Positions 1-64,000 of a stretch of 64,000 bases of DNA are shown here, in pieces. How positions within the stretch are numbered: position 1 is the first letter of the stretch; each line of letters begins with the position of its first letter. The position numbers were made by a program, and so were the translations under genes. Source of the DNA: a virus (Duplodnaviria > Caudoviricetes); the IMG/VR virus record IMGVR_UViG_3300031992_000029, positions 32,001 through 96,000 of that record. One strand, given 5' to 3'. The notes under the pieces are model-generated. The model saw nothing but the letters and a program-made list of their open reading frames with translations. It was not told the DNA's origin and made no database searches.

Positions 1-3000
1 CTTCAGTATGATATTGCAAAAAGAGAAGAAGAATCGAAGGCTATAGAGGCCGCCGACGCGGCTGTTAATGCGTATCGTACAGAGTTTAAAACTCCTGCAA
101 GTGAAGATAAGTATAGGGAATATTATACTGGTAATAGAGACTATGGGACTGTAGCTTTACCTAATTTGACAGCAGACCATGGCAATATATCCGCTATGAT
201 TGCCGCAGTTGATGTGTTCAGAGACTTACGCGACGAACAGGAAGAGGGTTCTGATGAGTGGCTTGAGTACGGAGAGGCTGCGAAAGAGACAGAAGACATT
301 ATATGGGATCAGGTATCAACGCTTCTTGAGTATAAGAAAGCGATAGAGAGTATACCAGAAGAACTTCGTACAGACAGGCAAAAATCTACACTTGATGAAA
401 TAGCGGCATCTATAGACTACATACAGTCGAAACTTGGTAGTCCATTAGACGACGTAATTAGTGGCACATCTGCAACGTATGACAAGGCTATAGAGAAGCT
501 ACGCGGATATGTCGACGAAATGGTAGACGCCAATGTCGAAGAAGGTAACAAGAGATATAAAGAAGCGCTTGACGATCTAGCTAACTATGGCGTTGATGCG
601 TCGAAGACTGTGTTCGGTAATATAGACCTAGGGAACAGACAGGTGTTGACATGGACAGAAGACATGCTGTCTAAGTATAAAGATGAGCTAGAGTCTTGGG
701 GGCAATCTGTAGAAGAATTAAAAGGAGGCGTTTCGACTGTACTCGGTTCGTCTAGTGATTTTGGCGGATTGGAAATAGCGTTCTCTCCTATTCTCCAGAC
801 TGAAGACGGCCCTGTTTTACTAGGTAAAGAAACAGTAAATACTTATATAAAAGATCTCATAGCCGAACTTAGCAAAGACGGCGGAGAATGGACCAGCGAA
901 GACCTGCTTAAATTAGATGCTAAAGGTGCGACTGTCAATGGTAGAAAGATAAAAAATATCATTGCAGACATCGGAGATACTGCTAAGGATACTGGCGAGG
1001 TAATGCATTATCTCGGAGAAGACGGCGAGATTGCAGACGCGCTCAGACAGATTGACGATGCAAATAAGTTAGCTGCTATGTCTGCAGAGGACTTTGTAAA
1101 TGCATACGGATCTAATAATACTATAAATGATATTGTCGAAGAAGCAATCGCACTTGGAATTGCAGCAGATGATTCAGATTCAGAATTAAGTGAGCTGGCG
1201 ACGAAACTATTTGATGTTGGGATAATAGGAAGCGATACCGCTGGTGAGCTTGGAAATACAGTTCTTACGCTTGAAGAGTTAAGCGGAAAAATAAAAGAGT
1301 TTTCTGAATTCCAGGATAAGCTGACAAGTGCCATGGACGCATCCAAGAGCGCTGTTGGTCTTAACACTGAGCAAATTAACGATCTTAAGGACGCATACGG
1401 AAACCTCGAAGGCTTTGATGCCGCAAGACTATTTGAGACAACGTACAATGGTGTACATCTTAATGAGGAGGAACTTAAGAGGCTTAACGAAGAAGCAGCC
1501 AATAATAAGCTAGCTGATTTGTATACGACTCTAGCGTCAAAACTTGATGAGTATCACAGGGTTCAAGCCGAGGGTGGTGATACGTCTCGGATCGAGGACG
1601 AGATATACGACACGGAGCTTCTCATTTCACAATACGAAGGTCTTACGTCGGCATATAATACATACCTATCTGCTAAATCTGGAAAGAAAGAAAGAGATAG
1701 TTACGAAGGGATAGGCGACGACTATGAAGAGATGAAAAAGATTCTCGACATGGGCTGGTACGGTGATGATTCTCTTAACTCCTATCTTGATCTTATCCTC
1801 TCGAAGGCTGCTAGAACTGGTGACGCTGTTAAAGATTTCGAGCGTCTTAACAAGACAATAGAAGGAACATCTCACAGTATACTTGACTACTGGCAATACG
1901 ATGAAGATTCTAAAGAACTTGCTAGCGACGGATTGTTTAATTTCTTAAAAGACGTCAACAAGAAATTTGGTGATACGTACGCAAGTGTCGAAGACGGCAA
2001 TTATGTATTCGATCTCACTGGTAATAAGTTAAACGAGGTTGCAGATGCGTTCGGAATGTCTGCTGAAATGATACAGATATTTGAACGCGCTCTAATTGAC
2101 ACCGGATCTGTTGTCGTATTAGATAATGACAGAATCGAAGAGATAACTGGTAGTCTGAAAGATCTTCAGAACGCTGGCGAAATTAGTCCAGACATAGATC
2201 TCAATTTTGACTTAGCCGAGATGAGCTTAGAAGATATACAAAGTAAAATCAAAGAGCTTAACGAAGCAAAAGCAAAAATAAATGTAGAAACTGACGAAGA
2301 TGGAACTAGAAAGCTACAGCTTCTTGATGCCGCTGTGTCGGCGTTACAAAATAAAGCTGTCAACCTAAAGATAAACACTGCGATAGAGAATGGCGCTACC
2401 GTTGAAGAACTGATGAATATGGACGACGAGACACTTAAGTCTACGCTTAACATAGAAGTGAACGGAGATACAGAGCTTCAACAGGCGAGGGACATGTTAC
2501 AAACGTTGTCTAGCGGCACAAGTGTTCCAATAACAGTTAAGATTGATGAATCTCAGTTTAGTGCATTAACTAACTCTGGTAGCGAAGCTACGATAGTTTA
2601 TCACGTTAACAGAGCAGAAGTCGACGCATTTATGGAAGAAAGCCATGATGATGATGCTACTGTTACATATGGTGTCGATAGAAGTCTTGTTGATGCATTT
2701 AGGCAATCAAATATAAATAGAACTGCTACGGTCACTTATACGGCTGACACTAGTAAACTTCCAACGACATTTACTAGACTGAAGCGATATATCGATTATG
2801 TTCATGTCGGTGAAGCTAGCGGTACCATGAGGTCAGTTAAGACTGCTCGTGCTAATGGTAGTATGTATAACGCTCCGTTGAACTATAAGAGGGCGTTCGC
2901 GAATGGTAGTGTTGCTTTAGATGAAGATGAGCTTGCGTTGGTGAACGAGCTCGGTACCGAATCAATCATAAGAGACGGCATTTGGAGCTTAATTCCAGGC

Positions 3001-5718
3001 GGAATTCATCAAGAACATTTAAAGAAAGGCGACATTATTCTATCGGCAGAGCAGACTAAAGCTCTTATCAATACAGGTAAGGCTGCAGGTCATGCAAGAG
3101 CGTATGCAATGGGTACTCTTCTATCTAATGCTTACGACTCTGGTTCTGGCGCAATGCCTAGAAAGACGACCAGTAAGACAATATCGCTTGCTAAAAAGGC
3201 ATCGTCTAGCACAAAGAAATCTTCAAGTAAGAAATCTTCAAGCAAGAAATCTTCAAGCAAGAAATCGTCTTCGAGCAAAAAATCGAGCAAGTCTAGCAAT
3301 AGCAAAGATGACAGCGACGATTTTGACTGGATAGAAGTTCTTCTCGATAGATGGGAACGCGCTATTGATAATCTTAGCACACTAGCCGAAAGTATTTACA
3401 GGAAGTTAGGTGACAGAATTAGTGCCACTGATAAGGAAATTGAGGCTGTAACCAATCAGATAAGATTAGAGTATGCGGCATATGACAAATATATAGCTAA
3501 AGCAAATTCTATAAAGTTATCTGATGAATTAAAGGGTCAAGTCCGTAAGGGTGCTATTGATATATCAAAGTATAACAAGAATACACAAGACCTTATAAAT
3601 CAATATAAGGAGTGGTACGACAAAGCACTTGACGCAGCAGATGCGATAGACGACCTGCATGAGTCTTTAGCTGAACTATATTCTTCTCGGTTTGATACCA
3701 TCCAAACGCATTTCGAAAATAGACTCGCGCTTGTTGAGCATAAGATTCAATCGTACAATAACGATTTGGATAAAATCGTAGAACGCGGTTATATTGAGAG
3801 TACTAAGTATTATGAGGCAATTCGTGAATCCGAGGCACATAATCTTGAAACATTACATGATGAACTTTCTAAGCTGGTTGTGGCTATGTCAGAGGGGATG
3901 AACTCTGGAGAAATAGAGCACGGTAGCGAAGCATGGTTCGACATGCAACAAAAGATTAATGATGTTAAGGAAACAATACAAGAAACAGAACTTAGCATTA
4001 TAGAGACTGGCAATACGATTCGTCAACTCAAATGGGATAACTTTGAGTATCTGCAAGGTCTAATATCGAACGTTACAGAAGAGGCTGACTTCCTAATTGA
4101 ACTAATGTCTTCGTCCGATTTGTTTGAAAAGAACGGAGCTGTAACTGATAAAGGTATGGCTACGTTTGGTATGCACGCACAAAATTATAACGTGTATATG
4201 AATCAGGCTGATAGATATGCCGAACAGATTATGGAGATTAGCGAGGAACTTGCGAATAATCCATATGATACAAAACTGATAGAACAAAGACAGGAGCTGA
4301 TTAAGTTACAAAGAGAGTCTATTCTTAGTGCCGAGGATGAAAAACAGGCTATTGTCGATCTAACCGAAGAAGGCATTAAGAATGAGCTAGAATATCTCAA
4401 TGAACTTATAGATGCGTATAAAGACAGTCTTGACGATGCAAAAGATTTGTATGATTACCAGAAGAAGGTAAAAGATCAGGCGTCTGAGATTACAAAGCTA
4501 CAGAAGCAACTAGCGGCGTACGCTGGTGATACTTCTGAAGAAAATAGATCGAGAGTGCAGAAACTACAAGTCGAACTTGACGAAGCTATAGAGTCTATGC
4601 AAGAGACACAATACGATAGGTCGATAAGCGCACAGAAAGAACTTCTAGATAATTTCTATGATGACTACGAGGAACTTTTGAACGGCAGGCTTGATAACGT
4701 CGATCTATTAGTATCTGAGACGATTGATGCCGTTAATGGTAACGCAACCAGCATCAGCGAGACAATAGCAGATCAAGCTGACGTTGTAGGATACACAATT
4801 TCTGATGCGGTGACATCTATTTGGAGCGATGGTGGAGAAGCGTCTAACATCGTTACTAAATACGGAGAGACGTTTGCTAGAGAAATCACGAGCGTAAACG
4901 ACACATTAAATAGTATAGCTGCGTACGTTCATGCTATGGCTGAAAATAGCGACAGGATTGCTGACGCCGATATAGCTGGTAGTACTGGATATACAGCGAA
5001 GGTATCAACTAATACAGAGAATACATCAAAAGTGTCTAGTTCTATGGGTGCGGCTATAAATACTCCTGCTATGGCACATACAATCCAGCCAAAGAAGTAT
5101 ACGAACGCCACATCTACAGGAATTGCTAAAGGCGACACCATAAATGCTTCTGGAGCAAAGATATATAACTATGTTGGAGGTACTGCGTCTAATCAGGAGT
5201 ATGCTGACGATCCAATCTATACGGTAACAAGAGTATCTAGTGGATGGGTACAAGTAAGACATCACAGCATGTCTAATGGCGTTACCGGATGGTTTAAAAC
5301 TGGTAATGTAAAGAAATACAAACTAGGTGGTCTGGTAGATTATACCGGTCTAGCACAGGTAGATGGCACGCCAGACAAACCAGAATCGTTCCTTAACGCC
5401 GACGATACTCGTAATCTACTTGCGCTTATTGATACATTAAGAAGGATCAAGAATGGCACCGCGTCGATATTCGGTAGTCATACTGGTAATATCATAGAGA
5501 ATCTTGGAAGAGTTGCTGAACATCGAAGCGCTAATCGAGGAACAACCATTGGCGATATAAGTTACGAGATTAACATCCCTATTGACCACGTTGAAGACTA
5601 TGCTGACTTCATGAACAAGATGAGGTCCGACAGACAGTTTGAAACAATGGTTCAGGACATGACGATAGGACAGGTCGTAGGTAAGGGCAAGTTAAGCAAA
5701 AACAAATATTCATGGTGA
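1..5718 (+). CDS. Tail tape measure protein, 5' end outside window
   Basis: Frame is open from base 1 (LQYDIAKREEE...) into the 1850-aa ORF; long acidic coiled-coil; ALVNELGTE and GGLVDYTGLAQVDG motifs typical of large Firmicutes phage TMPs; directly precedes distal tail gene. Confidence 0.88.
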   Translation, partial: LQYDIAKREEESKAIEAADAAVNAYRTEFKTPASEDKYREYYTGNRDYGTVALPNLTADHGNISAMIAAVDVFRDLRDEQEEGSDEWLEYGEAAKETEDIIWDQVSTLLEYKKAIESIPEELRTDRQKSTLDEIAASIDYIQSKLGSPLDDVISGTSATYDKAIEKLRGYVDEMVDANVEEGNKRYKEALDDLANYGVDASKTVFGNIDLGNRQVLTWTEDMLSKYKDELESWGQSVEELKGGVSTVLGSSSDFGGLEIAFSPILQTEDGPVLLGKETVNTYIKDLIAELSKDGGEWTSEDLLKLDAKGATVNGRKIKNIIADIGDTAKDTGEVMHYLGEDGEIADALRQIDDANKLAAMSAEDFVNAYGSNNTINDIVEEAIALGIAADDSDSELSELATKLFDVGIIGSDTAGELGNTVLTLEELSGKIKEFSEFQDKLTSAMDASKSAVGLNTEQINDLKDAYGNLEGFDAARLFETTYNGVHLNEEELKRLNEEAANNKLADLYTTLASKLDEYHRVQAEGGDTSRIEDEIYDTELLISQYEGLTSAYNTYLSAKSGKKERDSYEGIGDDYEEMKKILDMGWYGDDSLNSYLDLILSKAARTGDAVKDFERLNKTIEGTSHSILDYWQYDEDSKELASDGLFNFLKDVNKKFGDTYASVEDGNYVFDLTGNKLNEVADAFGMSAEMIQIFERALIDTGSVVVLDNDRIEEITGSLKDLQNAGEISPDIDLNFDLAEMSLEDIQSKIKELNEAKAKINVETDEDGTRKLQLLDAAVSALQNKAVNLKINTAIENGATVEELMNMDDETLKSTLNIEVNGDTELQQARDMLQTLSSGTSVPITVKIDESQFSALTNSGSEATIVYHVNRAEVDAFMEESHDDDATVTYGVDRSLVDAFRQSNINRTATVTYTADTSKLPTTFTRLKRYIDYVHVGEASGTMRSVKTARANGSMYNAPLNYKRAFANGSVALDEDELALVNELGTESIIRDGIWSLIPGGIHQEHLKKGDIILSAEQTKALINTGKAAGHARAYAMGTLLSNAYDSGSGAMPRKTTSKTISLAKKASSSTKKSSSKKSSSKKSSSKKSSSSKKSSKSSNSKDDSDDFDWIEVLLDRWERAIDNLSTLAESIYRKLGDRISATDKEIEAVTNQIRLEYAAYDKYIAKANSIKLSDELKGQVRKGAIDISKYNKNTQDLINQYKEWYDKALDAADAIDDLHESLAELYSSRFDTIQTHFENRLALVEHKIQSYNNDLDKIVERGYIESTKYYEAIRESEAHNLETLHDELSKLVVAMSEGMNSGEIEHGSEAWFDMQQKINDVKETIQETELSIIETGNTIRQLKWDNFEYLQGLISNVTEEADFLIELMSSSDLFEKNGAVTDKGMATFGMHAQNYNVYMNQADRYAEQIMEISEELANNPYDTKLIEQRQELIKLQRESILSAEDEKQAIVDLTEEGIKNELEYLNELIDAYKDSLDDAKDLYDYQKKVKDQASEITKLQKQLAAYAGDTSEENRSRVQKLQVELDEAIESMQETQYDRSISAQKELLDNFYDDYEELLNGRLDNVDLLVSETIDAVNGNATSISETIADQADVVGYTISDAVTSIWSDGGEASNIVTKYGETFAREITSVNDTLNSIAAYVHAMAENSDRIADADIAGSTGYTAKVSTNTENTSKVSSSMGAAINTPAMAHTIQPKKYTNATSTGIAKGDTINASGAKIYNYVGGTASNQEYADDPIYTVTRVSSGWVQVRHHSMSNGVTGWFKTGNVKKYKLGGLVDYTGLAQVDGTPDKPESFLNADDTRNLLALIDTLRRIKNGTASIFGSHTGNIIENLGRVAEHRSANRGTTIGDISYEINIPIDHVEDYADFMNKMRSDRQFETMVQDMTIGQVVGKGKLSKNKYSW
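3214..3300 (+). repeat. 15-bp tandem repeat encoding KKSSS linker in TMP
   Basis: AAGAAATCTTCAAG(T/C) x3 at 3214-3258, then degenerate copies. Confidence 0.9.
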
Positions 5719-5725
5719 TAATCAT

Positions 5726-5757
5726 GGAGGGGATTTACACTCCCCTCCTGTTTATTT
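5726..5757 (+). terminator. Rho-independent terminator-like hairpin after TMP
   Basis: GGAGGGGA-TTTACAC-TCCCCTCC followed by TGTTTATTT. Confidence 0.65.
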
Positions 5758-5769
5758 GGAGGAAAGGGT

Positions 5770-6051
5770 TTGAAAAAGGATAATGTAGAAAATCTTAAGC
5801 GGCATATTGAAACGCTTGAAGCTACAGTAGCGAGGCTACAAAAAGAGAACGAAAGGCTTGACTATGAGAATAAGGTGCTCAAGGGTAGAGAGGATTTTGT
5901 TCAGGAAATGTATGCCGATTATAGGAAACTTCTAGATGAAACAGCGGAAATAAAAGAAAAGTATCTGTCTGCTATTTCCGAATTTAGTGATATACGCAAA
6001 GAGTATACAGACAGATTTAAGGATTTATTAAAGCAAATTAAAAAAAAATAA
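5770..6051 (+). CDS. Small coiled-coil hypothetical protein
   Basis: GGAGG RBS, TTG start, 93 aa heptad-rich. Confidence 0.75.
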   Translation: MKKDNVENLKRHIETLEATVARLQKENERLDYENKVLKGREDFVQEMYADYRKLLDETAEIKEKYLSAISEFSDIRKEYTDRFKDLLKQIKKK

Positions 6052-6067
6052 AGGAGGCTCGCATCTT

Positions 6068-6895
6068 ATGTACGCAAGTAATTTTGAGTACGACGGTCAT
6101 TACCTCAGCGATTTTGGCTTTGTCGTATGTAGTTTCGACGGGGCCTCTTCATATGATGTAATAAGTGCCGGGTCTAACATAACGTTTAATAAGGTTTCTG
6201 TTGATAGAGGTAGAAGGTATGGCCTCAACGGAACTACATACGAAGAATGTATTACAGCCACATTCGATATATGCAAAGACCCATGCTATGGAAGTGACGG
6301 AATCATTACTAGCGATGAATATAGAGATATAATGAGATGGCTAAACAGAAGTAGATTTTTAAAGTTTAGGATGCTTCACGAACTTGATGGTTCCACGGAT
6401 GAATTTGATAGAGAAACTTGCTATTTTTATGCAAGTTTTAACATAGAGAAAATAAAAATGTACGAAAAACTATACGGTCTTAGATTGACAATGGAAACAA
6501 ACGCGCCGTATGGTTATGCACTGCCACTCACATATACGTTTGAATTTAACGGACCGAATGATAAGCAGTTGCTATTTGATATGTCTGATGAGATTGGCGT
6601 CACGTACCCAGATATGAAAATTAAGATTTTGGAAAGTGGCGACATAACAATACATAACGACATGACAGACTGCGATTTTATTATTACAGACTGCGTGGCT
6701 GATGAGGTAATAACTATAACTGGTAACACAATGATTATAGAAACTTCGTCAGATTCGCACGAAATAGGTTCGTGTTTCAACTTCGAATTTTTAAGTATAG
6801 GCAATACTATTGATAGTAGAGAGAATCATTTAACAGCGTCTCTACCATGCGAGGTCGAAATAACATACTCTCCTACTATCAAGGAGACACCATAG
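6068..6895 (+). CDS. Distal tail protein (Dit-like)
   Basis: Position after TMP; FEYDG..LSDFG N-terminus; 275 aa; AAGGAGG RBS. Confidence 0.75.
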   Translation: MYASNFEYDGHYLSDFGFVVCSFDGASSYDVISAGSNITFNKVSVDRGRRYGLNGTTYEECITATFDICKDPCYGSDGIITSDEYRDIMRWLNRSRFLKFRMLHELDGSTDEFDRETCYFYASFNIEKIKMYEKLYGLRLTMETNAPYGYALPLTYTFEFNGPNDKQLLFDMSDEIGVTYPDMKIKILESGDITIHNDMTDCDFIITDCVADEVITITGNTMIIETSSDSHEIGSCFNFEFLSIGNTIDSRENHLTASLPCEVEITYSPTIKETP

Positions 6896-6905
6896 GAGGA
6901 GTTGT

Positions 6906-9900
6906 ATGGCTATAAATATTAAATTTGATTCTGAGCACAATGTAATACAGCCAAAAGTAACTCTTGCTAGAAGAAGTGGTAGCAGGATAGCTAATCTGCC
7001 AGCGTGTGATATAAATCTTACAAAGTCATTTAACTCATATGCAGAGATTAGTTTTGACGTACATAAGTATGATAACGGAATAGAATATAGATATTGGGAC
7101 GACATTAAAGACCTGAGGTTAGTGTGGGTAAAAGACTGGAATGTGTTTTTTGAAATTCAAGTTCAGATCGACGAAGCGGATGAAACAGTAAAGCATATAA
7201 CCGGGAAGTCTTTAGGCGAATGTGAACTTTCTCAAATCAATCTATATGATATAGAAATTAATACAGAGAGCGATATAGAAAGGGATGACTACGTGCCTAC
7301 CGTTTTGTATAACGGCGAAGACGCGAACGCATCGTTGATGAATAGAATCATGGCGAAGGCACCGCACTATTCTATCGGACACGTAGATAATAGTATCGCT
7401 AGTATGCAAAGGACATTTTCATTTAACGACAAGTCGATTTACGACTCTCTGAATGAAATTTCAGAAGAGATGAATTGTATCTTTGTAATAGATTCAAGTA
7501 TGCGTAATAACAGGCCAGCGAGGATTGTAAGCGCATACGACCTTGAGCCGCACTGTCTTTCGTGTGGTGCAAGAGGGCCGTTCTATACTGTTAACGCAGA
7601 TGGTGTTGTAACAGGTGAAATATCGTCTCCTGTCAATAACAGAAATATTAAATGTAAAAAATGCGGAGGCAGCTCTATAAGTTTAGGCTTTGGATATAAC
7701 ACGCCGATATATGTATCGGTAGAGAATCTCGCTGATGAAGTTCAGTACGAAACAGATGTAGATTCGGTTAAGAACTGCTTTAAACTTGAGGCCGGTGACG
7801 ACCTGATGACAGCAACGGTAAGAAGCATAAACCCCAACGGCTCATCGTATATATGGTATGTTTCAGACGAGCTTAAAGATGATATGTCTGATGCTTTAGT
7901 GTCAAAGCTGAATGAGTACGATGAGGTGTACGATCACTATATTAACGACTATGTACCTAGTATAGATGCTTCTCTATTGGAGGATTATAATGATCTTGTT
8001 GATAAGTACAGTCCGTATAATCCAGATTTGAAAAAATATGATTCTACTAAGACAGGGTTCTCTAATTTAGTCCAGGCATTTTATGACAATATAGACTTCG
8101 AGGCTTACCTTGAAGATGTTTTTATGCCAGCGCCGGATATGCCTGGTATTGGAGCTGGTGTACAGGCAGCCAAACTTACTAGTAAATCAATAGATACTGT
8201 GGCTGTATCTAATCTGAAAACGTGCTCTACATATACTGCCACATCATCTGTGGTTTCAGTTGCGAAAACGATTATAGATCCGGGCTATACTGTTAAGGCT
8301 GAGACGGGTCAATATGCAGATGGTAAATGGACTGGAATACTTTTAGTAACCAATAACTCGTTAGCAGATGATACTGCGTCTACCGGAATGATTACTGTAA
8401 ATGTAACTGACGACTATCAGGCTTATATAAAACAAAGCATAGAAAAACAGCTTGATAATAAGTCCAGCGAATATGCAGACATGATAACAGTATTTTCTTA
8501 TGGCAATGAGGTGTTCGCGTTAGAACTGCAAAAGTATTGCGTTAAGGAGCTAGAGGTATTTCACGATAGCTGCCAGGCAGTACTTGACATATTGATAAAG
8601 CAGGGGGCTTCTAGCGTAGGAACATTCTATGACAACTATTATACGAAGCTGGGAATTATTGATGCTGAGATAATAGTAAGAAACTCAGAGATAGAAACAA
8701 TCACTAAGATGCAAGACATTATCAGGAGTGAATTCGAACTTATTAGAGGCTCGTTAGACTTCGAGACATATCTTGGCGAGGATTTGTGGCATGAATTCAT
8801 TGCGTTCAGGCGTGAGGACACGTATTCAAATAGCAATTTTATTTCTGACGGATTAGACAATGCTGGCGTTGTTAAGAGGGCTCTTGAGTTTATGGAAGTG
8901 GCTAAGAAGGATATTTACAAGTCTGCTACTCTCCAGCACTCTATTACAGCAAAAGTAAACAACCTGCTAACTATGGACGAGTTCTCTCCTATCGTGGATT
9001 ATTTTGAAGACGGCAACTGGATTCATATAAAAGTTGACGATAATGTATATAGGCTGAGGCTTGTTGAGTACGATGTGTCGTTTGAAAATAACGATATAGA
9101 GGTAAAGTTTTCGGATGTGTCTAGTGTAGGAAGCTCTGTGTCTGACTTAGAATCTGTAGTAAGTCAGATGAGTTCTATCTCCTCTTCCTATGATGCGGTT
9201 GCAAGACAGGCGAGCGTTGGAAGTAAGAGCAGCGAAATTGTATCGAGCTGGATTGATTCTGGACTTGATACTACAGCTGCAAGAATTGTCAACTCCGCTG
9301 ATAATCAGTCTCAGACGTGGGACTCTCACGGTATGCTGTTCAAGCAGAACGACCCGATAACCGGTGTTGACACTGGTGAACAGTTAAGAATTGTTAACTC
9401 TACGATTGCAATTACAGACGATAATTGGAACTCTGTAAAAACGGCTATCGGAAAGTTTTATTACACAGACCCAGAGACTAATGAATATGTACAGGCTTAT
9501 GGAATAAACGGCGAGGTACTTGTAGGTAAACTTATTCTTGGCCAGGAGCTTGGCATATACAGTGATTCACAGACAATGAAATTTAACGAGGACGGCCTTG
9601 AGATTACTAACGGCACAAATACGTTTAGGGTCAACCCAAATGACCTGGCGAATATGTTCGTACTGCTCAATGGTGATGATGAAGTTCTTTATACTGATGC
9701 ATCAGGCAATACTACATATAAAGGCAAGGTTGTTGTCGACGGAGATACAGTTTCTGTGGTAATCGACCCAACAGCCGAAGAGGTGTTTGCTATTAAGACT
9801 GCAGACAGTAATATCATTTCTGTTGACAGTTCTGGTAATGCCACATTTAAAGGCGCGATAAATTCTGACAGCGCAAAGATTGGTAATGATACACAATACA

Positions 9901-11324
9901 TAAGTTACGAAGACGGTCAGTTAACTATTAAAGCAGATAAGGTTTCTATCGGAGGCGATGATGTTACATTCTCCATAGCAAATGCAAAGAGAGACGGGTC
10001 AAGATATGCGACTAACTACCTATATTATAGTCCCGAGAAAGGTCTTGTCGTATCAGGTTATGCTCCGTCTTCTGATGCGGAAGTAGAGACACTTGATAGT
10101 TATAACAGTAGAGTTACAAGTGAGGGTTTCGACGTATACGAAACCGGTGTGGATAGGGTCGCTCACTTCGGGCAAGTAACTGTACTTGGAAAGGAAGGGC
10201 AGTCAAGGCAAATTGTTGACGGCGAATCTTTGTCGTTTACTACGAAGGAAGGCACGACTGTATTTACGGTTGAAAATAGTATAGCTGGAAGTGGATATTC
10301 TACTGATGAAGATGTACAGCTGTCATCTATAGGCACTTACTTAAACTCGGATAATACTCTTAACAATGAGGCTGTTGCGGATATTATAGCTAGTGTTGCT
10401 AACGGAAAAGTAATGACATCTTCACAGTACGACTTTGTGTCGTCTGCGTATAATACGTCGTTAGAAGCAGAGTTGTTTGGATACGCATTTGTTGAGGTGG
10501 AATATCAAAGCGGAGAATCTGCTGACGATGATTCTCAGACTGAAACAGGAGACGAAGATATCACTTCGGGAATTGAACAAACCCAACAATTCTCTTCCAT
10601 ACTATATTTAGATCATACTATTGAGTATAACGACGGAACAATGACGGCAACGGCAGGTGAAGTGCTAGGTCCGAACCTTGATAGCTTTGTAGACGCATTT
10701 GCCAATATGTTCCCAACAGGATCAAAAAATCACGAACTATTTCTGAGATTTACGCTTAGATACGAGATGGCCGATGTACAAATGACGGTCGGGTCTAGAA
10801 AGGATGACGGACTCACAGGTTCGCGTTCGGTCTCCATAGGGAGCGACAATGTATCTTCTGGGGTAGGGTCTGTTGCGATTGGAAAAGATATAACCGTAAC
10901 AGATAACTATTCTGTAATTGTAGGCGAAAAGAATATTCCGATAAAATATTTGAACACAGATACAGTAATACCAACAGCTTTTGCGGTAGGCACTAACGGC
11001 AAAACGCCATTTGCGGTATTAAAGAATGGTACTGTAACCATGTCGAGTGTGAACGGTGGTGAGGTGGCACAGCGTACATACAAAGCGTACTCTCTAACTA
11101 ATATAAGAGTTGATTTTGAGGTAGAGTATCCAACACCACCATTCATATTCTTAACTCTTAACGAGGATAATGTTCCTAATAATAAGACAGATATAATAGG
11201 ATACGGAAGCATACAGGTATATAAAAAGACGGTTGATACAACAGGATTTACGGCGACAGTTGTAAATGGTTCATCGAAATCACATACATTTAGTTTTAGC
11301 TGGTTTGCAATCAGCGTAATGTAA
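6906..11324 (+). CDS. Tail hub/spike protein (Tal-like) with Zn-finger insert and C-terminal lectin-like domain
   Basis: Follows Dit; CLSC...CKKC insert; [15 protein letters not shown] spike motif; C-terminal ...PPFIFLT...FSFSWFAI typical of H-lectin/gp53-like tips. Confidence 0.75.
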
Positions 11325-11334
11325 TAGGCTTACG

Positions 11335-11362
11335 AAAAGGGCTGGCATATGCTAGCCCTTTT
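11335..11362 (+). terminator. Hairpin/terminator before giant tail gene
   Basis: AAAAGGGCTGGC-ATAT-GCTAGCCCTTTT. Confidence 0.6.
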
Positions 11363-11365
11363 AGA

Positions 11366-14300
11366 ATGGACGGATTTATGGATATTCAAGTAAATGTAGT
11401 AGGTCAGAAATTAAAACTGGCTAAGAATTATAAATCTTTGATAGACGGGTCGCAAAAGTTTATACGATTCGTATTTAATCTAGACGGCAGTTGGACTAAT
11501 CTTGTCACATATGCACAGTTTACGCAGGATGGTAAATCTTATAATTGTTATTTAGATAGCGATTCGTCTGTGTATATGCCGCCTGAGATAACGGTTGGTG
11601 AGTGTACAATAACTTTAAGCGGCACACTTAATGGCATAATAGCTACAACCGATTATGTTACAATAGAAATTTTAGATAATATATTAACTACCGGAGAAGA
11701 GAGCACAGAGATAACTGAGTCTCTATACGAGCAGTTAATAGATAGAATTAATGAAGTTGAATCGGGGCAGTCTGGATTTAGCAGGCTTGTTGCCGAAGAG
11801 GAGAGTCAAAGGACATCTGAGGATGCGGCTATACGTAAGTTGATTGACGACTTGTCCGCTTCTCAAAACACATTAAGTCAGAAAATAACTGGTGAGGGCA
11901 CTGCTAGATCTGAAGCAGACGATAACCTTAAAGCCCTAATAAATACAGTTGCTAGAAATATTAGTAGCGAAGAATCAGAGAGAAAGGATGCCGATTCTAA
12001 TATCTCTAATAATATTTCAAGTATGCAATCGAAACTTGAACTTGAATCAGTAGAAAGGTCACAGCAGGACGCCGCTTTAAATAGTAGAATTGACCAGATA
12101 CTTGCTATACAGGAAGGGAGTACTACTGGAGATGCTGAGCTACAAGACATTCGAATCGGTTATGACGGAGTTGAATACCAGTCTGCAGGCACTGCGGTAA
12201 GAACTCAAATAACAAAAACTAATAGTAGAGTCGACGAAAATGCTGTATCTATAGGAGAAGTGTCTTCTACTGTTGACGAACTGTCTGGAGCTATGAATTA
12301 TAAGGTTGACGGTGCATTCGTTGAGGACGGCGTAGCATACTTTACAAGCGATAATAATGTCCTCTTTTCTATCACTGGTATCGGCGGTGGAGGAGGAGGT
12401 GGTGGAGGAGGCGACTCGTCCTCTTCTACACTTGTATTACAGAATTTAACAGGATGGATTTCTAAAACAATATCTGCGAACAGTACATGCACACTACATC
12501 TAAATTGGTCCTCTCTTATGGACGGAATGGAGACTGGTAGCGGAACAATGTCTGTTCAAGCAAGAGGAGCTAATGTTCTTAATAGATCAATCGCTCAAGG
12601 AGAATTTGCTGTAGATGTCACCAAGTATTTACAGTCAGGTTCTAATAGGATTAGGGTTACAGTTACAGATTCATACGGTACAACTAAATCAATCATATTT
12701 ACTATAAATGTAGTTTCGCTAAATATAACTTCTACGTTTGATCAAGGTATTGCGAGAACTGGCTCGTTTGATGTTATTTATACAGTAACAGGTTCTGGCG
12801 ATAAAGTAGTACATTTTATAATAGACGGCACAGAGGTTGCAACTGATGTAGTACAAACGTCTGGAAGACAAATAAACCATAATTTTGAGGCGTTACCTCA
12901 CGGTAGTCACATTATTGAGATATATGCTACTTCGACTGTAGACGGTGAGGATGTCGAGTCGAACCATATATATTTATCGGTAATTTCAGTACAATCCGGG
13001 AATAACACTCCTATTATATCATCTTCTTATAGAGTGACTGAGGTAAGGCAGTTTGAGACTATTGTTATACCTTATTATGTTTATAACCCAGCAAGTTATA
13101 CTGCAAACGTTGGTATTTATATTAACGGAGAACTTTGGTCGTCACAAACAGTAGAACGTACACAGCAGCTTATTTCGTACAGGGCTAGGACATCTGGAGA
13201 TTTAGCAATTCAGATTAGATGTGGTTCTGAATCAAAAACTTTTGTAATAAATGTAGGTAAGGCAGACTCGTCTCTCGAACCTATTACAACAAAGCTATCA
13301 TTATATCTGCCTGCAGAAGGTAGGTCTAATAATGAAGCTAATCCTGGAACATGGACTTACGGTACTACATCTTCCGAGTTCAATAATTTTAACTTTGTTT
13401 CAGATGGATGGCTGCACGATGAAGCAGGAAACACGATGCTAAGGGTCACAGGTAACGCTCGATTAACTATAGATAATCTTCTGTTCCAAGACAATTTTAC
13501 TACAGACGGTAAGACGATAGAATTTGAGTTTAAAACATCGAATGTTTTAGACTATGATTCAGATATTATTACATGTTGGAGTAACAACCGTGGCATAAAA
13601 TTCACTGCTCAAAAAGCAACTATTGCCTCCGAGGGTGCTTCTATTAGTACTCAATTTAAAGAAGATGAACACGTAAGACTGAGCTTCGTTGTAAGCCCTG
13701 CTGATACAAGATTATTATATATTTACATAAACGGAATTATTTCTGGTGTAGTACAGTATCCAGAACGAGACGACTTCTCTCAATCGAATCCAGTTCCTAT
13801 ATCTATCGGGTCGTCAGACTGTACAATAGATATATATAATATCAGAATATACGACTATGCGTTGAGCTCTAACAATATAGTTACTAACTGGATAGCAGAT
13901 ACTCAAGACATAAACGACATGCTTGAACGCCATGAGAGAAACGATATTATTGAAGGCGGGGAAATTTCTATTGATAAATTGCCTGCGAATCTGCCATATT
14001 TCCTGATCGAGGGAGAGGCGCTACCTCAGGCTAAGAAAGATGCAAAGATAATATCTGGTCGTTATGTAGACCCTGTTAATCCTGATAGGTCTTTTACTTA
14101 CTATGATGCGTCGTGCGATGTGCAGGGTACTTCTTCACAGAACTATCCTAGAAAGAATTATAAAATAAAGTTCAAAAACTTTACGAATAATAATGGCGAG
14201 ACATCGTCTACGTATTGCCTAAGGGGATCAGACAAGTCAATCCCGAGTAAGGTGTTTTGCTTTAAGGCGGACTATGCGTCGTCTGAAAGTGCAAATAACG

Positions 14301-17300
14301 TTGAGCTTGTTAGGTTATACGAAGATTCGTGTCCTGTTAAGACTGAGGCACAGCAAGAAGATGAAACAGGGCTTGTGCGTCAGGGAATAGACGGCGTGCC
14401 TATCGTTATATTCTGGTACAAGCCGTCTACTGGCGTTACGACATTTATGGGCAAATACAACTTTAACTTCGATAAGTCTTCACCGATTTTCGGATTTGAG
14501 GACGGGGATGAATCGTGGGAAACAATAGACAACTCGAACGAATGGGCTATGTTTAAAAGAGCCGATTATGACGGCGATGGATGGCTGAAAGGATTCGAGG
14601 CAAGATACCCAGATCTGGACAATCCGTATACAGACGCAACTAATCTGTCAGCTATGGCTCAATGGGTTAACTCGACTGACACGGATGGAACGAGATTTGA
14701 CATAAGACTACCGGATAATATTGTGCTTCACGGCGGAGGAAGAAATGGCGATGGCGTATTTAATAAAGCGCTGGATACGTCATTTTGGAAATATTTAAGC
14801 ATTGTTAGAACTCCTACATATAAGTGGGATTTAACAGAGCTAAAAGCAAGTAGCGCTTATGACTCAGAAAATCAATGCATGAAATTATCGAACTCGTTAT
14901 TTGTAATTACATTTGGTAATGCTGGGTCGACATTGTATGACGGTAGCGAACTTTCAAAGGACGGAACCACACGGTATAACGCCGTGCATAGGTTTGATGC
15001 GGCGACAGGAGAATCTCTTGGATATAATACAGCTATCTCCGCATATCTTCAGTATACGGATAGTGGGTCATTTAATACTGGTAGCCGTGCAAATTATCAG
15101 CAGGAGTTTTACGCTGCTTATTCAAATGGTATTTATTTTGAAGTACCAGTTTATGAACAGGACTCAGATTATTTCTATGCGTATTGGTCTAAAACACTAC
15201 CTAACGGATTTGTGCTTCCAATAGGAGTTGAGCCTGGCGATGTAATTTACGCTGGTAAAAACACACCGTATTACGGACTTAAAAACATAGATGATACGCT
15301 TGTAGAATTCGAGACACCAGTTGTGTACAGAGAGGAATACGGCGACGGAGAATATAAAGAACTCCGATTCGATTTCGACTCTGTGCAGTATAGGATAGCT
15401 AAGTTCAAATTCGAACTTGATAATTGGTTTAATAAAGACGACGTGCTATTTTATTATTTATTTACAGAGCTTTTCCTTATGATTGACTCGCGAGTTAAAA
15501 ACTCGTTCCCTACATTATATGCGTCAAATCAGGGGGCTAAGTGGGTATGGTTGCCATACGATATGGATACTGCTATCGGTATCAATAACGAGGGTAAGCT
15601 GGTGTTTGATTATTCGCTAGAAGATATTGATATGTTATCAAGAACCGCTGGCGTTTACAATGGATACAAGACTGTAATGTGGAACAATGTAAGAGATGCG
15701 TTTCAAAGCGAACTTGCTTCGATGTATCAAAGACTACGTGCTGATGGTGTGCTATCATATGACGTTGTTGAGAAGAGATTTGAAGACCATCAGAGCGTAT
15801 GGCCAGAAACTGTATTTAATGAAGACGCATATTATAAATACATACAGCCATTTATAGACAGCGGTGATGACAATTTATACATGTGTTTAGGGTCAAAAGC
15901 CGAACAACGTAAATGGTGGCTATATAATAGATTCAGATATATAGATTCTAAATATAACGCAGGATATGCTAGAACAAGTTTTATCTATGCGCGTGTTTAT
16001 CAAAAGTCTGATCTAGTAATTACGCCATACGCTAGTATATATGCAAGCGCAGAATACGACAGTAACCTGGTTAAAACGAGAGCAATAAGAAATATCAGTA
16101 CAGTTGTTCCATCTCCTGAAACATGGGATCCAGGCGGAGCCGACGCTGTACTAAGAATTTATTCAGCAGACCAGCTAGCTAGCGTTGGTGATTTAAGCCC
16201 ATTCTATGTTGGTGAGATATCATTTGCGGCTGCGGTTAAACTGAAAGAAATTAAAATTGGCGACAGTAGCCCGTCATATAGTAATGAGAACTTACAAAAT
16301 CTTATCTTAGGAAATAACTCACTGCTTAAGTCCCTTGACGTTCGTAACTGTCCAAATCTTAATAAATCTATTGATATTAGCGGATGTACTAATATAGAAG
16401 AGATATATTTCGATGGCACATCTATTACTGGCTTGAATCTTCCAAATGGTGGCATTATCAAAACTCTGCATTTACCCGGAACGATATCGAACCTCACAGT
16501 ACTCAATCAGCAAAATATAACAGATTTTGTTTTAGATAGCTATTCGAATATTTCAACGCTTAATATTGAGAACTCATCAATTGACGAACTACCGATTTTA
16601 ATTGGTATGTCAAACGGAGGCAGAGTACGTTTGATAAACGTCGACTGGACTACATATAACATAGACGAAGCCGAAGAACTCATAGGAAAATTATATAGCA
16701 GCCGTGGTATAGATGCGTCAGGCAATAATACAGATGCGGCTGTAGTGACTGGAAGGTACCATGCCGCTGTAATAAGCGACTGGCAACTGGATAGACTGTC
16801 TAAGTTCCCTGAGCTGATAGTTACATACGATGATCTCACTATATACAAATGGAAACTATATTCGTATTTCGACAAGACGCTTACTAGATATGACGATCCT
16901 GTTATAACAAAGATATCGAGCTACGCATTTAGAGGTAGGTGGCCCGACGGGTTCGTAATAAACACGCCGAATGTTTCCGAGATAAAACCGTTTGCGTTTT
17001 ATGCATGTGTGCCCGAGAGTATTGAGCTAGGTGAAATGCCGCTTGTAACAGAACTACCAGCAAGATGGTGTAATATGTCGCTTATTAAAAGCATGTCGTT
17101 TCCAAATTGCAGGACGCAACATATATCTGGTGATTCTATACTTGGTACGAGTGGAGTTCACAATGGATGCCCGTCATTCAAAGAATCGTTCCCAAACCTC
17201 ACGACTTTATGGAATGATTCTACAACTGTAAGTGGGACGCTTATGAGGAATGCATATTTTAGAGATTTCGATGCGCCTAATTTGGTTAATAATAATGTTA

Positions 17301-17800
17301 TGCCTACTAGCATGTTTAATTCATGCTCATCATTTATATACATATATATGCCAAAATTTACTGGCACGGTTACGGGATATCTTTATACGTCTTCTGAGAA
17401 CGGACTTCTTGAATACATTGTTGCACCAGGTATTACGATGTCTAATGGAACTATAACTCTGCCTACGAAATGTAAGTATATTGAAATTTTCCACGATAAT
17501 ATAGTTGGAAAGCAGAATTCAAGGACTGGTAATAACGTAGAACATTTGGTTTTAAGGGACGCATCAAATATTTCGACAGCGGCTGGATCAGACGGAGTCT
17601 TTTACGGTAACACTAATTGCGTTAATGTGTATGTAGCAAGAGATTTAATATCTGAGTATCAAGCTGCAACTAATTGGTCGTTAATGGAGGCTAATAATTT
17701 ATGTACATTTAAAGCGTTAGAGGATTATACAGTCGATGGGACATTGACGGGGGAGTTTAACTACTCGCTGATCAATATGGAGGTATATCATGAATCGTGA
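11366..17800 (+). CDS. Giant tail-associated protein: BppU-like N-terminus, coiled coil, LamG-like, CotH-kinase-like and LRR/BspA-like domains (real start probably ATG 11378)
   Basis: [44 protein letters not shown] (CotH-like); IYINGIISG...DIYNIRIYD (LamG-like); [12 protein letters not shown] (LRR). Confidence 0.8.
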
Positions 17801-18599
17801 AGACACAGTATATAAGTATAGAGACGACGAGATGGGCTTGGTAAGACTCTTTGTGTCCGGTGAATTTGATGAGGATCTAATAGCGCATAATATGTTATAT
17901 CAGCCTATATTTGGCCAAAGTAATAATATGGAAGGTTCTCCGATGTTTTATATCTCACCAGACAGCCCATCAGGCGATAAAGTAAATGTAGATATGGAAA
18001 TATATGATAATAATTTTTCTGGTACATGGAGCTTTCTTAGAGATGTTGGTAATGTAAAATCCGCAAGACTTAAAATTAATATACCAGAGACTGCTGCTAG
18101 CAATGCAAGAACTTCTGGTAATATTCTCGGCGGAGCCTTGCAGGGTATAGAATATGGCGAAATAATTTTTAATGACAAAAGAAACTCGTCGTCTAGAAGC
18201 ATTGGGTTAATGACAAGAAATGACCATATTATACAGGCTGCAGAATTAAGAACCTTGGTTCTTAGATATCGGAACCCGAATAATATTGCAGGTTCTATAT
18301 TCACAGATAACTGGTTATCTGGCTCTAAGCCGCAGTTATCTACTATAGTTTTAGACAACTGTAAAGATGGTGATACGTACATTTGTATTGTGCCGATGAA
18401 CTCTAATGCACTTAATACATCGGAGTATTTTAAATCGGGTGGTACCGGTGGTACAATTTATATTCCACGTGTGTTATATAATCATTTAGGCGACGGAAGT
18501 GAATATGACTACAAGTCTGCTACGAATTGGAGCAGATTTGATTCGTATGGCACAATCACATGGGCTCAAATAGAAGGGAGTGAATACGAAGCTGAATGA
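17790..18599 (+). CDS. LRR/BspA-type C-cap tail accessory protein
   Basis: GTIYIPR...YKSATNWS resembles [15 protein letters not shown] at the end of the upstream protein. Confidence 0.6.
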
Positions 18600-18853
18600 T
18601 CCATACAGAGATATATAATATAAACGGTCGTTCTTTTACGTTAACATGGGCAGACTCAGGTTTTATAGAACGTGATGGTATTGTCTACGAAGAAGCAAAC
18701 GATCCGACTGAATTAAACAGGGTTTATAAAGAAGTTGACGGTCCTGATATCGACACTAGCGACGAGATAGATATCGACGGCGATGATACAGCTCCGTCCT
18801 CTTCTATTATTGAAAGAAGAATTAGACTAGCAGCGAGGTATGCATCAGTATGA
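18596..18853 (+). CDS. Small tail-associated hypothetical protein
   Basis: ATGA coupling; YEEANDP..LNRVYKE motif seen after fibre genes. Confidence 0.65.
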   Translation: MIHTEIYNINGRSFTLTWADSGFIERDGIVYEEANDPTELNRVYKEVDGPDIDTSDEIDIDGDDTAPSSSIIERRIRLAARYASV

Positions 18854-19302
18854 AAGAATTTATTAAATCTATTATTAAATCTGGTGATTACGTGCTAAGT
18901 GAACTAGAGGTGAAGATTAAGAAACTATATGTACTTGGCGATTTAACCTCTGAAGACATGGATGAGCTGCTTAAATTTGCAGCTGATAATGTTGACGATT
19001 CTGCGCAAGTGGATTTATTTGAAAAAGTGGTTGATATCGAACACAGGCTTGTCGCTCTTGAGAGCGCTGGCTATGCAGTATGGAAGCCAGGGTATGTTAC
19101 TAAGAAGGGCGAAATCGTCAAGGTTGACCTAGATAGCGACGGCGAATATGATTTTGCTATGTATGATGGTGGCAGAAGTTCTACGGCGTTGTCAATTGGT
19201 AAGATCGATGGCTGGTATAAGGTTACATCAACTGGTACGAAGACGCATATTATTACTAGAAATAGTGACGGCACGTTATCTCTTACCGAAATCACAGCAT
19301 GA
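18850..19302 (+). CDS. Hypothetical tail-region protein
   Basis: ATGA coupling, 150 aa. Confidence 0.65.
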   Translation: MKEFIKSIIKSGDYVLSELEVKIKKLYVLGDLTSEDMDELLKFAADNVDDSAQVDLFEKVVDIEHRLVALESAGYAVWKPGYVTKKGEIVKVDLDSDGEYDFAMYDGGRSSTALSIGKIDGWYKVTSTGTKTHIITRNSDGTLSLTEITA

Positions 19303-19313
19303 TAAATAATATG

Positions 19314-19342
19314 AAATGGCTGGCCTTGTGCCAGTCATTTTT
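19314..19342 (+). terminator. Hairpin/terminator paralogous to 11335-11362
   Basis: AAATGGCTGGC-CTTGT-GCCAGTCATTT followed by TTAGAATGGA, as at 11361. Confidence 0.6.
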
Positions 19343-19356
19343 AGAATGGAGAAAAA

Positions 19357-21750
19357 ATGGATGTTAGGATAAATGTGGTTGGTCAAAAACTAGTTGTTTC
19401 ATCTAACTACATTAAAATTATCGGCGGGTCAAATAAATTTATAAAGTTTATTTTCTCGCTCGATGGTGGATGGAGCGGGCTTATGCCATATGCTCAATTT
19501 ACGCAAGACGGTACATCATATAACGTGTACTTGGATGAGAATAATTCAGTGTTTTTGCCACCAGAAATAAAAGAAGGGGCTTGCACTTTAACACTTGGCG
19601 GCACTGGTAATGGGGTGTTTGCCACTACAGACTATGTGAAGTTTAACATCACAAAAGGTATACTCACTGAGGGTCAAGAAAGTACGGATATAACAGAGTC
19701 TATGTATGAGCAGTTAGTGGACAGAGTTATATCTGTTAAAGACGCTCAAACAGAGTTCAATGATATGGTTATAGCTGAGAGCGATGCAAGGAGTAGCGCA
19801 GATGATGCAATAAGGAAACTTATTACGGATGAAACTACACAGCGAGAATCTACTGACAACACATTGCAATTAGCAATAGATGCATTAGGAAATTCTAATA
19901 CTGCTCTTAGTCAGAGGATATCTTCTGAGACAAATGCCAGAACGACAGCAGACACAGCTATGCAAACACAAATAGATTCGTATAAGACGCATGTAACCGA
20001 CACTATTAACGGATATAAATCTGATACAGAGAATGCAATAGCAAATATAAGAACCGCTGTAAATAATGATCTAGGCGGAGTGAGAAAAGATATCGAAGAC
20101 GCTGTTGCTGTACTTAACTCAAGAATGGATTTAGCGCTTCAACAGCTTAATAAACACGAAGTCCAAACTGTTATTTTTGATAATGCGACAGAACCGCTAG
20201 CATATATTGGAGACACGGCTATGCTTTCGGCAGACCCTACCACGTTTGATTACATCGACTTTTACTACAAGACACATGTGAATTCTTCTGGTATGGGTAA
20301 CTGGGATAAGGTATTTAGATTTGAGCCAAACTCTTCACAGCCTACTATTGTTAGTGTTCAGCCAACAGACCTAAGCGCTACTAACAAAACGCTTTACGTT
20401 CATGAACTATCATTTAATATATCAGGAACAGAGATTACGGTTAATAGGTCGAGAAGATGGTATTGGAATGGGGCGTCAAATACGTCTGCAGACCTACAAC
20501 AGTCAGAAAGGAATCAGGGTAGCGCTCCTGATAATATGTATGGTGGCAGAGTATATAAGATTGTCGGCGTAAATATATCGGATATTGATGAGCTTACAGA
20601 TTTGAGAATTGGTGCAGATGGTACTGTCTATCAGTCTGCTGGCACTGCAATTAGAACACAATTATCTGAGTTACAGAACAAATCTGCCTCTACGGTTTCT
20701 TATAGTGGAGGTAATTCTGGTCTTGTGGCTACTAATACACAGCAAGCCATTGATGAAACGTGCGAGAATGTTAACGAATTAAATGGACGTTTAGAGCATT
20801 ACCAAAAGTCCCTCGTTACCTCTGTTACAAATGGTAAATATATTGTATCAAGTACAGGTGGTGAAGGCAGTAATGCTAATTGCGCAGTATCCGGGCATAT
20901 TCCAGTATGGCATTTACGTGGTAATGGGATCGTTATTTCTTCCTATCTGTGGCAAGCGGCAGGGTACGCTTTTTATGACAGATCGGGAGTGTATATCACA
21001 GGTGAAAGTGCAAACAGTCTGTCGCTTACTGTTTCTGCTGGACAAGTCACAGCACATAAAACTACTGTTCCGCCATCTGCTTATACACTTAGGGTCACTT
21101 TGCATGCTTCTACGTATGTCAATAATGCTTCAAAATACTTTTATACTCTGTCTGAATCAGATGCAAAAAAATGGGTCATCATAGGTGACAGCTATGCGAC
21201 AGGGTATACACCTGACGGAAGTACTACTGGATGGGTGCCGACGACCATGGCATCTATCGGCCTTACATCGTCTGACTATGAATTAATTTGTGAGGGCGGT
21301 GCTGGATTTCTCAATGGTGGTAATCAAAGCGCTTTAACATTTGAAGGACTTCTTGATACTGCAACTTTGGGAAAATCCGAAGTTGGACATATTCTTGTGT
21401 GCGGTGGATATAATGACTACTCGCGGACATATGCTCAAATGCAGACAGCTTTTAATTCTTTTTATTCTGCGGCAAGGGCAAAATATCCGTTCGCTAAAAT
21501 TCAACTTGGAATGGTGTCATATAGCACAAACAGTGACATAGAATCCGCATTGCTCAATGCTACCCGTCTTGCCTTTTTAGGGATGAACTCTAATGCCGGT
21601 GTCGAGTATCTATCCGGGGTCGAATTTTCTCTGTCGGACGATGATATGTCAACAGATGGCGTTCATCCAAAACAGATTGGTGCAACAAAGGTTGGTATGT
21701 CGGTAGCAAATGCAATACTGACAGGGGCCAGCCCTGCTTTGCGTATATAG
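19357..21750 (+). CDS. Tail spike/fibre with BppU-like N-terminus and C-terminal SGNH/GDSL esterase
   Basis: N-terminal ~150 aa paralogous to the 11366 protein; SGNH blocks IIGDSYATG, GGAG, GGYND, DGVHP. Confidence 0.8.
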   Translation: MDVRINVVGQKLVVSSNYIKIIGGSNKFIKFIFSLDGGWSGLMPYAQFTQDGTSYNVYLDENNSVFLPPEIKEGACTLTLGGTGNGVFATTDYVKFNITKGILTEGQESTDITESMYEQLVDRVISVKDAQTEFNDMVIAESDARSSADDAIRKLITDETTQRESTDNTLQLAIDALGNSNTALSQRISSETNARTTADTAMQTQIDSYKTHVTDTINGYKSDTENAIANIRTAVNNDLGGVRKDIEDAVAVLNSRMDLALQQLNKHEVQTVIFDNATEPLAYIGDTAMLSADPTTFDYIDFYYKTHVNSSGMGNWDKVFRFEPNSSQPTIVSVQPTDLSATNKTLYVHELSFNISGTEITVNRSRRWYWNGASNTSADLQQSERNQGSAPDNMYGGRVYKIVGVNISDIDELTDLRIGADGTVYQSAGTAIRTQLSELQNKSASTVSYSGGNSGLVATNTQQAIDETCENVNELNGRLEHYQKSLVTSVTNGKYIVSSTGGEGSNANCAVSGHIPVWHLRGNGIVISSYLWQAAGYAFYDRSGVYITGESANSLSLTVSAGQVTAHKTTVPPSAYTLRVTLHASTYVNNASKYFYTLSESDAKKWVIIGDSYATGYTPDGSTTGWVPTTMASIGLTSSDYELICEGGAGFLNGGNQSALTFEGLLDTATLGKSEVGHILVCGGYNDYSRTYAQMQTAFNSFYSAARAKYPFAKIQLGMVSYSTNSDIESALLNATRLAFLGMNSNAGVEYLSGVEFSLSDDDMSTDGVHPKQIGATKVGMSVANAILTGASPALRI

Positions 21751-21833
21751 CCGATTTAGTTAATCAGCGTATAAGCAAATTCGCTAACAATATAATAACT
21801 GAACAATAAACACAATGGAAAAGAGGTTGGCGT

Positions 21834-22172
21834 ATGTTAAATATTGAAAACAATACGATTACCATGGTAAGAGGTGATACGGCTAAAATTACCCTATCAA
21901 TATTTCTTAAAGATGGCACTGAGTATGAAGTAAAGAGTGGCGATATTATTAGATTTGCTGCCAAAAAACGATATACCGACGTAAATCCTGTTATTGAAAA
22001 GATAGTAGATAACGAAACGCTATTACTTCAGCTCGATCCGGAGGATACGAAGCCTCTTGGCATGGGAGAAAACAAAGGTAAATATGTTTATGATATACAA
22101 ATCACACAGGAGGATGGGAGTGTAGATACATTTATACGCGGTACTCTACTTCTTTTAGAGGAGGTAGAATGA
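21834..22172 (+). CDS. BppU-like baseplate/tail small protein
   Basis: ITMVRGDT...LDPEDTK...YVYDIQI motif. Confidence 0.65.
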   Translation: MLNIENNTITMVRGDTAKITLSIFLKDGTEYEVKSGDIIRFAAKKRYTDVNPVIEKIVDNETLLLQLDPEDTKPLGMGENKGKYVYDIQITQEDGSVDTFIRGTLLLLEEVE

Positions 22173-22173
22173 T

Positions 22174-22503
22174 ATGCCAGGTAATCAAGGTACGTCTATA
22201 GAATATTTATCTAAATTCGGTGATATTGTAATTAATAATAACCTGTCAGGCACCTTGTCGGCTGGAAGTATTTTGTATGGAGATTTAAAAGCCGGCGGTA
22301 CACTACATGGTGTTTTAAGTATGTTTAAAGGTGACTATGAGCCTTATACCGGGCCTTATGATATTTCACCTAATTTCGAAGGTATAACAATAGCTACCGC
22401 AAATCGATATTTGTCTAATAATATCACGATATTACCAATTCAGGTTGATAGCGTTTCTAATACAAGTGGCGGTAGAACAGTATTCATAGGAGGAATAATT
22501 TAA
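22174..22503 (+). CDS. Tail-associated protein
   Basis: YTGPYDISP...VSNTSGGRTVFIG motif; GAGGAGG RBS. Confidence 0.65.
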   Translation: MPGNQGTSIEYLSKFGDIVINNNLSGTLSAGSILYGDLKAGGTLHGVLSMFKGDYEPYTGPYDISPNFEGITIATANRYLSNNITILPIQVDSVSNTSGGRTVFIGGII

Positions 22504-22504
22504 A

Positions 22505-23104
22505 ATGGCTAATGAATATGTATCAAAAGTAGTTCTTAGTAACGGGACAGTTCTTATTGATTTAACAGCGGACACAATTACAGCTGCAGATCTTTTAGCT
22601 GGTGTTACAGCGCATGATAAAAGCGGTGCTTTAATTGAAGGAACATGTACGTATGACTCTGACACATCTAATGACACAGCTGCGGCTTCTGAAATCCTTG
22701 CAACAAAGACCGCGCACGCCAGAGGTACGCAGCTTACAGGCACAATGAGGAACAACGGTGCTGTAGCCGGAAAGATTACTACTATCAGCGGTACTGGGTC
22801 GACATATACAGTGCCTCAGGGTTATCACGATGGCTCTGGTAGTGTTACATTAGATAGCTCTTTCTCGCTGTTAATACCAGCAAACATTAGAGAAAATATT
22901 ACTATCGGTGGAGTAACTGGTACAATGTCTGGTTCTGAAGATGTGTCGGCACAGGCTGTAACTGTGACACCTACGTTCGCGCAGCAGGTAATTACACCAG
23001 ACGCACAGCAGGGATATAACTCTATTTCTCAAGTTACAGTTAGCGGGATCAGCGTTGTGTATAGCGATAATTCTGCTGGTGGTCAAACTGTAACGATTGG
23101 CTAA
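22505..23104 (+). CDS. Tail fibre-associated protein
   Basis: VLIDLTADT, YTVPQGYHDGSG, NIRENITIGGVTGT fibre motifs. Confidence 0.7.
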   Translation: MANEYVSKVVLSNGTVLIDLTADTITAADLLAGVTAHDKSGALIEGTCTYDSDTSNDTAAASEILATKTAHARGTQLTGTMRNNGAVAGKITTISGTGSTYTVPQGYHDGSGSVTLDSSFSLLIPANIRENITIGGVTGTMSGSEDVSAQAVTVTPTFAQQVITPDAQQGYNSISQVTVSGISVVYSDNSAGGQTVTIG

Positions 23105-23129
23105 AAATACGAATGGAAGGAAATAGCTT

Positions 23130-24983
23130 ATGGCTAATAATAAAGTTGAGTTATCAGACGGAAGTGTGCTGATAGACCTATCGCAAGATACCGTAACATC
23201 GTCTGACCATATTATGTCAGGGTATGTGGGGCATCTTGCGAGTGGCCTACAAGTCACAGGAACAGGAAATAATTATGTTATGTCGGATTGGAATGCTGAA
23301 GAAGTAACAGACTCTGAATCTGGAGAAATAACTGGATACGAAGATGGGTATATATTAAATAAACCCGCTATAAAAGCAGGCGAAGGTGAAAATAGTATCG
23401 TTGAAGGAATGATTGAAGATGATAATGATTCTAGAGTTTATACTATATATTTAACTGGCGAAGCGGGTGCTACTACTTTTACCTACACAACAGAAGATGA
23501 AACAACTAGAAACGAAATAGCGAAAAAAGCAAACGCAATACCATCAATAGGAATTGTTTATAGCCCTACTGGGTCAAATTCTCTTTATAGGACATCAAGA
23601 ATTAGTAAGATTGATTCAGAAAATTCAACTATTACTTTAAAAAATATAATAAATACGAAAACTAAAGCAGTAGAAAATCAACAAGCATTTATTTATTATC
23701 ATAGTAAAAATATTGCAATAAGCCCTTATTGTCATGCAGAAGGTAAAATTACTTTTGCATATCTGGGGGCGGCACATGCTGAAGGTATGTATACTGCGGC
23801 GGCGGGGTCTTATACACATGCTGAAGGATATGGTACTACAGCTATGTCACAATACAGCCATGCAGAAGGTAATAAAACTAGAGCTTCTGGCCCAGGAGCA
23901 CACGCAGAGGGTTCGTTAACAATAGCCGATAGCGGATATGCACATGCAGAAGGATATTATACTAAAGCACTTGACCAATCTTGTCATTCTGAAGGACATC
24001 ATACAAATGCTTCTAAAGCGGCTTCACATGCAGAAGGAAGAAATACAATAGCTTCTGGGTCATGCTCTCATGCGGAAGGAAACTTTGCGCTAGCTTCTGG
24101 TTTCGGTTCTCATGCTGAAGGTAATGTAGGATATATATTTATGAAATTAACAGGTGAGCCTAATGCAACAACATATAATTTTACTGAAAGTTATGCTTCT
24201 AATACTATTTTATTATTAAAAATGGCTCATACAAAAATCATAAGCGATACTGCTCATAATAATTTTAATCTTAATACTAGTTCTTATTCAACAATCACTA
24301 ATATTGATTTTAATAATTCGACCATAACTGTAGATACAACGTTATCTGACACAGCAATTTCTGATGTACAATACTATATATATTTAAGAACAGAAGCTAG
24401 TGGAATAGCATCTCATGCCGAAGGATTAAGTTCTTTAGCTTCTGGAGAGGGTTCTCATGCCGAAGGACGTCAAACACTTGCTAACGGAATTTATTCTCAT
24501 GCAAATGGGTATCTTACAACAGCTTCTGGAAATTATTCACATGCCGAAGGAACTCTTACAACAGCCTCTGGCAATAATTCTCATGCATCTGGTGAATTAA
24601 CAACCGCCGCCACAAAAGCGCAAACTGTAATCGGAACATATAATATCCCAGATGATACCACCACAAATCTTCATCCTAGTCAATATTCTGGATTTGGTAA
24701 ATATGCTTTTGTGGTTGGCAATGGATATGATACAGGAGGTGCATCTAACGCACATACTCTTGATTGGCAAGGTAATGGGTGGTATGCAGGTAAATTAACT
24801 GTAGGTAGTAATCCTACAGGAAATATGGATGTAGCAACAAAACAGTATGTAGATAATCATGTTCCAGATTTATCTGGTTATGTTGCAACTTCAAATTTAG
24901 CAACTTTAGTTAATCCTCTTATTCAAGCCGCATTAGCTGAATATGGAGATGGAGATACTGCTACTTATGGGACAACATCATAA
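23130..24983 (+). CDS. Tail fibre/adhesin with 14-aa (S)HAEG repeats (Hep_Hag/YadA-head-like)
   Basis: About 16 HAEG-type repeats in two blocks; N-terminus paralogous to the 22505 protein; DVATKQYVD knot motif. Confidence 0.8.
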   Translation: MANNKVELSDGSVLIDLSQDTVTSSDHIMSGYVGHLASGLQVTGTGNNYVMSDWNAEEVTDSESGEITGYEDGYILNKPAIKAGEGENSIVEGMIEDDNDSRVYTIYLTGEAGATTFTYTTEDETTRNEIAKKANAIPSIGIVYSPTGSNSLYRTSRISKIDSENSTITLKNIINTKTKAVENQQAFIYYHSKNIAISPYCHAEGKITFAYLGAAHAEGMYTAAAGSYTHAEGYGTTAMSQYSHAEGNKTRASGPGAHAEGSLTIADSGYAHAEGYYTKALDQSCHSEGHHTNASKAASHAEGRNTIASGSCSHAEGNFALASGFGSHAEGNVGYIFMKLTGEPNATTYNFTESYASNTILLLKMAHTKIISDTAHNNFNLNTSSYSTITNIDFNNSTITVDTTLSDTAISDVQYYIYLRTEASGIASHAEGLSSLASGEGSHAEGRQTLANGIYSHANGYLTTASGNYSHAEGTLTTASGNNSHASGELTTAATKAQTVIGTYNIPDDTTTNLHPSQYSGFGKYAFVVGNGYDTGGASNAHTLDWQGNGWYAGKLTVGSNPTGNMDVATKQYVDNHVPDLSGYVATSNLATLVNPLIQAALAEYGDGDTATYGTTS

Positions 24984-25000
24984 AGAGGGGGTGATTTTAA

Positions 25001-25924
25001 TTGGCAAACGAAAATAAGGTTATAGTTACAAAAAATAAATTAGATATATTAGCAAATAGTATTTCAGCCAAATCTGGAGAATCACTTCCTATGACCATTG
25101 TGGGAATGATTGATGCAGTAAATGGAATGAGTTCTGCCACATTAATATCAAAAACAATTACCACTAATGGGACATATACCGCTTCAAACGATAACGCAGA
25201 TGGTTATTCTAGTGTTACAGTTAATGTTCCACCTACTACTCCTACCCTTCAATCTAAAACAATAACTCCAACAGAATCAGTACAAACAATAACTGCTGAT
25301 TCAAATTATGATGGCCTTGATTCTGTAGAAGTTGGAGCAATTAGTTCGACTTATATTGGTAGTGGAGTAGCTAGAAAAAGTTCAACTGATTTAACTGTTT
25401 CTGGTGCGACAGTAACAGTTCCAAGTGGATATTATGAAGAATCAGCTTCTAAATCAATTAGTTCTGGCTCTGCTACTACTCCTGCAACAACCATTACTGC
25501 TAATCCCAGTATTAGTATTAGTTCATCTGGCTTAATTACTGCAACAGCATCAGCTTCGCAGAGCATTACACCTACGGTATCCGCAGGTTATGTATCTACA
25601 GGAACTTCTGGTACCATAACAGTAAATGGTTCTAATACCCAACAATTAACAATATTAGGGGCTACTACTTATAATACTTCTACTACAGATCAAACCATAA
25701 CTTCTGGAAAATATTTAACTGGGACTCAAACTATTAAAGCTGTAACTGTTAGTGGATTAGATGCAAGTAAAATATTGAGTGGGACTACTGTAATGGTTGG
25801 TGACGCAAATGATGCAGACAGAATTGCTAGTGTGACTGGTACTGTAACATTTTCAACAATTACGACATCATCATCAAATCCATCAGGCGGATCTGATGGT
25901 GATATTTGGATTAAGACAAGTTAA
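25001..25924 (+). CDS. Ser/Thr-rich tail fibre protein
   Basis: KTITTNGTYTA..DGYSSVTVNV and C-terminal PSGGSDGDIWIK fibre motifs; GAGGGGG RBS, TTG start. Confidence 0.7.
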   Translation: MANENKVIVTKNKLDILANSISAKSGESLPMTIVGMIDAVNGMSSATLISKTITTNGTYTASNDNADGYSSVTVNVPPTTPTLQSKTITPTESVQTITADSNYDGLDSVEVGAISSTYIGSGVARKSSTDLTVSGATVTVPSGYYEESASKSISSGSATTPATTITANPSISISSSGLITATASASQSITPTVSAGYVSTGTSGTITVNGSNTQQLTILGATTYNTSTTDQTITSGKYLTGTQTIKAVTVSGLDASKILSGTTVMVGDANDADRIASVTGTVTFSTITTSSSNPSGGSDGDIWIKTS

Positions 25925-25938
25925 GGAGGGATTAATAT

Positions 25939-27333
25939 ATGGCAACAATTAGATTAATCCCTTCTAATTACGGACGAAGTAATACTAACTATGTGACTGT
26001 AACGAATCCAGAAAATATGTATAATAATACTGACCATACAGCAAATTATTGTACATTAAGAGGTAGAGCTGGTAGAAGTAGTAATAGTACATACTACGCT
26101 TTTGTTAACGGATTTAATTTTGATGATGTTCCAAGTAATGCAGATGTAACTGATTTTAAAGTTAAAATTAGAGCCTATAGAAGTTCTTATATGGCTACTG
26201 GTAATACTAATTATCGTATTTCTTTAGCAAGTCAGGCATCAAACAGCTATAAAATAGGTAATACAACCTTATCTTCGGATATTACCACAACTGCTGGCGG
26301 AACAGTGTATGAAATTCCTACCGGAAGTTTAACTTGGGATACTATTAAAGGTTATGGTTCAAATTTTTCTATTGATATACCTTTAAGAAATAGTTCAACT
26401 TCAAGTAGTAACTATCCATATGTATATGTATATGGTGCTGAAATAGAAGTTACCTATACAATGCCTAATCCTAGAACGGTTACTACTACACTAACTGGTA
26501 ATGGTATAATAGATCCGAGCGGGACAGAAACTTACTATGATGATGATGAATATAATTTAGTAGTAACTCCTACTAATGCCTCTGATACTGTAACTGCGAC
26601 TAAAAATGGAACAACGATCACTTTAACTCAACACAGTGGCGGAGAATCAACTGAGTCAAATGTATTGGGAGAATATAGTTTAATAAGTGGCGGTTTAAAT
26701 GGTTCAGGTGCGACATATTTTCAAGGCATAGTTGGTCGCGGATATGATACTAGTACTACAACAACATCGAACTATTATTCTAGTGGCTCTGGTACTAATG
26801 CGGTATTTCAATATGACGTAGGTTTTACTGATATACCTGATAATGCTACGATTAAAAATTTATATATGATGGCAAATGGACACGCAGAATCAACATCTAA
26901 TTCTAGTGAATATATGTGTGTGCAACTTAAAAGTGGAAATACAGAACTATCAGAACGGTATAATTTTAAAAGTGCGGGTACTTCTAATTCAACTCAAACT
27001 ATTAATGCTACTACTTTACCAACTGCTGCGCAATTAGAAAATTTAGTAGTAGAATGTACTCTTGGTTATTATGGCGGCGCAATTAATGGAGTAACTGTGT
27101 TTTTAACTTATGAGGTTAGTGGCGTTTATTATACTTACAGCACGACAATTAATGGTGATATGACTGTTGTGGTTACTATTGGAAGTGTGACTCAAAATAA
27201 GATGTATATAAAAATAAATGGCTCTTGGGTTGAAGTATCGAAAGTATATAAAAAAGTTAATGGCTCTTGGGTCGAACAGACTAATTTAACTAGTGTGTTT
27301 GATTCAAATGTTAATTATAAATTTGTGAATTAA
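25939..27333 (+). CDS. Tail fibre/receptor-binding protein with duplicated beta-sandwich domain
   Basis: FDDVPSNADVT / FTDIPDNATIK repeats; C-terminal KINGSWVE...KVNGSWVE. Confidence 0.7.
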   Translation: MATIRLIPSNYGRSNTNYVTVTNPENMYNNTDHTANYCTLRGRAGRSSNSTYYAFVNGFNFDDVPSNADVTDFKVKIRAYRSSYMATGNTNYRISLASQASNSYKIGNTTLSSDITTTAGGTVYEIPTGSLTWDTIKGYGSNFSIDIPLRNSSTSSSNYPYVYVYGAEIEVTYTMPNPRTVTTTLTGNGIIDPSGTETYYDDDEYNLVVTPTNASDTVTATKNGTTITLTQHSGGESTESNVLGEYSLISGGLNGSGATYFQGIVGRGYDTSTTTTSNYYSSGSGTNAVFQYDVGFTDIPDNATIKNLYMMANGHAESTSNSSEYMCVQLKSGNTELSERYNFKSAGTSNSTQTINATTLPTAAQLENLVVECTLGYYGGAINGVTVFLTYEVSGVYYTYSTTINGDMTVVVTIGSVTQNKMYIKINGSWVEVSKVYKKVNGSWVEQTNLTSVFDSNVNYKFVN

Positions 27334-27493
27334 ATATAGCTGATATTTATATAAGTGATGCAAAGATGGTTCGATTTTATACTATTTGGGATGGTAGTCA
27401 TATACGGCATAGAGGATGTATTATTGATGGTAGTCTTATGGCTGAAAACGTAGAATACGAATCAGTACAGTACCAAAAGAGTATTTAAACGAA

Positions 27494-27868
27494 ATGAGTT
27501 TTATATTTTATAATCCAAACCCAGACGGTAAGTATGTGGGAGACTGTGTTATTAGGGCGGTTTCAAGGTTGCTTCATCAGGATTGGGATACAACATATTA
27601 TGATATCTGTGAGCTCGGCGGTCATATACACAACATGCCGAGCGCAGACGATGTATGGGGCGAGTATCTATATCGAAATGGTTTTAGAAAACATACGATA
27701 CCAGATACATGCCCCTTTTGTTATACAGTAAAAGATTTCTGTCTGGATCATCCTATAGGCAGTTTTCTATTAAAAACATCCGGTCACGTAATAGCGGTTG
27801 TAAACGGGAACTACTATGACACGTCTGATTCGGGTAACGAAGTACCAATTTATTATTGGGGAAAGTGA
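27494..27868 (+). CDS. Putative papain/NlpC-like Cys peptidase fold protein (cassette gene 1)
   Basis: YNPNP..GDCVIRA, GHVIAV, YYDTSDS give a Cys-His-Asp arrangement. Confidence 0.55.
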   Translation: MSFIFYNPNPDGKYVGDCVIRAVSRLLHQDWDTTYYDICELGGHIHNMPSADDVWGEYLYRNGFRKHTIPDTCPFCYTVKDFCLDHPIGSFLLKTSGHVIAVVNGNYYDTSDSGNEVPIYYWGK

Positions 27869-27875
27869 GAAATAA

Positions 27876-28214
27876 ATGAACAATTCAAATCCAAATATGA
27901 ATGTCCAAGGACAAAACGTGCAAGGCGTTTATAACACCCCTCAAAGTTTTCAAGTCCTAGTACTAGACGACATATCACAGGCAGGCAATTATCAAGTCAG
28001 CCCAGGATGCTCGACAATCTTTATGAATTTTGCAATGACAGAAATGAGGATGAGAACAAGAGACATGAGCGGGTTCCCCTTACCAGACAGAACGTGGTCT
28101 ATAAAAGAGACCACACCTCAACCGCAGATCGCTAACTCTGGAAATTTTGCAACCAAGGAAGAAGTGTCTGCGATTAACGACAAGCTAGACAAGCTAATTG
28201 AGATGATGAAGTAA
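27876..28214 (+). CDS. Asn/Gln-rich hypothetical protein (cassette gene 2)
   Basis: 112 aa, C-terminal FATKEEV coiled-coil. Confidence 0.7.
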   Translation: MNNSNPNMNVQGQNVQGVYNTPQSFQVLVLDDISQAGNYQVSPGCSTIFMNFAMTEMRMRTRDMSGFPLPDRTWSIKETTPQPQIANSGNFATKEEVSAINDKLDKLIEMMK

Positions 28215-28221
28215 GGAGGAT

Positions 28222-28428
28222 TTGAAAATGGAACAGAATTTCGCACAACAGCTGCAGTCCTTTATCGCTGCGGCACAGCAGAGGTTCGGTAAGAACCTCG
28301 ACCCTTCCGCGATAGCTAGAAGCGTGATTGGTAATGGATGCTCTTCACCTCGACAAGCGCTAGAGGTAATGTTAAGATCCGGCCGGATAACGCAAGAGCA
28401 ATTTAACATGTACTCAAGAATGCTTTGA
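28222..28428 (+). CDS. Small Gln-rich helical protein (cassette gene 3)
   Basis: AAGGAGG RBS; LRSGRITQEQFN motif. Confidence 0.7.
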   Translation: MKMEQNFAQQLQSFIAAAQQRFGKNLDPSAIARSVIGNGCSSPRQALEVMLRSGRITQEQFNMYSRML

Positions 28429-28482
28429 ACTATAAAGTAACTTTTTAAAATTTTTTATTACTCTAATAGGAGGAGAAAAATT

Positions 28483-29337
28483 ATGAGCTTAAGTGAAAGC
28501 GGCCTTAGTGCAAGTGATGTACTGGCACTGACAAACGGTAACAATGACGGTTTTGGAAACGGCTTCGGCGGTGGCTGGTGGCTGATTCTCTTTATCCTGC
28601 TTCTCAGTGGCGGATTCGGACGCGGTTGGGGATACGGCGGCGGCAACGGCGATTCCGGTAACGGTATGGCTAGCATGGCTATCCCTTATATGATGGGTAA
28701 CTCTTACAACGCCGACGTACAGAGAGGGTTTGACCAGTCCGCAGTTATTACTGCACTTGGAAATCTTTCCACGGCTGTTTCTGCCGGTTTTGCAAATCAG
28801 TCCGTAGACGCTTGTAACAAGGCAATGACGATGATGCAGGGCATGAATGGCATCCAGGCTCAGATGGCATCTGATCGTTTCAACACAATCACTACTTTGA
28901 ATGGTGGTCATAACGCAATTCTTCAGCAGATGGGTGCATATGAGATGGCTCGTCAGCAGTGCTGCTGTGACAACAAGGCTGCTATCGCAGACCTCAAGTA
29001 CACTGTTGCTACAGAAAATTGCGCAGACAGAACCGCTCTTGATAACGCTGTTTGGCAGATTGGTCAGAAGATCGACGCAGGATTTGCTAACATGACGGAG
29101 CAGAGATATCAGGATAAGATTGATTCCAAGAACGAGCAGATTGCTAACCTTCAGAGACAGCTTACCGCTCAGGAACTTGCCGCATCTCAGGCTAATCAGA
29201 CTCAACAGCTCTATGCAAACAATCAGGCTCAGACCGATAGGATTATGGACTTCATCAATCCTGGATACGCAAGACCTTTCTATGGAAACGGTTTTGGTAA
29301 CTGGGGTGGCTGCGGTTGCCAGGCTTGTGCTTCCTAA
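28483..29337 (+). CDS. Gly-rich membrane-anchored coiled-coil protein with CCC motif (cassette gene 4)
   Basis: AGGAGGAG RBS; GFGGGWWLILFILLLSGGFG; QQCCCD; C-terminal GCGCQAC. Confidence 0.8.
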   Translation: MSLSESGLSASDVLALTNGNNDGFGNGFGGGWWLILFILLLSGGFGRGWGYGGGNGDSGNGMASMAIPYMMGNSYNADVQRGFDQSAVITALGNLSTAVSAGFANQSVDACNKAMTMMQGMNGIQAQMASDRFNTITTLNGGHNAILQQMGAYEMARQQCCCDNKAAIADLKYTVATENCADRTALDNAVWQIGQKIDAGFANMTEQRYQDKIDSKNEQIANLQRQLTAQELAASQANQTQQLYANNQAQTDRIMDFINPGYARPFYGNGFGNWGGCGCQACAS

Positions 29338-29351
29338 GAAAGGAGGTACTT

Positions 29352-29777
29352 ATGGCTGAATATACAAATAACGTTGATCAGGTTGTTCAGCCTGGTGGCG
29401 TGGTTATATTTAACGTAGTCGTAGAAGGATGCCGCAAGGGTTTTATCAGGCACCGTAACGGCACTGGTTCTTTCCTTCTGTCTGGAGCAAATTGTTGCAG
29501 ATGTAACCCGAAGTATAGTGTTAAGTTCGGCGCGAACATCGGTGTGCCTACAGGTGAAACTGTCGGCCCTGTTTCTCTCGCACTTGCGATTGATGGCTCT
29601 GCCGATAACTCAACTATTATGACGGTTACGCCAGCCGCCGCGGAGGAACTCTTTAACGTTAGCAGATGTTCCGATATTGATATCTGGAGCGGATGTTGTG
29701 AAACCATCGCAGTCCAGAACGTTGGTACAATTCCTGTAACTGTCAATGCTCCTACAATTTCTATCAAGAGGGGATAA
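29352..29777 (+). CDS. Cys-containing jelly-roll protein, BclA C-terminal/TNF-like (cassette gene 5)
   Basis: AAGGAGG RBS before ATG 29352 (MAEYTNN); all-beta pattern; CCRC, GCCE. Confidence 0.6.
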   Translation: MAEYTNNVDQVVQPGGVVIFNVVVEGCRKGFIRHRNGTGSFLLSGANCCRCNPKYSVKFGANIGVPTGETVGPVSLALAIDGSADNSTIMTVTPAAAEELFNVSRCSDIDIWSGCCETIAVQNVGTIPVTVNAPTISIKRG

Positions 29778-29779
29778 TT

Positions 29780-30229
29780 ATGGAAATTAGAGTTTACATG
29801 GATGCCCTGGAAGTGATTGAAAAAGAGATTAAGGGCATTGTTAAGAAAGATTCTATCACACCAGCTGAGCTGGCAAATTTAAAAGAAGCTCTGTGCGCTG
29901 CAGAGAAAATCATTGACATTATTGGCGACCTCCCTAATGATGCAAATGATTACAGCAATGGTACTGGGTACGCTCAGTCCTATGCTATTAGACCTGGATT
30001 CAGGCATGAATATGAAGCGCCATATTCGTACAGGCGCGGAAGGTCTATGACAACTGGTCGCTATATCAGTCGTGGTGAGGCCGGAAGAAACTATGGAGAT
30101 GTCTATAGTGGACATAGCATTCACGACAGAATGGTAGCCAAGATTGAAGAAATGTACGATGAAGCAAAAACTGACCATGAGCGTCAGGTAATCGATAATG
30201 CTATTCGCATGATCGAACAACACTCTTAA
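29780..30229 (+). CDS. Helical protein with RRGRSMTTGRYISR motif (cassette gene 6)
   Basis: 149 aa, 2-nt gap from the previous gene. Confidence 0.7.
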   Translation: MEIRVYMDALEVIEKEIKGIVKKDSITPAELANLKEALCAAEKIIDIIGDLPNDANDYSNGTGYAQSYAIRPGFRHEYEAPYSYRRGRSMTTGRYISRGEAGRNYGDVYSGHSIHDRMVAKIEEMYDEAKTDHERQVIDNAIRMIEQHS

Positions 30230-30241
30230 GTGTTGTCAAAT

Positions 30242-30312
30242 GGCGGCGGGCTTTATGCCTGTCGCCTATACTAAAACAATGAACAACTAGGCCGTCGTAT
30301 GGCGGCCTTTTT
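30242..30312 (+). terminator. Two hairpins closing the cassette
   Basis: GGCGGCGGGC-TTTAT-GCCTGTCGCC and AGGCCGTC-GTAT-GGCGGCCT+TTTT. Confidence 0.7.
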
Positions 30313-30339
30313 ATATTGAAAAGAATTAAAGGAGATGTC

Positions 30340-32331
30340 ATGTCGAAATTAGTAATGGACATATCTCAGTTTAACAATATAACTGATTGGTCTAAGGTTA
30401 AGAATGAGGTCGATGCTGTCATAGTGAGAATAGGATATAGAGGTTCTCATACAGGCATAATCACATATGATCCAAAGTTTGCAGATAATATTAAAAATCT
30501 GCAAAAATATAACATTCCTTATTCTGGATATTATTTTCCATGTTCAATTAACGACAACGAGGCTGATGAAGAAGGCGACTTCATCATCAAGACAATCAAA
30601 AACTATAATATGGAACTATCTCTCCCATTCTATCTTGATTCGGAACTTGTACATAGAGATAAGTCAGGAAGATCTGACAAATTATCTAAGGCTGATAGAA
30701 CACGATTCTTGAATAGAATCTTTGCGAAACTTAAATCGGCTAACATAAGGTATGGTGTCTACGCATCAACGTATTGGTATTCTGACCATTTAAATGATGA
30801 CGATCTTATGGAAGGTGTATCAAGGTGGGTGGCGCAGTATGCATCTGTAAATGAATATTCAAGACATAGTTGTGACATGTGGCAGTATACATCTAAGGGT
30901 AGTATCGACGGTGTGTCTGGCGTCGTAGACCTTAGTAACTGCTATATTGAGATCACAAAAAATCATGTTGATACTAAACAAACTGATAACAAAATGAAAA
31001 CGGTTGATGAATACATCGACGATGTTATTAGCACAGCTAAAAATGAGGTCGGTTATTTAGAGAAAAGGTCAAATTCTAACTTAGACAACAAGACGGCTAA
31101 TGCCGGATATAACAACTATACAAAATATTGGAGAGACATCAAAAGTTGGGGTCTTGGTAATTATCAAGCACAGTACTGGTGCGCAGCCTTCATCTTTTGG
31201 TGCTTTGTAAAAACATTTGGTGTACAGACAGCAAAACAACTTTTACTACACGCGCCATATATTAATTGTCAGACGATAGCAAATCTATTTAGGTCGAGAG
31301 GAAAATTATTTAGCGATCCGAAGGTAGGTGATGTAGTTGTATTCTACACCAGAAAGTCAGGACTGTTTGGTCATACTGGTCTAGTCTATAGGGTCGACTC
31401 TTCTAACTTTTATACGATTGAGGGAAACACGTCTGCGGCTGGTGGCGTTGTAGCAAATGGTGGCGCTGTTGAATACAAACGATACTCTATTAAAGATTCA
31501 AAGAGTGCTGGTCATAAGTTCTGTAGACCTGATTATACAATCATCAAAGGAGAAAGTCATGTTCCTGTAAAGGAAAACAAAGACTATTTATCCAAGGGTG
31601 ATAGCGGTAGCAATGTCAAGGAAATGCAAAAGATGCTCATAGCTATAGGATATACATGTGGATTAGGTGGAGCAGACGGCAACTTCGGATCGATTACAGA
31701 AAGCGCTGTTAAATCTTTTCAGAAAGACCACGGTCTTACTGTTGACGGTGTGTGCGGTAAGAAAACAATGCCCGTTCTTAAGGCAGAATATGCTGCAAGA
31801 AATTATCTGTCAAACACCGATACTGGTAGTGCTGTAACAGAGATGCAGAAAATGTTGGTTGCACTTGGTTATAACGTAGGTACAAAAGGTGCCGATGGCA
31901 TTTTCGGGACAACGACAGATAAGGCTGTGCGAAAGTTTCAAGCAGAGCATGAACTTGCCATCGACGGACGGTACGGGCCAAAGACTAAAGCCGAATTAGA
32001 ATCCGTTTACGACGAGTATCTTAAAGAAAATGAACAGAAGGAAGTTGTGCAAGAAACGCCAGAAGCTCCTGAAGAAGTGAGTGGTAAGGCAGAAGAAGTA
32101 AAGGTGGCATATGCGAGCGCATTTAATTCGGCATATGGCAAGACATTTACTGCAACTGGAGACGTTTATATGAGGGCTGGAGCAGGAACATCATATAAGG
32201 ATATAACTGTTGTAAAGAAGGGTGACAGTGTGAAATGCTACGGGTACTATACGAAAGTAAACGGGACGCCGTGGTATTTAGTCACATATAAAAATATGAA
32301 GGGATTTGTATCCGGCAAGTACCTCAAGTAA
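30340..32331 (+). CDS. Endolysin: GH25 muramidase + CHAP + 2x PG_binding_1 + SH3
   Basis: MDISQFN, YLDSE, WQYTSKG (GH25); WCAAF, GHTGLV, TIEGNTS (CHAP); DGNFG..T..AVKSFQ x2; VYMRAGAGT (SH3); AAGGAG RBS before ATG 30340. Confidence 0.9.
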   Translation: MSKLVMDISQFNNITDWSKVKNEVDAVIVRIGYRGSHTGIITYDPKFADNIKNLQKYNIPYSGYYFPCSINDNEADEEGDFIIKTIKNYNMELSLPFYLDSELVHRDKSGRSDKLSKADRTRFLNRIFAKLKSANIRYGVYASTYWYSDHLNDDDLMEGVSRWVAQYASVNEYSRHSCDMWQYTSKGSIDGVSGVVDLSNCYIEITKNHVDTKQTDNKMKTVDEYIDDVISTAKNEVGYLEKRSNSNLDNKTANAGYNNYTKYWRDIKSWGLGNYQAQYWCAAFIFWCFVKTFGVQTAKQLLLHAPYINCQTIANLFRSRGKLFSDPKVGDVVVFYTRKSGLFGHTGLVYRVDSSNFYTIEGNTSAAGGVVANGGAVEYKRYSIKDSKSAGHKFCRPDYTIIKGESHVPVKENKDYLSKGDSGSNVKEMQKMLIAIGYTCGLGGADGNFGSITESAVKSFQKDHGLTVDGVCGKKTMPVLKAEYAARNYLSNTDTGSAVTEMQKMLVALGYNVGTKGADGIFGTTTDKAVRKFQAEHELAIDGRYGPKTKAELESVYDEYLKENEQKEVVQETPEAPEEVSGKAEEVKVAYASAFNSAYGKTFTATGDVYMRAGAGTSYKDITVVKKGDSVKCYGYYTKVNGTPWYLVTYKNMKGFVSGKYLK

Positions 32332-32340
32332 GGAGAAGAA

Positions 32341-32706
32341 ATGGGAAGTATTATTAATCAATTTATTGCAGAGTACGGAAATACTATTATTTATACAATT
32401 ATCACTGGAATTATTGGATATGTTGGAATTGGAATCAAGATGCTTATTACAAAGTATATCAATGATAGTCGTAAGAGATCCATTGCGAGAACTTGTGTAG
32501 AAGCTGTTGAGCAGATTTGTAAAACACTTGATATCCATGGAGAAGAGAAGTTTAAGAAGTGTGCGGAATATATTTCTGGACTTGCTAAAGAAAATGGCAT
32601 TAAGATTGGAGAGACTGAAATCAAAATGCTTATTGAACAGGCCGTACATACACTCAATCAAAATGTAAATGAGGCACTAGATAACAAAGCGCCTATTGAA
32701 GAGTAA
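32341..32706 (+). CDS. Phage holin, LL-H-like
   Basis: One TM helix; VEAVEQ...GEEK...LIEQAV; follows endolysin. Confidence 0.8.
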   Translation: MGSIINQFIAEYGNTIIYTIITGIIGYVGIGIKMLITKYINDSRKRSIARTCVEAVEQICKTLDIHGEEKFKKCAEYISGLAKENGIKIGETEIKMLIEQAVHTLNQNVNEALDNKAPIEE

Positions 32707-32742
32707 CGCAATGGCGTTACCTAGTTAAGGGGGTATAGGCTT

Positions 32743-33252
32743 ATGTCAGTAGAAGATATTCTTGCTCCAATCGGCGTCGATATGCCGGCTGTCACAGGAA
32801 CAACATCATTCGTATTCATAATTATAATCTTACTCATGACAATTATTCAGGTCACTCCAATCAAGATAAATCCATGGGACTTTGTCTTAGGATGGATCGG
32901 CGACAGAATGAACTCTCACATCATCAAAAAGGTAGATACCCTAGACCAAAAGCTGACTGGTCATATTCAAGAGAGTAGAGAGGGGTCAATAAAACGTAAG
33001 AGACTTAGGATATTAGCATTCGTAGACGATGGGATTAATGGTAAGAGATATACCAAAGAAGCATATGAAAATATGATTCGCGAGTGCGATGATTATGAAA
33101 AGTTTATTAAAGAGACCGGGTTGCCAAACGGTGTTATAGAAGCGTCGATAGATGTGATTAGAACAAGATATAGGCAACATTTAAACGACGGTGATTTTGC
33201 GGAGTATCCTTGTGAATATAACGACGACGGCGCCGACATTACAAGTAAATAA
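32743..33252 (+). CDS. Membrane protein of lysis module (holin-like)
   Basis: TM helix, IQVTPIKINPW motif. Confidence 0.65.
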   Translation: MSVEDILAPIGVDMPAVTGTTSFVFIIIILLMTIIQVTPIKINPWDFVLGWIGDRMNSHIIKKVDTLDQKLTGHIQESREGSIKRKRLRILAFVDDGINGKRYTKEAYENMIRECDDYEKFIKETGLPNGVIEASIDVIRTRYRQHLNDGDFAEYPCEYNDDGADITSK

Positions 33253-33254
33253 AT

Positions 33255-33298
33255 AAAAAAGCAGACCTTGCATTACAGCTTGGTCTGCTTTCTTTTTC
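33255..33298. terminator. Bidirectional terminator ending the late operon
   Basis: AAAGCAGACC...GGTCTGCTTT flanked by A and T tracts. Confidence 0.75.
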
Positions 33299-33453
33299 CT
33301 TATTATCTGCCTCAGAAAGCCTTCATTTATCCCTGTACAGACGTTTTTATTATCTTCGTGAGTACTTGTTAGGCTGTGATATAAAGCCTCTTAGAATCGA
33401 TATTTGAGCCTTAAAATCGACTGTGTGTTTGTTTGTAAGCTGAGCACGTTCAG

Positions 33454-33801
33454 TTGCGTAAACTTATCAGAAGGTCAAAACCATACGCAGTTACGCAATC
33501 TTATACGCAATTAATACGCAACACACATCGATTTGTAGTCATATGATACCTTGTGGTATAAGCCAGTAGCTTAATAGTATTGTGCATTTTACACTATAAA
33601 AACGCAGTTTTATAACGATTCTCTAGTGTAAAAGCGGATATACAAGAAGTTATTTTGCACTGACCTGAATTGCTAAGTTGCCATCAGAACGGCTTAACTA
33701 CGTCGATTTCGCGAAATCGTACGCAAGTCTTACGCAACTCATACATATCTATAGTCAATATGATGAAAAAATGCGTACGCAATTTGTGACTTTTTACGCA
33801 A
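33454..33801. other. Putative attP with TACGCAA arm-type repeats
   Basis: Seven exact TACGCAA (33492, 33504, 33515, 33720, 33731, 33776, 33795), one TACGCAG (33484) and one inverted copy (33454) next to the integrase 3' end. Confidence 0.7.
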
Positions 33802-34996
33802 GTAGGTCTCCGGCTTTGAGTACGGCTTCATTAGTTTTATCTTCTAGCACATGTGTGTAAGAAACTGTAGTACTATAATTTGCGTGACCCATTATATTTT
33901 GTATAACAAGTGGGTCTAGTCCTTTCTCAAAGCATCTTGTAGCAAATGTGTGGCGAAATGCGTGCGGATAAATGTGCTCAAACACTCTTGGCTCTCTGCC
34001 CTCTATGAATGCAGTTCTCGATTCGTTAAGATTTATATTATCTTCCACACGTTTCATGTCGTGGATAATATTATATCTTGTGACCGGTGAGCCGAATGTG
34101 GTTGTAAACACTAAGTCTCCAAGCGACGGGTCTGCTCTCCATCTGCTACCTAGTTTCTTCTTATATATATCCTGTTTCTTTTTCCAGTCTTTAAAGAATT
34201 GTTCTACGTCACCAAAGAAAGGTATATCTCTATACGAGTTAGCTGTTTTTGGCGTTGTAAGTTCGAGAATCTTTTTGCCGTCAAGGTATCCTGTTTGCAT
34301 GGATCGACGGATGTGAATCTTTTTTCTTTGGAAGTCTACATCGCCCCACTGTAATCCAGAGAACTCTCCGATTCTCATGCCTGTTAACAGTAGTATCCTA
34401 TACATCTCACGATAGTAGCTAGTCTCAGTAGCTTTTAAAAGTGCGTCTTGTTCCCAGTGGCTCAGTACCCTACGTTCTTTCATAGCCTCATTTTCGTCTC
34501 TAATGCTTATTCCAACGATAGGATTAAACACTATTATCTTATTGGCTATTGCGCTGTCAAAGCATTCTCTTAGTTGGCTTAGCGCCTCACTCAGTCCTCT
34601 GCTAGAGTAGTTTCCTATATCAGCAAGTTCGTTGGTCGCATCCTGTATATTCATTTGGCTTATATCTTTTAATAATTTATTGCCAAGTATTTTAATATAC
34701 GTGTTATCAACTCTTCTTCTATAGGTTTTCCTGCTTATCTCTGACTTTAATTGCCTCGACTTGCATTTTTCAAACCACTCATCAAACCAACTCTTTAACG
34801 TAAGATCTGGTCTTATCCCTTTCTCATCTCTTAACAGCCTCGCTTTCTCTTCTTCGAAACTCTTCTTTAAAGCTGGTAACGACATATTATATATGTCAAT
34901 TTTCTTGCCGTTTACTACGGCTCTGGCTTCATACCTCCCGTCTGGACGTTGACTAAAACCACGTCCGAGTTCCTTGCCTGTTAAATCCTTTCCCAT
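33794..34996 (-). CDS. int: Tyrosine integrase
   Basis: TGMRIGE, TPKT, HAFRHTFATR, MGHANYSTTVSY; N-terminal arm-binding domain. Confidence 0.95.
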   Translation of the reverse strand: MGKDLTGKELGRGFSQRPDGRYEARAVVNGKKIDIYNMSLPALKKSFEEEKARLLRDEKGIRPDLTLKSWFDEWFEKCKSRQLKSEISRKTYRRRVDNTYIKILGNKLLKDISQMNIQDATNELADIGNYSSRGLSEALSQLRECFDSAIANKIIVFNPIVGISIRDENEAMKERRVLSHWEQDALLKATETSYYREMYRILLLTGMRIGEFSGLQWGDVDFQRKKIHIRRSMQTGYLDGKKILELTTPKTANSYRDIPFFGDVEQFFKDWKKKQDIYKKKLGSRWRADPSLGDLVFTTTFGSPVTRYNIIHDMKRVEDNINLNESRTAFIEGREPRVFEHIYPHAFRHTFATRCFEKGLDPLVIQNIMGHANYSTTVSYTHVLEDKTNEAVLKAGDLLA

Positions 34997-35044
34997 AACT
35001 TATCTCCTTTCGGTTATAAATTATCGTACTCAGCTTACACACAT

Positions 35045-35073
35045 ATTGTATCATATGTTTAGATTTATATCAA
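35045..35073 (-). promoter_or_regulatory. Sigma-A-type promoter of integrase
   Basis: TTGATA-17 bp-TACAAT with TG extension. Confidence 0.7.
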
Positions 35074-35294
35074 CTATTTTGTTTTTCGCCAGCCTGTTCA
35101 TCGGCTGGCGTTTCTTTCTCCTCATCCTGTTCGGGTTGTGGCTCCTCGTATTCTTCTGTTTCTCCGATATTGCTAGAGGCCACTATCTCAGTGGCCTCTT
35201 TTAATGCAGCAAAAAACATTTTTAATCTTTGAGGGTCTCCAACAATATGCAGGTCTCTTAAATCAATCCATTTTAAAATTTCTTGCTTTGTTAT
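35070..35294 (-). CDS. 74-aa acidic-tailed ORF with ATA start, not in the ORF track
   Basis: GAGGTGA RBS, then ATA ACA AAG CAA GAA ATT...AAT AGT TGA; fills the pncB-int gap. Confidence 0.5.
   Translation of the reverse strand: MTKQEILKWIDLRDLHIVGDPQRLKMFFAALKEATEIVASSNIGETEEYEEPQPEQDEEKETPADEQAGEKQNS
35087..35203 (+). terminator. Two + strand terminator-like hairpins
   Basis: CGCCAGCC-8-GGCTGGCG+TTTCTTTC (35087-35110) and AGAGGCCACT-5-AGTGGCCTCT+TTT (35175-35199). Confidence 0.6.
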
Positions 35295-35315
35295 ATAATC
35301 ACCTCATTCAACACA

Positions 35316-36551
35316 TTAATCTTTATGCGTTAGTCGCCATTCCACAGAACGTTTTAGATAATCCACATACTCATCATCTTTACACATACCTTTGCCTGGT
35401 GTATCAGATATTTTTGCAACAGGTCCGCCATTGCACATAGTAGCTTTCATTACGATATTAAGTGGCTCAACGCACGTATCATTTGCAATGTAGGTACCAA
35501 TACCAAACGCTACATGGCATCTATCTGCAAAGTACTTATAAATTTCTGCAGCTCTATCAAAGTCTAGGCTATCACTAAACAACAGTGTCTTTGTCTTTGG
35601 ATCAATACCAAAGGATTCATACTTTTTAATAATCTTCTCTCCCCATTCATATGGGTCGCCGCTATCCTGTCTTACTCCAGAGAACAGGGTTGCATATGTG
35701 ATATCAAAGTCTCGCAGGAATACATCTGTCCCAAGCGTGTCTGTAAGAGCGATACCGTTCATTGTTTTGTATTCTTTCACCCACGCATCCAGCGCAAATC
35801 TGTTACCGTACGCTACGTTGTACTGTTTCATCCCCTGCATAGCCATGATAAACTCATGGGCGATTGTACCTTTAGCAAGATCATAAATACCGAAATCATT
35901 CATAAGTTTTGCGATATGGACGTTAGATGTGCCAACGATGCAGGACTCACTAGTCTTTTTGAAGTGCTTAGAATAGTAGAACATCTTAATAGCTTCGAGT
36001 TGTGCTTCGTAAGATAACCTTCTTCTTGTGCCAAACTCGCTAAACTGTCCAATAATAATCTCGTTATCATCAAGCCTTCTAACCTTTTCAACTAGCTTAT
36101 CGTTAAAACTTTTGATCAGTTTATCGTAGTCATATTCCATTCTGAAATACACTTCATTCACGATAGCAAGAATTGGGACTTCGTACATTGTAGTATTCAG
36201 CCAACTGCCTTTAGCTTCGATTGCTAGGCCACATGGAGCGTCATCTGTTATTTCAATATCATCGAGTTTCGGACGCCACATACGTAGGAAGTTCAGGTAG
36301 CCAGCTTTAAGCCAGGGATAATTAAGTTCAAGATATTTAATCTCGTCATCATTAAAACGTAAGTCGCAGAACGCTTGCACTTGTTCTTTGATTTCTTGAA
36401 CCATCTCACCTGTGAAGTGTACGTTCTCGTTTCTGCACTTGAACGTCCACGTCATCATAAAGTCAGGGAACTGACTGTAGATGCATTGGCCCATATTGAA
36501 TTTATACAAATCAGTATCGAGAAGACTTTGGATCATTCTAGGAAAAATCAT
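35316..36551 (-). CDS. pncB: Nicotinate phosphoribosyltransferase
   Basis: SLLDTDLYK, EFGTRRR, GTSNV, GTIAHE, LTDT, RQDSGDP, FSDSLD, FGIGT, KISD; likely start ATG 36551 overlapping the pncA stop. Confidence 0.92.
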   Translation of the reverse strand: MIFPRMIQSLLDTDLYKFNMGQCIYSQFPDFMMTWTFKCRNENVHFTGEMVQEIKEQVQAFCDLRFNDDEIKYLELNYPWLKAGYLNFLRMWRPKLDDIEITDDAPCGLAIEAKGSWLNTTMYEVPILAIVNEVYFRMEYDYDKLIKSFNDKLVEKVRRLDDNEIIIGQFSEFGTRRRLSYEAQLEAIKMFYYSKHFKKTSESCIVGTSNVHIAKLMNDFGIYDLAKGTIAHEFIMAMQGMKQYNVAYGNRFALDAWVKEYKTMNGIALTDTLGTDVFLRDFDITYATLFSGVRQDSGDPYEWGEKIIKKYESFGIDPKTKTLLFSDSLDFDRAAEIYKYFADRCHVAFGIGTYIANDTCVEPLNIVMKATMCNGGPVAKISDTPGKGMCKDDEYVDYLKRSVEWRLTHKD

Positions 36552-37159
36552 TCTTCTGACGCCTTTCTCCACGGTTCTTTTCCGTGGTTTAAAACCTCAA
36601 CCATAATTGCCTGCATAGCCTTAATTGCTGTATCGTGAGATTCTGGTGTGACTCCTGCACAACATGCGGCATCAACAACAATATGCGCGTTTGGAAGTGC
36701 CGTCTTTGCAATCACCGCATTACTAATTACGCAAATATCTGTACACAGACCAACCAGTTCTATAGTAATTCCATTGCCATATTCGCTATCGCTGTCAGTC
36801 GTATCGGACGATCTGTAGCGAAGAGCTTCAATAAGATTGTCAGCACCGAATGTTGGCTTTCTTATAACCCAAGAATTATACCCCTTACCAGCATCGGCTT
36901 GTTCGAGCAATCCATCTTTAATCATCCAGCCATGTGTACAGAAAATACAATGCTTTACTGGTAGATTTCTGCCCTCTTCTGTTTCTAAATAATCAGAAGA
37001 GTAGTGCGTATCTTGAGTAAACAAAATGATATCGTCGTTATAATTGTATTCATGAATCTTTTTTGCGACATTATCAACAATTGCTTCTGCCATTGGACTT
37101 CCTAACGCTCCGTCTATAAAGTCGTTTTGCATATCAACTACAATAAGTATCTTCTTCAT
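36548..37159 (-). CDS. pncA: Nicotinamidase (isochorismatase family)
   Basis: VVDMQNDF, TQDTH, PVKHC, KPTFG, GLCTDICV. Confidence 0.88.
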   Translation of the reverse strand: MKKILIVVDMQNDFIDGALGSPMAEAIVDNVAKKIHEYNYNDDIILFTQDTHYSSDYLETEEGRNLPVKHCIFCTHGWMIKDGLLEQADAGKGYNSWVIRKPTFGADNLIEALRYRSSDTTDSDSEYGNGITIELVGLCTDICVISNAVIAKTALPNAHIVVDAACCAGVTPESHDTAIKAMQAIMVEVLNHGKEPWRKASEE

Positions 37160-37550
37160 TAGTTTCCTTTCCTTCTATGTGTGAACAAATTGTATTGTAT
37201 AATATGACGAACAGCTCTTCTGACGGAATCCACACGTATTTTTCGATTGCATAACGGATGTCAGTTACTGCTATCAAATTTGTTTTAGATTGAAACGTTA
37301 TTATATCTCTATAATCATGGTACAGAGCTGATCCAATACGGAAAATTAATGGATTACCATATATGACTGAAGTAATTGGAGTTCTACCAGTAATTAAGCT
37401 AACCAATATATCAACTGGTATTTCAGCTCTTTTCGACAGCTCGTCTATTGTTATGTCGTTTTTACACATGGCATCTAGTATATTATAGGTAACTATTATT
37501 TTAAATTCATCTAGTCCGTCCAGAGGTCTATAAAACGTCATTTCTACCAC
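37134..37550 (-). CDS. XRE/Cro-like HTH protein
   Basis: ITIDELSKRAEIPVDILVSLITG. Confidence 0.55.
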   Translation of the reverse strand: MVEMTFYRPLDGLDEFKIIVTYNILDAMCKNDITIDELSKRAEIPVDILVSLITGRTPITSVIYGNPLIFRIGSALYHDYRDIITFQSKTNLIAVTDIRYAIEKYVWIPSEELFVILYNTICSHIEGKETNEEDTYCS

Positions 37551-37728
37551 CTACTGCAAAGTTACTTACAATATAGCATTCGTCAGTACAAACTGTACTG
37601 TGATAATCTTTGAAAAATTTATAGCAACTATTTGCTGCTAAATAGTTATCAAATACCGTGACAACTGGTTCTTCGCCGCTATCACAATACGTCACTACCC
37701 ACACAGTCCTGTTCTGTCTCCTCATCAA
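37528..37728 (-). CDS. Hypothetical protein
   Basis: ORF in co-oriented operon. Confidence 0.6.
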   Translation of the reverse strand: MMRRQNRTVWVVTYCDSGEEPVVTVFDNYLAANSCYKFFKDYHSTVCTDECYIVSNFAVGGRNDVL

Positions 37729-37891
37729 ATATATCCTCTTGCATTAACAATTTTCTGATTAGCCTCTTACCAGTCTCATACCTCATCTTCTTACCAAACC
37801 ATGCGATATACTTACATTTAGCTGTCTTCTTGTCACAGCCGTTATTTACATAGTTATGTCTTGCCTTACGTTTCTGTGCTTCGCTACTCAT
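37682..37891 (-). CDS. Basic hypothetical protein (start MSSEAQK)
   Basis: GGAGG RBS; ATGA coupling to upstream 51-aa ORF. Confidence 0.5.
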   Translation of the reverse strand: MSSEAQKRKARHNYVNNGCDKKTAKCKYIAWFGKKMRYETGKRLIRKLLMQEDIFDEETEQDCVGSDVL

Positions 37892-38043
37892 CTCATGTTG
37901 TCCTCCATTATTAGAGCACATGTTTTAAGTTCATCTGCAATCGAAATCAATCTATTTGCTTCATGAATCTCCATGTGACAATCAATCACATAATACATTG
38001 CGAGTTCGTATAAGTCCGTTACTATATCTTGTAAATTTTTCAT
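37888..38043 (-). CDS. 51-aa hypothetical protein (MKNLQDIVTDLYE...)
   Basis: Read manually; below the ORF-track cutoff; GGTGG RBS. Confidence 0.5.
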   Translation of the reverse strand: MKNLQDIVTDLYELAMYYVIDCHMEIHEANRLISIADELKTCALIMEDNMR

Positions 38044-38112
38044 GATAAACCACCATATATTGTGTATGTAGTGTGAATGAAATCTGCCTTTTATATATAT
38101 GCCTTTACTGCG

Positions 38113-38328
38113 TTACTCGGGTTGATGCTGTTCCCACCATTTTCTTTTGACTTCTTCTACTACCGGCTTAATATCATCGTGGAAATAACCGTCTGCTTTT
38201 TCGATGGCATAGATTATCTCTATCAGTGCTGATTCTGTATTTCCGTTACGAATAGAGCGAATGGCATTATTAAGCATGTCGCAAGATGGATATTTGCCGA
38301 ACCTTGCATTCTTCTTTTTAAAAAACAT
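38113..38328 (-). CDS. Hypothetical protein
   Basis: AGGAG RBS. Confidence 0.65.
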   Translation of the reverse strand: MFFKKKNARFGKYPSCDMLNNAIRSIRNGNTESALIEIIYAIEKADGYFHDDIKPVVEEVKRKWWEQHQPE

Positions 38329-38340
38329 AAAACGCTCCTA

Positions 38341-38814
38341 TTAAGGCGCAATATAATGATGTGAAACATATACTATTACATCGCTTAGCACATCATGTAT
38401 GTTGTTTGCATAAGTGAATATTCTTATTGCCTCAGCTTTGATCCACGGATGAATATTTTCAAGTGTCGACTCTTTTGCAATGCCTATAATCGGAATATGT
38501 AATTCGTAGGCAAGCATAAGTTCTTGTGCAGTACCTATGCTATCGAGTTTGTTTAAATTGACTATTACAAAATCAGAGGTACGTAGATGTGACAAACAAA
38601 ATTCCATTCCCTCTTTTTCTTCACTATCGGAGCTACATCCATTTGGATTAAAATGCGCTACAGGATTTACAATGATACAATTTTCATGGCTTGAGTAAAA
38701 GTCACATATTGCCTCACGCCACTTAGAACTTTCATCGTCGCTTAGACCAGTAATCCCACCGGACAAAAATATTTTAAATTTGTTATCCATACGATTCCTT
38801 ATGTATTTACTCAC
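38341..38814 (-). CDS. Nucleoside 2-deoxyribosyltransferase-like protein
   Basis: IFLSGGITG, NP, SDFVIVNL, SIGTAQEL..AYELHIPII. Confidence 0.75.
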   Translation of the reverse strand: MSKYIRNRMDNKFKIFLSGGITGLSDDESSKWREAICDFYSSHENCIIVNPVAHFNPNGCSSDSEEKEGMEFCLSHLRTSDFVIVNLNKLDSIGTAQELMLAYELHIPIIGIAKESTLENIHPWIKAEAIRIFTYANNIHDVLSDVIVYVSHHYIAP

Positions 38815-39163
38815 TAATTAAATCCCTGTCATATTTGCGTTTATAGTCTGCAAATATTCCGCTTATTTCCAAATCTAACTGGTACTGATCCAATTGCCCA
38901 CTTACACCATCTTTCCGATTCTTCCTGCTTTTTTGGTATGCGTTGTATAATTCTTGTATAAATACGTGAAGGTCGTTGTCGTCCTGGCTCATGTCTGGTG
39001 CTTTTGAAAATATAAGCCTCTCTCTAATGTCAACGCTGTCAAAAGAGAAAATGCCGCTACCGATATTTACGTGGTACTTCGGTGACAGGAAAGCGCTGTC
39101 GCTTTCTATTCTTGTTATCTCTCCTTTAACAAGTACCTTATCACCAATTTTATACTTGTTCAT
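38807..39163 (-). CDS. Hypothetical protein with SH3/KOW-like N-terminus
   Basis: YKIGDKVLVKGEI. Confidence 0.6.
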   Translation of the reverse strand: MNKYKIGDKVLVKGEITRIESDSAFLSPKYHVNIGSGIFSFDSVDIRERLIFSKAPDMSQDDNDLHVFIQELYNAYQKSRKNRKDGVSGQLDQYQLDLEISGIFADYKRKYDRDLISE

Positions 39164-39180
39164 AATTGTCTCCTTGTGGT

Positions 39181-39621
39181 TTAATTACCAGTGCTTCCAA
39201 AGCCACCATTTCCTCTATCAGTTTCACTAAGCTGATCGACTTCGTTAAATGATACGTCCAAAATAGGGATGAATATGAGCTGTGCGATTCTATCGCCGTT
39301 ATTAACTTTTCTAGGAATGTCTGTATCGTTATGTAATGCTACGATTATTTCTCCTCTGTAATCAGAATCAATTACACCGACGCAATTCGCCAGTCTTAAT
39401 CCCTGCTTTGTTGCAAGCCCGCTTCTGGGAAAAATTCCCCCGATTGCATCATCAGGCACTTCCATAGCCACACCTGTCTTGACCATCACAGTGGAGTGTG
39501 CCGGGATATATACCTTATTAACTACATGGGCATACAGATCAAAACCGCCAGCTTTCTCGGTGCCCTTAGTTGGAACAATTGAATCTTCGTATAATTTCTT
39601 AATGTTTACGTCTACTTTCAC
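39181..39621 (-). CDS. dut: Trimeric dUTPase
   Basis: AGGFDL, PRSGLA, GVIDSDYRGE, GDRIAQL, RGNGGFGSTG. Confidence 0.97.
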   Translation of the reverse strand: MKVDVNIKKLYEDSIVPTKGTEKAGGFDLYAHVVNKVYIPAHSTVMVKTGVAMEVPDDAIGGIFPRSGLATKQGLRLANCVGVIDSDYRGEIIVALHNDTDIPRKVNNGDRIAQLIFIPILDVSFNEVDQLSETDRGNGGFGSTGN

Positions 39622-39629
39622 TATGTCTC

Positions 39630-40094
39630 CTATTTAATACATACAAGAATTTCAATATCTGTGTCTTCGAATGTTTTCTTGATGAGTCTTGATACGACAT
39701 CCCATCTTAGCTTATCAAGACCACATCCGATTTTAGGCATTGCCAGCTTCTTAATTTTGTACTGGCTACAAAGTTTTTTCATTGCTCTGAGCGCTGCATA
39801 CATAGAGTCGTACTTAGGCTTATCGGAATATCTTCTCTTTGTTACAAGGTTCATTACGCCGTTCGCGTAAAGACAATCTCCATATTTACTTGGATCTACG
39901 ATGTCCCAAAAGTCTGTGTATCCTTTATATCTCTCTTTGAGTTGCTCTCTAAGACTGAATCTTTTTTCGAACTCAACTGCTATCCCAGCGCCAAGAGCAA
40001 AATCTGCACTAATGCAGTGCGCAAGAAAATATTCTTCTGGTACATCAAACAGATTCATTTTCTCTTCGTGATAAACCATATTCTTCTCCGTCAA
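39630..40094 (-). CDS. Macrodomain protein (TARG1/DarG-like)
   Basis: AHCISADFALGAGIA, NLVTK, MPKIGCGLDKLRW. Confidence 0.85.
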   Translation of the reverse strand: MTEKNMVYHEEKMNLFDVPEEYFLAHCISADFALGAGIAVEFEKRFSLREQLKERYKGYTDFWDIVDPSKYGDCLYANGVMNLVTKRRYSDKPKYDSMYAALRAMKKLCSQYKIKKLAMPKIGCGLDKLRWDVVSRLIKKTFEDTDIEILVCIK

Positions 40095-40156
40095 CAGTAA
40101 TCCACGACAGCGATACTATTATGAATGTAAAAAAGTACAGCGCCGCGATAAAATAT

Positions 40157-40450
40157 TTACTCGCCATCTGGCGTTTCTTTTTGGATGATGTCGAATTGTT
40201 CTTTATCTACGATTGCATATTTTCTACCATCTATCAGAGATAAGATGATCGACCCTTCTCCGTCATTAAGACTCCATGTGAATCCTGCAAATCCATCCTC
40301 TAGGAATGATTTAGAGCAGGAAATATGTTTCATAACAGCGATAATGCAATCAGTTGTTACTTCAATACGTCCCTTGTCTGAGAGCGTATCGTCTTTTTGT
40401 TTATAGCCAGTATAAATTTTTCCATCTTCACAACATCTAATTACTCTCAT
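40157..40450 (-). CDS. Hypothetical protein
   Basis: ATGA coupling, GGAGG RBS. Confidence 0.6.
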   Translation of the reverse strand: MRVIRCCEDGKIYTGYKQKDDTLSDKGRIEVTTDCIIAVMKHISCSKSFLEDGFAGFTWSLNDGEGSIILSLIDGRKYAIVDKEQFDIIQKETPDGE

Positions 40451-40641
40451 TTGAGGTCCTCCTTGGCATAGAGTTCTATCACCACATTATAAATAGGCAC
40501 TATATATTTCTTTCCATTCGTACCATAGATTTCATAAGAACGAGAATCTGTTCTTGAATAATCACTTATTGCGATTGTGCTCGTGCAGAGACCACAAAAG
40601 TTTATGTAGGCTACCCCAATACATTTTGGCTTTTCTTGCAA
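40447..40641 (-). CDS. Hypothetical protein
   Basis: AAGGAG RBS, TTG start. Confidence 0.55.
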   Translation of the reverse strand: MQEKPKCIGVAYINFCGLCTSTIAISDYSRTDSRSYEIYGTNGKKYIVPIYNVVIELYAKEDLK

Positions 40642-40719
40642 AATTATTATTCTCCTTAAAATTTCTAGCTATTTTGTAGGCATCCATTTCAAGTAATGGA
40701 AATTGCGACGTCCACATTA

Positions 40720-41199
40720 TTAACTAATCCTTTCGGCATATTGATTATCAGATGCCAGATTAACCCCTAATACATCATCCATATGCGACTCTTGTCCGGG
40801 GATATATCTTCCGAATTTGATAATCACATTCTCAAATTTCTGTAACTCTTGTATATATTCTGATATTTCGTCTTTGTTGTATCCTGTGTAGATCACTACA
40901 TCGTCGTCGCAGTTGTATGTATCTCTTAACATGCTAATGAATTCAAACACATCTTCCCAAGAATCGAATGGTTCAAGACCTTGCATAACCACTGCGCTAG
41001 TGATAAAATCCGACATGTATCTACATATTACTTCCCATGTCGGGATGTCGATATCCGGCTCCTTAGAAAGTTGACTGTTCTGACAAACAGAACAGCCAAA
41101 CTCTCTATCGCATTTGAAGTTGCAATAAGGGAATTCCAAAACCATAGATATCTTTTTGTAGTTAATCATGTCTTCGAAAATAATTCCCTTTAGTTTCAT
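40720..41199 (-). CDS. nrdG: Anaerobic RNR activating radical SAM protein
   Basis: CNFKC....C..C, GLEPF, IYTGY, KFGRY, SDNQ; follows nrdD. Confidence 0.85.
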   Translation of the reverse strand: MKLKGIIFEDMINYKKISMVLEFPYCNFKCDREFGCSVCQNSQLSKEPDIDIPTWEVICRYMSDFITSAVVMQGLEPFDSWEDVFEFISMLRDTYNCDDDVVIYTGYNKDEISEYIQELQKFENVIIKFGRYIPGQESHMDDVLGVNLASDNQYAERIS

Positions 41200-44192
41200 T
41201 ACGTTGCTTTTGATTCACCGTTTACATTCTGCCATCTACGCATACTGTATTCGGCTTTCCTTTCTTTTGAATATGAACGTACCGGTGTGTAAAACCCTAC
41301 GATCCTCGTGTATTCAGTTGCAATCGGCTTCCCGCATACAGGACATGTCGTTCCGTAGAATGCATGGTTGCTTTCACACGCCTGAATCTTAGTATTGAAT
41401 GCGAAGTATGTAACACCGGCGTCTGCAATATAGTTGACCATATCCCATGCTTTATCGAAGCTGTCAAAAGGTGCGTCGATATTATAGTGGAGAATTGATC
41501 CGCCGTTGCAGTATCCGTCGAACTCTGCGGCGATTCTTACTCTCTCCTGACCAGTTGTTTGGATTCCGAGAGGAATGAACTGATTGCCGTATAGAGGAAG
41601 ATCATAAATGTTAGCTTCTGGATAGAAGAATTTATCTTTTTGCATTAACTTAGCAGCAGCGGATTCACCTGGGATTTGCTCGGTGTTAATCATGTAGTCG
41701 CATCCGTATTTAGCAATGAATTCGTCTGCTGTTTGACGCATTGTCTTAAAGATCATATTGCCGAACCTTGACGCATCATCTGTATAGAATGTGTTACCGA
41801 ACTCGTCTAATTTTATATAACCAAATTTCTTCATTGTCTCGTATATTCCGATGAAGCCCACCGTGGAGTAGCAAGATTTGAAGTCTATAAGATTATGATC
41901 AAAGTTGGGAAGTAGATGTTTGTCTACATTCCTACTGATGATATGTCTCACTCTATCGAGAGCGCACAGGTCAATCCACACTCTCTCTTTAAGAGCGTCC
42001 AGGTATTCTTCCTCACTAGATGTATCAAGCGCGATTCTTGCAAGGTTTACTGTAGACACCTTTATTGAGCCGACTTTTAACGCCGTCCCGCCAATTGAGT
42101 TAAAATACCCGAGGTCTTTGATATTCGATTTTAAACGACAGTTGTGTGTAATGATTCCATTTGGAAGTGTAAAGTACGGTTCACTTTCAGGCATTTCAAA
42201 ACAATAGCAGTATTCATCTGACGATTCAGATTCTTCTATTGATTTAATCTTGAAGTAAATCGAATTATTTCTTTTCACATACACATCAGATCTTGTTCTC
42301 TTGTTATGTGACTCGTACCATCTAATGCAGTAGACAGGATAGTTCCTACTAAAAGACTGTCCTCTAATAACTATGCTACCGTCACCAGTTCTATCAGAGC
42401 GATCAATAATGCTTTGTAGGCCAAGGGAATTAAGAAGCACTTCAATATCTTCTACAAGTCCACTGGACGTTGTATAAATCCTGTTACTATTACCGCCGTC
42501 AGTCAGATAGTATCCATCTAAGATTCCTTTTCTGAATTCATAAGACTGAAGTAGGCAATCAAGATTTAACCTCTTCTCAAAACAATACTTTCCAGAAACA
42601 AATTGCCTGATAAACATTGCAACCGTATTACTAGAAATCATTACGGGATAAACATTGTTGTAGGGAGTATAAAGTTTAAAATCTTTAACCTCTCCGAGTT
42701 GATTTTTAGCAACATTAATTATCTCGCAAGACCTTTCGTACTTCTCTTGATTCAGCGACAATGAGACTCCGGTTGCGTATCCATCTTCGTCTTCATTACT
42801 CATTGAGCCGTCGCCAAGGTACATACCGATTAAATACCCCTGCTCGTATGTCAGACGATTATCTACCTCTTTAACGCTATTTAGCTCACAGTTATTGAAA
42901 AGCAAATAATCTTCCGTAGAGAGTTCTGTAGTAGGAATATCGCCTCTTAAAGTTGGATTTAAGTGATTATCTGTTACAATAATTTCTTTATTATTTGCTG
43001 TTGTAATCTTATACATGGGTCTTTTAGGAAGCCTTATGGCCTTACCTTTTACCCATGATCCGTTATGATATACGGTGAAGTTTCTTTTCGTCTGGTTGTA
43101 TGGGGCATCGTATAATTCTCTAAAGGTCATATAATTAACTCCGTTTGAGGACTTTGTTAAAACCTTTTGAGATCCATCAAAGCAACAGTTACTTAACGAA
43201 CTAACGCTTGTGTCAACAAACAAGTTACTATCTGACCACTTCATATTGTGTGCAATTGCCCAGCGAGCAAATTCCTCGTCTACGAACTTTCCGTCCTTTC
43301 TTAAAAGAGAAATTGTACTTACAGGGAATGTGAACATGTTTGTTGAGCGAATCTCAGACATGACTTCCATATACCATTTTTGGAACTCAATAATTTCTTC
43401 TTCGTAGTCAATCATGAATTCGCCGTTAGGAAATTCTGCGCCACCAAACAACGCTTCAAAGTACGGTCTGTCGAAGACTGATGTATTAGTAAATGCTGAC
43501 TGACTGCCGTCCCTTACGTATGGCTGGTTTACCGCATATATGAATCTTTGGCAGTTCTGTTTTGCGTAGTACTCTCCATTATTACTTGACCTTATTCCGA
43601 GATAATCTTCGTCTAAATCCTTTTTCCAGAAATAGAACATGTAAGGAATAATGTTGGGCAGACCCACGGCGCCGCTAGTTCGATTACAAGCAAAACTAAC
43701 AAATTCCTTAATAAAATCTACGAATGTGGTTAAATGATTGGCAGGGCATGCGTTCTGCCCATCAATAAAATATAGCCCTTTTTCTGCAAGATCTTTTAAA
43801 TCGTAAGCGAAACAGTACGAGCGAAATGTTGAAGAACTCGCATCATGCATATAAAGCTGCCCGAGCCATTCAGCTTCAAGCCATCTATTCGCTGCTGCAA
43901 ACCCAAACTTCTTCTTAATCTCGTAGTAAATCTTATTGAACGCAAGCAGTTTTTCATGCGGCTTAGGCATCTCCCTCTCAAGAGTAACAATGTCCTTATG
44001 GCTCACATTGCTATTTCCGTCGATACTAGCGTCCGCAACGGTATCTCTATCAACAAAGTTATCAATAAAGTCCGTGTAACTGATTTGCGCGTCGTCAAAT
44101 CCGTTTAGCCTTGCAATATCTGTTCCGTATTTATCTTGTAACTGGTTATATTTTGCTGTAAAATTCTTATCTAAATTGATGTTAATTCTCAT
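41199..44192 (-). CDS. nrdD: Class III (anaerobic) ribonucleotide reductase containing an intein
   Basis: SNC|CRL finger loop, EQIPGES, CPVCG, RIVGFY glycyl-radical motif. Confidence 0.93.
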   Translation of the reverse strand: MRININLDKNFTAKYNQLQDKYGTDIARLNGFDDAQISYTDFIDNFVDRDTVADASIDGNSNVSHKDIVTLEREMPKPHEKLLAFNKIYYEIKKKFGFAAANRWLEAEWLGQLYMHDASSSTFRSYCFAYDLKDLAEKGLYFIDGQNACPANHLTTFVDFIKEFVSFACNRTSGAVGLPNIIPYMFYFWKKDLDEDYLGIRSSNNGEYYAKQNCQRFIYAVNQPYVRDGSQSAFTNTSVFDRPYFEALFGGAEFPNGEFMIDYEEEIIEFQKWYMEVMSEIRSTNMFTFPVSTISLLRKDGKFVDEEFARWAIAHNMKWSDSNLFVDTSVSSLSNCCFDGSQKVLTKSSNGVNYMTFRELYDAPYNQTKRNFTVYHNGSWVKGKAIRLPKRPMYKITTANNKEIIVTDNHLNPTLRGDIPTTELSTEDYLLFNNCELNSVKEVDNRLTYEQGYLIGMYLGDGSMSNEDEDGYATGVSLSLNQEKYERSCEIINVAKNQLGEVKDFKLYTPYNNVYPVMISSNTVAMFIRQFVSGKYCFEKRLNLDCLLQSYEFRKGILDGYYLTDGGNSNRIYTTSSGLVEDIEVLLNSLGLQSIIDRSDRTGDGSIVIRGQSFSRNYPVYCIRWYESHNKRTRSDVYVKRNNSIYFKIKSIEESESSDEYCYCFEMPESEPYFTLPNGIITHNCRLKSNIKDLGYFNSIGGTALKVGSIKVSTVNLARIALDTSSEEEYLDALKERVWIDLCALDRVRHIISRNVDKHLLPNFDHNLIDFKSCYSTVGFIGIYETMKKFGYIKLDEFGNTFYTDDASRFGNMIFKTMRQTADEFIAKYGCDYMINTEQIPGESAAAKLMQKDKFFYPEANIYDLPLYGNQFIPLGIQTTGQERVRIAAEFDGYCNGGSILHYNIDAPFDSFDKAWDMVNYIADAGVTYFAFNTKIQACESNHAFYGTTCPVCGKPIATEYTRIVGFYTPVRSYSKERKAEYSMRRWQNVNGESKAT
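42141..43184 (-). mobile_element. 348-aa intein with LAGLIDADG homing endonuclease in nrdD
   Basis: Starts CFDGSQKV, ends GIITHN before C(+1); VTDNH block B; LIGMYLGDGS and ILDGYYLTDGG. Confidence 0.93.
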
Positions 44193-44412
44193 GTTGACTT
44201 ATCCATTTGTTTGCTTCGGAAAACTCCATGCATACGCCGTCAACCTCAAGAATCGGTGCTGTCATAAATCCCTTGGCAATCATCAAATCTTCGTCATATA
44301 CCTGAGAATATGTAATATGTTTTGCATCCATCTTCTTTTTAAGTACAGCGCATCTGGGGCATCCAGTGGTGTATAAAATTATATTTTCCATTCCATTCAT
44401 TCCTTTAGACAA
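44182..44412 (-). CDS. Glutaredoxin/NrdH-like protein
   Basis: YTTGCPRC, APILEVDG; start may be the third Met. Confidence 0.85.
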   Translation of the reverse strand: MSKGMNGMENIILYTTGCPRCAVLKKKMDAKHITYSQVYDEDLMIAKGFMTAPILEVDGVCMEFSEANKWISQHEN

Positions 44413-44593
44413 CTACTACTCTTTCGAATTCACCAAGCGGATAAATACCTACCCACTGCTTTTTATTAATCACAACGAATATTTTCCCGTCGTAATAATA
44501 ATCTGTGTACTCGTCAGGGTCCCACGTATCTACATCACCGTTATTGTGATATACATATACGCTTCTTTTCTTTGCCTTTTTATCCTTTTTCAT
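44405..44593 (-). CDS. Hypothetical protein
   Basis: GAGGAG RBS. Confidence 0.6.
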   Translation of the reverse strand: MKKDKKAKKRSVYVYHNNGDVDTWDPDEYTDYYYDGKIFVVINKKQWVGIYPLGEFERVVVV

Positions 44594-44595
44594 TA

Positions 44596-45306
44596 TTACT
44601 CCTCAAGATTATCAGCGTGTTGACTAACCCAACCTCTATAATTAGTCGTAAGTTCACAAATCCGGGCTCTCTCCTGCCCCTCGAAATGTTTAATATACTT
44701 ATCAAACCCACTGAGATTCTTATTTGCAAGGTCACACTGTAGTGTATGTCCTATAACTATTACTTTTGTGTTGTCTTTCACCCTAGTAAGCACAGTTTTC
44801 AACTGTGAAACTGTAAAATTCTGAGCCTCGTCTATAATTACAACAGCGTCATCAAGATTTACACCTCTCATAAACGTATCTGTCATACATGTGATGTGTG
44901 CAGATCCGTTTTTACTCGAATCAATGCCGTCATAATCCTTAACTGCGACGTGTGGCATCACGTTACATGTTATTAAAGCCTCAAAAAACGGTGTAAAATA
45001 CACAGAAGACTTCTGCGACATGTCACCAGGCAGATACCCTTGCTTTCTTTCGCCATATGGAGACACAATATATATGATTTCGTTGTATTTTCCGTGTTGG
45101 ACAAGCAATTCAGCCACCCCCGTAGCTATTGTTGTCTTGCCAGTACCGGCTTTTGCATTACAAAACACTATATCGTTGTCATCTTCCCATATAGAATTGG
45201 CAAAATATGCCTGATTCTCATCCAATCTCATTCCGTAGAAGAAATTTGTGTCAAATCTTTCTGGTTCTTTGTATTTTTCGACCACACTTTTCTTTTTACT
45301 AGCCAA
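44596..45306 (-). CDS. phoH: PhoH-family ATPase
   Basis: AKAGTGKT, GYLPG, MRG, IDEAQN, LTR. Confidence 0.92.
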   Translation of the reverse strand: MASKKKSVVEKYKEPERFDTNFFYGMRLDENQAYFANSIWEDDNDIVFCNAKAGTGKTTIATGVAELLVQHGKYNEIIYIVSPYGERKQGYLPGDMSQKSSVYFTPFFEALITCNVMPHVAVKDYDGIDSSKNGSAHITCMTDTFMRGVNLDDAVVIIDEAQNFTVSQLKTVLTRVKDNTKVIVIGHTLQCDLANKNLSGFDKYIKHFEGQERARICELTTNYRGWVSQHADNLEE

Positions 45307-45321
45307 AATTGATCGCCCCCT

Positions 45322-45957
45322 TTATAAAATTTCATCAAGCGAGCAATCTTTGCCAATGATATAGTCGACTACGCCCTTTTCTTTGGCCTCATCGGCAAAC
45401 ATATACCATTCGACTCTCTTTTTTGACTCGTATTCCTCCTCTGTAATCGAAGTTCTTTCGAGAATATAGCCCTTTATCCTATCATTTGCCTTTACCATGA
45501 ACTCAACTTCGTCCTGTACCTTAAGTTGAGACCCCATAGACATACCGGACCCATCATGAATAAGAAACCTCGTATTCTCGAATGCGTAGCGTTTATGGCC
45601 TGCCATATTAATAAGTGATCCCATGCTGTACGAGTATCCAGCGTTGATAATATACACAGGTGTTTTGCTCTGTAGGATCAAATCAATAATCTGGAACCCT
45701 GTTTCTTCTTCGCCACCAGCCGTTGAAAGAAAAATCTTAATCGGAACCCTTTCTTCGACCGGAATGCCGGCATCATCCTTATTAAATCTTAGAATATTTC
45801 TAATTGCCTCTTTCACAGATAAACTTTCGCTCATGATGTTCGAGTCAAGAAAGATAATTCTGTTTTTAATATCCTTAATTTCTAGTGAATCCCAGAAATC
45901 ACAATTCTTCTTCGGAATTTTGTAATCGAAATATCCTTTTTCAGTAGTCTCTGCCAT
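45322..45957 (-). CDS. clpP: ClpP-family protease subunit
   Basis: NRIIFL, STAGGE, YSMGSLI (Ser), LIHD (His), ADEAKEKGVVD; likely start MAETTEK. Confidence 0.82.
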   Translation of the reverse strand: MAETTEKGYFDYKIPKKNCDFWDSLEIKDIKNRIIFLDSNIMSESLSVKEAIRNILRFNKDDAGIPVEERVPIKIFLSTAGGEEETGFQIIDLILQSKTPVYIINAGYSYSMGSLINMAGHKRYAFENTRFLIHDGSGMSMGSQLKVQDEVEFMVKANDRIKGYILERTSITEEEYESKKRVEWYMFADEAKEKGVVDYIIGKDCSLDEIL

Positions 45958-46501
45958 ATATAATGTTCTCCTCAACGAATTTAGTTATTTTTGCCCGTAA
46001 ATCTTCAAGAGAACCATCGTTAATGATAGTGTAATCCGGCTCTACATCATCTAAAGCGGTCTCAGAGATATGGGCATTTTGTTTTTTAGTAAGCCCGTTA
46101 TCAAAATCAGGTCTTACAACACGAAGATGTGTCGTAAAGAAGCCATTATTCCTGAGGCATTCAATCTCGTTTGGAAATCTGGTATCTGGTATAAGGACAA
46201 AGTCCCATTCGCTTCCAAAGAAGTTAAGCATATCAACTATGAAGTAACACCAGTAGTCAGTAACTTTGCTCCTTACTACATCTGTACCTACATACTGTAG
46301 GAGAGCCCTTCCTTTATCATCTTTTCTGCCATCCCAGTCGAAAAAATTCTTACATACATATTTTACAAGGTCGCCGTAGTGGGTGATTAGCACCCTGTAT
46401 CCATGATCTGTGAGGTATTCATTCAACATCTCTGCGCAGGTATCTTTTCCGTGCCTGGCCTTACCAGAAATGGGAATTACCCTCAATATAACCACCTCCA
46501 T
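45941..46501 (-). CDS. Deoxynucleoside monophosphate kinase
   Basis: ISGKARHGKDT, RALLQYVGT, PDTRFPNE, HISE. Confidence 0.85.
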   Translation of the reverse strand: MEVVILRVIPISGKARHGKDTCAEMLNEYLTDHGYRVLITHYGDLVKYVCKNFFDWDGRKDDKGRALLQYVGTDVVRSKVTDYWCYFIVDMLNFFGSEWDFVLIPDTRFPNEIECLRNNGFFTTHLRVVRPDFDNGLTKKQNAHISETALDDVEPDYTIINDGSLEDLRAKITKFVEENIIYGRDY

Positions 46502-46513
46502 TTGATTTTTATT

Positions 46514-46637
46514 TGTGCGTAGCGAGCCGGATCTATATAACTTACGCTACGCACACACTCAGTTAACGCTTCTATATAAATTAAACGTGGTGTCTTGTGA
46601 GAGGAGCCGAAACACCACACTCAATTTCATCGCTTCT
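46514..46637 (-). ncRNA. Tandem leader-plus-hairpin RNA element (candidate)
   Basis: Two units of AGAAGCG-N5/7-TGAGTGTG plus a hairpin carrying CGGCTC. Confidence 0.35.
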
Positions 46638-46644
46638 TATATTT

Positions 46645-47151
46645 TTAAAACGAAATAGCAGTAGTTGTTTTTCTGCTTGTGCAATACGATACTTTATAGT
46701 CCGTTTCTGCAAACACGTTCTTGGCAATAGTCTGATATAGCGTAGAACAAATGCCGTTTGCGTCAAGTAAGCTATCATTAAAGTATTGAACTACTTCCTT
46801 TGCGAAAATTACATACGTAATTTTCCCCATAAACGGCGTATCAATTTCTCTAACCGAATCAACTACAGGATTTCCTCTAAATGCAAGCCTGTATAGATTG
46901 TCATTCGGCATACCGAAGATTTCGTTAGACGGGATAACTGTGATTTTTAGAATAAGAGCACCAAAAACCTTTTCCTCTGGAAGAAGTTTTGAAAGCGCAT
47001 ATGCTTTTGCTGGATTGTCTACATATAATTTGATTTCTGGCGCTTCTTCATCGTAAACAATTGTAATTTCCCTGTCCCTTTCAAACAGACATGTAAGTTC
47101 TTTGTAATAAATATTCCATGGTGAACATAATTTAAGCGTTGCCATATACAA
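46645..47151 (-). CDS. Conserved-looking phage hypothetical protein
   Basis: 168 aa, KEVVQYFNDSL. Confidence 0.7.
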   Translation of the reverse strand: MYMATLKLCSPWNIYYKELTCLFERDREITIVYDEEAPEIKLYVDNPAKAYALSKLLPEEKVFGALILKITVIPSNEIFGMPNDNLYRLAFRGNPVVDSVREIDTPFMGKITYVIFAKEVVQYFNDSLLDANGICSTLYQTIAKNVFAETDYKVSYCTSRKTTTAISF

Positions 47152-47165
47152 TCTCCATTGTTTTT

Positions 47166-47402
47166 TTAGTCGTAATATTCAATTTTTATAATTGGTGTAT
47201 CGCTCTCATAATATTCCAATATTCCAGGCCCGTAATAATCTATGAACGATAGTTGCTCACCAACAACTGCATTAATGGAAGACTCGTCGATCTCATTTAG
47301 ATTCCAATGATTTCCTTTATGCCTGGTACACCACGCTTCGTTATCACGGTAGTGAAAATAAAATCTTGTTCCATCTTTAACATACACTGTCATCGTTCTC
47401 AC
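47166..47402 (-). CDS. Hypothetical protein
   Basis: ORF, GTG start. Confidence 0.6.
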   Translation of the reverse strand: MRTMTVYVKDGTRFYFHYRDNEAWCTRHKGNHWNLNEIDESSINAVVGEQLSFIDYYGPGILEYYESDTPIIKIEYYD

Positions 47403-47413
47403 TATAAAACCCT

Positions 47414-47787
47414 CTAATACATAATGACCATTAATGGATTATTATACTTTTTACTTAATTCGATATTGTATTGTGTCCCCTTAGATTTACCATCCCAGAA
47501 AAGCACATATCCTCTGTTCTTAAATCCAGATATAAACTGATGCATTTTTCATTTCTAATAAACCCGGCACTCTTCCCGTACTTGTCCCATTCCGCTTTAA
47601 ACTCTACGAACTCTAACCCATTATCTTTTGCATATCGCTCAGCTAATGTATCAGCTCCTCTCGCGCCGCCAGATACGATACAAATATTGTCACCGTACCT
47701 GGCAGTTAACCGCCTTATTTCTTTGGAAAGGAGGTCGTAGTCGTAAAATGTTCGCGTTCCTGCAACTAAAAGGTAAAATTTCTCCAT
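47414..47787 (-). pseudogene. SLOG/YspA (DUF2493-like) protein with a -1 frameshift at A5 47545-47549
   Basis: VAGTRTF, VSGGARGAD, AGFIRN; the conserved FWDGKSKGT tail lies in the -1 frame, ending TAG at 47414. Confidence 0.7.
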
Positions 47788-47803
47788 ATTTTCGTGAATA
47801 AAA

Positions 47804-48433
47804 TTAGTCTTTTGTATTGCTTGTAATCAGCTCAGAATGCGGAAGAAGTTCAATCCACTCACAAAATCTGCGCCATTCTGGTAATCTATGGTTCTTTCTT
47901 TGTGCATAAATCGTCTTTAACTGTCTATAATTCGTAGTCATCCTAGCGGTGAGTTCAAATCCTGCCGGGTTTGAATAAATGATTTCAAGATACTTTTCAG
48001 TAATATCATTCTTGTTAGCCTTCGCCTCAACCATCTCGTTATATTCGTTTACTTTCTTCTGCATTATTTCAACGATATCTGGATCAACATACTGGTTATA
48101 AGAGTTTCGAAGATTGAACTTTGTAATTCTGTGCATTGTGCTTTGCGAACTTACAAAGTCAAAGAAGTGATATCTTTCAGCCTCTACCCACGCTTTATTA
48201 CTGAACTTCAAATCAAACTGTACTACCACACCTGTAAGCCATTGGTCGTGCCCAGCTCCTCTCTCCGCCTGTGCGAGAGATTTAATTCCGTTAGTGAGCT
48301 CAAAATTAATCGAGTCTATGTCAGTCGACATTGGGAACTTAGCACCTCTAATGCTGTTATTAAGCCCATATACCGCTGCATTTGTCACCGGTCCATAACT
48401 AAGTACATCAATAACGTCTTGTTCTTTTACCAC
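47804..48433 (-). CDS. ThyX-like (flavin-dependent thymidylate synthase-related) protein
   Basis: GHDQWL, SSQSTMH, TTNYRQLKTIYAQR..HRLPEW; canonical RHR motif absent. Confidence 0.6.
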   Translation of the reverse strand: MVKEQDVIDVLSYGPVTNAAVYGLNNSIRGAKFPMSTDIDSINFELTNGIKSLAQAERGAGHDQWLTGVVVQFDLKFSNKAWVEAERYHFFDFVSSQSTMHRITKFNLRNSYNQYVDPDIVEIMQKKVNEYNEMVEAKANKNDITEKYLEIIYSNPAGFELTARMTTNYRQLKTIYAQRKNHRLPEWRRFCEWIELLPHSELITSNTKD

Positions 48434-48544
48434 ATAACCCCTCCTGTCAATTCTCGGCTGACCAAATGAAGAGCCAGCCGATATATGTAATGTTTATTTT
48501 TATAGTGACTTAGTAAAAAAATAGAACTGTTGTTTTATATGTAT

Positions 48545-48573
48545 ATTATACCATATTTGTAGCAATTTGTCAA
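48545..48573 (-). promoter_or_regulatory. Perfect consensus sigma-A promoter driving the nucleotide-metabolism operon
   Basis: TTGACA-17 bp-TATAAT with TG extension; leader hairpin TCGGCTG...CAGCCGA at 48454-48481. Confidence 0.88.
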
Positions 48574-48587
48574 CACAAATCTAATAT

Positions 48588-49559
48588 TTACAGATTAACC
48601 TTTACGTATCCGCCGCTGTTAGACCATCCTGACCATACCGGTGTATCTTTTGGGTTTGCACTTGCAGTCGGAATATGGTCGCACAAATCCATAAGATCTA
48701 CCCATCTAGGCCCCTTACTTCCAGAATCGAGTAGAAATGCCTTACCATCATCTCTCATCTTGACAAGTAATGAATAATGGTTTGCTCTGGTATACCTCTT
48801 ATCTTCTACGCCTGTTTTCTTTGACTTGCTGACGAGTGACACTATGACAGGCATTCCCTTTGCAAGATGTTCCTTAATATCATTATACGAATACTGTGTG
48901 TTGAACTGGTTTACTCTTGTCGAATCGATGCCGACGCTCTTAAGCATCTTCTGACATGCACCAATACTGATTGGACATTTAGCTGTCCCTGTAACTGATG
49001 CAAGTTTATTCTTATAGTATGCAACAGGCATAATACTGTCATCAGCAAATGTAGCCATAACAGCCAACGCAGAACACATTCCGCAACCAGATCCAGATAT
49101 GTTGGCAATACCCTGTGCGTGCTGGTCAAACCCAATATACTTTTTCATGCCACGGGCTGTACTTGTCTCATTAGTTACATACCTCTTTCCGCCATTATCT
49201 TTCTTTACACTTGTAATATTTGTGTGCAGATCTTTTGTAGCGTTAACACGCCACATCACAATATCATAGTCATCGCCAAGTGCTTCTTTTCTTTCCTTAT
49301 CATTTCCGTATTTTCCGGCCCACACATCTTCAGCTGTCTGAACTACCCAAGTAACCTTTTTCTGTACTTCATCATAATAAATTCCGAGAAAGTTCTTTCT
49401 TTCGTCGCCTTTACCGGCGCGGTCTTCAAGTACGAACTGTGCTAGAATTCTAATAAGATTATCATGGTCGCTAAGTATCTCATTTACAGCTTCTGATATC
49501 GTAGGCCAATTAGACTCTGTGATACCATTCGTTAAAATTAACTCAATAATACCCATCAA
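48588..49559 (-). CDS. Cell-wall hydrolase-like protein: 2x CW_7 (Cpl-7) repeats + C39-like Cys peptidase
   Basis: AEDVWAGKYGNDKERKEALG.DYDIV..RVN; GCGMCS, NHYSLL, LLDS. Confidence 0.7.
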   Translation of the reverse strand: MMGIIELILTNGITESNWPTISEAVNEILSDHDNLIRILAQFVLEDRAGKGDERKNFLGIYYDEVQKKVTWVVQTAEDVWAGKYGNDKERKEALGDDYDIVMWRVNATKDLHTNITSVKKDNGGKRYVTNETSTARGMKKYIGFDQHAQGIANISGSGCGMCSALAVMATFADDSIMPVAYYKNKLASVTGTAKCPISIGACQKMLKSVGIDSTRVNQFNTQYSYNDIKEHLAKGMPVIVSLVSKSKKTGVEDKRYTRANHYSLLVKMRDDGKAFLLDSGSKGPRWVDLMDLCDHIPTASANPKDTPVWSGWSNSGGYVKVNL

Positions 49560-49573
49560 TTTCCTCCAATATA

Positions 49574-50026
49574 TTAATCATTTTGGTCAGGGCCGAATCC
49601 ACTAATAAAATCGTACAAATCGTCGTTGCCAGATTCAACAACACTATATAACTCGTCGTCGAATGGAAGTTTAGATTCTACTTGTGCTTTCATTTTTCTG
49701 CCATACGACCCGGCCCTGCCAGCGTTCTCATATAATATCTCGTCTACATCTCCTTGTTTTCCCTGTCTAACACCTCTAAACACGATAGAGCTGTTAGTAT
49801 TTGGAAATGTAAGTTTACCGCCATGTACACCAGATACAGCGTAACCTACACGTATGTTATATCTGTGAATAAGATCAATGTTATCCCTTACAAAACGCTG
49901 CCTAACTGACATTGCGAGACCGGCCTTATCCGTAATAACTTCGATATTAAGCGGCTTCTCTGCGCAACGTTTTACAGCGTCGATTAATAAATCATTTGTA
50001 AAAATATCTACTGCTTCTATAGCCAT
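49574..50026 (-). CDS. Hypothetical protein (likely start MAIEAVD)
   Basis: The longer track ORF overlaps dnaE; ATG 50026 follows the dnaE stop. Confidence 0.6.
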   Translation of the reverse strand: MAIEAVDIFTNDLLIDAVKRCAEKPLNIEVITDKAGLAMSVRQRFVRDNIDLIHRYNIRVGYAVSGVHGGKLTFPNTNSSIVFRGVRQGKQGDVDEILYENAGRAGSYGRKMKAQVESKLPFDDELYSVVESGNDDLYDFISGFGPDQND

Positions 50027-50030
50027 ATAT

Positions 50031-64000: not shown

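Follow-up and report, generated by a model that had tools for sequence, protein, structure and literature searches.

A common six-gene accessory cassette of gut and rumen phages encoding a predicted papain-like peptidase and a stand-alone jelly-roll protein

Introduction

What is made by a compact set of six genes placed between the tail-fibre and lysis genes of a tailed phage? The question is raised by a locus in a 64,000-nucleotide stretch of viral DNA (positions 32,001 to 96,000 of IMG/VR record IMGVR_UViG_3300031992_000029; hereafter the window), where the cassette lies directly 3' of three tail-fibre-like genes and 5' of the lysis genes (endolysin, holin), with an integrase ~3.5 kb away. 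A sequence-only reading of the window had described six closely spaced genes closed by two hairpins, mentioned similar gut-phage clusters with no assigned function, and offered an exosporium-like coat among its options. The cassette is one copy of an accessory operon that is very common in gut and rumen phages and was previously undescribed; full-text searches found no paper on it.

Results

ORF calling in the window gives six co-directional + strand genes, here g1 to g6, tightly packed at 27494–30229 with gaps of 2 to 54 nt (Table 1), and both of the hairpins described earlier are present 3' of g6. The first has a 10-bp stem (30242–30266) and the second an 8-bp G+C-rich stem (30289–30308) followed by the T-run UUUUUAUAUU; the second is also called by a terminator scan and resembles an intrinsic terminator. 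Together they fold at -37.3 kcal/mol (z = -5.2), and none of 200 shuffles folds as well. Upstream of g1 is a weak promoter-like site (27395–27424, score 9/12) with the direct repeat GATGGTAGTC on either side (27390–27399 and 27426–27435), which has no third copy in the window, although chance alone would be expected to give two or more occurrences (76 of 100 shuffles). No terminator was called from the tail-fibre gene to g1, Rfam gave no match over 27000–30600, and no promoter is shared upstream of the related cassettes, where the recurring words are A/T-rich and Shine-Dalgarno sites only.

Table 1. Features of the cassette and its borders in the window
Feature	Position	Strand	Description
Upstream intergenic region	27334..27493	+	Direct repeat and weak promoter-like site
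g1	27494..27868	+	124 aa; predicted papain-like (C39-like) cysteine peptidase fold
g2	27876..28214	+	112 aa; N/Q-rich N-terminus, small conserved middle domain, C-terminal helix
g3	28222..28428	+	68 aa; Gln-rich, helical; TTG start, in-frame ATG two codons in
g4	28483..29337	+	284 aa; leader-like motif, hydrophobic core, Q/N/A-rich body, Cys-rich tail
g5	29352..29777	+	141 aa from ATG; predicted stand-alone C1q/TNF-type jelly roll
g6	29780..30229	+	149 aa; helical ends, Tyr/Ser/Arg/Gly-rich middle
Two operon-closing hairpins	30242..30315	+	Folding and terminator scan

None of the six proteins has a significant Pfam, NCBIfam or PADLOC model, and five of the six match only PHROGs families of unknown function. 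The sole PADLOC match is a weak one between g4 and PbeC (E 7.5e-4, 16 bits) over a low-complexity helix, and no PADLOC system model for known anti-phage defences is matched by the cassette. A crude hydrophobic-run test places the only hydrophobic run of the cassette in g4 and finds no signal-like segment in g1, g2, g3, g5 or g6; no lipobox is present in any of the proteins, nor any signal-like segment beyond the g4 core. Because these five proteins lack a signal-like segment the assembly is probably intracellular, and a surface layer exported through Sec is unlikely, unless lysis sets the material free.

The product of g1 belongs to phrog_3754 (4e-24), and its translation shows a DC...H...D arrangement. 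In the AF2 model (pLDDT 95.5) a helix begins at residue 18, with the catalytic Cys at its N-terminus, and its best 25 structural matches are without exception clan-CA peptidases (Z 5.1–6.9), the C39 domains of PCAT1, ComA and LahT being among the best (Z 6.1–6.8). Cys18, His98 and Asp109 are invariant in 43 homologues. The modelled fold and the invariant triad bear out the proposed Cys-His-Asp peptidase, and by its predicted fold g1 is shown to be a minimal papain-like (C39-like) cysteine peptidase. Sequence models gave no significant Pfam (including Peptidase_C39) or NCBIfam match, and a g1 profile searched against PDB sequences matched nothing beyond a few CPxC-containing residues in a glutaredoxin (E 0.19). 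In g1 this motif is CPFC...C at residues 73–83; it recurs in most cassette g1 proteins and is missing from solo homologues in Tsamsa, GBK2 and Lak phages. A strict link between this motif and the Cys content of g4 and g5 was rejected, since 11 of 81 cassette g1 proteins lack CPxC and their partners are still Cys-rich. Eleven variant cassettes without g1 carry a small zincin after a g6-like gene, and the cassette therefore seems to need a peptidase. The zincin is M78/SprT-like, a type that often cleaves repressors, and so it may not replace g1 functionally.

Gene 5 matches phrog_20016 at 1e-36, and its relatives form 465 clusters at 50% identity, nearly all 100–170 aa long. Its AF2 model (pLDDT 96.1) shows, by fold, a stand-alone ten-strand C1q/TNF jelly roll of the ExsF/BclA-CTD type. 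Foldseek places 9h38 first among PDB entries (E 2e-7), then 7r1m, 8d02 and 1wck (TM 0.68–0.75), the closest structures being F-BclA, ExsFA/BxpB and the BclA C-terminal domain; at E ≤ 0.001 there are 143 matching PDB chains, and EDA-A1, 4-1BBL and the Pgp3 C-terminal domain are also matched. With eight Cys in 141 aa, including a conserved GCC pair and further Cys, the protein agrees with the Cys-rich BclA-CTD/TNF-like jelly roll that had been proposed for it. The Pfam BclA C-terminal domain does not match g5, and a g5 profile reaches the 9h38 sequence only at E 0.011 (domain E 4.2). A search for fused forms turned up no relative as long as 248 aa; the few matches of 180–220 aa are chimeras with N-terminal pieces of g1, g2 or unrelated proteins, and no ORF matches two cassette families at once. 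In BFVD, the contigs that encode the close structural relatives of g5 carry siphovirus, myovirus and podovirus labels.

Gene 4 is matched by more than 6613 clusters at 90% identity and belongs to phrog_16490 (5e-16). From the N-terminus it consists of a leader-like motif (LSASDVLALTNG), a 12-residue core with Gly/aromatic flanks, a Q/N/A-rich helix-prone body with EMARQQCCC, and a Cys-rich tail; the Gly/aromatic segment (on either side of WWLILFILLL), CCC motif and GCGCQAC end reported previously are all present in the translation. Two other features ascribed to it, a TM helix and a long coiled coil, were not confirmed. In 89 of 97 homologues the hydrophobic core spans just 11–13 residues, and the flank upstream of it is acidic (2.1 D/E versus 0.25 K/R), so the segment is not a classic signal-anchor TM helix. 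Fourier analysis of hydrophobicity has peaks at ~4.85 and 3.65 residues and none at the 3.5 residues of a heptad. Searches of g4 and g2 profiles against PDB sequences gave only weak coiled-coil matches, and ESM Atlas queries with g4 and a g2 homologue returned only unnamed viral clusters.

The leader motif is found in 60 of 106 g4 proteins versus 5 of 7147 other ORFs. Type A N-termini (L/M/Y-S-A-A-D-I/V-A-A-V-T-G-N) fit the double-glycine-leader positions L(-12), S(-11), D(-8), I/V(-7), V(-4) and G(-2), but 51 of 72 have Asn at -1, an atypical residue for a C39 substrate. Type B (M-x-M-P-V-x-P-M-Y-G-G) also ends in GG, but its two prolines exclude the helical form of leader to which C39 domains bind. 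The type changes 7–10 times on every gene tree, so that neither g1 nor g5 shows specific co-variation with it. Exosporium-leader, YjcZ-type and bacteriocin-leader models do not match g4, and NCBIfam returned nothing for ten g4 N-termini even at E 10.

The three remaining proteins are of low complexity, and Gly-X-Y (collagen) repeats are absent from them as from g4. Gene 2 (phrog_21718, 6e-5) has no significant match in Pfam, member-wise scans included, or among PDB sequences; its homologues align with Y/Q/P-rich heads and the motif V.GE..A..YPV..G...L.D.....FY.KS.D..G.P.P.R. Gene 3 has a conserved ...P.Q....L.SG..(S/T)Q.QFN... motif, and member-wise Pfam scans reach SHOCT and the tape-measure families TMP_2 and TMP_3 only below threshold, in matches that were not trusted. 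The basic motif noted before in g6 is seen in the translation (YSYRRGRSMTTGRY) and is conserved as YS..RGR....GRY.SR. Gene 6 has no significant family match in Pfam, NCBIfam or PHROGs, and a single PHROG structural-protein match at E 0.02; the variant cassettes have a more divergent Y/M/R/G-rich form in its place.

The codon bias of g4, previously seen by eye, is real. Its GC3 is 0.50, versus 0.14–0.17 in the three upstream tail-fibre genes, and ATA accounts for 0 of 14 Ile codons (35–49% in the same three genes), TTA for 1 of 19 Leu codons (56–76%) and AAC for 18 of 27 Asn codons (11–19%). It has the highest share of C-ending codons in the late region, and its bias amounts to host-like codon use, the host flanks having a GC3 of 0.5–0.65. 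The high expression that the sequence-only reading took from it fits, as does recent acquisition, and neither is proven.

The six families travel together in fixed order as one unit. Across 106 related loci g1 is present in 81, g2 in 96, g3 in 75, g4 in 104, g5 in 97 and g6 in 85; the order g1 to g6 is the same in 56 of them, and median intergenic gaps are 2, -8, 60, 12 and 12 nt. Co-occurrence in many phages was the main point on which the sequence-only reading could have failed, and its statement that such clusters recur in gut phages also proves sound, given the many clusters and the PHROGs assignments. The surroundings vary, with 65 distinct neighbour families upstream and 46 downstream. 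About 90% of neighbours are on the same strand, and the cassette is co-directional with late genes in ~90% of loci. Recurrent neighbours are the large terminase subunit, an HNH endonuclease, a connector protein and a GH25 endolysin, and in Dulem virus 39 the cassette adjoins integrase and replication genes. Lysis genes are adjacent in the window and in some other loci, and cassette genes lie within 7 kb in only one of 77 phages with a related endolysin. The range of neighbour families and this low endolysin linkage indicate that the unit moves between phages. The cassette does not fit the phage lysis accessories (spanins, antiholins), given the same endolysin linkage, the lack of a lipobox and the lack of a SAR-type signal beyond the g4 core. 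No clean natural deletion of the cassette was found among close relatives, the best endolysin relatives being at most 51% identical, and a DNA-level search found no match to the cassette in the phage collection.

Related loci include the cultured Butyrivibrio phage Ceridwen and prophages of Selenomonas and Anaerovibrio. The full cassette is carried by Ceridwen, whose host is Butyrivibrio fibrisolvens DSM 3071 and for which only lytic growth was observed and no integrase is annotated (PMC7372960). Host genomes with the cassette are rare (4 of 301 and 2 of 301 searched), and it is very common in viral and metagenome contigs. To our knowledge, Butyrivibrio, Selenomonas and Anaerovibrio are genera that do not sporulate. 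In our reading the cassette is not a spore coat, and the exosporium-like coat suggested earlier is disfavoured by these non-sporulating hosts, by the absence of any leader-model match on g4 and by the rarity in host genomes.

Discussion

Our preferred explanation, held tentatively and with rather less than even confidence, is that the cassette is a mobile, self-contained accessory operon that tailed phages of the gut and rumen use in the lytic cycle, building a multi-protein assembly inside the infected cell. Lytic-cycle use is suggested by its presence in Ceridwen and its rarity in host genomes. In such an assembly g4 would be the core of a peptidase-associated anchor-and-knob complex, its short Gly/Trp-flanked core inserting into or lying on the cytoplasmic membrane, or buried in an oligomer, and its large Cys-rich body remaining cytoplasmic. 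The conserved 11-residue N-terminal element of g4 could be removed by g1 like a double-glycine leader, or could dock in the cleft of a g5 trimer, as exosporium leaders do in ExsF; both may apply. The low-complexity g2, g3 and g6 may act as adaptors or holdases, and, when the cell opens, disulfides or metals at the Cys clusters may lock the assembly. Its role, the weakest step, we would guess to be a late function at the cytoplasmic membrane or in the lysing cell, independent of virion architecture. Counting against this explanation, a 12-residue core is short for a bilayer, the reducing gut and rumen make disulfide locking uncertain, and a virion component would account just as well for placement next to connector, tail or terminase genes.

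The fold of g5 is common to ExsFA/BxpB and the BclA and F-BclA C-terminal domains (7r1m, 8d02, 9h3d, 1wck, 9h38) of the exosporium and F-type endospore appendages of the B. cereus group, and like ExsF it is a stand-alone protein of ~140–170 aa. In the ExsF trimer an N-terminal leader peptide is bound in the inter-subunit cleft, and BclA residues 1–19 are cleaved off (PMC12357932); in the cassette, likewise, g4 begins with a conserved element and g5 is accompanied by the gene of a dedicated peptidase. The differences are that g5 has no significant sequence similarity to these proteins, that the cassette is without collagen repeats and an exosporium-leader match on g4, and that its genes are phage-borne, in hosts that are mostly non-sporulating gut and rumen anaerobes. 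A bolder form of our explanation, which we consider rather doubtful, is that the cassette is a portable kit for a protease-matured, cysteine-locked anchor-and-knob structure on the principle of spore appendages and the exosporium nap, where a C1q-like trimer receives leader peptides, in vegetative non-sporulating cells during lytic infection.

With the C39 leader peptidases ComA, PCAT1 and LahT, g1 shares the papain-like fold, in which the nucleophile Cys opens a helix and His and Asp come later in the chain, and the spacing of the type A g4 N-terminus fits a double-glycine leader. Unlike them, g1 is free-standing, has no Pfam Peptidase_C39 match and has middling Z scores, and its presumed substrate g4 is a 284-aa protein rather than a small peptide, with -1 mostly Asn. 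No ABC exporter lies beside it in the window, and no transporter is prominent among the characterised neighbour families. Proteins with a stalk and a TNF-like head (chlamydial Pgp3, the adenovirus and PRD1 spikes, and C1q; partly from general knowledge) have an elongated helix-prone body and a C1q/TNF-type head in common with the cassette, in which, however, body and head are separate genes and the body has a hydrophobic anchor and Cys clusters with no heptad repeat detected.

An unlikely alternative is that the cassette encodes a virion appendage, with g4 as the stalk and g5 as the end knob of a side fibre on the head or tail, g1 maturing it and g2, g3 and g6 serving as chaperones or adaptors, to aid adsorption or adhesion in the gut. 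Virion structural proteins, too, are without signal peptides, and their late and abundant production fits the codon use, BclA-CTD-type or C1q-type knobs end many phage and giant-virus fibres, and the cassette follows tail-fibre-like genes here and adjoins connector and terminase genes elsewhere. Yet with at least 65 upstream contexts and g5 structural relatives in contigs of all three tail morphotypes such a fibre would need a universal docking site, and Dulem virus 39 has it beside integrase and replication genes. In addition, WWLILFILLL would be a strange core to find in a soluble fibre, none of the g5 relatives found is joined to a shaft, and structural PHROG annotation is confined to the one g6 match.

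Less probable again, and distinctly unlikely, is a weapon or matrix that acts outside the cell after lysis, either a membrane-inserting bacteriocin-like agent with g5 as binder, the hydrophobic N-terminal peptide of g4 as effector and g1 as activator, or a cross-linked protective or adhesive matrix around virions. A double-glycine-like leader paired with a C39-like peptidase speaks for it, as does the Gly-rich hydrophobic N-terminal region and terminal Cys of g4, which we take to resemble colicin V-type peptides. The Q/N-, G/F/W-, Y/R/G- and Cys-rich sequences would be cohesive, and release by lysis needs no export signal. Against this, g4 with its 284 aa greatly exceeds class II bacteriocins in size, searches matched it to no bacteriocin family, and neither an ABC exporter nor an immunity gene lies beside the cassette in the window or is prominent among the characterised neighbour families. 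Prophage cargo, a moron altering the host envelope (superinfection exclusion, defence or surface change), is very unlikely, as the self-contained layout with its own terminator and possible promoter, the position between tail fibres and lysis genes near an integrase, and codon use more host-like than the remaining phage are set against the missing PADLOC system, the rarity in host genomes, the presence in Ceridwen and the shared direction with late genes.

A six-gene unit that moves whole among unrelated phages, with both monoderms and diderms among their gut-bacterial hosts, must confer a general advantage in infection. Once found, that advantage would provide annotation for thousands of phage genomes at once, and it could bring to light a lytic-cycle step or a kind of phage-made structure that is new. 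The cultured pair of Butyrivibrio fibrisolvens DSM 3071 and Ceridwen makes the function of the cassette directly testable. If true, the anchor-and-knob kit would represent a new class among the structures that phages make, whether cellular or extracellular, and its function would be one unseen so far in phage biology.

Conservation and layout of the cassette

The six genes g1 to g6 recur together in other genomes as an ordered unit. Loci were gathered with a g4 profile (23 in bacterial genomes, 80 in viral contigs), and iterative HMMs were built for each gene to give counts over 106 loci. The sequence-only reading named a lack of co-occurrence elsewhere as a refutation; the six families are found together, with complete g1-g6 in identical order in 56 of the 106 loci; the others are mostly truncated by contig ends or have g1 at the far end. 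The genes are closely packed, with gaps of 2-54 nt in the window and median gaps across the loci of 2, -8, 60, 12 and 12 nt. PHROGs of unknown function match all of the genes except g6, and a full-text literature search found no paper describing the cassette.

Features of the cassette and of the surrounding phage region, with the number of loci (of 106) carrying each cassette gene
Feature	Position	Strand	Description	Loci
Giant late ORFs	166-17800	+	1472 and 2144 aa	
Large ORF, last part	166-5718	+	last 1850 aa of a 3356-aa ORF that starts upstream of the window	
Tail-fibre-like genes	23130-27333	+	three genes, upstream of cassette	
Direct repeat GATGGTAGTC	27390-27399 and 27426-27435		two copies 36 bp apart	
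g1	27494-27868	+	ORF, cysteine-peptidase-like	81
g2	27876-28214	+	ORF, low-complexity	96
g3	28222-28428	+	ORF, low-complexity	75
g4	28483-29337	+	ORF, Cys-rich core protein	104
Antisense ORF inside g4	28489-29205	-	238 aa	
g5	29352-29777	+	ORF, jelly-roll knob	97
g6	29780-30229	+	ORF, low-complexity	85
First hairpin	30242-30266		after g6	
Second hairpin	30289-30308		after g6, then T-run	
Endolysin	30316-32331		GH25+CHAP+PG-binding+SH3, downstream of cassette	
Holin	32341-32706		downstream of endolysin	
Integrase	33794-34996	-	tyrosine-recombinase-like	
tRNA genes	60856-61723	-	four genes: Leu(TAA), Lys(TTT), Ile(TAT), Asn(GTT)	

The two hairpins that close the operon jointly fold far more strongly than shuffled sequences (z = -5.2). 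At the other end, the two copies of GATGGTAGTC flank a weak promoter-like site just 5' of g1, with no further copy in the window; since two matches lie within chance expectation, the repeat is no more than a possible operator. The g3-g4 spacer, ~60 nt in length, often contains a small stem-loop in related loci (e.g. L037, L041, L022 and L017), and in some it pairs with sequence directly after the g4 Shine-Dalgarno site; the structure recurs across loci despite differing sequence. The spacer of the window itself has no significant fold (z = -0.8). The antisense ORF inside g4 most likely just reflects that gene's biased composition.

The cultured Butyrivibrio phage Ceridwen carries g1, g2-like, g3, g4-like, g5 and g6 genes in the same series after its endolysin. 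Its g5 and g6 are separated by an inserted gene for a 264-aa Cys-rich, endonuclease-like protein (L001, 7518-8312), and a ~105-aa gene follows g6 both there and at several further loci (neighbour families 16 and 36). In Dulem virus 39 a variant series adjoins the integrase. Two metagenome proteins, P0174 and P0241, are rare chimeras in which the N-terminal part of g1 or g2 is joined directly to g5, and may reflect within-cassette deletions or assembly artefacts.

Neighbours and hosts

The cassette is flanked by 65 upstream and 46 downstream neighbour families, ~90% of neighbours sharing its strand; recurrent ones include the large terminase subunit, an HNH endonuclease, a connector protein, a DUF7211 protein and GH25 endolysins. 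Of 77 phages that encode a related endolysin, a single one carries any cassette gene within 7 kb. The diversity of its neighbours and its rarity beside related endolysins mark the cassette as a portable, optional module, usually lying in the late-gene direction. Cassette-bearing isolates include Eubacterium ruminantium, Selenomonas and Anaerovibrio, and the assignment of some MAGs to other phyla may reflect binning errors. The cassette is rare in host genomes, occurring in 4 of 301 from the family to which the E. ruminantium genome belongs and in 2 of 301 from the class that includes the Anaerovibrio genome. Growth of Ceridwen was seen as lytic only (PMC7372960).

The phage region occupies ~117 kb of the 137-kb viral record. 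Its integrase gene lies in the middle of this region, where the coding strand changes, and not at a prophage end.

Cassette proteins

The AF2 model of g1 has a pLDDT of 95.5. Foldseek returned weak matches only; in an all-against-all structural search the top 25 matches are clan-CA cysteine peptidases, including staphopain, the C39 domains of PCAT1, ComA and LahT, and Josephin, with middling Z scores (5.1-6.9) in a homogeneous list. Cys18, placed at a helix start in the model, is invariant across 43 homologues together with His98 and Asp109. Residues 73-83 form a CPxC...C motif (CPFC...C in the window copy) that is kept in 70 of 81 cassette-linked copies; it locally resembles the glutaredoxin active site and may serve in redox chemistry or metal binding. 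In Bacillus phage Tsamsa, Geobacillus phage GBK2 and the Lak megaphages, solo homologues retain the triad, have no g2-g6 nearby and lack the CPxC...C cysteines. In 11 variant cassettes g1 is absent and a 105-aa zincin resembling DUF6782, SprT and M78 peptidases stands at the end instead, the two being mutually exclusive.

The g4 family is very large, and its members begin with one of two interchangeable elements: type A, with the pattern L/M/Y-S-A-A-D-I/V-A-A-V-T-G-N (72 sequences), or type B, with M-x-M-P-V-x-P-M-Y-G-G (22 sequences). The type A pattern matches 60 of 106 g4 proteins as against 5 of 7147 other ORFs, and its spacing fits that of double-glycine leaders. A Gly/Asn linker follows the N-terminal element and leads to a hydrophobic core, 11-13 residues long in 89 of 97 sequences, whose upstream flank is acidic, with basic residues nearly absent. 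Sec signal anchors obey the positive-inside rule and are thus unlike this acidic-flanked core, from which we infer that the large C-terminal part of g4 would remain cytoplasmic. The body, low in Gly and Pro, contains additional conserved cysteines besides an invariant EMARQQCC(C) motif; no heptad periodicity was found in it.

The best PDB matches to the g5 model (pLDDT 96.1) are the C-terminal domains of F-BclA and BclA together with ExsFA and BxpB, and TNF-family ligands come next; the predicted fold is alike, and sequence searches show no significant similarity to BclA-C. The nearest BFVD structures, stand-alone proteins 130-145 aa in length, derive from gut contigs that bear sipho-, myo- and podovirus labels. 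Members of the g5 family are almost always 100-170 aa in length, and no relatives of at least 248 aa were found.

The remaining proteins, g2, g3 and g6, are of low complexity with short conserved cores. By a crude hydrophobic-run test, no homologue of g1, g2, g3, g5 or g6 contains a signal-like segment or a hydrophobic run of at least 10 residues. All of the motifs named in the sequence-only reading are present in the translations of the six ORFs.

Codon use

The bias of g4 towards C-ending codons, also noted in that reading, is borne out by the counts: ATA provides 0 of 14 Ile codons (35-49% in the tail-fibre genes), TTA 1 of 19 Leu codons (56-76%) and AAC 18 of 27 Asn codons (11-19%). GC3 is 0.35-0.52 in the cassette genes (0.50 in g4), 0.14-0.17 in the tail-fibre genes immediately upstream and 0.24-0.40 in most other phage genes. 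Codon use of the cassette is host-like, since the bacterial flanks of the viral record have a GC3 of 0.5-0.65. High expression is one reading of the g4 bias, and recent acquisition another. The phage tRNAs Leu(TAA), Lys(TTT) and Ile(TAT) decode TTA, AAA and ATA, A-ending codons that are favoured by the phage but not by the GC3-richer host flanks. The three tail-fibre-like genes, with a GC3 far under that of the rest of the phage and with repeated ..SHAEG..T.A.G.. units in the first (617 aa), look like a separately acquired receptor-binding module.

Proposed mechanism and role

C39 peptidases cut off double-glycine leaders. The ExsF trimer of the Bacillus exosporium and F-ENA system receives a leader peptide in its cleft, and BclA loses its first 19 residues by cleavage (PMC12357932). 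By analogy, the g4 N-terminus may be removed in the manner of C39 substrates, dock in the manner of ExsF leaders, or both; a co-variation test of the g4 N-terminal type did not separate leader removal from trimer docking.

A function late in infection, at the membrane or the lysing cell, is favoured, since the module moves among phages in which its neighbours are unrelated and since contig labels place close structural relatives of g5 in all three tailed morphotypes. Construction of a virion fibre remains a rival to this role, as does a released bacteriocin-like agent or matrix. Prophage cargo is a further rival. Whichever role applies, the cassette is a portable operon that combines a peptidase, a hydrophobically anchored Cys-rich core, an ExsF/BclA-like knob and three low-complexity partners, whose proteins are made without export signals and which is used by lytically growing phages.
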